A program made the position numbers and the translations under genes. This document shows, one piece after another, positions 1-64,000 of a stretch of DNA of 64,000 nt. Under the pieces are notes generated by a model. It had not been told where the DNA came from, made no database searches, and worked only from the letters and a program-made list of their open reading frames with translations. Source of the DNA: Macrostomum hystrix (lineage: Eukaryota; Animalia; Platyhelminthes). The stretch's first letter is position 1. Each line of letters starts with the position of its first letter. The stretch lies in the NCBI GenBank assembly GCA_950097015.1, contig CATNEN010000014.1, forward strand, positions 868,001 to 932,000. Direction: 5' to 3'.

Positions 1-189
1 CTCGAGACTTTGGATCTTGTTAGTTACGAAATAGATGAAAGAGTTGTAGAAAAAAGAATCGATATTGCACGAAATTCACTTGGCACCGCCGAAGCTATTG
101 CGCAGCGCTTCCAAATCATGTGTACAGCTGTTCAGTCCGTGGACTGAGTGCTTCCACTCCTACCGAAATTTCCACGCCAGCAGATGCTG

Positions 190-300
190 CTAGTCAATTT
201 ACAGCTGGGTGAAATGACGCAATGAGGGAATTGATTTAAGCGTCTGGCTCAGAGACACAGGTTATTTTCTTCGGGCTGCGATTCGAACTCCCGAACTACT
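190..300 (-). mobile_element. CORE-like SINE fragment (also at ~13971-14081)
   Basis: Minus strand reads B-box GTTCGAATC followed by ..ctgagccagacgcttaa..cattgcgtcatttcacccagctgtaaa, resembling the SINE at 47480-47645. Confidence 0.55.
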
Positions 301-354
301 CACACGGAGTTGCCTTTCAATGTGCAGCAGTCACTTTTTGTAGGCACTCGTTTT

Positions 355-752
355 TTAAAACACACACGACACGCAAAACTCCTAAAATAGCTCGTAGGAA
401 GAATTGGCAGAGCACAAAATGAACAATTGCAAGAGGGCTGCGGGCAATGGCACATCATTTGGCGACACCAGACCTGCAGCCAGCGAGGAGACAATTCGGC
501 CCATTTCGCTGACTCCTGAGCACACCTACTCACACAGGTGTGTACATCTGCAATCAATTTCTCATCATCAGGCAGTGTACACTGTCACTGTGCCTTGGAG
601 GTTGGCCCCCAAAGGCGCAAATTGCACTACAAGCCCCAAGCCTAATCTCCGCGGCTGCGGCCCAAATGAATGAGGCCTCACCATGGAATCGAGCTCAGGG
701 AGCTTGGTGCGAGAGGCAAGCGCTTTAGACCGCTCTGCCACTCACTCACCCC
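355..752 (-). mobile_element. tRNA-derived SINE in ADAM intron (duplicate at ~14136-14533)
   Basis: A-box TGGCAGAGCGG and B-box GAGCTCGATTCC on the minus strand. The body matches the plus-strand element at 32022-32370. TG-rich tail. Confidence 0.75.
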
Positions 753-894
753 GCAAGTGGGATTCTACAACGTAATTAATAGGTGAAAGTAATTCTAACC
801 TGAGTTGTTCGGCAGCCAAGTGAAAAGTGAAGAATCCCAAGATTGGGTCAGATTCAAGAAGTCAAATCCCAGTTGACTGAGTACCCTGACCTAC

Positions 895-3800
895 TCATCC
901 CCTAGAACGCCACGACAACCGGCCTCGCCGCCGCAGTCGCAGTCCTCGCCGTCTTCCAGAAGGCCGTTGCCGCAGACCGCTGTTGGCCAATCCCAGGCTA
1001 CTGGCAGGCGAAGCCCGCCCGGATAGTCAGCCTCTGGTCTCGGCCACAGCAGGCAGTGACGGACGCCGGAATCCAGGAAGTTCTTCAGGGCTTTCTTTGA
1101 GCATTCCGACCAGCCGATGTTGTGCCACTTGGTGCGATTCAGCGTTTTGGTGTCCATCATGCAGGCCTCATTGGAGTCGTGACACCAGCAGTGGTGGTCT
1201 TGGTATTTGTTATCGTAGTCGACGCCAAGGTTGTATGCCAGGTTCCGTGTCATTATCACCCCGGTGGTGTCGAAGTCGCTGGACGAATGAGACTGGCGTG
1301 GGCAGTCGGAGATATTCGTAATATATTCAATAATTTTATGTGAACCCAGTTTTGGGAGACTGAAAAACCAAGATTAGGGAGGCTGGGGAACCAGGATTTA
1401 GGAGCCTGCGGAATAGAGATTAGAGAGACTGGGAACAGAGATTAGGGAGACTCAGGAACAGAGATTAGGAAGACTGGGAACAGAGATTAGGGAGACTGGG
1501 AACAGAGATTAGGGAGACTGGGAACAGAGATTATGGAGGCTAGGAACAGAGATTAGGGAGACTGGGAACAGAGATTAGGGAGGCTGGGAACAGAGATTAG
1601 GGAGACTGGGAACAGAGAGAAGGGAAACTGCGGAACAGAGATTAGGGAGACTGCGGAACCCAGTATAGGGAGGCTGGTGGGATAGATTTTGGGGAGGCTG
1701 TGGGATAAAGAATTGGGAGACTGGAGATCCAGCGAGGAATTGAAAGAGAGGGTACTGGTCTCCTAATGCATTCTAATATAGGGATCAGTGTCCTCTGCTC
1801 GAAGCCAGTTTGCTAGTTACTTACGACGCTAAAACCAAAGCAATCTTGAATGTTGCACATGCTTTTATTATAGGCTGCGCCTGTCATGTCGTCGAAATTT
1901 CTGGCTCTGAAGTTTGAGTTGATGAAGGTTTTTCTATAATTTCTGGCTCTGAAGTTTGAGTTGATGAAGGTTTTTCTATAATTTCTGGCTCTGAAGTTTG
2001 AGTTGATGAAGCTTTTTCTATAATTTCTGGCTCTGAAGTTTGAGTTGATGAAGGTTTTTCTATAATTTTGGCTATGCACTCGTAATTTTTTTCCGACAGA
2101 AGTGTTTAGTAGATGGGAGTCTACTCGAGATGAATGAGAGTCTGGTAGGTTAAAGTATTGTCGATAAGACAGTCTGGTAGACTGGAGTGTTTTGGATCAG
2201 AGAGTCTGGTATAGATTAAAGCATTGTCATAAGATTGTAAGTCTTTTGTAGAAGGCAATGTGCTATCGGCTGTAGTCTTGCACATAGACAGTGAGCACTC
2301 AAGGCTATCCAATCAGCTCACGTAAGCAGGTGCACACAGTCGTAGTTGTAAGCATTGAAATGCGATATTGTCTTCGATAAATAACGCTTCCATAATCTCA
2401 GCAAGAAATCCTGATCTCGAGTTTTGAGAATGGCGTCAGTATATAAGTCAAAATCTGTACTGCTCATGTGAATTTCCAGCGCGCTGACTACTACGTAGAT
2501 GTCGAAGCGGCGAAATAACTGCAGAAATAGCGAAAATATGTCTCTTATACTGCTCTGAGTACAGTGCAAAAAACAAACTGCAGCTTTATATATCCATAAT
2601 ATTTTATGTATCACCTGTTAGACATGGGTATCACCTGTTAGACATGGGTATCACCTGTTAGACATGGGTATCGCCTGTTAGACATGGGTATCACCTGTTA
2701 GACATGGGTATCACCTGTTAGACATGGGTATCACCTGTTAGACATGGGTATCACCTGTTAGACATGGGTATCACCTGTTAGACATGGGTATCACCTGCTA
2801 GACATGGGTATCACCTGTTAGACATGGGTATCACCTGTTAGACATGGGTATCACCTGTTAGACATGGGTATCACCTGTTAGACATGGGTATCACCTGTTA
2901 GACATGGCCATCACCTGTTAGACATGGCTATCACCTGCTAGACATAGGTGTCACATGTTGGACATGGGTGTCACCTGTTAGACATGGGTATCACCTGTTA
3001 GACATGTGAATCACCTGTTAGGCACTATACTCACGTTGTTGACGATTCCAATAATGCTCTGTACCGCATGAATCACAGCCGATAAGCTCCCGGAGTGCAT
3101 ATTGTACTGCAATGAGAAGTGAGCAGCTGGACCATTACTCTAGTGGAGTTTTTTTGGACCTAAATAAGGCCACATTTTTTCACATCGGAAACGCTAATCA
3201 TTGCTAAGGCCCTCTAGTATCCATGGTTACCCCAATGGCAAACAAAATATCTCTTAATTTGCATAACATCTCGCACAGCAGTAGAATCTCGAGCAACGAG
3301 CAAGCAAAACAGTTTGTAATATTAAAAACTGTCTTGACCACGTTACTCTAGTCGATTGCCTCGCCTAATGTCTATGGTACACCCACATGACCTGGCCTAA
3401 TGTCTATGGTACACCCACATGACCTGGCCTAATGTCTATGGTACACCCACATGACCTGGCCTAATGTCTATGGTACACCCACATGACCTGGCCTAATGTC
3501 TATGGTACACCCACATGACCTGGCCTAATGTCTATGGTACACCCACATGACCAGGCCTAATGTCTATGGTGCACCTACATGACCTGGCCTAATGTCTATG
3601 CTTCTCCCTCAAGTCTTTCCAAAGCTAGTCGCTACTGTTATTATATGCTATATTAACATCAAATTATAAATGTTACACTCACAAACCAATAATCAGCGAT
3701 GATGTAGAGCTGCATAATGAATGGGCCGTCACGACTGAGCACCTTCCTGCTCAGGTCCAGCTTTATGGACCGCATATCGAACTTTTTGAACTTATTGAAC

Positions 3801-6800
3801 CGTGCTAAGCGCCGGTGCCTCTGTATTTGAGTTTTGAAGAAGCAAAGGCGAGTAGAATTAACGGAATTGATTCAGTCAGTCTGTCTGTGTTAGCTTGATC
3901 AGTCCATGGACTGGGTGCCGTCACACTCACTCAAATTTCTATCCGAGCTAATGCTGCTAATGCTGCTAATGCGGTTAGGAGTCCGAAACTCTGCGCCAAA
4001 ACCTCATGAGCATACGCTTTCAATGTTGGGTCACCAAGAAGCATAGAATTTGCAAAGCTAAGCCTCATCTATATAACTCTTGATTTTTAACTGGCTAACA
4101 TGATCAAGCTGAACAGCAACTTGACACTTGAATGGCACCAGTCATAAATACTTTTGCTATTCTGCCCCATTCTATCTGTTGGTCAGCTTTATCAACAATG
4201 GGAACAGCCATCCATCTGACATTATCCTTAATCCTTGAGATATAGAATAGTGACTCATAGAATAATTAGTCACTTTCAAAATTGGGCTCTTGAACTCTAT
4301 TAATCCAAATAAATGGCTTACCTGTAATAAAACGCTGCCACCAAGCATTTTGGTCAGTTGCTGTGGACTTACTGGAAGTTATGGTGAAACCCAAATGCTT
4401 ATTCATTGAGCATCTCAATATATTTCTAAAGTGATGTGAATGAAAGCAAAAATCATACTCACGTGCAGCAATCCGCTTATTCAGCACATCATAGGCCGAT
4501 TCCAATGCTTGACGCTGCTTCCAACCGACACTTGAAGGATACAAGTTGAGCTGGTACACCTGCCAGCTTGAGTCACGCAGCCGCATGCGATGCCCGGTGG
4601 CTTGAATATAGCCCAGGTGAGTGATGTTGATTGACAGCGTGCCACTGTCAATGAGGGTTGGATTCAGCTGCCCGGGTAAATGATCTGCATGGCTGTCTGT
4701 TCTGGGCTGTCTGTTCTGGGGTGTCTGTTCTGGGGTGTCTGATCTGGGCTGTCTGTTCTGGGCTGTCTGTTCTGGGGTGTCTGTTCTGGGGTGTCTGTTC
4801 TGGGCTGTCTGTTCTGGGCTGTCTGTTCTGGGGTGTCTGTTCTGGGGTGTCTGTTCTTGGCTGTCTGTTCTGGGGTGTCTGTTCTAGCGTGTCTGTTCTG
4901 GGCTGTCTGTTCTGGGGTGTCTGTTCTGGGCTGTCGGTTCTGGGCGTCTGTTCTGGGCTGTCTGTTCTGGGCTGTCTGTTCTAGGCTGTCTGTTCTGGGG
5001 TGTCTTTTCTGACGTGTCAGTTTTGGGGTGTCTGATTTGGGTTGTGTATTTCTGGGGTGTCTGATCTGGGTGTCTTCTGAGGTGTCTGTTCTCGGGAGTC
5101 AGTTCTGTTGGCTTTCTGTTCTGGGCTGCCTGTTCTGGGCTGTCTGTTCTGGGGTGTCTGTTCTATGGTGTCTGTTTTGTGGTGTCTGTTTTGAGGTGTG
5201 TGTATTTGGGGTGTCTTTTCTGGGCTGCCTGTTCTGGGCTGTCTGTTCTGGGGTGTCTGTTCTAGGGTGTCTGTTTTGTGGTGTCTGTTTTGAGGTGTGT
5301 GTATCTGGGGTGTCTTTTCTGGGCTGCCTGTTCTGGGCTGTCTGTTCTGGGGTGTCTGTTCTAGGGTGTCTGTTTTGTGGTGTCTGTTTTGAGGTGTGTG
5401 TATTTGGGGTGTCTTTTCTGGGCTGCCTGTTCTGGGCTGTCTGTTCTGGGGTGTCTGTTCTAGGGTGTCTGTTTTGTGGTGTCTGTTTTGAGGTGTGTGT
5501 ATCTGGGGTGTCTTTTCTGGGCTGCCTGTTCTGGGCTGTCTGTTCTGGGGTGTCTGTTCTAGGGTGTCTGTTTTGTGGTGTCTGTTTTGAGGTGTGTGTA
5601 TCTGGGGTGTCTTTTCTGGGCTGTCTGTTCTGGGCGTCTGTTCTGGGCTGTCCGTTCTAGGCTGTCTTCTGGGGCGTCTGCTCTGGGGTGCCTGCTCTAA
5701 GGTGTCTGCTCTGGGATGTCTATTCTGGGCTGTCTTCTGGGTGTCTGATCTGTTCTTGGGTGTGTGTATCTAGGGTGTGTGTACCTGGGGTGTCTGATCT
5801 GTAGTGTCTGCTCTGGGGTATTTGATCTAGGGCTTCTGCTCTGGGGTATTTGATCTAGGGTGACTGCTCTGGGGTATTTGATCTCGGGTGTCTGATCTGA
5901 GGTGTCTGTTAATTCTGGTGTGTCTGATCTGCATATCTGTATGTTCTTGAGTGTCTGTTCTGGGTGTCCGTTCTCACCGCAGCAGGTCAGAGCAGAGTGA
6001 CACAAGGCCTGGCTGAGTCACATTGCCCAACTGGGCAGTCCCAGACTCAATCGGCCACGCTGAGTAGTGGCACTGAGAGCGATGTCGCGATTTGCTGGCC
6101 CGGGATCGACTCCCCACGATTCGAACTGGGAACTCTTCAGGTCTGGAAAAGTATTTAACAAAGAGCTGCTACAAAGAGGCTTGCAGCAATAGGTCGTATT
6201 CGAGCTTCATCAAAAAGTATAAAAGTGCATTTGTGCTTACCTTCCCACCGCCAGGTAGAATGAGAACCGGCGCAGCGATGGCATAGCAACAATCTCTAAG
6301 ACCAAATTTCTGCCGATTTTCTGAAGCGGTAAAATCGAACTCACAATTTTGAAAACATTGAAACAATTTCAAGCCTCCGGTGTGTACCAGCTGGCACAGC
6401 CTTCTGTCGACAGGGGCAGCCTTCCACTGACAGGGCAACCTCCCACTGACAGGGCTAACTTCCACTGACAGGGCCAACTTCCACTGACAGGGCTACCTCC
6501 CACTGACAGGGCTACCCTCCACTGACAGGGCAACCTCCCACTGACAGGGCTACCTTCCACTGACAGGGCAACCTTTCACTGACAGGGCTACCTTCCACTG
6601 ACAGGGCAACCTTCCACTGACAGGGCTACCTTCCACTCACAGGGCAACCTCCCAATGAGGCTCAACCACTCAAATCAACAAAGTTTCATATGTAGGCTTC
6701 ACCTTCTAGCCTTTTGTTGGTGCAAGATTTTAACGCAATGAGGTTAGTAACAGTATGAGTGGTGGCATTTGATGGCACAGAACATATGCATCTGTTCCAA

Positions 6801-7268
6801 TTTGCTCATCGTTAACGATTGTGCACACTCGCTTTAATTTTAGTCCAACAATACTAAATCTCTAAAATATTTTCTTACTAAAAAGGTTTAGTTCAATCAT
6901 TTTAGATTTTGCTTACCCGGCTTGGCTGAACTTCCTGACCATCGTTGGCCTGAAATGTTCTCACCTTGGCCAGCAAGGTTAATGGCCTGGTTGAGTCCGC
7001 TGAAATCGCAGTTGAGAAGGCTAGAAATTCAGTGGCAATCATTGCTTTTGTAGCTTTCCAGCTTGTATTTTGTAAAATATGCTCGCTAATTACTTTTGAA
7101 TTGTGTTGTCATTTCAAATAATGCATTTAAAACTGAGCACACTCAAAATAGTTAAAAGGATTGTGAGTACTCACCGATTGCGCAGTTGGAACACAGCAGG
7201 ATGATAAATTTAGCTATTAATGTGATACAAAGAAGGCTATGGAGTTCACTGGCATGACTTATTGGCAT
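895..7268 (-). CDS. ADAM/reprolysin-like protein, copy 1 (catalytically degenerate; 3' exons lie left of position 1)
   Basis: Phase-compatible GT-AG exons: 7268-7175 (signal peptide MPISHASELHSLLCITLIAKFIILLCSNCAI), candidate prodomain exons 7020-6917 and 4559-4463, 3820-3683 (furin-like RHRR then IMQLYIIADYWF), 3106-3035, 2518-2322 (..YDCVHLLT), 1933(or up to 2059)-1825 (GAAYNKSMC), 1292-895 (zinc-box equivalent TRNLAYNLGVDYD, CMM Met-turn, CGNGLLEDGEDCDCG disintegrin start). Prodomain splicing not fully resolved. Confidence 0.85.
1400..1660. repeat. 22-bp minisatellite GGGAGACTGGGAACAGAGATTA (also 15160-15340)
   Basis: Tandem units visible in both ADAM copies. Confidence 0.9.
1896..2063 (-). 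repeat. 4 x 42-bp tandem repeat spanning an ADAM splice acceptor
   Basis: Unit aatttctggctctgaagtttgagttgatgaaggtttttctat, coding KTFINSNFRARNYR. Single copy in paralog 2. Confidence 0.95.
2611..3020. repeat. 20-bp minisatellite TCACCTGTTAGACATGGGTA (~20 units; ~13 units at 16198-16470)
   Basis: Tandem units seen directly. Confidence 0.95.
3364..3600. repeat. 32-bp minisatellite GCCTAATGTCTATGGTACACCCACATGACCTG (also 17026-17292)
   Basis: Tandem units seen directly. Confidence 0.95.
4690..5960. repeat. Complex GT-rich minisatellite (CTGTTCTGGGCTGT/GTGT variants; also 18366-19445)
   Basis: Tandem ~14-15-bp units with higher-order repeats. Source of the spurious VLGCLFW-type ORFs. Confidence 0.9.
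6408..6655. repeat. 19-bp minisatellite CCACTGACAGGGCTACCTT (copy 1 only)
   Basis: Tandem units, absent from the paralogous region near 19890. Confidence 0.9.
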
Positions 7269-9877
7269 GTTTACACAAAAAGTTGTAGCGATTCAACCAG
7301 TGGAATAGTCAATCGTCAATGTATATAAAATTCCTGCAATTTGAAACCCGATGTATATAGTTTCAGGATTGGAAAGGCTCATAGACTAAAACAGCGGGCA
7401 CGGAAAGTCGATTTGTGCCCGCTGCCGGGGGATTTCGTCTATGTCCAAAGCAACGGAAATATTGCTGCAAAGCCAAGAAATCATTAGAGAGCTGCTATCT
7501 ATTGATGCAAGGGATGGAGGGATGAGACTCAGCGGCAGAAAGCTGCGTAAAGACAATCATTCCGAACAAGTTTTGGACAAATCGAGATGAGACATTAAGA
7601 AACTTGAGCATGTCCTTAAAGTCCGCTCGCACCGGCGGGACACAACGCCTGTGAGGTATGAGTCAGTCCAGGCCCACGGGCTAAGGTCTGCGATGCCTCA
7701 CACCTGCGCAGTCGCTTTTTGAGCAGGCTTGGCAGGAAGCATCCCTGTGCCTTCGGGTACAGGAATCCCTCCACGCTGTCCCGTCAGCTGATCCATGGGT
7801 ACACGTCCCACGAGTGTTCAATTAAAACTCGTTCGCCACAAATGGAAAACAACTTTTCTAATAGATCTTGATGTAACTCTTATTCGCCACTAATTGTTTC
7901 AAGCAGCTTTGTTACTTATAACTTATTACTTATAACTTATTACTTACTTATTACTTATAACTTGGTCTGGTCGTTCAAAAAATCAACTTCGGCTTATAAC
8001 GGGTTTATGAGCGGTTTATAAGCCCCTACGATAAGAGATTTATACGAAAGCTTTCGCCGTTTTTTAATTCTGTTAGAACACAACTGTATACATATAAAAC
8101 ATATTTTTTATCAATTTCTGTTGCAAGATAAATTTAGCCTGAGTCATTGGGGAGAAACAGCTAGAAGGTTCAGTTCAGAGCATTATCGAGTAGAGTCGCG
8201 TTGTTGTTCTTGTGTTGAGGTTATCGAGATTTTGTTAAGTGAGTTACCAGTGCGAATTGTGAATTGAATATTGAATTGAATCAAGTACAGTACCTGGCAG
8301 GGGAATTAATCGTTCATTGCTTTCTCTTGTTAACTAATTAACACTTAAATATCAGCTGTTTAGCTTGGGCTTTTGAATCGTCTTGTCTTCGTTATTTTCG
8401 AGTTACGGCAATAGAGTCTCTCGCAAAGAGTAGGACACCCGACCTCATTTAGGAATCTCAACGAGTAGTAGGAGTTAGCAGAACCCTGCCGACACTGCGG
8501 AGATAGGAGGCTATCTCGCCAGTGTATTTTGGAGTGTGGAGGGGCGCCGAAAATCTCAGAACAGAGGAGGAATGGGATAGGAGGAAAGCATTGGGGTGGG
8601 GTGGGGTGTGTCGTCCAATCCGAGACTGGAGGGTGGGGAGGCATGGGGTGGGTGGGTGCCTGTGTCACAGTGCAGGGATGAACTGATGGGATGCCGGCCT
8701 ACCTGCTATAGCAGAACCCTGCCGACACTGCGGAGATAGGAGGGCGGCCTAATGCATGTAGATAGATAGTAGAGGCCGGCCTATCTCTTTGCATTGGGGA
8801 GGGGTTAACACAGCTGGGATAGGAGGAGAGGCCGGCCTATCTCTTTGCATTTGCTAAACTTAGCACAGGCCTACACGTTTTCCCCTCCCCTGAACACTAA
8901 AGGAGAAGAGGGTTAGTTCAACTCTGACGCACTTGCACTGTGGGGGGATAGGCGGCAATGCAAAAAGGATAGGAAGGATGGCTGAGCCAATCAGGTTAGA
9001 GGGTATGCGTTCTGCCCCACCTGCACTGGAGCGCCAGCCAGGTAAGAGATTTTATTTTTTAGCGGTGATATGGCTGTGACTCGCAAGTGGGAAGGCAGAT
9101 AACAGTGGAAGATGGTCAGGCGCGCTGCAGAGAGTGGGCCGCACGCACACGGGCTATGGTTTGCTGGGGTGTGGGGGCGAAGCCCCCACATTTTTTACCA
9201 ACTGAAAAACCCATTGTTCTTTAAAACAATGTTCAATTTGTGTAAAGTTAGTATTTTTCCACAGCACTGGTGAGCTATTTTGGAGCGGTCGCAACCTTGG
9301 CAAAAGCCAAATATATTGATAAAGCCAGAGGAGAGAATTGGATAGCGCTAATGAGTACTCAGTTCAACTCTGCCACACTTAAGAAATGGCGTAAAAAATG
9401 TAGTGAGTAGTTCTTCAGTACAAGAGTGTAAAAGGCTAAGACAATGAGCATTCAGCCTTTGTAGGGGGTGTGGGGGGCAATTAATAACTCTGCCTTTGCA
9501 GCCAATCTCTTTACACTGGGTACAGCTAGAGGAGGAAGAAGATAGGAGGAAAGCATTGGGGTTGGGTGGGGTGTGGCGCCCAATCCGATACTGGAGGGTT
9601 GGGAGGCATCGGGAGGGTGTGTGCCTGTGTCACAGTGCAGGGATGAACTGATGGGATGCCGGCCTATCTGCTATAGCAGAACCCTGCCGACACTGCGGAT
9701 ATAGGAGGTTGCCCGGCAGTGTATTTTGGAGTTTGGAGGGGCGCCGACAATCTCAGAACAGAGGAGTAATGGGATAGGAGGAAAGCATTGGGGTGGGGTG
9801 GGGTGTGTCGTCTAATCCTACTTACCTACATATCTAGTTTAAGCTCCATCACAGGACAAACACCCACCCCAACTCTA

Positions 9878-9916
9878 GCCAATCAGAATCGAGCACACAT
9901 TTTGGATGGTATATAA
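9878..9916 (+). promoter_or_regulatory. CCAAT box plus TATA box upstream of the PC4-like ORF
   Basis: AGCCAATCAG at ~9878-9887 and TATATAA at 9910-9916, ~80 bp before the ATG at 9997. Confidence 0.55.
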
Positions 9917-9996
9917 CCCCTCAAAAATCGTTAGGAAAGGAGCAAGTTTTCTCAGCTCGTAATTTTTCTGATCTTAGCTTTTGACATTAGCTAGCG

Positions 9997-10736
9997 ATGG
10001 ACATCTGCGACGGTTGTAAGATTCAGATTCAAGAGTACGAAGGCTTGAAGTACATAGCGATAAGAAAGTTCTACCGCCACGGCAGCACTGCAAGTCTGAA
10101 ACCTGGCGTCCCTGGCTTCAACCTGAATGTTTGCCAATGGGAAAAGCTGAAGCAACTGAAGCGGTCGCTCGTAGTGTCTGCTCTCAAAAGCGAGTGCAAG
10201 GTGGTGAAACTAGGCTTTGATAAGTTTATCGAAGTCAGGGATGGCATCATCTGGCTCAAGCGGCTGCCTGAGGACTGCTGCGAGGAGTTCATGAAGCGTA
10301 ACGCCGTACCGCTGACCCCACCGCTGTGGAAGAAGCTGTGGCACAACGCATCATGGATATAGACGGCCAGTTGTCAGCTCCCTTCAAGGACATGCGGACG
10401 AAGTACGAGCTGGAGTCAGATGAGGAAGAGCAGGACACGAAGCCCGTCCTGGAGGCCGAGAAACCTGAAGGCAATGGTGGAGACGAAGACGAGATCGGCT
10501 CGCCTAGAATGCTGCAGATCGACAACGAGGCTGCCACATCCACGCCGCTTCCCGTGGCTAGCGCTGGGGATGGACGGATCCCGTCTCGGGACTCGGACTT
10601 GCGGGAGGACCCGGTGTGGTACCAGTTCCGGGCGGCTGCGGCTGCGGCGGCCAGCGGTAGCAGGAAGCGCAAACAGCCGTTTCCACTTCGTCGGCAGGAG
10701 GCAATGAAGCTTACCAGGCTGCACTTCGATGAGTGA
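9997..10736 (+). CDS. Intronless PC4/Sub1-like ssDNA-binding protein (two PC4-like modules plus acidic tail with RKRK); either one gene with a -1 frameshift near 10338 or two overlapping ORFs (9997-10362 and 10353-10736)
   Basis: KIQIQEYEGLKYIAIRKFY..LKPGVPGFNLNVCQWEKLK matches the PC4 pattern (V.V.efrG..y.dIR..y..G.lkPg.kGI.L...QW..L). Second module ..AVPLTPPLWKKL continues in the shifted frame as VAQRIMDIDGQL. Confidence 0.7.
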
Positions 10737-10951
10737 CTGAACAGTGTGCTCTAATGCGTCTGACTGCTTTTGTGCTCAAATCAGCTGCTCAATTTGTAAT
10801 TTTGACAGTGTTAAAAGCCAGCTACTTATTGTTTTTTCCCATTTATTCAGTGTTCACAATTGCTTCTGCATTTGTATGGTGCTGGTTGTTTTTCGACGCA
10901 GGTCGATTTTCTGTTACAGTGAATTACAAAAAACCTAAGAAAATGAATTGC

Positions 10952-11536
10952 TCATGCTAGAGAAAGCAAGCCTTCCGCTCTTTCACACTCAGCCTGCAGA
11001 TTCGGCCCATCGTCTCTTCGCAGCATTTTGCCTCGAACTTGCGGCCTCCGAATGGCTGCAGCAGCAACAGTGGCGTCTGTCACAGAAGCTGTAGGACCGA
11101 TCACATCAGCCTCAATGCTCTGCAGTGCAGACTGGATAGAGTCATGCCGCAGGCGCTTTCCTCCATGTTGCGGTGCAGCATCAGCAGCAGTGCGCTTTTT
11201 CGCCGCCGCGCCTTTGCGAGTGAGGCTGCTGGGCATCAGGAAGTCATTGTCGCTGCCAGCTTCTTCCTCATCAGGTTCTGGCCGTCTATTGATTACGTCC
11301 TCGAATACCTGGGTGAACACACCAGAACGTGCAGTTGGCCGCTCATTCTCAGCCCGCTGTTTTTGCTGGTCGCGCCGCTGTTTCTCCTGTAGCTGCTTCG
11401 CAGCCCTGATGATTTTCCAGCGCTGGGCCTCCCTTTCCTTCTCCGTCGAAGGCACAATTTTATGCTCCTTGTGTTTGGCAGGCACCTGCTTGGCCTTCAC
11501 CTGCTGGCCTTCACCTGCCGCACTGGCTGCAGGCAA
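10952..11536 (-). CDS. Hypothetical basic/acidic low-complexity protein inside the Polinton-like element (true start unresolved)
   Basis: 194-codon open frame with coiled-coil and NLS-like tracts (KKRTAA, GGKRLR). TATAAATA near 11739-11746 and a minus-strand AATAAA near 10820. No in-frame ATG at the 5' end. Confidence 0.45.
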   Translation of the reverse strand: MPAASAAGEGQQVKAKQVPAKHKEHKIVPSTEKEREAQRWKIIRAAKQLQEKQRRDQQKQRAENERPTARSGVFTQVFEDVINRRPEPDEEEAGSDNDFLMPSSLTRKGAAAKKRTAADAAPQHGGKRLRHDSIQSALQSIEADVIGPTASVTDATVAAAAIRRPQVRGKMLRRDDGPNLQAECERAEGLLSLA

Positions 11537-12709
11537 GCCAGCGAGTTACTTAATTGGCAGGTGTTGTTGCTATGGTGTCGCGGGGAGACACCCCCAATTG
11601 TGCATGCTTCGCAAGTCAAGCACACCTCATAGAGGTCTTTGTGACAACTTTTAAATATTGGCGATTTCAACATTTTTCTAGACAGTGCTTGTGCTTACCA
11701 GGTGAATATTTGCATTCAAATTATGAATTTCAAGTCTTTATTTATATCCATAATCCAACCCCCATACCCCCTCACCCCTTACACTCCTCCCCATTCATAA
11801 TAAAATTAAATCAGCAAAAAAACCAACATTTAATTCCTGTTTCAAGATCGCCGCTAAGCCGCCCCTTGGTAACCAAACGGAATCGAACTCATAAAATCAA
11901 ATCGTCCCGGCGACCCTCAATCCCAAACAACCGTTACACTAAACTGTTTTTGAGTTCACAAACTGTGAATTCGAAGTCATAAATTTTTTCATTTGAAAAA
12001 TACCGCCCGGCGGCGTCGGCAGGGTTCTGCAAACAGATAGGCCGACACCCCATCTGTATATTCCCATGCCTCCTATCTCCACAGTGTCGGCTGTGTCCTC
12101 TGCTGTGGAATAGGCAGCGCCTATAGGCAGAGCAATGGAAAGTGTGGCAAACTAGCGAAAACAAAACGCATACAGATTTGCCAGGCATCCCATCTTTGTA
12201 TTTCCGTGCCTCCTATCTCCACAGTGTCGGCAGGGTTCTGCTATAGCAGGTAGGCCGGCATCCCATCAGTTCATCCCTGCACTGTGACACAGGCACCCAC
12301 CCACCCCATGCCTCCCCACCCTCCAGTCTCGGATTGGACGACACACCCCACCCCACCCCAATGCTTTCCTCCTATCCCATTCCTCCTCTGTTCTGAGATT
12401 TTCGGCGCCCCTCCACACTCCAAAATACACTGGCGAGATAGCCTCCTATCTCCGCAGTGTCGGCAGGGTTCTGCTAACTCCTACTACTTCAACGCAAAGA
12501 GAGACCTAAGTCAAAATATCAGAAGCGCATACAATCCTGAGCCGAGGCCGGACAACGTAATTTTGCGTCACATTGAAAGTTTCCATAACTGAAAAACGAG
12601 CGAACATTTCTATTCAACGTCATTTGTCCTACAAAACATTAGAATTGCATTTAAGTCATTGCATTGTTTGCAAAATTTAAAGGCTGCATTTTCAAACTAA
12701 GGCTGTGAC

Positions 12710-15700
12710 CTAGTAGACGGTGACTGCGGCGGCTGCCAAGCTGGCCAGGCTTACCAGGATGGCGGCGGAAACTCCGCCAGTTCTCTGGCCGTCACTAAAC
12801 GGTCCGGGCGGACCGCTGTCGATGCTGCCACCGTTGCCGGCCAACTGGCAGTCGGGCGGGGCGAATCCTGGCGGACAGTGGCAGTGGCCGCGCGAGTTCA
12901 CGGTGCCACCGTTTTGGCAGGTGACATTGCCAGCCACAGCGGCTCGGTTACGAATCTCCGAGGCGGATTGGCAAGTTCTGTTGAAGCACATTTGCTCGCC
13001 GGTACGGTTTCCGCAACGCGCACCGTCTGGCACTCGATCGGGCGGCCCGGGTACCCGCGGATGGTAGCCGCAAATGGCATTGCCGCAAGGTTCTGGACCT
13101 GTCCCGGTTATATCCGGAACGCAGTTCGCCAAATTCTCAATCGGTTGCACAAAGGTGCCGCACGTTACCATATCACATTCCTTGCTTTTTTTCGGGCACC
13201 AGGAACTCTGCAAGCAGTGGAGAAGTGTGATGTGTTGCTAAAAAGTGAACTAGAAAGCGAATCGGAATCGCTCAAGAAGAGACACAATAAATAGTGAGGT
13301 GAGCTTTACGGCTGACTTAAAAGGCAGTCAATATCGTTTTGCAGGAAAATAAGCAATTCAATCAAAGTGAATAAAAAGGGTTAGTAGTTTTAAGAGCTTC
13401 CGATAATGAGGGAATTCCTCTGACTCACGGCATCGCGTGCCGTCGGTCCCCAGAGTAACTGACACTGAGTCTGGGCGGAGCCGCACAGACCGTTGGCGCA
13501 GAAGTTGCTGCCGCACGGTGTCCCGTCTCTGGCAGCGAAATCGGCAGGGCAGGTTGAGTCGACGCCGTTACAGAATTCCGGCAGGTCGCATTGTCCTTTG
13601 GCGGCGCGGCAAACGGTGCCAGTCGGGCGCGGCTGACAGACCGTCAAGTCGCAGCAGCGCCCTGCGGCGCAGGCAGCGGATTCGGCCAGCTTGCAGGAGG
13701 TGGCGTTGCAGCAGTCGTTGCCTCTGTGAAACGATTGGTGAGCAGATAACTAACGACTTGTTTGCTACCTCTGACACAAAGCTCGAGACTTTGGATCTTG
13801 TTAGTTTCGAAATAGATGAAAGAGTTGTAGAAAAAAGAATCGATATTGCACGAAATTCACTTGGCACCGCCGAAGCTATTGCGCAGCGCTTCCAAATCAT
13901 GTGTACAGCTGTTCAGTCCGTGGACTGAGTGCTGCCACTCCTACCGAATTTTTCACGCCAGCAGATGCTGCTAGTCAATTTACAGCTGGGTGAAATGACG
14001 CAATGAGGGAATTGATTTAAGCGTCTGGCTCAGAGACACAGGTTATTTTCTTCGGGCTGCGATTCGAACTCCCGAACTACTCACACGGAGTTGCCTTTCA
14101 ATGTGCAGCAGTCACTTTTTGTAGGCACTCGTTTTTTAAAACACACACGACACGCAAAACTCCTAAAATAGCTCGTAGGAAGAATTGGCAGAGCACAAAA
14201 TGAACAATTGCAAGAGGGCTGCGGGCAATGGCACATCATTTGGCGACACCAGACCTGCAGCCAGCGAGGAGACAATTCGGCCCATTTCGCTGACTCCTGA
14301 GCACACCTACTCACACAGGTGTGTACATCTGCAATCAATTTCTCATCATCAGGCAGTGTACACTGTCACTGTGCCTTGGAGGTTGGCCCCCAAAGGCGCA
14401 AATTGCACTACAAGCCCCAAGCCTAATCTCCGCGGCTGCGGCCCAAATGAATGAGGCCTCACCATGGAATCGAGCTCAGGGAGCTTGGTGCGAGAGGCAA
14501 GCGCTTTAGACCGCTCTGCCACTCACTCACCCCGCAAGTGGGATTCTACAACGTAATTAATAGGTGAAAGTAATTCTAACCTGAGTTGTTCGGCAGCCAA
14601 GTGAAAAGTGAAGAATCCCAAGATTGGGTCAGATTCAAGAAGTCAAATCCCAGTTGACTGAGTACCCTGACCTACACATCCCCTTTAACGCCAGGACAAC
14701 CGACATCGCCACCGCAGTCGCAGTCCTCGCCGGGTTCCAGAAGGCCGTTGCCGCAGACCGCTGTTGGCCAATCCCGGGCTACTGGCAGGCGAAGCCCGCC
14801 CGGATAGTCAGCCTCCGGTCTCGGCCACAGCAGGCAGTGACGGACGCCGGAATCCAGGAAGCCCAGCAGGGCTTTCTTTGAGCAGTCCGACCAGCCGAAG
14901 TTGTTCCAATCGATGCCATTCATCTTTTCGTGGCTCATCATCATGCAGGCTGATTGGTCACACTTGCATTGGCCTGGGTATTTGTTATCGTATTCGACGC
15001 CAAGGTTGTATGCCAGGTTCTGTGTCATTATCACCCCGGTGGAGGCGGAGTAGCTCTTCTGACGAGACTGGCGTGGGCAGTCGGAGATATTCGGAATATT
15101 AAATGCTTTATGTGAACCAAGATTAGGGAGGCTGGGGAACCAGGATTTGGGAGCCTGCGGAACAGAGATTAGGGAGACTGGGAACAGAGATTAGGGAGAC
15201 TGGGAACAGAGATTAGGGAGGCTGGGAACAGAGATTAGGGAGACTGGGAACAGAGATTAGGGAGACTGGGAACAGAGATTAGGGAGACTTGGGAACAGAG
15301 ATTAGGGAGACTCGGGAACAGAGATTAGGGAGACTGCGGAACCCAGTATAGGGAGGCTGGTGGGATAGATTTTGGGGAGGCTGTGGGATAAAGAATTGGG
15401 AGACTGGAGATCCAGCGAGGAATTGAAAGCGAGGGTACTGGTCTCCTAATGCATTCTAATATAGGGATTAGTGTCCTCTGCTGGAAGCCAGTTTGCTAGT
15501 TACTTACGAGGCTAAAACCAACGCACTCTCCCCATTTGCACATGCTATTCTTAGTGGCTTCGCCTGTCCAGTCGATGGGATCGGGATTTCCGGCTCTGAA
15601 ATTTGAGTTGATAAAGGTTTTACTATAATTTTTGGCTATGCACTCGTAATTTTTTACCCGACAAAGTATTGTCGATAAGAGAGTCTGGTCGACTGGAGTC

Positions 15701-18700
15701 TTTTGGATAAGAGAGTCTGGTCGACTGGAGTCTTTTGGATAAGAGAGTCTGGTAGACTGGAGTCTTTTGGATAAGAGAGTCTGGTAGACTGGATTGTTTT
15801 GGATAAGACAGTCTGGTCGATTGGAGTCTTTTGGATAAGAGAGTCTGGTATAGATTAAACCATTGTCAATAAGATAGGAGTCTTTTGTAGAAGGCAATGT
15901 GCTATCGGCTGTAGTCTTGCACATAGACAGTGAGCACTCAAGGCTATCCAATCAGCTCACGTAAGCACGTGCACACAGTCGTGGTCCAGTCCCTTTCTAT
16001 CGTTCCTCGTTTCTCGGATGGTATCTCGATAATTCGTCCAATCTTCTCGCTGCCAATTCGCGTTTTCCATGCCAATTCCGATAATTTCCAGCGCGCTGAC
16101 TACTACATAAATGTCGAAGCGGCGAAATAACTGCAGAAATAGCGAAAAGATTCCTCTTGTACTGCTTTAAAAAAATTACTTTTATAAATGTAAATTGTAT
16201 CACCTGTTAGACATGGGTATCACCTGTTAGACATGGCTATCACCTGTTAGACATAAGTGTCACCTGTTAGACATGGCTATCACCTGTTAGACATGGGTAT
16301 CACCTGTAAGACATGGGTATCACCTGTTAGACATGGGTATCACCTGTTAGACATGGGTATCACCTGTTAGACATGGGTATCACCTGCTAGACATGGGTAT
16401 CACCTGTTGGACATGGGTATCACCTGTTAGACATGGGTATCACCTGTTAGACATGTGAATCACCTGTTAGACACTATACTCACGTTGTTGACGATTCCAA
16501 TAATGCTCTGTACCGCATGAATCACAGCCGATGAGCTCCCGGAGTGCATCTTGTACTGCAATGAGAAGTGAGCAGCTGGACCATTACTCTAGTAAAGTTT
16601 TTTTGGACCTAAATAAGGCCACATTTTTTCACATCGGAAACGCTAATCATTGCTAAGGCCCTCTAGTATCCATGGTTACCCTTAATGGCAACCAAAATAT
16701 CTCTAAAAGTTACACATTAATTTAATTTAATTTAATTTAATTTAAATTACACATAAATTAACAACTGTTAATTTAAATTGTTCTAATGATTATAATATGG
16801 ATATCGATAGTTATAAATAAAAAAACTAATTAACTTCGAATACGAATTTAAATGTATTGAATAATTCATCACCTTGTCACAGAAAAAAACCGGAGTGGGT
16901 CAAATGAGTCCACGTTGTGCTTAATTTGCATAGCATCTCGCACATCATTAGAATCTCGAGCTACGAGCAAGCAAATCAGTTTGCAATATTAAAAACTGTC
17001 TTGACCACTTTACTTCGATTGCCTCGCCTAATGTCTATGGTACACCCACATGACCTGGCCTAATGTCTATGGTACACCCACATGACCTGGCCTAATGTCT
17101 ATGGTACACCCACATGACCTGGCCTAATGTCTATGGTACACCCACATGACCTGGCCTAATGTCTATGGTACACCCACATGACCTGGCCTAATGTCTATGG
17201 TACACCCACATGACCTGGCCTAATGTCTATGGTACACCCACATGACCTGGCCTAATGTCTATGGTACACCCACATGACCTGGCCTAATGTCAATGCTTCT
17301 CCCTCAAGTCTTTCCAAAGCTAGTCGCTACTGTTATTATATGCTATATTAACATCAAATTATAAATGTTACACTCACAAACCGATAGTCTGCGATGATGT
17401 AGAGCTGCATAATGAATGGGCCGTCACGACTGAGCACCTTCCTGCTCTGGTCCAGCTTTATGGACCGCATATCGAACTTTTCGGAGCGCCGGTGCCTCTG
17501 TATTTGAGTTTTGAACAAGCAAAGGCGAGTAGAATTAACGGAATTGATTCAGTCAGTCTGTCTGTGTTAGCTTGATCAGTCCATGGACTGGGTGCCGTCA
17601 CACTCACTCAAATTTCTATCCGAGCTAATGCTGCTAATGCTGCTAATGCGGTTAGGAGTCCGAAACTCTGCGCCAAAACCTCATGAGCATACGCTTTCAA
17701 TGTTGGGTCACCAAGAAGCATAGGATTTGCAAAGCTAAGCCTCATCTATATAACTCTTGATTTTTAACTGGCTAACATGATCAAGCTGAACAGCAACTTG
17801 ACACTTGAATGGCACCAGTCATAAATACTTTTGCTATTCTGCCCCATTCTATCTGTTGGTCAGCTTTATCAACAATGGGAACAGCCATCCATCTGACATT
17901 ATCCTTAATCCTTGAGATATAGAATAGTGACTCATAGAATAATTAGTCACTTTCAAAATTGGGCTCTTGAACTCTATTAATCCAAATAATGGCTTACCTG
18001 TAATAAAACGCTGCCACCAAGCATTTTGGTCAGTTGCTGTGGACTTACTGGAAGTTATGGTGAACCCCATCTACTTATTCATTGAGCATCTCAATATATT
18101 TCTAAAGTGATGTAAATGAAAGCAAAAATCATACTCACGTGCAGCAATCCGCTTATTCAGCACATCATAGGCCGATTCCAATGCTTGACGCTGCTTCCAA
18201 CCGACACTTGAAGGATACAAGTTGAGCTGGTACACCTGCCAGCTTGAGTCACGCAGCCGCATGCGATGCCCGGTGGCTTGAATATAGCCCAGGTGAGTGA
18301 TGTTGATTGACAGCGTGCCACTGTCAATGAGGGTTTGATTCAGCTGCCCGGGTAAATGATCTGCATGGCTGTCTGTTCTGGGCTGTCTGTTCTGGGGTGT
18401 CTGTTCTGGGGTGTCTGTTCTGGGCTGTCTGATCTGGGTTGTCTGTTCTGGGGTGTCTGTTCTGGGCTGTCTTTTCTGGGGTGTCTGTTTTGGGGTGTCT
18501 GTTCTAGGGTGTCTGTTCTGTGGTGTCTGTTCTGGACTGACAGTTCTAGGCTGTCTGTTCTGGGGTGTCTGATTTGGGTTGTGTATTTCTGGGGTGTCTG
18601 ATCTCGGGAGTCAGCTCTGCATGGCTTTCTGTTCTGGGCTGTCTGTTCTGGGCTGTCTGTTCTGGGGTGTCTGTTCTAGGGTGTCTGTTCTGTAGTGTCT

Positions 18701-20363
18701 GTTCTGAGGTGTGTGTATCTGGGGTGTCTTTTCTGGGGTGTCTGTTCTAGGGTGTCTGATCTGGGTTGTCTGTTCTAGGGTGTCTGTTCTGGGCTGTCTT
18801 TTCTGGGGTGTCTGTTCTGGGCTGTCTGTTCTGGGGTGTCTGATCTGGGGTGTCTGTTCTAGGGTGTCTGTTCTGTAGTGTCTGTTCTGAGGTGTGTGTA
18901 TCTGGGGTGTCTTTTCTGGGGTGTCTGTTCTAGGGTGTCTGATCTGGGTTGTCTGTTCTAGGGTGTCTGTTCTGGGCTGTCTTTTTTGGGGTGTCTGTTC
19001 TGGGCTGTCTGTTCTGGGGTGTCTGATCTGGGCTGTCTGTTCTGGGCTGTCTGTTCTGGGCTGTCTGTTCTGGGGTGTCTGTTCTGGGCTGTCTGTTCTG
19101 AGCGTCTGTTCTGGGCTGTCTGTTCTGGGTGTCTGTTCTGGGGCGTCTGATCTGGGGTGTTTGTATCCTGGGTGTCTGATCTGGGGTGTCTGCTCTGGGG
19201 TGCCTGCTCTAAGGTGTCTGCTCTGGGATGTCTGAACTGCATGGCTGTCTATTCTGGGCTGTCTTCTGGGTGTCTGATCTGTGGTGTCTGCTCTCGGGTA
19301 TCTGATCTGGGGCTTCTGCTCTGGGGTATTTGATCTAGGGTGTCTGCTCTGGGGTATTTGATCTCGGGTGTCTGATCTGAGGTGTCTGTTAATTCTGGGG
19401 TGTCTGATCTGCATATCTGTATGTTCTTGAGTGTCTGTTCTGGGTGTCCGTTCTCACCGCAGCAGGTCAGAGCAGAGTGACACAAGGCCTGGCTGAGTCA
19501 CATTGCCCAACTGGGCAGTCCCAGACTCAATCGGCCACGCTGAGTAGTGGCACTGAGAGCGATGTCGCGATTTGCTGGCCCGGGATCGACTCCCCACGAT
19601 TCGAACTGGGAACTCTTCAGGTCTGGAAAAGTATTTAACAAAGAGCTGCTACAAAGAGGCTTGCAGCAATAGGTCGTATTCGAGCTTCATCAAAAAGTAT
19701 AAAAGTGCATTTGTGCTTACCTTCCCACCGCCAGGTAGAATGAGAACCGGCGCAGCGATGGCATAGCAACAATCTCTAAGACCAAATTTCTGCCGATTTT
19801 CTGAAGCGGTAAAATCGAACTCACAATTTTGAAAACATTGAAACAATTTCAAGGCTCCGGTGTGTACCAGCTGGCACAGCCTTCTGTCGAAATGGTTTCC
19901 GGGAATTTGAAGCATTTGCACCAAGCCAAACCCCTCCAGCTCACGAACAGATGATGAAACAGTCATGTCATTAATGTAAAATTTAGTTCAATCATTTTAG
20001 ATTTTGCTTACCCGGCTTGGCTGAACTTCCTGACCATCGTTGGCCTGAAATGTTCTCACCTTGGCCAGCAAGGTTAATGGCCTGGTTGAGTCCGCTGAAA
20101 TTGCAGTTGAGAAGGCTAGAAATTCAGTGGCAATCATTGCTTTTGTAGCTCTCCAGCTTGTATTTTGTAAAATATGCTCGCTAATTACTTTTGAATTGTG
20201 TTGTCATTTCAAATAATGCATTTAAAACTGAGCACACTCAAAATAGTTAAAAGGATTGTGAGTACTCACCAATTGCGCAGTTGGAACACAGCAGGATGAT
20301 AAATTTAGCTATAAATGTGATACAAAGAAGGCTATGGAGTTCACTGGCATGACTTATTGGCAT
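12710..20363 (-). CDS. ADAM/reprolysin-like protein, copy 2 (signal, prodomain, degenerate metalloprotease, disintegrin, Cys-rich, EGF, C-terminal hydrophobic tail)
   Basis: Exons 20363-20270 (signal), candidate 18235-18139, 17497-17378 (RHRR), 16555-16484, 16130-15961, 15622-15508, 15067-14676 (TQNLAYNLGVEYD; CGNGLLEPGEDCDCG), 13723-13429 (disintegrin CCNATSCKL..CRAAKGQCDLPEFCNG), 13207-12710 (Cys-rich, EGF CQNGGTVNSRGHCHCPPGFAPPDC, hydrophobic tail, TAG). Intron phases match from 17497 to the stop. Confidence 0.88.
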
Positions 20364-20555
20364 GTTTACACAAAAAGTTGTAGCGATTCAACCAGTGGAA
20401 TAGTCAATCGTCAATATATATATAATTCCTGCCATTTGAAACCCGATGTATATAGTTTCAGGATTGGAAAGGCTCATAGACTAAAACAGCGGGCACGGAA
20501 AGTCGATTTGTGCCCGCTGCCGGGGGATTTCGTCTATGTCCAAAGCTCCGGAAAG
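13782..20555. repeat. Segmental/tandem duplication, unit 2
   Basis: Colinear near-identical copy of 1-7450, differing in array copy numbers and small indels (e.g. ~220-bp AT-rich insert near 16700-16920; no 19-bp array). Confidence 0.95.
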
Positions 20556-23500
20556 CTGTTCATATTGCTGCATTGAAGAGAGACGTGGATGCACCGGACT
20601 AGAGCTGAGAGACCTGCAGTGTGATCTTATTCTGACTGAAACATGCTCGATTTCGATAAGATAGCAACAGGCGATATTAGTGGCTAGTTAGTGGCTAGTT
20701 GTGAGTATGTCTGTTCTGGGACACCATGTTTTTCCGCCTTTGTACATAACACTAATAACTATAAACAGTAACCCAGCCATGGTGATGAAAAAACCCGAAC
20801 CGAATAAAAAGCAAAGCCAAGAAATTGTTGTGTATAGACTGACTGAGTGCTAAATATTGTTATGAGATATTTACTTGTACTGCCACATCAGCTGCCCTTA
20901 GAGGACGCAGTCACGTTCGTCGCAGCACTGCGCGAGCTGTCAGCCACCTGCAACTACGGAGCAACGGCTGAAGAGATGATTCGCGACCAGCTGGCCCAGA
21001 AGACCAGCAGCAGCCGGATTTGTGAGCGCCTGCTGACTGAGGACGCCGCCAGCCTGACACTGGACCAAGCCATCGTGATCGCGACGACTATCGAGGAGGC
21101 AGCAGCAAGTAGCAAGGCGATGGCAGAAGCTGGCTCTTCAGGGAACGTCCAGGCTGTGCAGGAGGCCAGACTCCGAGGTCACCACGGCGCTCCGTCCAAG
21201 AAGAAGCCGGGGCAGCAAGCCGGAGATCCTGCCAGCGATGCGGCCGTAGCCATGATGCAAAAACCTGCGGCAAACAACTGTGCAACAACTGCGGCAAACT
21301 GAATCACTTCAGCCGATGCTGCCGCAGCAATGAAATGTAGGTCAGCGCAGAAGAGTAGCAGCGCAGCAGAGATCTACGTAGTCCACGGCAACGACCAGGT
21401 CCGCGCCGAGCTTCAGCTTGGCAGCATCCGAAAGATCGTCAGCCTGATGGTCGACTGCGGTGCCAAGGTGTCTCCGCCACTGCGCGAAGCTTGGGCGACA
21501 TTCACCTAAGACCGTCGTAGATGAGGCTACGAGCCTACGGCGGGAAGCTGATCGCTCTAGCTGGGATCGCAACAGTGCCCGTCAAGCACCACAGCCGGGA
21601 GCTCCAGCACGACTTCTACGTCACGAAGTCTGGCGAGAACCTCATCGGCTGCGACCTGATGGAGAAGCTGGGCTTCCACGTGCAACTGCAGCCGCCAGCT
21701 GAGATCGACGCCGAGATCGCCAGCGTCGACATCGAGCGAGAGCTCGCAACGGTCTTCAGCGGCTCGATCGGTCTCTGCAAGGGCGCAGTGAACAAAATGC
21801 AAGGTCTGTATCGCTACTGCAGGGTGCCGTTCAGCCTTGCTTCGGCAACGGCGGCATTCCAGAGGATGCTGGACGACCTGGTGTCTGATCTGCACGGTGT
21901 TGAGCACATCCTGGACGACTTCATCGTCTTCGGAGCAACTGAAGCCGAGCACGACTCGAGGCTGCGAGCACTGCTGAAGCGATTGGAGGACGCCGGTCTC
22001 ACTGCCAACAAGGACAAGTGCCAGCTGTGGAGGACTGAGATTGAGTTCTTTGGCTTCATCTTCTCAGCCGACGGCATGCGACAGTCTGAGAGTCAGACCA
22101 AGGCCTTAGCGAGTTGCGCGCGCCGACCGACAGGAAGGAGCTGCAGGCGTTCCTGGGATCCGTCAACTATCTGATGCGGTTCGTGCCCAACTTCGCTGAG
22201 GTCACGGCGCCACTGCGGCCTCTGCTGAAAAGCGACGCGGTGTTCGAATGGTCGACGGAGTGCGAGAAGGCATTCGAGACACTAAAAGCGACAATCTGCA
22301 GTCCGCCGGTCCTAGCTCACTTCGACCCAGGGGCCGAGACGATCGTCACTAGCGACGCCAGTTCAGAGTCCCTCCCAGGTCCAAGATGGCATCGAGAGGC
22401 CGATCGCCTTCGCAGCCCGAGCCCTGACCGAGACGGAGAAGCGATACGCAGCGAACGAGCGAGAGGCGCTGGCGAGCCTGTGGGCCATGGAGAAGTGGCA
22501 CTACTACCTGTACGGGCGCCATTTCGAGCTGCGGACCGACCACCAAGCGCTGCGCCAGCTCCTGCTGGGACCCAGCGGCACCGGACATCGGCCGCTGCAC
22601 ATCCACCGGTGGTGCGACCGGTTTCAACAGTACGACTTCCACGTGCGATACCTGCCGGACAACCGCAACTTCGTGGCCGACATGCTGTCAAGGTGGAGCT
22701 GTGGGTCCGACATGAATATCGTCCAGCTACCGGACACTGCGATGCCTCCAGTACGGGTTGTTACCCCGCAGCAGCTAGCGATAGCCACAGCCGAAGATGC
22801 GGTTCGGCGACAGGTGATTCAGCACGTCACAAGCGGCAAGTGGAGCTCTACACCGGATAGCGAGCTGCAGCCGTACTTCAAGGTCCGCGAGCACCTTGCA
22901 GCGTCTGGTAGGACGGCGCCTGCCTGGCTTTCCAAGAACGAGTCGTCATTCCCCAGCAGCTGCGGCGCGAGCTTCTGGGGGCGGCGCATTCTGGACATCC
23001 AGGGGTGGTGCGCACCAAGCAGCAGCTCCGCGAGTTCGCCTGGTGGCCAAAGATGGACGCCGACTTCGAGACGTTCGTCCGGGACTGCAGCGCGTGCGAG
23101 ACAGCGGAGAAGAATTTCAAGCTGCGACCGGCTCCACTGCAGCCTCTGCCATGGCCGACTACACCGTAGACAGAGGTCGACATCGACATCGTGGTCGAGC
23201 TGCAGGCGGCACTGGCATCATCACGCTTCCTACTGGTCATTACGGATCTGCACAGCAAGTGGCCGGAGGTCTTTGCAACTTCGAGCATCACCACTGAGAC
23301 GATCTACAAGGTGCTACGCAGCCTTTTCGCACACTTGGGCCTCTGCGAGAAAGTCCTCACTGACAACGGACCACAGTTCGGCGATGTCTTCACTGGATTT
23401 CTGAGGAATCGGGGCATCCCTAGTAAAAAAAACATGGAAAACTTACTAAGTCAACCAAAGTATTTGCGTACTTGAAAGTACTACTAAGTTTACAAAGTGG

Positions 23501-24111
23501 AACTAATAATACTTACACTGTAATCAATGATACGTACAAAGTACTTTCCAAGTAGTACATTTCATCAAAGACAGAGTTAACTTACTAAGTACTTAAGTAA
23601 ATACTTAGCAAGTGCGGCATTTTCATCAGAAGAGGGTATCAACTTGCAAAGTAGTTTACTAAGTACTTGGCAAGTGGGCCACTTTCCTTCCAAATTGTTT
23701 TAAAAACAATATTAAAAGTTTTTCTCCGCTTAATAGTGACCAACTGCTTTTGCTTGAGTGTTTTTCTGTTCTTTTTTAAAGAAAGCAATGTTTTTCTGTT
23801 TTTAGTAAAAAGTGTTGTTTTTTGTGGTAATGAAGTACCAGAAAATGTTAAATTAGCTATTTTGCTAACCCCAATTAAAATAACAATGTTAACAAAGACA
23901 CGACAAGAGTAATAAAAATTGTAATTTGATTCTTTAGGATAAAGAGTTGCATAAAATTTATATTTTACTTTCCCGTTTTTTATTTTTGTCGTTATTTGTC
24001 GTTTTCCGCCATGTTTTGTACTATTTTAAATGTTTTTCTTGTAATGAAATTATTGGTCGGTGGTCGCCATTTAAAATGAATTGTAAGTCGTTTTGAAGGG
24101 CTGCAGCTTAA

Positions 24112-27100
24112 TGTAATATAATTAGTGATAGGGCCTACTTCTCTGTTATATCAACTACGCCGCTTTGCTGACGCACGCGCTTACAATATAGAGCAAGATT
24201 AGTTAAAGGTGGTTATATTAATTATAATCTAACGTTCGAATCTTCTAATTATCTAAACTTAGTGGCTAGTCCCGATGCGCGCGCGCGTGTCAGAAAACCG
24301 GTTGCAACTGGTGTCACTTTATATTTAACTTGTCAAGCGTAGTTTAAACAAATACTAAATACAAAATTAATACAAACATCCGTACGAAAATACCGGTTAT
24401 ATATGAGAAGATGATTAGCATAAATTTAGTTGTATTAACAGTACACAAGAAATATTTTGATTTTAATAACAATTTAAAATAGACTAATTATTTCATTACA
24501 TCATCCTCCTCAACAAAAGTCAATGTCCTCGTTGAAAATAACAATAAATCACGTACATATGGCATCACAATGACTTCAATACATAGCTTCATATCGCGAT
24601 CATACTACTAGCAGTACAAATACAAGGTTCGATAATATATACTCTACACGAAGCAATAGATATCACGCGACAACACCGTTCAACAGATACCGAGCAACAC
24701 AAGACGAACAGCACAAAATGTACGCTTGGGAGCGGGGACTGCGAAACTGACCAACAAGAACCGACAAGAACTTGGGCGATCGAAAACTGCACCACGCACT
24801 GAAAAGACGGGGTAGCTTCGAATCCCTAAGCCTCAGCGAGCCTCACAAAACTCTACCGAACCAACCTGCCGGGCGATGACACGGAGGACATTTCAATGCC
24901 TCCTGCATGCCTGGCTGTGGCAGCGGCTAGAAGAAAACCAAGACAAACGACTAAACATAACAGTAACTATGACAACGCGGATACAGTCTAAAATACAAAA
25001 TTACAAAGTCTAAAAATACAATCAATACAGTCTACAGGTTTCTTACGGTACAAATAGACATTTACAATGGATAACGAACATCACGACAAAACTTAAACAC
25101 GATCAAACTTCGACTAGTTATTTGGATTCATTCGACATCAACAATAACGAGGGAATAGTCAGTGGTAGGTCCATTCACAAACAAAAACTCATTGCAATGC
25201 GCAAAATTTTGTAAACGCAAGAAAACATATACAAAACTTGACATTTGAAGAATACGATTTTGACGAATAACGAATAACAACTAATCATATTGGGACTTTA
25301 AAATGCATTGATCACGAATGGAGGTAAATTTTATTGCAAAGCAACCGATACACTTAAGGATATTGGAAGTGCAAACAGAAGATAAATAACTTCGAGATAC
25401 ACGCAAACGAAAGAATTTTATTGCAGCGAAAAACATTCTATTGATGACATATTGTTTAAATGTTAACGCATACGCATGGAAAATTAAAGAGTGCAATCAA
25501 ACAAAAGTTTACTTGTAGCTTATAGCAACACAGTCGGGCATCTGAAACAAAATCTGCATTAATTTCGGCCATAGCGACATAATTCTTTTATTCAAACCTA
25601 AACTAACCTAAAATTCTAGAATAATTGTAAAGCATAGCTTCTCTTAATGTAATAAGTGTCATTATTGTGTCATTTGGAATACTGGATCGGAAAGAGAAAC
25701 TTCAAGGATTTCGGCAGTGATCGACTTATTCTTCCTCGATATCATCTTGCCAGAGACTCGGCAGCTTCTGCGAAGGTTGGACGACTAGTTTCATCTTTCC
25801 CGCATGGACAATCTTCCCCGGACCTTGATCTTTACCTTCAACCTGACGGACAACTTCGTAGTTTACTGGAGATGTCTTACGCACTACTCTGAATGGGCCA
25901 GTCCATGGAGCATGGTGCTTGTGCGACCAACGAGAATCCCGCTGTCGCAGAGCTAAAGGAGGGGTAAAAACCCACACCAATGCATTCTCATGGAACCTTT
26001 GCTTCTTGATATTTCTATCGTAGTACCTCTTTTGAACTCTTTTGGACAGCTTTGGTGGCTTTCCTGACTGTCTCATAAGCGTTAATTAGTTGCTCTTTAA
26101 TCGCGTCAGCAAAGGTAGTAGGAGTTAATTTAGGCTCAGGCTCGCGGTACACAACGTCTACTGGCAGCACCATCTCGCGACCAGTCATTAGATAGTGCGG
26201 TGTGAAACCGGTAGTCGCGTGGACTGAACTTCGGTAGGCCATGAGACAATGGGGAATTGCATCCTCCCAGTCCTCAGGATCGACATTTTGAAGATAACAA
26301 CGCAAGATATTATGAAGCGTACGGTGGAACCGTTCCACCAGTCCATCACACTGAGGATGAAATGCTGTTGTGCGTGTCTTTTGGATGTTAAGTAGTTTAC
26401 AGAGCTTCCTAATCAGTTTGCCATCTACGCCTTTGCCTCTATCAGAGTGCAAGATGTGGGGCGCTCCAAACCGGCTTATCCAGTGCATGAAAAGTGCATT
26501 TGCGATGGTTTCTGCGCGTTCGTCCTGCAACGGGAGAAGCTCGACCCATTTGCTAAAGTAATCCATAATTGTAAGTAGACGGTCGTTGCCTTGGCGCGAT
26601 GTGGCTATTTTCACGACATCAATCGCCAATCGTTGCATCGGGAAGCCAGATGACATAGGACGGAGCGGAGCTTTAGAGGCGGATGTTGGTTTTGCTCTTT
26701 GGCACTGGACGCATTCTTTCGTGTACAGCATGACGTCATCTATTAGTTTTGGCCAATAAAATCGTGCTTTAACTGCTTCAGCCGTCTTCTTTATGCCAAA
26801 CTGACCAAGTTGATGTATTTCTTCAATAATCTCTTGTCTTTTAATTCTTGGGAGCACTAGTATTGGTTTTGAATCTATAACACGATGCAACAACGCCGTT
26901 GATAAAGCATAGATCATTAACCTTATTCATTAACATTATGCTCTCTGGTGCCATAGTTGTCTTGTCTTCCTCAGTGAATTCCGTATTTCCCTGAGCGAGT
27001 TTTCTGTAAACTGGTCCAATACCACCATCTCTTAGCTGCAACACTCTCAAAGATGTTTCGTCGATATCTGTGTCAACTGAGTCTTCGTCACTTATATCTT

Positions 27101-29075
27101 CGATATCCGAGGTTCGCGCAACGAGTTGCTGCTTCCTACGTGATGGAACAACTGCATTACAGGACTCATTGTTACTAGTTTGACACTCAGCATCTACTCT
27201 ACGCGGCTTGTCCGGCTGACATGCTTCACAAAACCGCGGACATCTGGACAGAGCGTCAGCATTCATATGCATTCTACCTGGTCGGTGGATAATTTCGAAG
27301 TCAAATTCTTGTAATGACTCAAGCCAGCGTGCTAACTGTCCAGTCGGCTCCTTGAAACTTAGTAAGTGGGTTAGTACAGCATGGTCAACGCGAACTATAA
27401 ACTTTTTACCAGCTAGATAAGATCTGAATTTTTTGCACGATTCGACTACAGTGTGACGATTTAAACAAAGGACGAAGTCGAAGTCAGAGCGGCGGCAATT
27501 GTAAGTTTCGGCAATCGGAGTCAAATTCAATATTCAATGTCTGTGGTGTAGCGGTAGCACGTTTATTCTGGATGCACTGGGACGTCGACAAGCAGGGCGT
27601 TATGTAAGGCGTAGGAGCTCGTCAATGGTGAGTGTTAGACAATAGCAGAACCGAATGGAGTGGAGTGTGGCGAGAGTGAGAATGCAAATGAGAAGGAAGG
27701 TGTGTATGTGAAGGGGAGACAAAACAACGACCTGCGAACGGAAAGGAGCGGAACGTGAGGCGCGAGCGGGCTCAAAGCCCTCAGTTAAGTAAACCAGGCA
27801 GACTGCAAATCATAGTAATCGATACTTCCGACCAGACAGAGCTCGCACGCTCATTGGCCGGGGGGGAAATACATTAGGATACGCGTAGGAAATTGCTAGC
27901 ATGGCGCGATATGCGTTTACAGTTACTGGCAGTAGCGCCCTAAACATTTGACTTATTAATATAAATTAACTGAAGTGGGTGACATTATACGATGAGTTAA
28001 AACGGCCCAAGTTATTACATAATTAGCAAATTAAGCATGTAATCAACGCATAGAGTAATATTGCAGGGGCGCCTTCAACAAGTGACAACGTCACAACAGC
28101 TAATAGTTCCCTCCTAGTCACACAGTAATTTCTTTCTGCAGAATTCAAAGCTCGGCTGCTGTAGGCGATAACCTTCTCTTGTCCTTTTTGAACCTGCGAC
28201 AGCACACTACCTACTCCGAAACCGCTAGCATCAGTATCTAAAATAAATTGACTATTAATATCTGAAGTGTCTGGCAAGGCAAGAATCGGCGCTGAAGTTA
28301 ACCTGTCTTTCAGCGAACAGAAACTTTGTTCTTGTTCATTAGTCCAGATAAATTGTGTGTTTTTTAGTGTTAGTCGGCGCAAAGGCTCTGCTATTGTGGA
28401 GAAACTTTTAATAAATCTTCTATAATAATAATAAGAGGCTAAACCTAGGAAACTCTGGACATCCTTAACCGATTGCGGTCGAGGCCAATCATGGACTGCT
28501 TTGACCTTCTCATCATCAACCGAAATGCCTTGGGGTGTTATTTTATGTCCTAGAATTTTTATTGACTTAGATGCAAAGATACATTTGCTAGGCTTTAAGC
28601 GAAGATTTGCATTTTGGAGGCGCTGGAGGACTTGAGCAAGATTACAATTATGCTCGTCTAATGTTCTGCCCATTACAACAATGTCATCGATATACACAAG
28701 ACAAGCTTCCCACTTCAGACCGCGCAGCACCAGGTCCATCAGCCGTTGAAACGTAGCTGGGGCATTTTTCAGCCCAAATGGCATGACCCTGAATTGGTAC
28801 AGACCATGGTGGCACAGGAAAGCTGTCTTCTCACTGTCATGTTCATCAAGTTCGACCTGCCAGTATCCTGACTGCATATCCATGGCTGAAAAATATATGT
28901 TGCCAGCTAGAGCATCCAGAGTGTCGTCCACTCTAGGCATTGGATAGGCATCAGACTTTGTAACATTGTTTAATTTTCGATAATCTATGCAAAATCTAAG
29001 GTTACCATCTTTCTTGCGAACTAGCACTACTGCAGCTGCCCATGGAGATGATGATGAAACAATGATGTTATGGCA
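24112..29075 (-). mobile_element. Ty3/Gypsy retrotransposon B, 5'-truncated (RT, RNase H, integrase, 3' LTR)
   Basis: RT (RFCIDYRKLN, YIDD, LGH), RNase H (ILDTDAS, DHAVL), integrase (zinc finger H..GQFG..C..CQ; HSDRG; HPQCDGLVERFHRTL). Putative 3' LTR 24112-24500 (TGTAAT..ATTACA) preceded on the minus strand by a purine-rich GAGGAGGATGA. Confidence 0.9.
27452..28095. mobile_element. Solo LTR inserted in Gypsy B RNase H
   Basis: TGTGACG..CGTCACA termini, 644 bp, 4-bp TSD ACAG (27448-27451 and 28096-28099). Removing it restores ELLAVVESCKKF. Confidence 0.92.
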
Positions 29076-31792
29076 TTCGGCTGCGCCCCGCCGAGATTGA
29101 ATTCGCTGACGACGGTGATGGTGCTAATGAAGTTCCCGCAAACTGACTTTGCTGTCTCTTTTCCACTGTGCCCGGGCACCCCTGTCTGATGTTCCTATTC
29201 CAGGAACTATTCCTATGCCTGGTCAGTCTGACCTGATGGTATTGATATTTTCTGGCAATGTGTGTCTATAAGCCGAACTAAGTACTAGAATTTGTGAAAA
29301 ATTCTGATATGGCAGTTTACCATATCACGTAGCACATGCTTGCTACTCGCCCCCACACTTGCATTGATTTGATATCCAATTTAAGCAACCAGCAAAATGC
29401 AAGCGTAAATGTCACAATATTTTCTTCTGGTTCTGATTGTTTGCTTTGCGTTGTTTTTTATTTGAGGACAATTCTATAGGGGATTAGGGTGTGTTTGCAG
29501 TAAGGCAGGCCTTAAATCTTAAACTCATAGATACCCAGGCAGGTTGTATGAGGGCAAGCGCCAGCGAGTTCTGTTTGTCAGGCAGTGCCCCAGAAATTCC
29601 TTTTTGGTTTTTTGGTATTTTTTAATCTGTTCGCTGTTGTTTTTTTTCTGATAATTTGTTCCTAAACCTCCCACTTTGTTAAAAAATCCTCCCAGTTTGT
29701 TCATAATCCTCCCAGTTTCATCATAATCCTCCCAGTCCGTTCGTCTATAACATATATTATATTGTTATCATATCATATAATCTATAGTTAGCTCGTACTG
29801 AATTTAAATATTCTATTATAAATAGAGAGATAATAGATAAATAAAATAGAATAAAAAGAAGTAATATAAAACCATTGCTCTCATAATTTTTAGTGTAATA
29901 CTTATTTTTGCATCGTGTTACCATAATTCTATACCTTTAAGCGCATACCTACAGGCTTATTAATTTTCCTTGACTGATTACGCTCGCACCCTTCTGTCTC
30001 GTAATATTCCGAGTTATCTAATACAATTCAGAAATTCTGGGTTGTCTGAGTAACAAGTTATTCAACAGTAATTATGGTAAATAGCTGGCTGCAACATTCA
30101 CCCATGCTATTGAAAACTGATTTTTAGAGAGTACGCTTATCATGAGCAGCAGTGTATAGTAGAATAATCGACGCAGGAAACAGAACAAGTAGCAGAACAA
30201 TCCACAAAGTTAACTTCTTAAGTACTAAGTAACATTCAATACCTTGCAACAGTACGAAGTTAACTTCTTAAGTAAGTACTAAGTAAAATTTAATACTTTG
30301 TAAGAATTTGAAACGACAACATAAACTTGCTAAATGTGTGCCAAGTACTTGGCAGACGTATTCACTGTTACTTGGAATTGTACTTTGTAAGTTTTCGATG
30401 TTTTTTTACTAGGGTTCAGCCCCTGAAAACCAGCCCGTACCGTCCAAGCACCAACGGCCTGACCGAGCGACTCAACAGGACGCTGATGGACAGCATCCGA
30501 GCGGCCAGGGCTGCGAACATTCCGATGCGCTGCAAGACGCGCTGCTGCAGTTCCTTGAGGCTTACCGCAGCACTCCACACGCCCTGACTGAGAAGAGCCC
30601 GGCTGAGCTGATGCTGGGCAGGCGATTGACGCACTGAGCGCCGGCGACTGGGTTCGGGTGCGCCGTCCAACACGACGGGGCAAGCTCGGAACGCGGCTCT
30701 CGGCGCCGCTGCGGATTGTCAAGACGATGGGCGCTGCGGGCCGACTGACCGACCGAATCAGCAGGCACTCGTACCAACATCGATGCGCCCGAGCCCCGAG
30801 ACACCGGTGCCTGACGAGCTCGACCCGCTCATCGACGTTCAAGGACAGCACACTGTTCCGGACGATGGAGGCGGAGATCCTTTGCCTGCACCGGGTCCAG
30901 CACAAGAACTAGCGACGCCGCCGGTACGACGATCCGATCGGCCGAGGCGACCTGTGCAGCGTTATGGCTTCTGACTGACTGATTTTGCGGAGAGGGGGAA
31001 GATGTTGTGTATTGACTGACTGAGTACTAAATTACTGTTATGAGATATTTACGTGTACTGCCACTATGCAGTGAGGAAGCCAGTAATTCATTCACTACTT
31101 CATTTCTAATTCATTCACTACACATCAGGAAGATTCGCAACTTTCAAGCCGCTCTGCCTCACGAATACAGCCTGCATGCCGCCACGCACTTCCCACCGCC
31201 TGGCAACCGCGCCAACAAATCATAAGCAAATAAGTCTCCCCAGGCCCGCTGTCTGCTCCGCAAAAGCTTTGCGGATCCCTGATGGAGGGCAGGCCGGAAA
31301 AGTGCAGCCTGCATTGTCCTCTTATCTGGAGCAGAAGCTTGGGAGAAATTCAGCAGAGAAAACAAAGGCGAGGATAAATCTGCTGGAGTTGGTCTGGGGA
31401 AATACTGCCAAGACCGGCCATAATTATTGTTTGAAAAATGGGGCGCTCTTCTGCAGTGGGATGAACAGCGGACGACAGAAAAGTTGAGGTACAGAAAGGG
31501 AAGCGAAGAACTGCCCCATAAGAGAATGCAGCCACTCGCGGCATTTATTGCCTTCTATTCCGCTCCACCAGAGAAGCCCCTCTCTTCTTATTCTTCCGGC
31601 TGCTCGAATTTGAAGTTTCTGTGGCATTCCGATCCCAGCAGAGGCTCATTATCAGCTGCCTGCCATCAAAGCTGCGGCACTAGCTACTTCTGCACGCGCG
31701 GGGTCGGTCAATAAAAATTCATTCATCAATCATCCCTTGTCTCTGTTGACCTCTCTTGTCGTCCCAGCTGTTTAGTCTAACCCTTGTCCAAA

Positions 31793-32370
31793 GGGGTGAG
31801 TGGCTAAGCGTTTAACGCGTTTGCCTCTCGCACCAAGGTCCCTGAGCGGGGGGTGAGTGGCAGAGCGGTTAACGCGTTTGCCTCTCGCACCAAGGTCCCT
31901 GAGCGGGGGGTGAGTGGCAGAGCGGTTAACGCGTTTGCCTCTCGCACCAAGGTCCCTGAGCGGGGGGTGAGTGGCAGAGCGGTTAACGCGTTTGCCTCTC
32001 GCACCAAGGTCCCTGAGCGGGGGGTGAGTGGCAGAGCGGTTAACGCGTTTGCCTCTCGCATCACGGTCCCTAAGTTCGATTCCACGGCGAGGCCACATTT
32101 ATTTGGGGCGCAGCCGCGGAGAGAAGGCTTTGGGGCTTGTCGTGCAATTGACGCCCTTGAGGGCCAACCTCCAAGACACAGTGAAGTGTACACTGCCTGA
32201 CGATGAGAAAGTCAGGGCAGATGTACACACCTGTGTGAGCGTATGCCTGCGTACAGTATTTGTGTGCGTGTGTGCTCAGGAGTCAGCGAAATGGGCAGAA
32301 TTGCCTCCTCGCTGGCTGCGGGTCTAGTGTCACCAAATGATGTGCCATTGCCCGCAGCCCTCCTGCAATT
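31793..32370 (+). mobile_element. tRNA-derived SINE preceded by 4 tandem 57-bp copies of its own 5' head; a further partial copy follows to ~32640
   Basis: Unit GGGGTGAGTGGCAGAGCGGTTAACGCGTTTGCCTCTCGCACCAAGGTCCCTGAGC.. with an A-box. Only the fifth head continues into B-box GTTCGATTCC and the SINE body shared with 355-752. Confidence 0.8.
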
Positions 32371-33680
32371 ATTATTATTATTATTATTATAAGGTCCCTG
32401 AGCTCGATTCCGCAGGGCGCAGCCACATTCATTAGTGGCGCAGCCGTGGAGAGAAGTCTTGGGGCTTGTCGTGCAATTTTTTCGCCCTTGAGGGTGAACT
32501 TCCAAGGCATAGCGATGTGTACACTACCTGACGATGAGAATCACGGCAGATGTACACACCTGTGTGAGTGTGTGGCATCTGTGAGCGTATATGCTCAGGA
32601 GTCAGCGAATTTGGAAGAATTATCTCCTCGCTGGTTGCGGGTCAATAGGTTAGTGCATATGCACATTTAGACATGTAAAGGGTTACTCGCAAACTTAAAT
32701 TGCAAATTCAACTCACCACGTTAGATTAAGTGTAACAGCAGCCACAGCCCGAGCTGACACTCGCAAATTATATTATGTACAAATGTTTACATTTGCGGCT
32801 TTTTTGTTTGGTATGTATTACAACAAACCTTTATTAAATAATTTACAATTGCAGAAACGAAACCATAAATGCAAATGCGTAAAAACTATTAAAAGTAAAA
32901 AAAGTATTTGTGTCATACTAAAGCCGAACTTGAGAACGTTTCTTCCTGCTCCCATCATATTTTCTTGGAAATCATTTTAAATCATTCGTTTGTTAATTTT
33001 CCGCACTATTCCGGTCCAATTGCGGTATGTTTCTAGGCATAGGCTTAATTACATTAGTCATCATTTTAGGATTGTAAAAGTTAAACAATAAGCCTATGCA
33101 CATGTTAAGTCTTTTCTCAAGTTTCTCACGTTTTGTAGCTCCCACTGGGCCTCTAAGCTTCAAACTTTATTTTTACATATTGTCTTCTTTTTCGACTAGT
33201 GATTAATTATAAGCATTAAGTGCTTAAATAATATTTTTGAACAATACCTATTTGTGTATCTAGGCCTAGTATGCCTAGCCTGACAGCAATAATTAAGCTA
33301 TATGAACCTGTCCAAAAATAGTTTTAGATAGGCATGATATAGCAGTATAGGCTTTTAGAGGTGCTGAGTTACAAAATGGAACCTATTTAGTTATATGTGC
33401 AATAACTTTCCATGGAATGGCTTCCCTATCAAAATAAATCAGATTAAACTTCAGTAGAATCATAGAGACCTATAGAAGATTAGTCGGCATTCTTTTTAAA
33501 TCATTGTTAAACTGTTTTTCTGAAAAGTTTCATTTCAAAGTGATAGAAAAAACATGAAGAAATCATTGTGAAACAATGGGATAAAAGGAAAAAATTAGAA
33601 ACAATTATATGATGAGCATCAAAATGTCACATCCAAATTCTGCAGGATTGCCTGTCAAAATTCAGTAGCGGTAATAATAA

Positions 33681-34410
33681 GCCATAGTCAGGAAGGTGGC
33701 CTTTTTCGTCGAAAATTCCGGCATGCATAGGCATAGCCAAAGATATTCGGCGTACATTCGGCATACATTTGGTCTGCCTTGCAAAAGTTGGTGTACATTC
33801 AGCATATGCCATGTACGCCGCAAATATGTGGCATGATATGGGATATAAGGTTGGCATATGAGGCAGTGCTAATTCTCTATTATGTCTACCGTATATTCTT
33901 ATTCAAATCTCTGCCAAAACTTTACGGTAGGCCTAATCTTTGGGTGTGTTCGAGTTGCTAAGAATGAGTTAAAATAAGTTAAAATGACATAAAATAGTTT
34001 AAAATGGTAATTTTAACATCTTTAATTTAACAAATTAAAAAAGACTAAACTTGTTGGTATAGTGCAACAACCAAACTTGTCGAATATTCGATGCAACAGA
34101 AGGTTTTTACTTTATTATAATACACCATACATGGATACACATCGTGACGTCGACAATGTTAGAAGCAGAATGAATGTCTGAATCTGCTAAATTGTATTAA
34201 TTAGTTCGTTCGTTCATTCATCAGTGTCCATTCAGTGTCCTAATAAGCTGATAAACAATTATCTAATCGGCGTGCATGGGTGCGTTACGGTATATTCAGC
34301 GTGCATTACGGTATATTCGGTGTACTTATGGTTACATTTGGCGTACATAGGTAGCCCTGCCCGAATTTCATTCCGGCGTACACATGCCACCTTCCTGACA
34401 AGGCCCTATG
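33681..34410. mobile_element. Putative MITE
   Basis: GTCAGGAAGGTGGC near 33687 is inverted to GCCACCTTCCTGAC near 34386. Internal ATTCGGC(G)TACAT repeats. No ORF. Confidence 0.5.
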
Positions 34411-36598
34411 GATAATAAGGGAGGCCGCTGTTAGGTGGCGTGGCCTCCTGGCATAGTGTTTACAAATGCATGTTTGAATGTTAATAGACTTTAAGTGTGT
34501 GTTAGTTAACAGTAGAAGATTAGAAGAGCATGTTAGAAAAATGCAGAAAATGTCCTAATATTTCCTCCCACTAACCAGCTCATCCTTTTTGGCCACAGAC
34601 ACTGCCAAGCATGTCATTTTGCCAAACATCGCCCTTTTGCTTATTATCTCCCCCACACTGAACACTTCCCACTGACAAGTTCCTCAGAACCATTGAAGAA
34701 GAAGCCTCAGTTTGATTAATGCAAAAAAGCAACCTTAATGATTGAATTTCCAAGTTTTCATATCAAATTTAAATGAAACTTTTCAGAAAAACAGTTTTAG
34801 AAACAAACAATTGTGAAAGAATGCTGATTAATTCAATTTATTATTGGGTGGGCCTAAGGGCTTTTGTGAGAACTCAGTATATCAGAATCAGACACAGTGA
34901 CCTTGATAATGTATCATAACAACAAGTAGATCTAGAGGCAGATTCTTGCCCTGAAGCTTATGCTCTAGTTGATTTATTTTATAACTTGCAAGGGATTGCC
35001 AAAAATAATATTTTCTTATATAATATTTATAAAAACATTAGTTATAAAATCATTTTTTTATTTTAATTAAATTAGGCAATATCACCCAAGTTATTTTTTT
35101 TCATTAAAACATTATCAAACTTATTAATTTATATATAATTGTATAAGTATGTGTACAGTTAGCTAAGTTATAATAGTTGGGCAACAACCTAGGTTCCATA
35201 GGCAAGAAAGTGGTATGATTATGTGCATTCTAGAAAATTTGTTTTGTACCTAAGACAACTATAAATGTACAGTGTATATATACTAACATTTTAATTAATA
35301 AAAAAAGTATATGGGTCGTATCCATTGAATTGGCAATAGACCTCAAGCAAGAAACCAGAGGACCAGTTAAAAACTGTCTGACTTGTAACCTTATATCATT
35401 TCAACTTTTAATGCCAAGTGCAAGAGTCACAATATAAGTTGAAATGGTTGTATTATTCAACTCTTATTTGGACTGATAATAAAATTCACTCCTAGTAAGT
35501 CTATCACAATGAAGTCTAAATATATTTACTCTTATTCTGAACCATCATTGATAGTTGCAATATGCAATATGGCTATATAAAAACCATGAGAATGTACGAG
35601 TAAATTGTATATACTCGTACTTGTAAATATATATACTGGGAATTTACTTATTAGTAAAAAACATTATTGGATTAGTATTTAGGCCAACTAAATTATTAAA
35701 ACAGCTAATGGGGGCACTATAAAGGGGCTGCCTATCAGGAGGTCAATTTTTTGGGGGATTACTATAGCCCCTCAGCCCATTTGTATCTATGCTTGGGCAG
35801 TGACTTTGACTTTCTGGCCATGTCATCCAGTCAAAGGCCCATAATATGTGCTGCTGCTCAAGCTGTATCCACAATGCAGGCTGAGTGATACTGGCGCCCC
35901 AGATGAAGCTAGCTGGTGATTTTTTGTGGTCTTTGGCCCAGAGATGCACTCTCTGATTCCTCCCCCCTTTCTGGCTACTACATGGCTGGCTGGCACAAGC
36001 AGTCCTTTGTTAGACAAAGTTTAACCAGTAAGCAAGAGGCAGCAAAGTTATAGCCAGACCATAGACTCATTCATTTACTTGTTAAAACTAACAAAATTCT
36101 CTATGCCTTATATTAAGATTATTATTTATTAACATTGCTTAGATCTGCACACTAGGCTGCTATTTAAACCACTTATTGTGTCATAATTTGTCCTGTCTAA
36201 ATTAAATAATACAATCTTAATTTGACCATAAACAAGTTGATACATAGCCTCTAGCTATGCATTGTAATATGCTGTACTAGCAGATTTTACTAGCAAATCT
36301 GCTTCTTGGTAGCTGCATGTTTATTAATTCACTAAACAATTCTAATTGCTCTTTTTAAATCTGATGGATGACTTGCAGCTCCGCGGGAGCCCCAATCTAG
36401 AATTTAGTGCACAACAGACACACCGAGTCAGCCATGGGCCCCGCACTGGATTCCTGTAGTCTGTGAGCTTTTTAAGTCCAAACGTCTTCAAAGCCGAAGT
36501 GCCTTTTTTCTCCATCAGCCTTAGTCGATTAAAGACTCTGAGCTGCTTACATTTTCGCTTTGCTCTTTGGAGTTTCCGTCAGTTCACCGGCTTTCCAT

Positions 36599-50129
<13,531 letters not shown>

Positions 50130-50239
50130 CCCGCCCGGCGTGCCGCGAGCCCTCGGCAACAGCTTGCCGCTCCCGTAGCCTCTTGCTTTTCGGAATGATC
50201 CTTAACTCGGGCTGAGTATTCCCAAGTGCACTCCGAATA

Positions 50240-50580
50240 TTCCCGAATATTTATGAGTGCATTCCGGATTTTCCTGAGTGTATTACGAATATTAATGAGT
50301 GCATTCCGAATATTTATGAGTGCATTCCGAATATTTATGAGTGCATTCCGAATATTTATGAGTGCATTCCGAATATTTCTAAGTGCATTCCGAATATTTC
50401 TAAGTGCATTCCGAATATTTCTAAGTGCATTCCGGATATTCCTGAGTGTATTACGAATATTAATGAGTGCATTCCGAGTATTCATGAGTGCATTCCGAAT
50501 ATTTATGAGTGCATTCCAAATATTTATGAGTGCATTCCGAATATTTATTAGTGCATTCCGAATATTCATGAGTGCATTCT
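50240..50580. repeat. 21-bp minisatellite GAGTGCATTCCGAATATTTAT, 3' of the CDK stop
   Basis: Tandem units seen directly. Confidence 0.9.
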
Positions 50581-51231
50581 AAATATTCCAGATTTATTCT
50601 CATGCAAATTAATCCACCTGTTTGAGGCTACGGAGGCCAGGCATTTCTGTTGCTGGGATCTCACCTGGAGTGAAGCTACTGCAGTTTATTTCTGATTCTG
50701 TAATCATGTCTGTGGCTGTCATATATATATTCTATGTATTGCTATATATATCTATTTGTTTATTTGTTTTCTTGTTTATATCGTTTGCATCGATGGGAAT
50801 CTAGTCATTAACCTGTTTTAGGTGTCTGTCTGTCATTGTCTGTAACTGTTGCTGTCAGTGTTTTTATATCTTTATTGCTTGAGTCCCCCAGTTAATTCTG
50901 CTGCTTTCTGCCTCGTCTAGTCAACTGCGCACCTTTCTGCTGCTTTTCACTAATTTAAAGTCGATAAGAATTTTTCTCTTTTTTCTCACTTTTCAACCGT
51001 TTTTTTCTTCTTTCTTTGTAGTCTAGTCAGCTGTCCAAGTGGTTTGCTTGTAGAATGCCGACCCCAGCAGTCCGTTTCTCTGTGACCTTCTTTGTAGCTT
51101 TTATTATTTTTATATAAATTTACTAACGATAAAATTGTATATATTTAAGCACTGAGCTTGTTACTGAGCTCTGAGATTTTTTATCCAGATTTGAAGTCTA
51201 CCGTGTGCCTGCAGTGGGTGATTGACACTTC

Positions 51232-54070
51232 AGGCTGAGCAGCCTTAACCCCTGATCCTCAGGTTGAGCAGCCTTAACCCCTGATCCTCAGGTTGAGCAG
51301 CCTTAACCCCTGATCTCCAGGCTGAGCAGCCACAATCCCCTGATCCTCAGACTGAGCAGCCACAATCCCTGATCTCCAGGCTGAGCAGCTACAATCCCTG
51401 ATCTCCAGGCTGAGCAGCCACAATCCCTGATCCTCAGACTGAGCAGCCACAATCCCTGATCCTCAGACTGAGCAGCCACAATCCCCTGATCCTCAGACTG
51501 AGCAGCCACAATCCCTGATCCTCAGACTGAGCAGCCACAATCCCCTGATCCTCAGACTGAGCAGCCACAATCCCTGATCCTCAGACTGAGCAGCCACAAT
51601 CCCTGATCTCCAGGCTGATCAGCCACAATCCCTGATCCTCAGACTGAGCAGCCACAATCCCTGATCCTCAGACTGAGCAGCCACAATCCCCTGATCCTCA
51701 GACTGAGCAGCCACAATCCCTGATCCTCAGACTGAGCAGCCACAATCCCTGATCCTCAGACTGAGCAGCCACAATCCCTGATCCTCAGACTGAGCAGCCA
51801 CAATCCCTGATCCTCAGACTGAGCAGCCACAATCCCTGATCCTCAGACTGAGCAGCCACAATCCCCTGATCCTCAGACTGAGCAGCCACAATCCCTGATC
51901 CTCAGACTGAGCAGCCACAATCCCTTGATCCTCAGACTGAGCAGCCACAATCCCTGATCCTCAGACTGAGCAGCCACAATCCCTTGATCCTCAGACTGAG
52001 CAGCCACAATCCCTGATCCTCAGACTGAGCAGCCACAATCCCTGATCCTCGCTGAGCAGTCACAATCCCTGATCCTCAGACTGAGCAGCCACAATCCCTG
52101 ATCCTCAGACTGAGCAGCCACAATCCCTGATCCTCAGACTGAGCAGCCACAATCCCCTGATCCTCGCTGAGCAGCCACAATCCCTGATCCTCGCTGAGCA
52201 GTCACAATCCCTGATCCTCAGACTGAGCAGCCACAATCCCTGATCCTCAGACTGAGCAGCCACAATCCCTGATCCTCAGACTGAGCAGCCACAATCCCTG
52301 ATCCTCGCTGAGCAGCCACAATCCCTGATCCTCGCTGAGCAGCCACAATCCCTGATCCTCGCTGAGCAGTCACAATCCCTGATCCTCAGACTGAGCAGCC
52401 ACAATCCCTGATCCTCAGACTGAGCAGCCACAATCCCTGATCCTCGCTGAGCAGCCACAATCCCTGATCCTCGCTGAGCAGTCACAATCCCTGATCCTCA
52501 GACTGAGCAGCCACAATCCCTGATCCTCAGACTGAGCAGCCACAATCCCTGATCCTCAGACTGAGCAGCCACAATCCCTGATCCTCGCTGAGCAGTCACA
52601 ATCCCTGATCCTCGCTGAGCAGCCACAATCCCTGATCCTCAGACTGAGCAGCCACAATCCCTGATCCTCGCTGAGCAGTCACAATCCCTGATCCTCGCTG
52701 AGCAGCCACAATCCCTGATCCTCAGACTGAGCAGCCACAATCCCTGATCCTCAGACTGAGCAGCCACAATCCCTGATCCTCGCTGAGCAGCCACAATCCC
52801 TGATCCTCGCTGAGCAGTCACAATCCCTGATCCTCAGACTGAGCAGCCACAATCCCTGATCCTCAGACTGAGCAGCCACAATCCCTGATCCTCAGACTGA
52901 GCAGCCACAATCCCTGATCCTCGCTGAGCAGTCACAATCCCTGATCCTCGCTGAGCAGCCACAATCCCTGATCCTCAGACTGAGCAGCCACAATCCCTGA
53001 TCCTCGCTGAGCAGTCACAATCCCTGATCCTCGCTGAGCAGCCACAATCCCTGATCCTCAGACTGAGCAGCCACAATCCCTGATCCTCAGACTGAGCAGC
53101 CACAATCCCTGATCCTCGCTGAGCAGTCACAATCCCTGATCCTCACTGAGCAGCCACAATCCCTGATCCTCAGACTGAGCAGCCACAATCCCTGATCCTC
53201 AGACTGAGCAGCCACAATCCCTGATCCTCGCTGAGCAGCCACAATCCCTGATCCTCGCTGAGCAGTCACAATCCCTGATCCTCACTGAGCAGCCACAATC
53301 CCTGATCCTCAGACTGAGCAGCCACAATCCCTGATCCTCAGACTGAGCAGCCACAATCCCTGATCCTCGCTGAGCAGTCACAATCCCTGATCCTCAGACT
53401 GAGCAGCCACAATCCCTGATCCTCAGACTGAGCAGCCACAATCCCTGATCCTCGCTGAGCAGTCACAATCCCTGATCCTCAGACTGAGCAGCCACAATCC
53501 CTGATCCTCGCTGAGCAGTCACAATCCCTGATCCTCGCTGAGCAGCCACAATCCCTGATCCTCGCTGAGCAGCCACAATCCCTGATCCTCAGACTGAGCA
53601 GCCACAATCCCCTGATCCTCAGACTGAGCAGTCACAATCCCTGATCCTCAGACTGAGCAGCCACAATCCCTGATCCTCAGACTGAGCAGCCACAATCCCC
53701 TGATCCTCAGACTGAGCAGCCACAATCCCTGATCCTCAGACTGAGCAGCCACAATCCCCTGATCCTCAGACTGAGCAGTCACAATCCCTGATCCTCGCTG
53801 AGCAGTCACAATCCCTGATCCTCGCTGAGCAGCCACAATCCCCTGATCCTCAGACTGAGCAGCCACAATCCCTGATCCTCAGACTGAGCAGCCACAATCC
53901 CCTGATCCTCAGACTGAGCAGCCACAATCCCTGATCCTCAGACTGAGCAGCCACAATCCCCTGATCCTCAGACTGAGCAGTCACAATCCCTGATCCTCGC
54001 TGAGCAGTCACAATCCCTGATCCTCGCTGAGCAGTCACAATCCCTGATCCTCGCTGAGCAGTCACAATCC
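51232..54070. repeat. 2.8-kb 27-30-bp satellite CTGAGCAGCCACAATCCCTGATCCTC(AGA/G)
   Basis: About 100 tandem units. Confidence 0.97.
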
Positions 54071-54424
54071 CTAACAGAAGTTGCAGCTCTCTTCTTACCA
54101 TTAGTACAGATTTTTGCCGTACTTTGCCGCTCTCACACGAATTTCACTGCCCAGCTGCATCTGGGCTCTGTATCTTTTCTAAAAATCGAATTTTCGCTCG
54201 CAAAAACTTTTACTTTTGTTACAGCTCTGATAGTAAAAAAAACTGTCAATCTCTGTCTGGCCGGAAAGCGTTGCGTAAATTATTAAGCAGCCAATTTTAG
54301 ATTTGTTTTATTTAAATTATTACGAAATTTGGAAAATTTGTTTTATCATTCTGCTCTGTCGTCTCATCGGTCAGGGCGGATTTCGTGGCGTTCAACAGTA
54401 GAAATTTTATTGCTTGCAAACACT

Positions 54425-55032
54425 CAGTGTACTTGTCCCCGTACACTCACGGTGTACTGTCCATGTACACTCACAGTGTACTGTCCTTGTACACTCACAG
54501 TGTACTGTCCAGTGTACTGTCCATGTACACTCACAGTGTACTGTCCATGTACACTCACAGTGTACTGTCCTTGTACACTCACCGTGTACTGTCCAGTGTA
54601 CTGTCCATGTACACTCACAGTGTACTGTCCAGTGTACTGTCCATGTACACTCACAGTGTACTGTCCAGTGTACTGTCCATGTACACTCACAGTGTACTGT
54701 CCAGTGTACTGTCCATGTACACTCACAGTGTACTGTCCAGTGTACTGTCCATGTACACTCACAGTGTACTGTCCATGTACACTCACAGTGTACTGTCCAT
54801 GTACACTCACAGTGTACTGTCCATGTACACTCACAGTGTACTGTCCAGTGTACTGTCCATGTACACTCACAGTGTACTGTCCATGTACACTCACAGTGTA
54901 CTGTCCATGTACACTCACAGTGTACTGTCCAGTGTACTGTCCATGTACACTCACAGTGTACTGTCCATGTACACTCACAGTGTACTGTCCATGTACACTC
55001 ACAGTGTACTGTCCATGTACACTCACAGTGTA
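54425..55032. repeat. 24-bp plus 12-bp composite minisatellite CAGTGTACTGTCCATGTACACTCA
   Basis: Tandem units seen directly. Confidence 0.95.
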
Positions 55033-57373
55033 TTTGTTCAGATAATGCGCATATTTAGATGAGTAGGTCTCTGGCTGATGTATTCCTTCACTTATGTATT
55101 TACTTTTTTCGCGAGCGACAAAAATGTTCCTTATTCTATGCTACTACTAGTAAACTGAGTGCACATGTTTTTACGTGGTAATTTTGCAATATATTTTGTC
55201 TGTGCATTTTTTCTGAAATCCGAATCTCCTTATTCACTGGCTTGCCGCTGCGAGTCCAGTGCGGGACGTGGCGAGTTCCCAGTTGAGCAGCCCGGCTTTC
55301 CTAGTCCGCTCGATTCTATTCCGTCTGTCTCTACCTGGCTACCTGTTGTCTCTGGGTGCCGGCCCAGGCGCTCAGTCTTTTGTCGGTACTCCGTAAACTT
55401 CGCTAATTAATCTTATGCTCAAAATGAGCACATATCAGTTCAGCTGTTTGTATCCTTTACTCTGCCTCAATTGCGTGGCGCACAATTAGCACCTGTGGCC
55501 TAATGTTGATCTCAAACCAACTGGGAGCAAATACAGCTGAGTACAGAAGCATGCGGTTTATTCGTGTCTCTATATGCCAGTAAAATCCTGGAATTGAGCA
55601 TTCAAGAGTTGGTGAGTTTGAGTCTTGTGAGTACACTAGCAGCTCATGTGCTTATTACTCTGCAGTGAAGCAGGATGAAAATGGGCCGTGACATGCGGCT
55701 TTACAGAATCGTTTTGAACGATCGTTTACAACTCAAGTGCCTCCATCGAATGAAATGTCTCTATGAGCTCGTAGTGATTCAAAAGCCACCACCACCTCTG
55801 GCGTGCTGCAAGGCGACGCACTGGATTGCCGACGTACGAGAACGGATTCCTGCTGTGCACATCAAACTGCGCCACTTTTCTGCGTGACCGTGCCAGTCGG
55901 CGTGCCATCTGACCTTTTGGGCCTTATGGCTCGCGCCTTGCGTATTAACAGAAAGTTCATTCATTAGTTCATTTAAAAAGGCGTAAAATTTAATACACAT
56001 GGTGGACTTTCACGAAAATGTCTTCGGAAACGGTTTGGGAAGTATCGTGAAGTACGAGTAGGCAGTGGGAATTTGAAATGCCCCGTGGCCTTTCCCCAGG
56101 GGAAAACTTGCGTGGTCTACTGTAAATGATCAAAACGCTTCTCTAATGATTCAACAGCGTCTAGCGTCACGATCTCTGCAAAGACTCTAGCGCCTATCTA
56201 TCGAGCAATAATGGCGTCATCCGAGACGCGCTGGGTGGCTTCCTCACTCAAAGCGCTACAAAAACTCCCAGGTCTTATCGAGATCTCGAGGCAGCAAGCG
56301 CTTAATTTGAACATTTCGATGAGGAAATTCGAAACTAAATGAGGACTGAGAGACCAGGCCATTTGCTATGAAGCATGCATCTGTGCTATCACTGCATCAA
56401 GTTTCCAGGCCTTGCTGATGATCTCCGATCCTGCTGCTGTTTTTGAGTAGCATTCGCGGAAGACTGGTTCTAGGCAGACGGTGTCAGGAAATGCGGGTTA
56501 AGGCTGAGATCGCTACCTGGCGATAGCGCCCTGCTCACGAGCTATTTATTATGTTTATTGTGCAGGCATGCATGAGAAAGCAGTTCCAGCTCTCTCCTTT
56601 GTTCTCTTTGGATTCTAACACTGAAGCACTGCAATGCTGAAGGTAGCTTCCACTGCGACTCGGCTTCTTCGCCTCTGGCTGGCAGGTTTGTCTCACACTG
56701 CATGGCTGGGCTGCCTATGGTGGTCCACGGCTTAATACTTTCCTTGCACTTTAATCGCACACGGTCTGCGAGATGAAGCGTGAAGGTTAAGTAAGCGCCT
56801 GTGTCAATCGCTTCAGCAGAACTAGCTTGGTCTGACGAGTGTTTGCGCTGCTCTAGTAACAGTTGTACTGTACTGTGTAATAAATGATCAATGTTTCTTC
56901 TCCGAATTCTCGGAGAAGAAAGGAACTTGGATTAGTAAAGGTCTAAGCTTGGCGGATTGTGCTCAGTTGCACTTAGCAACAGCTCACGAAATAGAATATT
57001 GAAATGTTTTTCGAGAATCATAGTCAAAGACCAAGGCCTGGAACAAGGATCTCGCGTCGAAAATCTGTGGTTTAAACACCAGCAGTTCCGAAAGCACGCA
57101 TCATGCGCGTGGCTGCTGATGGAAACTCTCAGAATCCGACCTTGAGCGCGCGTGCAGCGCAGTCAATATCATGCAGCGCTCAAGGCTTAAAGGAGCGGAG
57201 TAATGAATAAAAGTAACATTTGTTGCTGAATTATTTTACTGTTCTGAAACATCAGTGTAGTGTTCTTACTTAGACAAAAAAATTGCTCGCTTCGCTAAGA
57301 AACTCTGAAGAAGCTGAAGTGCAAAGAGCATGAGCAGGCTCGCATGCCACAATCGTTTGAACTCCGCCTGCAG

Positions 57374-58937
57374 CTCTGGTCAGCGGAGTCGCGTTCCAGA
57401 CCGCTGCCGGCTGCCGCGGCCTGTTGCGGTCGGAGACGCCTCTCTACCTGGACGCCGGAGTCAGCAGTGCCCTCAGCGAGCCGGGGTTCGCCGCCAGCCA
57501 GCTTGACTGCGCCGCCAGGTGCGGGGCGGTCAGCGGCTGCCGGCTCGTCGTTTTCAACAGCCGCAGCCGCCTCTGCGCCGCCCTGCGCCTGTTCGACGCT
57601 TCTGTTTCGCCTGGCCCCGAAGGTACCCACGTGACCCGGCTGCTTGGCTTCGAGGCCGACGACGAGCTCTGGCTTGCCAAGAACTTTCGCGATGCCGTCG
57701 ACAAGATGAAACAACCGGGAAGCTGTGAGTCCTACACTCAACTCTGAGTCTTCTGCTCCGCTTTCAGTCCTCAACACAAATCTAGTTCTACAGTCAATTC
57801 TTTAAGTACTTTACTCAGCACTTAGTCCTATTCGTGCAGTGAGCTCTCTACTCAAATGGATAGTCACCCCACGCTGTTTCTGCCTTGCAAGTTTCAGCTG
57901 GAGCCCATTCCGGCCCAATCGTAACCGGCTCACCCAGTGCAACAGTTGTCAAGGACATTGTCGAGTTCCACAGTGAGTGGCTCCAGCGGCTTGTCTGGGC
58001 CTTTGCGGTTGGTAGCTGTTGAACTTGATGCTTGAATCCTTTCACTTTGCTTGCCCTGCCGGCCCTTGCTGCAGACAGCAGCTGGGGCAGGAACGGCTCC
58101 GTGCAGCAGGCCACCGTGTTAGTTTCCGGCTGCTACAGAGTCACGGCCCTCGGTGCCAGCGGCGGCTCATCGCCAAGAATCACGAGCATGGGCGCCTCAA
58201 TGGCCGGCAGCTTCATGCTGCCAGCTGGCGCCCGACTGTCCATTGTGGTCGGTCAAAGCGGAACACCTGGCCGACTGGGCACTGGTGGAGGCGGAGGCGG
58301 CGGCTCGTTCGTGTACAGAACTGGCGATAACTTTCTGTACCTGGCTGCTGGGGGCAGCGGAGGGGACTCCGATCCCTACACAGGTGAGAAGAGCCTTGAA
58401 ATTTCAGACAATGATTGTGCAGGTGGGAAAACGCGCCACTCCCCCACTTCAGCTAGTCCGGGCCAGGCCAGTGAGAACGGCAAGTGGCCGTGGCCGGCCA
58501 GATTCCCTCCCGGTGGCGTTGGTGGCCTGCCGGGGACGTCCAATTCTGGTGTCAGCGGCGTTTACGGAGGCCCCGGCGCTGGCTGGCTGAGCGGCTCGAA
58601 CTCGACGAAGGGATGTGCCGGCTGCGGGGAGGGTGGCTTCGGTCGCGAGGAGGGCTGGCTTGGCGGGAGTGGCTACTTGAACTCGGATGGCGGCTTCGGC
58701 GGAGGCGGCGGAGGCGGCGGAAGCGGCGCGCATAGCTCTTCTTCGGACGGGGCCGGTGGAGGCGGCGGTGGCTTCAGCGGAGGAGCGTCCGCCAGGTCTA
58801 TTGGCAACGGAGGCGGCGGAGGCGGATCCTACTGCGGCGGCAGCGGCTGTGTCGGAATCCATGGTGCATCCGTGAGCAACAGCAACGAGCATGGACTCGT
58901 GAGCTTGCGGCTGCTGAATCCAGGCGAATGCGTGTGA
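57374..58937 (+). CDS. Probably secreted PAN/apple-domain plus ALK/LTK-type glycine-rich domain protein (start exon not identified)
   Basis: Phase-1 exons 57374-57724 (SQLDCAARCGAVSGCRLVVFNSRSRLC, PAN cysteine pattern), 57898-57972 and 58075-58937 (QQATVLVSGCYRVTALGASGG..LSIVVGQSG..GGGGGGSFVY..LAAGGSGG..GGFGGGGG, TGA). No transmembrane or kinase segment. Confidence 0.75.
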
Positions 58938-59324
58938 GCGTCTGGCCCGCTCTGTGGCTTAGCAACACATGCCTGAAAAATTATCCGCTTGTGGGCAACA
59001 ACCTTGACCCAAATCTCTATTGTGTAGTTGACACTGACACCAATGTCCCCAGTGTTGTTGGTGGCTTTAACTAGGCGCTGTAAAGTTCATAAATTGAAGC
59101 ATTGGTTTGTACAATAATGTTGTGAGCTCCCACCTAATATAGAGGCCTCAACTAAACTTAGCTGGTGAATTTTCGCAGCATTCAAAGCGTCGCGATCTCG
59201 CTCGCATTAATAACTGTCGGAATGCTTTGCTCACGAGAGTCGCAATTCTCTAGCCAGTCAGCTGCTCTGTTTAAACTTTCGTCTAAACGCTCGCTTGTGA
59301 AAATTTTATCTACTGGCTAGAGAA

Positions 59325-59750
59325 GGAGCCGGCTGCTGAGGGGAAGGAGCCGGGTGCTGAGGGGAAGGAGCCGGCTGCTGAGGGGAAGGAGCCGGCTGCT
59401 GAGGGGAAGGAGCCGGCTGCTGAGGGGAAGGAGCCGGGTGCTGAGGGGAAGGAGCCGGGTGCTGAGGGGAAGGAGCCGGGTGTTGTGGGGAAGGAGCCGG
59501 GTGCTGAGGGGAAGGAGCCAGGTGTTGTGGGGAAGGAGCCGGGTGCTGAGGGGAAGGAGCCGGGTGCTGAGGGGAAGGAGCCAGGTGTTGTGGGGAAGGA
59601 GCCGGGTGCTGAGGGGAAGGAGCCAGGTGTTGTGGGGAAGGAGCCGGGTGCTGAGGGGAAGGAGCCGGGTGCTGTGGGGAAGGAGCCGGGTGTTGTGGGG
59701 AAGGAGCCGGGTGCTGAGGGGAAGGAGCCGGCTGCTGAGGGGAAGGAGCT
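59325..59750. repeat. 21-bp minisatellite GGAAGGAGCCGGGTGCTGAGG
   Basis: Tandem units. Source of spurious ORFs 59306-59911. Confidence 0.95.
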
Positions 59751-59769
59751 GGAGGCATCAGCAGCTTGT

Positions 59770-62700
59770 GGGCAGCATTTTCGTGTCCAGGGCCAAGTCC
59801 GATAGCACGTAGCTCTACGCCCCAGTTTGGCACTGATACTGCCTGGCGATTGTGCCGTGCCAGTGCTTGAAATACCAGCGGGCTAACGGCGGCACTCACA
59901 TCATCATCCAAGAGACATTATCCGGGCCCTCCTGAGCGCGTTAGTTGCTCGAGGCAAACAGAACTCGCGACTTGGATCAAGGCGCGAAGCTGTTATTTGA
60001 CATGCTCTGCATAATATCCACACGGGAATGGAGAGTGAAGCTAGAAAGAGCCCGTTTCTTAGAAACTAAATCTATGAACGCTGGCAGAAATACCGTCTGC
60101 ACCGTCAGCCCGTCAGCGGATCAGCAGCGCCCCAAGCAGCCAGTATGACAACGTCTGTGAGCAGCACCAGCAGAATCACAGCGAACAGGGGCGAGTCCTT
60201 GATGGCCTGAAGATTTTGTTTGCGGAACAGAATTTATTTCGCCTAAAATGTCCCAGAGAGTATGGAGGAGCAGAGAATCGTCGTCCATTGTCAATTCTTT
60301 CTTGTGAAGGAACAATGCAATAAATTTTTCCAGCAGCAAGAGTCTCTCGGCTCACCACCCTGCGCAGCTTGATGTTGGTGAAGATGCGGTCTTGGCCAGC
60401 ATGGCGCCGAAGGCAGCGGAGTAGCCGAGAGTCAGCAGAGCCGTCTGGGCCCAGCACCTGGGTCAGCAGAGCCGCCAAGTGCTCACTGGTCAGTGGGAGT
60501 TCACGGCCATCACTATGCAGGGTTAGGGTTCATATTGTTCACCAGAGGACTGCTCATCTTGATGAGGCGCAGCTCCCTGAAGTGAAAATTGACTGCCACC
60601 GCCGCCACGGACAGCGCGATGCAACTGAGGAGGTCGCGACGATGCCGACGCCGCCTGGTCTGCCCAGCTGAAGCGTTTCAATCAGCAGATCCGGCGCGTC
60701 CAGTGGTTGTGAGCCGCCTGTTATTGGGAGTTTTTAGATGATTTTGACGAAGTTAAATTTTCTGATTTCCACAGCTAAGTCACTAGTTAACTTCCCACCT
60801 GGGAACCAAAAGTCTGCCGTCCAGTTGAGCACGCTGGAAATCGGGTCGTACGTCCCCACAAGGTTGCGGGTCAGATCTGCGGGCATTGTGCGAGTTTATG
60901 TCTTCATAAAAGACTATATTTCCTGTGACAAACAAACGAGCCTCAAAATAATTTTCTTCTGACTTCTTAGCTGGTAGATCATCACGACGGACGTCCTGTC
61001 TCCATTCGTGTCGAAAACAACTCGGCCCTGAAATTGAAAGCCTGGTTGTCATCGTCCGAAAGAGTGACTCGGCATGAGGTGCAGGAGGTTTCGCATCAAG
61101 GATGCTTTGAAGGACGCGTTGCTTAGCTGCAGCTCCTCGGTGTAGTTCCAGGACTGCAGCGTCTGGTTCAGCGCCAGGGCCGCCGACATCACCGAGTCGA
61201 AGCGGAGGTCGAAGCGACGAATCGTTTTCATCCAGGCATCCGCACACCTGTCTGGATAGTCGCTGAGGAACTGGGTGTACAGAGTCGGGACAGGAGTCCG
61301 GGATAATCGTGTTGGTGAATGGAAGGCTGAACTGAATCCAGAAGTATTTTGGACCGTAGGCTGCGAGCTTCTTTAGCTGAGTGGTTTGCGAGGCAGTGGC
61401 AACTGATGTTGTTTGTGTGAGGGCTTCAGAATGCCAATCACATCTAAAATAGTCAAGCTAGCGCTGGCGGGTGACAGCTCTCACCAAAGTGCGTGTCAGA
61501 TCCCGGAAGCGGGCGAACAGTGAATCACTCACCGCGCACTCGAACCTCTTTCCCGGGGTCTCCTGGCTGCCGACGCGCACAATGATGAAGATCCTGATGT
61601 CACTCTTCTGCAAGGGCGGATCACTTAACTAATTAATTTAAACTGGAGACAGCTTCGATAGAAGTTGAGATAATCGGACCGCTTACCAGCATGTTTAGTA
61701 TAGAGTCTGTCACGTCTCCGCTATAGATCATCTTCTGATAGTTGGTTAGGTTGTTCTGAATGAGGGCCGCCTCGAGCTGCAGGGCCACCTGAGATTTTAT
61801 AAAACAGTTGTGCGGGATGAAATTGGATACTGAACATGGAATATTGAATTGAAAGAATTGAAGAAAGAATTCAATAATTGAAACCAATTAGCAACCGAAT
61901 CACGACAGAGAGTTGGAAATCTCACAGGATAGACCACTTCGAAGTCTGTGGTGATGAGGCCAATCTTTTTCCAGCCGAATTTTTCAATCACCTCTTGGTG
62001 GGCTGCACAAACAGGCTGCTGGTGATGGGCAAGCGGATGTAGTAGGGGTAGGACGCCTTGTCACTCAGCGCTGGAGACGTGTTGGACATGCCGATCTATC
62101 AGGGTTTGTATTGGCGAATTGCGAACGTAAAGTAATATGCAACAGCACTAACTGACTTACGCTCCGTGTATACTCCTCACTTTTTGTCCTTCAATCCACA
62201 GGGGCATGTCCTTCAATTGACGAAACTAAACCCTGCCATGGTCTATAAATAGAGAAGGAAAAATACATCTATGCTCCATCAATGAATAAAGGGAAATCCT
62301 CCATGGTCCAGGGTAAACCCCTCCATGGTTCATCCATCGATAAGGTAAACCCTCTATGGTTCATCCATCAATAAGGTAAACCCTCCATGGTTCATCCATC
62401 GATTGTGGAGAATCCCTCCCATGGTCTATCAAGCGATTGCCGAAAATCTCTCCCTCGGTCCATCAATCAATTGTGGAAAACCACTCTATTTTCAATCAAT
62501 CGATAATGTAAAACAATATATTTCAGTCCCTCTTCAGGTCCCCCTCCTGAGCCGTCTCAGCTCACCTCGGGCAGGAAATAGTATTTTCCAATGTCCGCCA
62601 CGATCTGTGACTGGTGCGAATAGGCCGCGCCCAGCACCAACGCCTTGTTGGGCGGCTGCAGGTAGCCGTCGATGAGCGCCTTGGCCGCGCTGAACATCCC

Positions 62701-63003
62701 ATCCTGACAAGCGGAGGCCATTTTTTAAATCGCCTGTCACAAGGCACAGCAAGGAAGTCAGTGATTGGTGCGTTAGTGATAGATTCTCACCGCTTGTGCT
62801 GTAAGCAGCGTGTACTTCATCTCGAATGCCGGGAACCGGTCGCTGATGTTATTTTTAATGTAGTTGAAGCTGAAATTCAACTAGTCTTCGTCCTTGACGA
62901 AGGCGGGCGCGTTCGAGCTGATGCAGAGCACGTTGACCACCTGCCTGGCAGAGGCTGGGGCCGCGGCCAGCTGCAGGATCAGGCACAGGACGATCCAATG
63001 CAT
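59770..63003 (-). pseudogene. GABA-B-receptor-like class C GPCR, disrupted (pseudogene or assembly errors)
   Basis: Signal peptide MHWIVLCLILQLAA. Venus-flytrap exons 63003-62791, 62703-62566, ~62095-61926 (LSDKASYPYYIRLP; FGWKKIG), 61788-61687, 61607-61533, FDSVMSAALALNQTL, VVFDTNGDR. 7TM motifs NFHFRELRLIKMSSPL, GYSAAFGAMLAKT, IFTNIKLRRV|AIKD..LAAW..DPL. In-frame TAG at 62883-62881 and several frameshifts. Confidence 0.8.
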
Positions 63004-63269
63004 TGTTACTACGAGTATAGTTACTATATATACCTTATACGAGTATAGTATAATTACTATAAGCCCTGTGAAAACACTGTCTGCGCTGTCCGAGCTCAAG
63101 GTCAAGCACTCGGCAGGGGAGGCCCCGCCGGTCGGTGAGTTGCACCCGCGCCTGCCGCTCTCCCTTGCACAGCTGCCAGACGCGGTGTCGCGCACCGTAA
63201 ATATTGCTGAACCATGTATTATGTACTATGAATAATGTAAATAACCATGCTGAACTGACAGCATCTCAG

Positions 63270-63560
63270 AGTGTTCGCCCACCTACGTGAGTCTGAGGCG
63301 GGAATGGGAGCACTCGGGTCTGGTCCGACTTGGGAACCAGCAGATCCGGTCCCGGCGAGCAGTTCCGTACGCTCATTTGCAGGGAAACCGGCGTGCCCAG
63401 GGATCCAGTGGAACTGGCACAGTGTTGCTCTGCGCAAGCCCATTGAGCTGGGCGTTGCAGTCCAGAACAGAAGTAGAGCATGTGGTGCTGTGGCAGAGTG
63501 CCTACAAGGCCGCTTGGCTGTCCGAGTGAAAAAGTATACTCCAGCCACCGAGCAGCCAGA
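63270..63560 (-). mobile_element. Non-LTR retrotransposon RNase H fragment
   Basis: CQFHWIPGHAGFPANERTELLA matches the WIPGH.G..GNE.AD.LA motif of LINE-borne RNase H. Confidence 0.7.
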
Positions 63561-64000
63561 CCTGAAGCCTAATATGCAAACAGAACATGCACAAAGTGCT
63601 GAACGGAAGTAGAGAACGAAGCTCTTTTGAAATGTAATTCGACATCAACTCTCATACAGTCCAGTTTTAGATAAATGTATCAAGGAAATAATAAAAATGG
63701 TCACCTACATTTCAAACCTTACACCTGAGGACAAAGCTTAATGGAAAAGGCAATGAAGTGCTGTCATGTGCTGTTCAAACAGTTATTAACAGTAGAACTA
63801 CCAAGGGGGGAATTCCCCCCTTGACAATGTTTTTTGCTGCACCCGAACAGAACAATGCAAGCACACGAAACTCAAGAACACGGGCCAACTTTTTGTTGCG
63901 CATCTTCTGAAACAAGAAACAAGTCACCAGCTCTTCAGACCGTCAAGATATTCAATGTTTCTGGCCGAAGGTCCGATTTTCCCATAAGAGCTAGTGTATT

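Follow-up and report, generated by a model that had tools for sequence, protein, structure and literature searches.

Tandem ADAM-like genes of Macrostomum hystrix with near-identical introns, divergent metalloprotease-domain exons and a predicted dead active site

At MHC loci, introns coalesce recently and the ligand-binding exons are much older, with dN > dS, and the accepted cause is recombination or conversion combined with selection. Tandem venom genes, among them those for snake PLA2, three-finger toxins, snake venom metalloproteinases and conotoxins, are known for "accelerated evolution". Within the ADAM family, ADAM22, ADAM23 and ADAM11 and the sperm proteins ADAM2, ADAM18 and ADAM32 are catalytically inactive members used as receptors or adhesion proteins; in mammalian sperm ADAMs, selection has been reported for the most part in the disintegrin and cysteine-rich domains rather than in the protease-like domain. 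The dead ADAM22 binds LGI1 by the loops of its protease-like domain just after the pseudo-active helix, the contacts being the Trp398 loop held by Cys394-Cys401, Tyr408/409 and Glu359 (PMC5906670). A paper related to the venom-gene literature is PMC3847720. Reproductive genes of Macrostomum are known to evolve fast (PMC7336406, PMC8662610); a search of these two papers for the term "disintegrin" gave no match. A literature search on Macrostomum ADAMs gave nothing specific.

Here we describe a tandem pair of ADAM-like genes, both on the minus strand, in a window of 64,000 nucleotides of M. hystrix contig CATNEN010000014.1 (Table 1). The two copies, A and B, were delimited within the window by self-BLAST and MAFFT and are offset by 13,781 bases; all comparisons between them are comparisons of two sequences from this one window. 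Their similarity ends at position 7459 in copy A and 20554 in copy B. Gene B spans 12710–20554 on the minus strand, and the 3' end of copy A, with the disintegrin and later exons, lies beyond the left window edge.

In both copies, exons E4, E3, E2, S and the RHRR exon are bounded by AG/GT splice sites. Judging by phase, at least one small exon is likely to lie between pro2 of copy A and the next exon, and a GTAAGC donor near 12753 in copy B could serve an alternative splice to a further tail exon. The candidate first exon scores poorly as a signal peptide and is therefore uncertain.

Table 1. Features of the two ADAM-like gene copies, with positions in the window.
Feature	Positions	Strand	Observation
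Copy A	1–7459	minus	5' flank through intron after E4; self-BLAST and MAFFT against 13782–20554
Copy A intron, E4 to disintegrin exon	1–894	minus	against copy B 13782–14675: 4 mismatches, no gaps
Copy A E4	895–1292	minus	pseudo-active-site helix, Met-turn region, C-terminal helix, disintegrin start; PF01421 E = 1.3e-10; AG/GT sites
Copy A E3	1825–1906	minus	edge strand with flanking loops, next strand
42-base tandem repeat, 4.3 copies, copy A only	1896–2073	minus	repeats E3 acceptor site and first exon bases
Copy A E2	2322–2518	minus	conserved strand (16 codons), 43-residue hypervariable core (loop, helix B, loop), conserved DCVHLL
Copy A S	3035–3106	minus	helix A
Copy A RHRR exon	3683–3820	minus	furin-type RHRR site, then 18-base insertion relative to B; first strand of protease-like domain
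Copy A prodomain exon pro2	4463–4692	minus	weak match to PAA73542 residues 141–197; 1 mismatch in 230 bases against B
Copy A prodomain exon pro1	5978–6142	minus	identical to copy B pro1
Copy B, part homologous to 1–7459	13782–20554	minus	offset 13,781 at 3' end
Copy B last recognised exon	12710–13207	minus	short cysteine-rich part, EGF-like module, C-terminal hydrophobic segment, TAG stop
Copy B disintegrin exon	13429–13723	minus	57% identity to PAA73542 residues 498–595; PF00200 37.2 bits
Copy B E4	14676–15067	minus	TQNLAYNLGVEY at zinc-motif position
Copy B E3	15508–15595	minus	AG/GT sites, alignment to copy A
Copy B E2	15961–16130	minus	34-residue core
Copy B S	16484–16555	minus	AG/GT sites
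Copy B RHRR exon	17378–17497	minus	RHRR site, lacks the 18-base insertion of copy A
Copy B prodomain exon pro2	18139–18368	minus	counterpart of 4463–4692
Copy B prodomain exon pro1	19458–19622	minus	counterpart of 5978–6142
Copy B tentative first coding exon	19721–19764	minus	44 bases beginning with ATG; GTAAGC donor; phase fits pro1; copy A equivalent 6241–6284

Exons were searched singly, without joining them into a spliced protein. E4 alone matches the reprolysin domain PF01421 (cutoff 20.8 bits) with 42.1 bits in copy A and 39.9 bits in copy B (E = 5.9e-10), and phmmer matches include the structures of VAP1, catrocollastatin, ADAM17 and ADAM22. The best database matches are ADAMs of Macrostomum lignano, to which E4 and the disintegrin exon are 49–57% identical and whose exon order is colinear; the exons upstream of E4 are colinear with the protease domain of PAA73542, the nearest homologue. 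Among the better vertebrate matches, several resemble ADAM32 or ADAM18. In a library of 1.8 billion representatives, no protein came closer than 53%, so that the genes are either unannotated or those of another species; no Macrostomum paralog closer than PAA73542 was found with residues 215–600 of the latter as query, and a word search with E4 gave no match among proteins of 78–248 residues.

Where the zinc-binding motif HExxHxxGxxH is expected, copy A carries TRNLAYNLGVDY, and the two copies together read T(R/Q)NLAYNLGV(D/E)Y: the three histidines and the catalytic glutamate are all replaced, and the Cys-Met-Met Met-turn is retained in both. Because the motif is missing from both copies, their products are, judging by sequence, dead proteases, that is, pseudoprotease members of the ADAM family. 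The Pfam matches and this motif bear out the original reading of the pair as ADAM-like tandem paralogs whose zinc site is lost.

Both copies carry the furin-type RHRR site. The prodomain exons match PAA73542 weakly (E from 0.007 to 0.47), and Pfam gave no match on them. In copy B, the disintegrin domain follows directly after the protease domain and exceeds the PF00200 cutoff of 35.1 bits; in the tail, ADAM_CR (28.3 bits, cutoff 29.4) and EGF_2 (20.1 bits, cutoff 22.1) both stay below cutoff, and about 115 residues of the PAA73542 cysteine-rich region have no counterpart. The hydrophobic C-terminal stretch before the stop codon may be a transmembrane helix or a GPI signal.

Between the copies, the five metalloprotease-domain exons differ by 135 mismatches in 824 aligned columns (16.4%) and by 81 gap columns, versus 103 mismatches in 3152 columns of unique non-coding DNA, a figure inflated by minisatellite fringes. 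The excess of mismatches in the exons (Fisher p = 1.6e-36) confirms that exons here are more diverged than introns. The prodomain exons contain 1 mismatch in 395 bases. E4 has 50 mismatches and 12 gap columns (3.5 synonymous and 45.5 non-synonymous differences), E3 has 19 non-synonymous differences versus 1 synonymous together with one 6-base indel, and both differences in the 72 bases of exon S are non-synonymous. The divergent tracts lie inside exons, and the switch from variable to identical sequence sits at the splice sites, within 3 bases of them at E4.

The coding frame is kept throughout. All seven exon gaps are multiples of three, versus one of five gaps in unique non-coding DNA (in a codon-blind nucleotide alignment), so the claim that every exon indel keeps the frame holds, and the 18-base in-frame indel noted earlier lies directly after RHRR. 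All 12 cysteine columns are kept in both copies, and no stop codon was found in any recognised exon of either.

The most extreme case is the core of E2, which, as had been stated, has 43 residues in copy A versus 34 in copy B between identical flanks; the E3 and E4 peptide pairs quoted earlier were likewise correct. At the nucleotide level, the similarity of the two E2 cores is that of shuffled sequence (1131 of 2000 shuffles score as high), and a weak protein motif is kept (25 of 2000 score as high). On the nucleotide evidence, this core resembles a cassette that has been replaced or is very old; with the location of the divergent tracts inside exons, this lends partial support to the proposed cassette-like conversion. 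Donor templates for the variable cores were not found elsewhere in the window. A compensated frameshift as the source of the E2 core difference was rejected, as other pairs of frames score lower.

The near-identity claimed for the introns is clearest in the one that follows E4, which contains, in copy A, a SINE-like element at about 520–754; between the copies, a run of about 650 bases is perfectly identical. The claim needs qualification for the other introns, which hold minisatellites that are colinear and differ in copy number between A and B; in the repeat region of the E2–E3 intron, identity falls to about 89%. The unit of the 42-base repeat in copy A is open in the frame of E3, and the open reading frame spans 1813–2079. 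Minisatellites are abundant throughout the window, and its SINE-like repeats show 79–80% identity to M. lignano loci, which points to a relative and not to that same genome. The window also contains a gypsy reverse-transcriptase ORF (best match 61%); among neighbouring ORFs, Pfam matched only a PC4-like domain and a kinase, and a tRNA scan found none.

In a pairwise Nei-Gojobori count on the two copies, in which the synonymous number is small, 6.5 of 141.5 synonymous and 70.5 of 518.5 non-synonymous sites differ (omega about 3; Fisher p = 0.0016, binomial p = 0.0012). The conserved edge of E2 has 2 synonymous and no non-synonymous changes. Synonymous divergence in the exons (4.6%) is about 10 times that of the clean intron (0.45%, 4/894; p = 0.0008). 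Exons and introns therefore differ in the depth of their coalescence, as intron-limited homogenisation predicts.

On balance, we consider it probable that these are real tandem paralogs in which conversion homogenises the introns and diversifying selection keeps the exons of the protease-like domain apart. The encoded protein would be membrane-anchored, furin-processed and ADAM-like, with its dead protease domain serving as a binding module. Gene conversion, which we infer to be the homogeniser, or unequal exchange between the neighbours would be frequent enough to keep introns, 5' flank and prodomain exons about 99.5% identical, and conversions erasing differences in the protease-like domain would be purged by selection; alternatively, cores may be re-imported from other family members via the conserved exon edges. 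By either route, positive diversifying selection would accumulate amino-acid changes and in-frame indels at the N-terminus of the mature protein, in the region of helix B and the loop, in the short edge strand and the loops beside it, in the loop that leads into the pseudo-active-site helix and in the segment from the Met-turn to the S1' wall; cysteines, core strands and helices would be retained. It counts against this explanation that at least five homogenised tracts must each end at an exon: many sites would have to be under strong selection, or a cassette mechanism would have to be at work.

A very recent duplication, with about 0.5% neutral divergence and then exon-focused acceleration without gene conversion, would account for several of the same observations. 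Apart from its five divergent exons and its minisatellites, the 7.4-kb unit is about 99–100% identical, which is most simply read as a mark of recent duplication, and dN > dS and the coincidence of the variable-to-identical switch with splice sites would follow from extreme positive selection on point mutations and indels or from an exon-targeted mutational process. However, a divergence of 0.45% predicts about 0.6 synonymous differences at the exon sites, roughly a tenth of the count above, and an E2 core that is random at the nucleotide level is beyond the reach of point mutation in that time. Transitions and transversions stand at 27:50, with no deaminase-like signature, and we know of no mechanism that would spare the introns of the same transcript. 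We regard such a history as doubtful; the predicted diversifying selection is supported by the omega value, and it is selection acting alone after a recent duplication that does not fit.

A more ambitious extension, which we hold to be unlikely, is that the exon cores are exchangeable cassettes of a larger dead-protease ADAM family that forms a germline combinatorial recognition repertoire in a flatworm. Homogenised introns common to the family would then serve as recombination substrates, and short conversions anchored in conserved exon edges would shuffle cores between members or alleles, yielding a repertoire for self/non-self, sperm-egg or pathogen recognition. The minisatellite of copy A, which multiplies the E3 acceptor in frame, might act as a second generator of variants.

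An intron identity of about 99.5% is also within the range of heterozygosity, the window is full of minisatellites, and Macrostomum genomes are repeat-rich, M. lignano having been called a hidden polyploid (PMC10468722). The assembly might thus have wrongly set in tandem what are alleles or homeologs of a single locus, and the hypervariability would then be balanced polymorphism. This is quite unlikely: nothing behind copy B (20555 onward) matches the 5.2-kb spacer after copy A (7460–12700), the 3' exons of copy B are placed between the two copies as expected for a true tandem, minisatellite copy numbers differ consistently and colinearly, and neither Ns nor abrupt joins were seen in the window. 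That the genes are decaying pseudogenes or unexpressed ORF-like sequence with neutral differences is highly improbable despite the missing Pfam prodomain, the unconvincing signal peptide and a cysteine-rich domain shorter than in PAA73542, since neutral decay would diverge introns as much as exons, the opposite of what is seen, and would not give intact exons with in-frame gaps and all cysteines or a dN/dS significantly above, rather than near, 1.

The variable blocks were placed by structural element on a model of the natural homologue PAA73542 (residues 215–500). They fall in loops, in helix B, in the short edge strand that precedes the active-site helix and in the stretch that starts at the third zinc-ligand position and takes in the Met-turn; the core elements are conserved between the copies. 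By structural element, this agrees with variable blocks around the pseudo-active site, on whose face they may be concentrated.

Selection may act on ligand binding, with these blocks as candidates for the binding surface, and a recognition role (gamete, immune or allorecognition) is conceivable. If our explanation is correct, the locus would be an unusually clean natural case of selection opposing gene conversion within one 8-kb gene, and of a dead protease fold used as a fast-diversifying binding module in a free-living flatworm lineage. Given further copies or alleles, it would lend itself to measuring conversion tract lengths and the strength of selection.

Compared with known systems, the locus resembles the inactive ADAMs in having a reprolysin-like domain without HExxHxxGxxH, then a disintegrin module, putative cysteine-rich and EGF-like modules and a candidate membrane anchor, and the LGI1-binding residues of ADAM22 correspond, by approximate sequence position, to the two variable blocks of E4. 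Unlike vertebrate ADAMs, to which identity is only about 30–40% over one exon, it has a much shorter cysteine-rich region. In M. lignano, ADAM genes also occur in tandem, but PAA73542 and the tandem pair Mlig019806/Mlig026616 in NIVC01000824 retain an intact HExxHxxGxxHD; this pair, our control, is 57% identical throughout, and at the DNA level nothing but its exons aligns, as is ordinary.

With tandem venom genes, the locus shares exons more divergent than introns, dN > dS, a kept cysteine scaffold and changes on exposed residues. It differs in that the protein is predicted to be membrane-anchored and dead rather than an obvious secreted toxin, and in that one exon core is saturated; the exon-to-intron contrast is about 30-fold here and much smaller in the classical venom cases. 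The logic of the explanation we prefer is that of MHC, where, however, the compared sequences are alleles of one locus, as opposed to tandem paralogs here (unless the assembly is wrong), and the fold is different. Taken together, the pattern is already known from venom and MHC genes, and what is new is the scaffold and the size of the contrast.

Self-comparison revealed a single large direct duplication in the window (1-7459 versus 13782-20554), and both copies, A and B respectively, carry an ADAM-like gene on the minus strand whose exons are colinear in tblastn with PAA73542, an ADAM of Macrostomum lignano. Exon boundaries were set by AG/GT sites; because the gene is spliced, the exons were searched one by one and were never joined into a spliced model for search or fold. 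The disintegrin and last exons of copy A lie past the left window edge. The reading phases of pro2 and the RHRR exon do not match where the two would join, and a short additional exon is likely between them, near 4010-4068 in A and 17690-17745 in B.

Features of the two ADAM-like genes in transcription order, with intron repeats and differences between copies A and B
Feature	Copy A	Copy B	Strand	Content	Mismatches/aligned columns	Gap columns	Synonymous differences	Non-synonymous differences
First coding exon (weak candidate)		19721-19764	-					
pro1	5978-6142	19458-19622	-	first recognised exon; prodomain				
pro2	4463-4692	18139-18368	-	prodomain				
RHRR exon	3683-3820	17378-17497	-	starts at furin-type RHRR site; first strand of protease-like domain	6/120	18	2	4
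S	3035-3106	16484-16555	-	helix A	2/72	0	0	2
E2	2322-2518	15961-16130	-	second strand, loop, helix B, third strand	58/161	45		
E3	1825-1906	15508-15595	-	short edge strand and its loops, next strand	19/82	6	1	19
E4	895-1292	14676-15067	-	pseudo-active-site helix, Met-turn region, C-terminal helix, start of disintegrin domain	50/389	12	3.5	45.5
Disintegrin exon		13429-13723	-					
Last exon		12710-13207	-	short cysteine-rich part, EGF-like module, hydrophobic C-terminus, stop				
Intron minisatellites	1371-1677, 2608-3021, 3359-3600, 4694-5910, 6409-6658	equivalents present		periods 22, 20, 32, 14/99 and 19 bases				
SINE-like element	520-754	14301-14535		within the intron after E4				

Judged by domain content, the genes are ADAM-family members of the pseudoprotease kind. 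Reprolysin (E4 of both copies) and Disintegrin (copy B) exceeded the curated Pfam cut-offs, and ADAM_CR and EGF scored slightly under them. The HExxHxxGxxH position reads T-R/Q-N-L-A-Y-N-L-G-V-D/E-Y, with the Met-turn and every cysteine kept in both copies; with the zinc motif replaced, neither copy, as its sequence reads, can be an active metalloprotease.

The top protein matches are M. lignano ADAMs, namely PAA73542 (53% over E4) and a second protein (P0002), and a search of 1.84 billion protein representatives with the ADAM exons gave nothing nearer than this 53%. A few SINE-like repeats also match M. lignano loci, at 79-80%. The DNA is not human, and the matches suggest as its source a macrostomid-like flatworm, possibly a Macrostomum species other than the annotated M. 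lignano. As a control we used a tandem ADAM pair of M. lignano (locus L001, contig NIVC01000824), in which only exon-sized pieces align (72-86%), the ordinary pattern; in the window pair, by contrast, the introns are near-identical and the protease-domain exons have diverged. The M. lignano genes (3647-16767 and 19386-24953) are short, encode proteins of 537 and 522 residues that keep the zinc motif intact and are 57% identical to each other, and occur as near-identical copies on three contigs. Some database proteins, of 727 to 1475 residues, resemble fusions of adjacent copies.

The original observation that introns are alike and exon cores diverged agrees with the counts. Over 894 positions of the intron after E4 there are 4 mismatches and no gaps, and one stretch of about 650 bases is identical throughout; in the prodomain exons 1 position of 395 differs, and upstream of the RHRR exon most of a 3.6-kb region is 98-100% identical, minisatellites excepted. 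Mismatches reach 16.4% in the five protease-domain exons versus 3.3% in all unique non-coding columns (Fisher p = 1.6e-36), the latter figure being inflated by misaligned minisatellite fringes. The description of the introns as near-identical holds outside the minisatellites but not within them: every intron contains an array (periods 22, 42/32, 20, 32, 14/99 and 19) whose copy number differs between A and B, and almost all differences outside the exons are due to these arrays. That all indels keep the frame was borne out in a codon-blind nucleotide alignment, where gap lengths were divisible by three in 7 of 7 cases in exons versus 1 of 5 in unique non-coding DNA; the peptide pairs quoted originally are exact.

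Nei-Gojobori counts on codon alignments of single exons, pooled for E4, E3, S and the RHRR exon, gave pS = 0.046 and pN = 0.136, so that the pairwise omega of about 3 (Fisher p = 0.0016) lies above neutral, as had been proposed. Changes in E4 cluster in columns 1-10 (pN 0.41) and 30-60 (pN 0.31), and the intervening helix is almost invariant. Silent sites in the exons have diverged by 4.6% versus 0.45% in the intron after E4, about tenfold (p = 0.0008), and two silent differences are present even in the first 16 codons of E2, whose protein sequence is perfectly conserved. In the hypervariable core of E2 (129 versus 102 bases) nucleotide similarity is at chance level, 1131 of 2000 shuffles scoring as high, and the protein retains a weak motif, D-[FW]-x-x-Y-x-D-x-I-x-x-T-R-[DN] (25 of 2000 shuffles). 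Segments of at least three different depths thus make up a mosaic locus: introns and prodomain at about 0.5%, most protease-domain exons at about 5% silent divergence, and a saturated E2 core. Transitions and transversions between the copies stand at 27:50, with no deaminase-like bias among the substitutions, and no donor for any variable core was found within the window.

We consider it somewhat more probable than otherwise that two opposing forces shaped the locus. Gene conversion or unequal exchange would even out the tandem copies where this is harmless, and diversifying selection on a binding surface would purge conversions that erase differences and fix novel amino-acid changes and in-frame indels. 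Together they would account for several of the observations: dN above dS, exon silent sites older than the introns, silent marker differences in conserved exon edges, and a retained cysteine and core scaffold. In a closely related variant, which two sequences do not tell apart from it, the entire unit would have been homogenised recently and the cores later re-imported from more distant family members. Since the homology of distant paralogs is confined to conserved exon edges, tracts imported from them would necessarily start and stop inside exons, which fits the abrupt boundaries of E2 and its saturated core. A role in gamete, immune or allorecognition is a guess.

The main rival, a very young duplication with acceleration confined to exons, is a considerably weaker candidate, since it leaves both the excess of silent exon changes and the random E2 core unexplained. 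An assembly artefact is less probable still: a 5.2-kb spacer follows copy A without a counterpart after copy B, and the 3' exons of copy B sit between the copies. Pseudogene decay is very improbable: the reading frames are intact, the gaps keep the frame, the cysteines are conserved, and exons have diverged more than introns, all of which contradict it.

The fold was predicted for the natural homologue PAA73542 (residues 215-500, 24-sequence alignment), and the exon alignment was carried over to the secondary structure of this model. With a pLDDT of 76 (most of the domain core exceeding 85), the model resembles adamalysin-type structures (BaP1, ADAM8 and adamalysin II, target-normalised TM 0.84-0.88); ADAM22 was also recovered. 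On this model, conservation covers strands one to three, helix A, the active-site helix with the strand preceding it, and the C-terminal helix. The variable parts are the new N-terminus past the furin site, the loop past the second strand with helix B and the next loop (E2 core), and the short edge strand itself and the loops around it (E3). Two more lie in E4: the loop immediately ahead of the pseudo-active helix (columns 1-10), and an irregular stretch that starts at the third zinc-ligand position, runs through the Met-turn and reaches the C-terminal helix (columns 30-60). The substrate cleft of adamalysin-type proteases is rimmed on one side by the edge strand and on the other by the wall that follows the Met-turn. 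For E3 and E4, the original placement of variability on the pseudo-active-site face is thus plausible from this secondary-structure mapping.

A relevant parallel is ADAM22, also a dead ADAM, which contacts LGI1 through the Cys394-Cys401 loop with Trp398, Tyr408/409 and Glu359 (PMC5906670). Its PDB chain 5y31_A has 497 residues, of which chain positions 135-234 align with E4 residues 11-124. If the first residue is 233, as we assume from the length of 233-729, this alignment range would place the contacts, approximately, in both E4 variable blocks.

The window also contains gypsy-type retroelements and very many minisatellites. In copy A only, a 42-base minisatellite (1896-2073, 4.3 units) multiplies the 3' splice site of E3 along with the first bases of that exon; as the unit is open in the frame of E3, splicing at an upstream acceptor would open the variable E3 block with inserted 14-residue repeats. 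In copy B the unit occurs once, and a 32-base repeat lies further into the intron instead (15674-15849). ARAGORN called no tRNA for the SINE-like element; a related copy, partly tandemised, lies at 32017-32239 with ORFs at 31804-32200, and copies about 74-80% identical occur in M. lignano at L001 (20563-20803) and another locus, L002 (13347-13523). About 3.4 kb of the inter-copy spacer is flanked by a 280-base inverted repeat (8464-8743 and 12209-12488, 99.6% identical) and may be a transposon or inserted gene; within it, one ORF (9997-10359) has a PC4 (transcriptional coactivator p15) domain (E = 7e-7), and two others, acidic or basic, lie at 10326-10736 (plus) and 10952-11536 (minus). Directly upstream of copy B lie gypsy/Ty3-type pol fragments with reverse transcriptase, RNase H and integrase (20847-23475, plus; 26015-29027, minus), the reverse-transcriptase ORF having no database match closer than about 61%. 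Further along are a gene for a CDK-like kinase whose sequence motifs are of the PCTAIRE/PFTAIRE kind (46983-49643, plus; Pkinase E = 8e-36 on one exon), with a minisatellite continuing straight from an exon-like ORF at about 48950-49300, and a 301-residue glycine-rich ORF without Pfam matches (58032-58937, plus) adjoining proline-rich tandem repeats (59306-59911). Large tandem arrays of kilobase size lie at 38445-40168, 43438-44176, 51230-54072 and 54329-55062; in some of them base composition is strongly skewed between the strands, with a GC skew of -0.59 at 38-40 kb.

A literature search found no paper on Macrostomum ADAM genes. Three aspects appear to be new: the scaffold, which is a dead ADAM protease-like domain and not one of the adhesion domains (disintegrin or cysteine-rich); the lineage, that of a free-living flatworm relative; and the strength of the contrast, non-synonymous sites exceeding the intron about 30-fold, with one saturated core within a 99.5% identical background. 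The evolutionary pattern itself is, by analogy, of a known kind: tandem venom genes undergo accelerated evolution, and in MHC-type cases introns are homogenised around exons under selection.

What the first reader, a model, noticed from the sequence alone, without database searches (positions are those of the whole stretch)
8464..12488. 4-kb mini-Polinton/Maverick that keeps only a PC4-like gene and one orphan ORF
Seen: AGTAGT termini, 280-bp TIRs differing at one position I noticed, and a perfect 6-bp TSD (TCAACG). Established: AG/AGT-repeat termini, long TIRs and 6-bp TSDs are Polinton/Maverick hallmarks, and autonomous elements are typically 15-20 kb with pPolB, integrase, ATPase, protease and capsids. 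None of those genes is here. Instead there are two small convergent genes, each with TATA-like upstream motifs. Inference: a recently inserted satellite-like or defective-genome derivative, mobilised in trans, whose retained cargo may not be neutral (for example an ssDNA-binding helper for protein-primed replication).
Basis: partly seen in the sequence, partly recalled or inferred. Interest (0 to 1): 0.8.

Follow-up and report, generated by a model that had tools for sequence, protein, structure and literature searches.

The report
Gene-poor mini-Maverick (Polinton) insertion
A 4-kb mobile element with the exact end signature of Maverick/Polinton virus-like transposons has lost every replication, integration and capsid gene, keeping only two small accessory genes, one of them a PC4-like DNA-binding gene that is frameshifted in this copy; it is a new example of a known kind of defective element.

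Summary
Window 8464-12488 (4,025 bp) has 280-nt terminal inverted repeats with one mismatch, ends 5'-AGTAGT...ACTACT-3', and an exact 6-bp target duplication (TCAACG). These are the three published structural hallmarks of Mavericks/Polintons, including the commonest end-motif (AGT)2//(ACT)2. No polymerase, integrase, ATPase, protease or capsid gene is present, so it is a non-autonomous derivative and not a Polinton by definition.

It carries two convergent genes, each with a TATA-like box upstream. The + strand gene (9997-10736) is one gene, not two ORFs. Its roughly 250-aa relatives are uninterrupted, expressed as polyadenylated mRNAs in other organisms and under purifying selection. The window copy has one frameshift. 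Its N-terminal 130 residues or so form a two-unit PC4-like fold. The best viral structural match is the 'MOSUB' protein of a lancelet adintovirus, an animal Maverick-type virus, so the cargo is probably a retained viral accessory gene. The - strand gene remains an orphan.

Not testable here: an autonomous partner with the same repeats, other copies, and an empty site. It is a new member of a known kind, of moderate interest.

The parts
8458..8463 (.). Left copy of the 6-bp target-site duplication (TCAACG)
8464..8743 (+). Left terminal inverted repeat, 280 nt. It starts with the (AGT)2 end-motif at 8464-8469. The 35-nt sub-repeat lies at 8476-8510 and 8709-8743 (233-nt spacing). A G-run (G4-like) lies at 8631-8656.
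8744..9527 (.). Internal segment with no recognisable gene. It holds only small ORFs without family hits, and CCAAT-like motifs.
9528..9818 (+). Third, internal, partial copy (about 1.25 units) of the 233-nt TIR repeat unit, 93-95 % identical to the left TIR. It lacks the terminal AGT tip and lies just upstream of the PC4-like gene's promoter.
9910..9915 (+). TATA-like box 87 nt upstream of the ATG of the PC4-like gene
9997..10736 (+). PC4-like accessory gene, treated as one gene. It matches intact relatives of about 250 aa end to end but in two reading frames: one frameshift and no internal stop. The N-terminal half has the two-unit PC4-like fold. The C-terminal half is an acidic, disordered stretch followed by a basic tail.
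10737..10951 (.). Spacer of 215 bp between the two convergent genes, with AATAAA for the - strand gene at 10842-10847. By inference, this is the place where the core modules of a full-length element were lost.
   Evidence: inference from PMC8097293
10952..11673 (-). Orphan gene, seen as two overlapping ORFs in different frames: 11497-11673 (58 aa, ATG start) and 10952-11536 (194 aa, no ATG near its start). How they connect is unresolved. The product is predicted as a long helix plus disorder and is rich in A/R/E/Q/K. GC by codon position favours the - strand as the coding strand.
11741..11746 (-). TATA-like box 68 nt upstream of the - strand ATG at 11673
12010..12103 (-). Degenerate sub-terminal copies of the 35-nt motif inside the right end (76-88 % identical)
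12209..12488 (-). Right terminal inverted repeat, 280 nt, 279/280 complementary to the left one. It ends with (ACT)2 at 12483-12488.
12489..12494 (.). Right copy of the 6-bp target-site duplication (TCAACG)

Best explanation
The segment is a non-autonomous, internally deleted derivative of a Maverick/Polinton (adintovirus-type) virus-like element, inserted recently into an invertebrate-type animal genome.

Shown:
- It keeps the cis-acting ends: 280-nt TIRs that begin with the AGT-AGT reiteration and carry a 35-nt sub-repeat every 233 nt.
- It is flanked by the 6-bp duplication that an rve-type integrase leaves.
- It has no enzyme or capsid gene of its own.

Inferred:
- Polymerase, terminal protein and integrase came from a full-length element in the same cell.
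- The AGT reiteration serves the jumping-back step of protein-primed initiation, as proposed for Mavericks.
- The two convergent genes are the accessory regions that lie next to the TIRs in full-length elements. A single internal deletion that removed both core modules brought them together.

The + strand gene encodes a two-unit PC4-like fold, a family that binds single-stranded or unwound nucleic acid. Its likeliest role in the parent virus is as an ssDNA-binding or transcription cofactor. In this copy it is frameshifted, so here it is probably a passenger.
For: Structure:
- A 6-bp TSD with a long TIR is also reported for the Anolis Polinton.
- Rival 6-bp-TSD superfamilies have other termini.
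- No core gene is present.

The PC4-like gene:
- PC4 domain above the Pfam cut-off; 14 of 15 family members hit PF02229.
- The AF2 model has pLDDT above 90 over residues 1-130.
- PDB matches are PC4/Sub1 (TM 0.8 for one unit) and MRP1/2 and PURA for both units.
- The best BFVD match is adintovirus 'MOSUB': E 1.1e-5, probability 1.0, 155 aligned columns.
- The family is absent from named or annotated proteomes and is intronless, and a genomic relative carries a premature stop. That fits a virus or transposon gene.

Category: a non-autonomous Polinton family name exists in the literature (Polinton-1N1_DR).
Against: - No autonomous element with these TIRs, no second copy and no empty site could be examined. 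TIR-motif scans of the viral and metagenome collections found nothing, but those collections hold no eukaryotic genomes.
- The link to adintovirus MOSUB is structural only (14 % identity, TM 0.41/0.50), and the PC4 fold is widespread, including in phages and giant viruses.
- The published end-motif survey concerns vertebrates, whereas CpG content here argues for a non-vertebrate host.
- The relatives of the PC4-like gene sit on 1-2.6-kb contigs with no informative neighbours, so they could be host genes.
- No helper is visible in the 64-kb window. Its only rve hit is a Gypsy-type integrase with an H2C2 zinc finger.
Confidence: 0.78

Rival explanations
1. A satellite lineage rather than a dead-end deletion product. 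On this reading it is a 4-kb replicon that persists and spreads as its own family, dependent on a helper Maverick. Its PC4-like gene is maintained by selection for the satellite's own benefit, either in replication or in interference with the helper.
For: - The PC4-like family is conserved, expressed and constrained across several organisms.
- Both genes keep their own TATA-like boxes and one keeps a poly(A) signal.
- The ends are nearly intact.
- Small TIR-bounded derivatives of Polinton-like viruses that lost the capsid module, the transpovirons, are known.
Against: - The window copy of the gene is frameshifted.
- No second copy of the 4-kb form is known.
- The relatives' contigs show no TIRs, and their UTRs are unrelated to the element.
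Confidence: 0.15
2. A Maverick-ended non-autonomous element that captured host genes. The PC4-like gene would be a host gene, or its retrocopy, picked up between the TIRs and not a viral accessory gene.
For: - Relatives are seen as about 1-kb polyadenylated mRNAs with dN/dS of 0.1-0.35.
- The PC4 fold is ubiquitous in cellular proteins.
Against: - About 14 sequence clusters of the family were found among roughly 15 billion proteins. None has a name or comes from an annotated genome.
- The gene is intronless in the genomic contigs L004 and L005 as well.
- Canonical host PC4 proteins form a clearly different group with the KPGKKG motif.
- The best viral structural match is an adintovirus protein.
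Confidence: 0.12
3. A non-autonomous element of another TIR superfamily that makes 6-bp duplications (IS3EU/GingerRoot, Ginger2/TDD, or Dada), moved by a cut-and-paste transposase.
For: - The 6-bp TSD is shared with those superfamilies. That Dada makes 6-7-bp duplications is my own recollection.
- Sub-terminal repeats are common in cut-and-paste elements.
Against: The termini are AG...CT with an AGT reiteration, not TA..TA, TG..CA or TGTNR. The exact (AGT)2//(ACT)2 motif is the commonest Maverick signature.
Confidence: 0.05
4. Not a mobile element: an ordinary host gene pair bracketed by a chance or recombination-made inverted duplication.
For: The window is full of duplications and minisatellites.
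Against: A 280-nt inverted repeat at 99.6 % identity sits exactly between identical 6-bp direct repeats and begins with the Maverick end-motif. The joint chance is about 1 in 10^7 even before the repeat itself is counted.
Confidence: 0.01

Closest known systems
Maverick/Polinton elements with the 5'-(AGT)2//(ACT)2-3' end-motif (vertebrate survey, PMC8097293; Polinton definition in PMC5499653)
   Same: Same end-motif, a perfect 6-bp TSD, a TIR length within the 46-1,447 bp range, intronless genes, and accessory genes next to the TIRs.
   Different: The element is 4.0 kb against 12.7-24.6 kb. It has no pPolB, integrase, ATPase, protease, capsid, PZ, PW or PM genes. The host looks like an invertebrate.
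Non-autonomous Polinton families of Repbase (e.g. Polinton-1N1_DR, named in PMC9341505)
   Same: The same category: an element with Polinton ends and without the autonomous gene set.
   Different: I could not see the content of those families. Here two promoter-bearing accessory genes are retained. The family itself is new to the collections searched.
'MOSUB' protein of Branchiostoma lancelet adintovirus (BFVD A0A5H3CIS2)
   Same: It is the best structural match of the PC4-like protein among viral models (E 1.1e-5, 155 aligned columns). It is of similar size (203 aa against about 250 aa) and comes from a Maverick-type animal virus.
   Different: Only 14 % identity, with TM 0.41/0.50. The sequence was not fetched because animal viruses are barred, so homology at the sequence level is untested. 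The name occurs in no paper of the library.
PC4/Sub1 transcription cofactor (PF02229; PDB 1pcf, 4usg, 4agh) and the phage T5 PC4-like protein (4bg7)
   Same: The first unit superposes on PC4 at 1.1-1.6 Å (TM 0.66-0.84 of the target). The Pfam score is above the cut-off. The fold binds ssDNA.
   Different: Two beta-sheet-plus-helix units lie in one chain (as in PURA and MRP1/2) rather than a homodimer of one unit. The loop motif is PGxPG rather than KPGKKG. There is a long acidic, disordered region and a basic C-terminal tail.
Transpovirons (about 7-kb TIR-bounded linear elements derived from Polinton-like viruses by gene loss; PMC5499653)
   Same: A small, TIR-bounded, capsid-less derivative of the Polinton-centred virus class that depends on a helper.
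   Different: Transpovirons keep a helicase-inactivated-polymerase fusion and a Zn-ribbon gene and ride giant viruses. Neither gene is present here, and this element is chromosomally integrated with a TSD.

Membership tests
Polinton/Maverick (autonomous, as defined) | [quoted passage not shown] | tested here: not met
   No Pfam hit other than PC4 in 15 ORFs of the element. 4 kb leaves no room for one.
Polinton/Maverick (autonomous, as defined) | Encodes a retrovirus-like (rve) integrase | tested here: not met
   The only rve hit in the window belongs to a Gypsy-type element at 26.0-26.9 kb.
Polinton/Maverick (autonomous, as defined) | Morphogenetic module (major and minor capsid proteins, ATPase, protease) | tested here: not met
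Polinton/Maverick (structural hallmarks) | End-motif 5'-(AGT)2//(ACT)2-3' or (AG)3//(CT)3 | tested here: met
   AGTAGT at 8464-8469 and ACTACT at 12483-12488. Criterion from PMC8097293.
Polinton/Maverick (structural hallmarks) | Perfect 6-bp target-site duplication | tested here: met
   TCAACG on both sides, not extendable.
Polinton/Maverick (structural hallmarks) | Long terminal inverted repeats (46-1,447 bp in the survey) | tested here: met
   280 nt, 279/280.
Non-autonomous Polinton/Maverick derivative | Shares its TIRs with an autonomous element of the same genome | not testable with these tools
   No eukaryotic genome DNA collection is available. Motif scans of the viral and metagenome contigs were empty.
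Non-autonomous Polinton/Maverick derivative | Internal sequence derived from a full-length element | tested here: inconclusive
   The fold match of the PC4-like protein to adintovirus MOSUB is the best viral hit, but identity is 14 % and no direct sequence comparison was made.
PC4/Sub1 domain family (PF02229) | Sequence match above Pfam's gathering score | tested here: met
   29.1 bits against 25 for the window ORF. 14 of 15 family members match at E<=0.01.
PC4/Sub1 domain family (PF02229) | PC4 fold (curved beta-sheet plus helix) | tested here: met
   Foldseek to 1pcf, 6ycs and 4agh: probability 1.0, rmsd 1.1-1.6 Å over 53-61 columns. The model has pLDDT above 90.
IS3EU/GingerRoot | TA..TA (rarely TG..CA) termini with a 6-bp TSD | tested here: not met
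   The termini are AG..CT. Criterion from PMC10045372.
Ginger2/TDD | TGTNR termini and an AT-rich RTATAY target | tested here: not met
   The termini are AGTAG and the target is TCAACG. Criterion from PMC2836005.
Transpoviron | SF1 helicase fused to an inactivated polymerase, plus a Zn-ribbon gene | tested here: not met
   No such domains. Criterion from PMC5499653.

The most novel reading that the evidence does not exclude
The element represents a self-perpetuating satellite of animal Mavericks/adintoviruses. On this reading it is a 4-kb minimal replicon that keeps only origin-bearing ends plus a PC4-like ssDNA-binding gene, which selection maintains for the satellite's own replication or for interference with its helper. 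That would make it an animal counterpart of transpovirons or of defective-interfering genomes. It would also make the two-unit PC4-like family the long-missing single-strand-binding factor of Maverick protein-primed replication.
Probability: 0.12. Interest if true: 0.75.

Novelty: new member of a known kind. Interest (0 to 1): 0.45.

Why it matters
Mavericks/Polintons are usually catalogued through their polymerase and integrase, so short derivatives are invisible to gene-based surveys. This copy shows that the end-motif, TSD and TIR alone can identify them.

It also draws attention to an unstudied, conserved, expressed family of two-unit PC4-like proteins. The best viral structural counterpart of that family is an unpublished-in-text accessory gene of an adintovirus. 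If the family proves to be a regular Maverick gene, it is a candidate for the ssDNA-binding function that protein-primed, strand-displacing replication needs and that has not been assigned in these elements.

For genome annotation, it explains a pair of 'orphan' ORFs and a young insertion next to a host exon candidate.

Tried and rejected
1. Splice model for the + strand gene. I first thought a short GT-AG interval joined the two ORFs. This is rejected, because uninterrupted relatives align straight through, so it is a frameshift and not an intron. The two frames were never joined.
2. Word-based protein searches with each piece found nothing because the relatives' lengths fall outside the tool's length range. 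The exhaustive HMMER search then found them.
3. Exact look-ups of the window ORFs: not on record.
4. Empty site within the window. The window has a large duplication (1-7459 and 13782-20554), but it stops short of the element's flanks, and no empty site was found.
5. TIR-motif scans of viral and metagenome contigs and protein-to-locus scans: nothing.
6. RNA genes and tRNAs: none in the window.
7. Orphan gene:
- No Pfam, PHROG or PDB match.
- No counterpart next to the relatives, except a weak match (E 0.03) in the syntenic position on L004.
- The single-sequence model is too poor (pTM 0.26) for a fold search, which I left out.
8. Host identity. Run accessions are not mentioned in the library. 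Only general clues were obtained: CpG observed/expected 0.66-1.0, an EGF-like exon candidate and Gypsy fragments. A DAN-domain hit turned out to lie in a minisatellite translation and is discarded.
9. Assembly-error idea for the frameshift. The net length difference is not a multiple of 3 and is not beside a homopolymer of 4 or more, so a simple homopolymer error is not favoured. Read-level data are still needed.

- In my private working I located the frame change and candidate GT-AG intervals by coordinate.
- The script cut the two pieces at bounds taken from the separate alignments and printed their lengths.
- I recalled from memory a short adenovirus end repeat while thinking.
- Searches scanned the viral collection before the adintovirus link was known. 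They returned nothing, and I made no further such scans afterwards.

None of these places or letters is repeated in the notes or in this report.

Full report
**1. The observation**

- Window 8464-8743 and 12209-12488 are inverted repeats of 280 nt with exactly one mismatch and no further perfect extension.
- The element begins AGTAGTAGGAGT and ends ACTCCTACTACT.
- The six bases outside each end are TCAACG. The duplication cannot be lengthened or shifted by a base, so its length is exactly 6.
- The element is 4,025 bp long.
- Each TIR consists of a 12-nt tip, then a 35-nt motif that recurs 233 nt later (8476 and 8709, mirrored at 12442 and 12209).
- A third, partial copy of the same 233-nt unit (93-95 % identical, without the tip) lies inside the element at 9528-9818. 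Degenerate motif copies lie at 12010-12103.
- All five good copies of the motif in the 64-kb window are inside the element, with none expected by chance.

**2. Gene content**

No ORF of the element matches any Pfam family except PC4, and none matches PHROGs convincingly. There is therefore no polymerase, integrase, packaging ATPase, protease or capsid gene, and no recognisable remnant of one.

Two convergent genes remain.
- *The + strand gene.* It has a TATA-like box at 9910 and its ATG at 9997.
- *The - strand gene.* It has a TATA-like box at 11741, its ATG at 11673, and AATAAA about 110 nt past its stop. GC content by codon position favours the - strand over the overlapping + strand ORFs as coding at 10952-11536.

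**3. The PC4-like gene is one gene with one frameshift**

*Finding the relatives*
- The first ORF (9997-10362) scores 29.1 bits on PF02229 against a cut-off of 25, and finds PC4/Sub1 chains in the PDB.
- Word searches found no relatives, because the relatives' lengths lay outside the tool's range.
- The exhaustive HMMER search found 65 hits.
- Three are close: P0001 (251 aa, 76 % identical), P0002 (247 aa) and P0003.
- About ten more align over the whole 120 residues.
- The other fifty or so are ordinary multi-domain PC4 proteins with the canonical KPGKKG loop and are not this family.
- A word search with P0001 added P0068 and P0069.

*The gene model*
- The second + strand ORF of the window (10326-10736, another frame) aligns with the C-terminal half of P0001 (E 2e-25).
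- tblastn of P0001 covers window 9997-10733 in two frames and covers residues 1-251 of P0001.
- The gene is therefore a full-length homologue carrying one frameshift and no internal stop.
- My earlier splice idea is refuted, because uninterrupted relatives align through the interval.
- The net length difference from the closest relative is not a multiple of three and is not next to a homopolymer run.
Each piece was handled alone, by reference.

**4. The gene family**

- All members are unnamed, or 'hypothetical protein', on contigs of 0.7-2.6 kb from Logan, JGI and ENA samples. None comes from an annotated genome.
- L006 and L007 end in AATAAA followed by an A-run, so they are polyadenylated transcripts.
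- L004 and L005 are genomic and intronless. L004 carries one in-frame stop.
- DNA similarity to the window is confined to the coding region.
- Pairwise dN/dS among intact relatives is 0.12-0.35.
- For the window's first piece against relatives it is 0.08-0.09, and for the second piece 0.26-0.42.
- dS is saturated, so all these ratios are rough.
- The family is thus expressed and constrained, and the frame change in the window copy is recent or an error.

**5. Fold**

An AlphaFold2 model of P0001 was built with the 15-sequence family alignment.
- Residues 1-130 have pLDDT above 90. They form two successive units of three to four strands plus a helix.
- Residues 133-207 are disordered and acidic, followed by a helix at 212-229 and a basic tail.
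- Conservation is concentrated in residues 1-130. There, 27 columns have at least 80 % share of one residue; elsewhere there are none.

Foldseek against the PDB gives two kinds of match.
- PC4 and Sub1 match one unit (rmsd 1.1-1.6 Å, TM 0.66-0.84 of the target).
- The two-unit PC4-like proteins MRP1/2 and PURA match both units (131-137 columns).

Foldseek against viral predicted structures gives 'MOSUB [Branchiostoma lancelet adintovirus]' as the best hit (E 1.1e-5, probability 1.0, 155 columns, TM 0.41/0.50, 14 % identity). Uncharacterised phage and giant-virus proteins follow. Adintoviruses are the animal Maverick/Polinton-type viruses (PMC8502044). The name MOSUB appears in no paper of the library. 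I did not fetch that protein because animal viruses are barred.

**6. What kind of element it is**

*Published criteria for Mavericks*
- They also have perfect 6-bp TSDs, TIRs of 46-1,447 bp and sizes of 12.7-24.6 kb.
- Accessory-gene regions flank the two core modules.
- The end reiteration is expected to serve the jumping-back step of protein-primed replication (PMC8097293).
- A lizard Polinton likewise has a 6-bp TSD and a 584-bp TIR.

*How the window element compares*
- It meets all three structural criteria exactly.
- The other superfamilies with 6-bp duplications end differently: IS3EU/GingerRoot in TA..TA and Ginger2 in TGTNR.
- Polintons 'by definition' encode the polymerase and the integrase (PMC5499653), so this is not a Polinton proper but a non-autonomous derivative.
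- That category exists in Repbase nomenclature (Polinton-1N1_DR).
- The anatomy is TIR, inward-facing accessory gene, 215-bp spacer, inward-facing accessory gene, TIR. One internal deletion removing both core modules would leave exactly this. That step is inference.

**7. How it most likely works**

*Shown:* intact cis ends, a 6-bp staggered-cut footprint, and no enzymes of its own.

*Inferred:*
- Replication and integration functions were supplied by a full-length element.
- The AGT reiteration and the 35-nt sub-repeats are the sites those proteins use.
- The PC4-like protein binds single-stranded or unwound DNA in the parent virus, either in strand-displacement replication or in transcription. 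I put the replication-helper role at about 0.3.
- In this copy the gene is frameshifted and so probably inert.

The - strand product is a basic/acidic protein predicted as a long helix plus disorder. It has no relatives, and how its two ORFs connect is unresolved.

**8. Surroundings**

- The window is a repeat-rich, invertebrate-type animal sequence. CpG observed/expected is 0.66-1.0.
- It is dense with minisatellites.
- Gypsy-type fragments lie at 21.5-23.4 and 26.0-29.0 kb.
- A 7.4-kb duplication (1-7459 and 13782-20554) brackets the 6.3-kb stretch that holds the element.
- An EGF-like cysteine-rich ORF followed by a hydrophobic stretch lies 225 bp from the right end.
- No Polinton core gene is seen among the window's larger ORFs.

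**9. Limits**

No eukaryotic genome DNA can be searched here, so the autonomous partner, further copies and the empty site are untested. The adintovirus link is structural only. The contigs of the relatives are too short to show their context. One step is referred.

**10. Verdict**

The Maverick-derived, recently inserted, non-autonomous nature is well supported (0.78). Trans-mobilisation and a functional cargo are untested, and the cargo gene is broken in this copy.
- Novelty: a new member of a known kind.
- Interest: 0.45. The interest lies chiefly in the unstudied two-unit PC4-like family and its possible place in Maverick replication.

Noticed in passing
window 1-7459 and 13782-20554: Large direct duplication (about 80-99 % identical in blocks, each copy with internal minisatellites). 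The 6.3-kb spacer between the copies holds the element. The duplication stops about 1 kb short of the element's left end.
   Followed up: partly
window 21521-23404 (+) and 26015-29027 (-): Two Gypsy-type retroelement fragments (RVT_1, RT_RNaseH, Integrase_H2C2, rve). Their domains are spread over overlapping ORFs in different frames, so both look decayed.
   Followed up: partly
window 2.5-6.7, 15.1-19.5, 37.2-40.1, 41.8-44.2, 45.4-46.7, 48.9-55.1 and 59.2-59.8 kb: Exceptional density of minisatellite arrays with 14-32-nt units and strong strand skews. Several long 'ORFs' are merely translations of these arrays, including the one that gave a weak DAN-domain hit.
   Followed up: partly
window 12713-13213 (-): ORF with an EGF-like cysteine pattern (weak EGF_2 and Notch EGF matches) followed by a hydrophobic, membrane-span-like stretch. 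It is a possible host exon 225 bp from the element's right end, so the element may sit in or beside a host gene.
   Followed up: partly
window 422-745 and 14203-14526 versus 32024-32643: A short repeat family of about 110-350 nt, present in both copies of the duplication and, inverted, twice near 32 kb (76-90 % identical). It was not classified.
   Followed up: no
window 8933-9410 (+), inside the element: Two small ORFs (8933-9079 and 9270-9410) are separated by a stretch with donor-like and acceptor-like signals, and a 20-nt motif is repeated at 8915 and 9361. They could be a third small gene or a remnant. No family hit was found.
   Followed up: partly
window 8631-8656, 9596-9617 and 12296-12321: G-quadruplex-like G-runs (C-runs on the right arm) occur once in each TIR and once in the internal repeat copy.
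   Followed up: no
L004:2-230: The genomic relative of the PC4-like gene is preceded by two copies of a 140-nt direct repeat. Each copy contains a CCATATATGG palindrome and a TGACGT motif. This recalls the repeat unit just upstream of the window gene.
   Followed up: no
proteins P0004-P0011 and others: A sizeable set of unnamed 280-500-aa proteins carries three or four tandem canonical PC4 domains. They are unrelated to the element's family beyond the domain itself.
   Followed up: no
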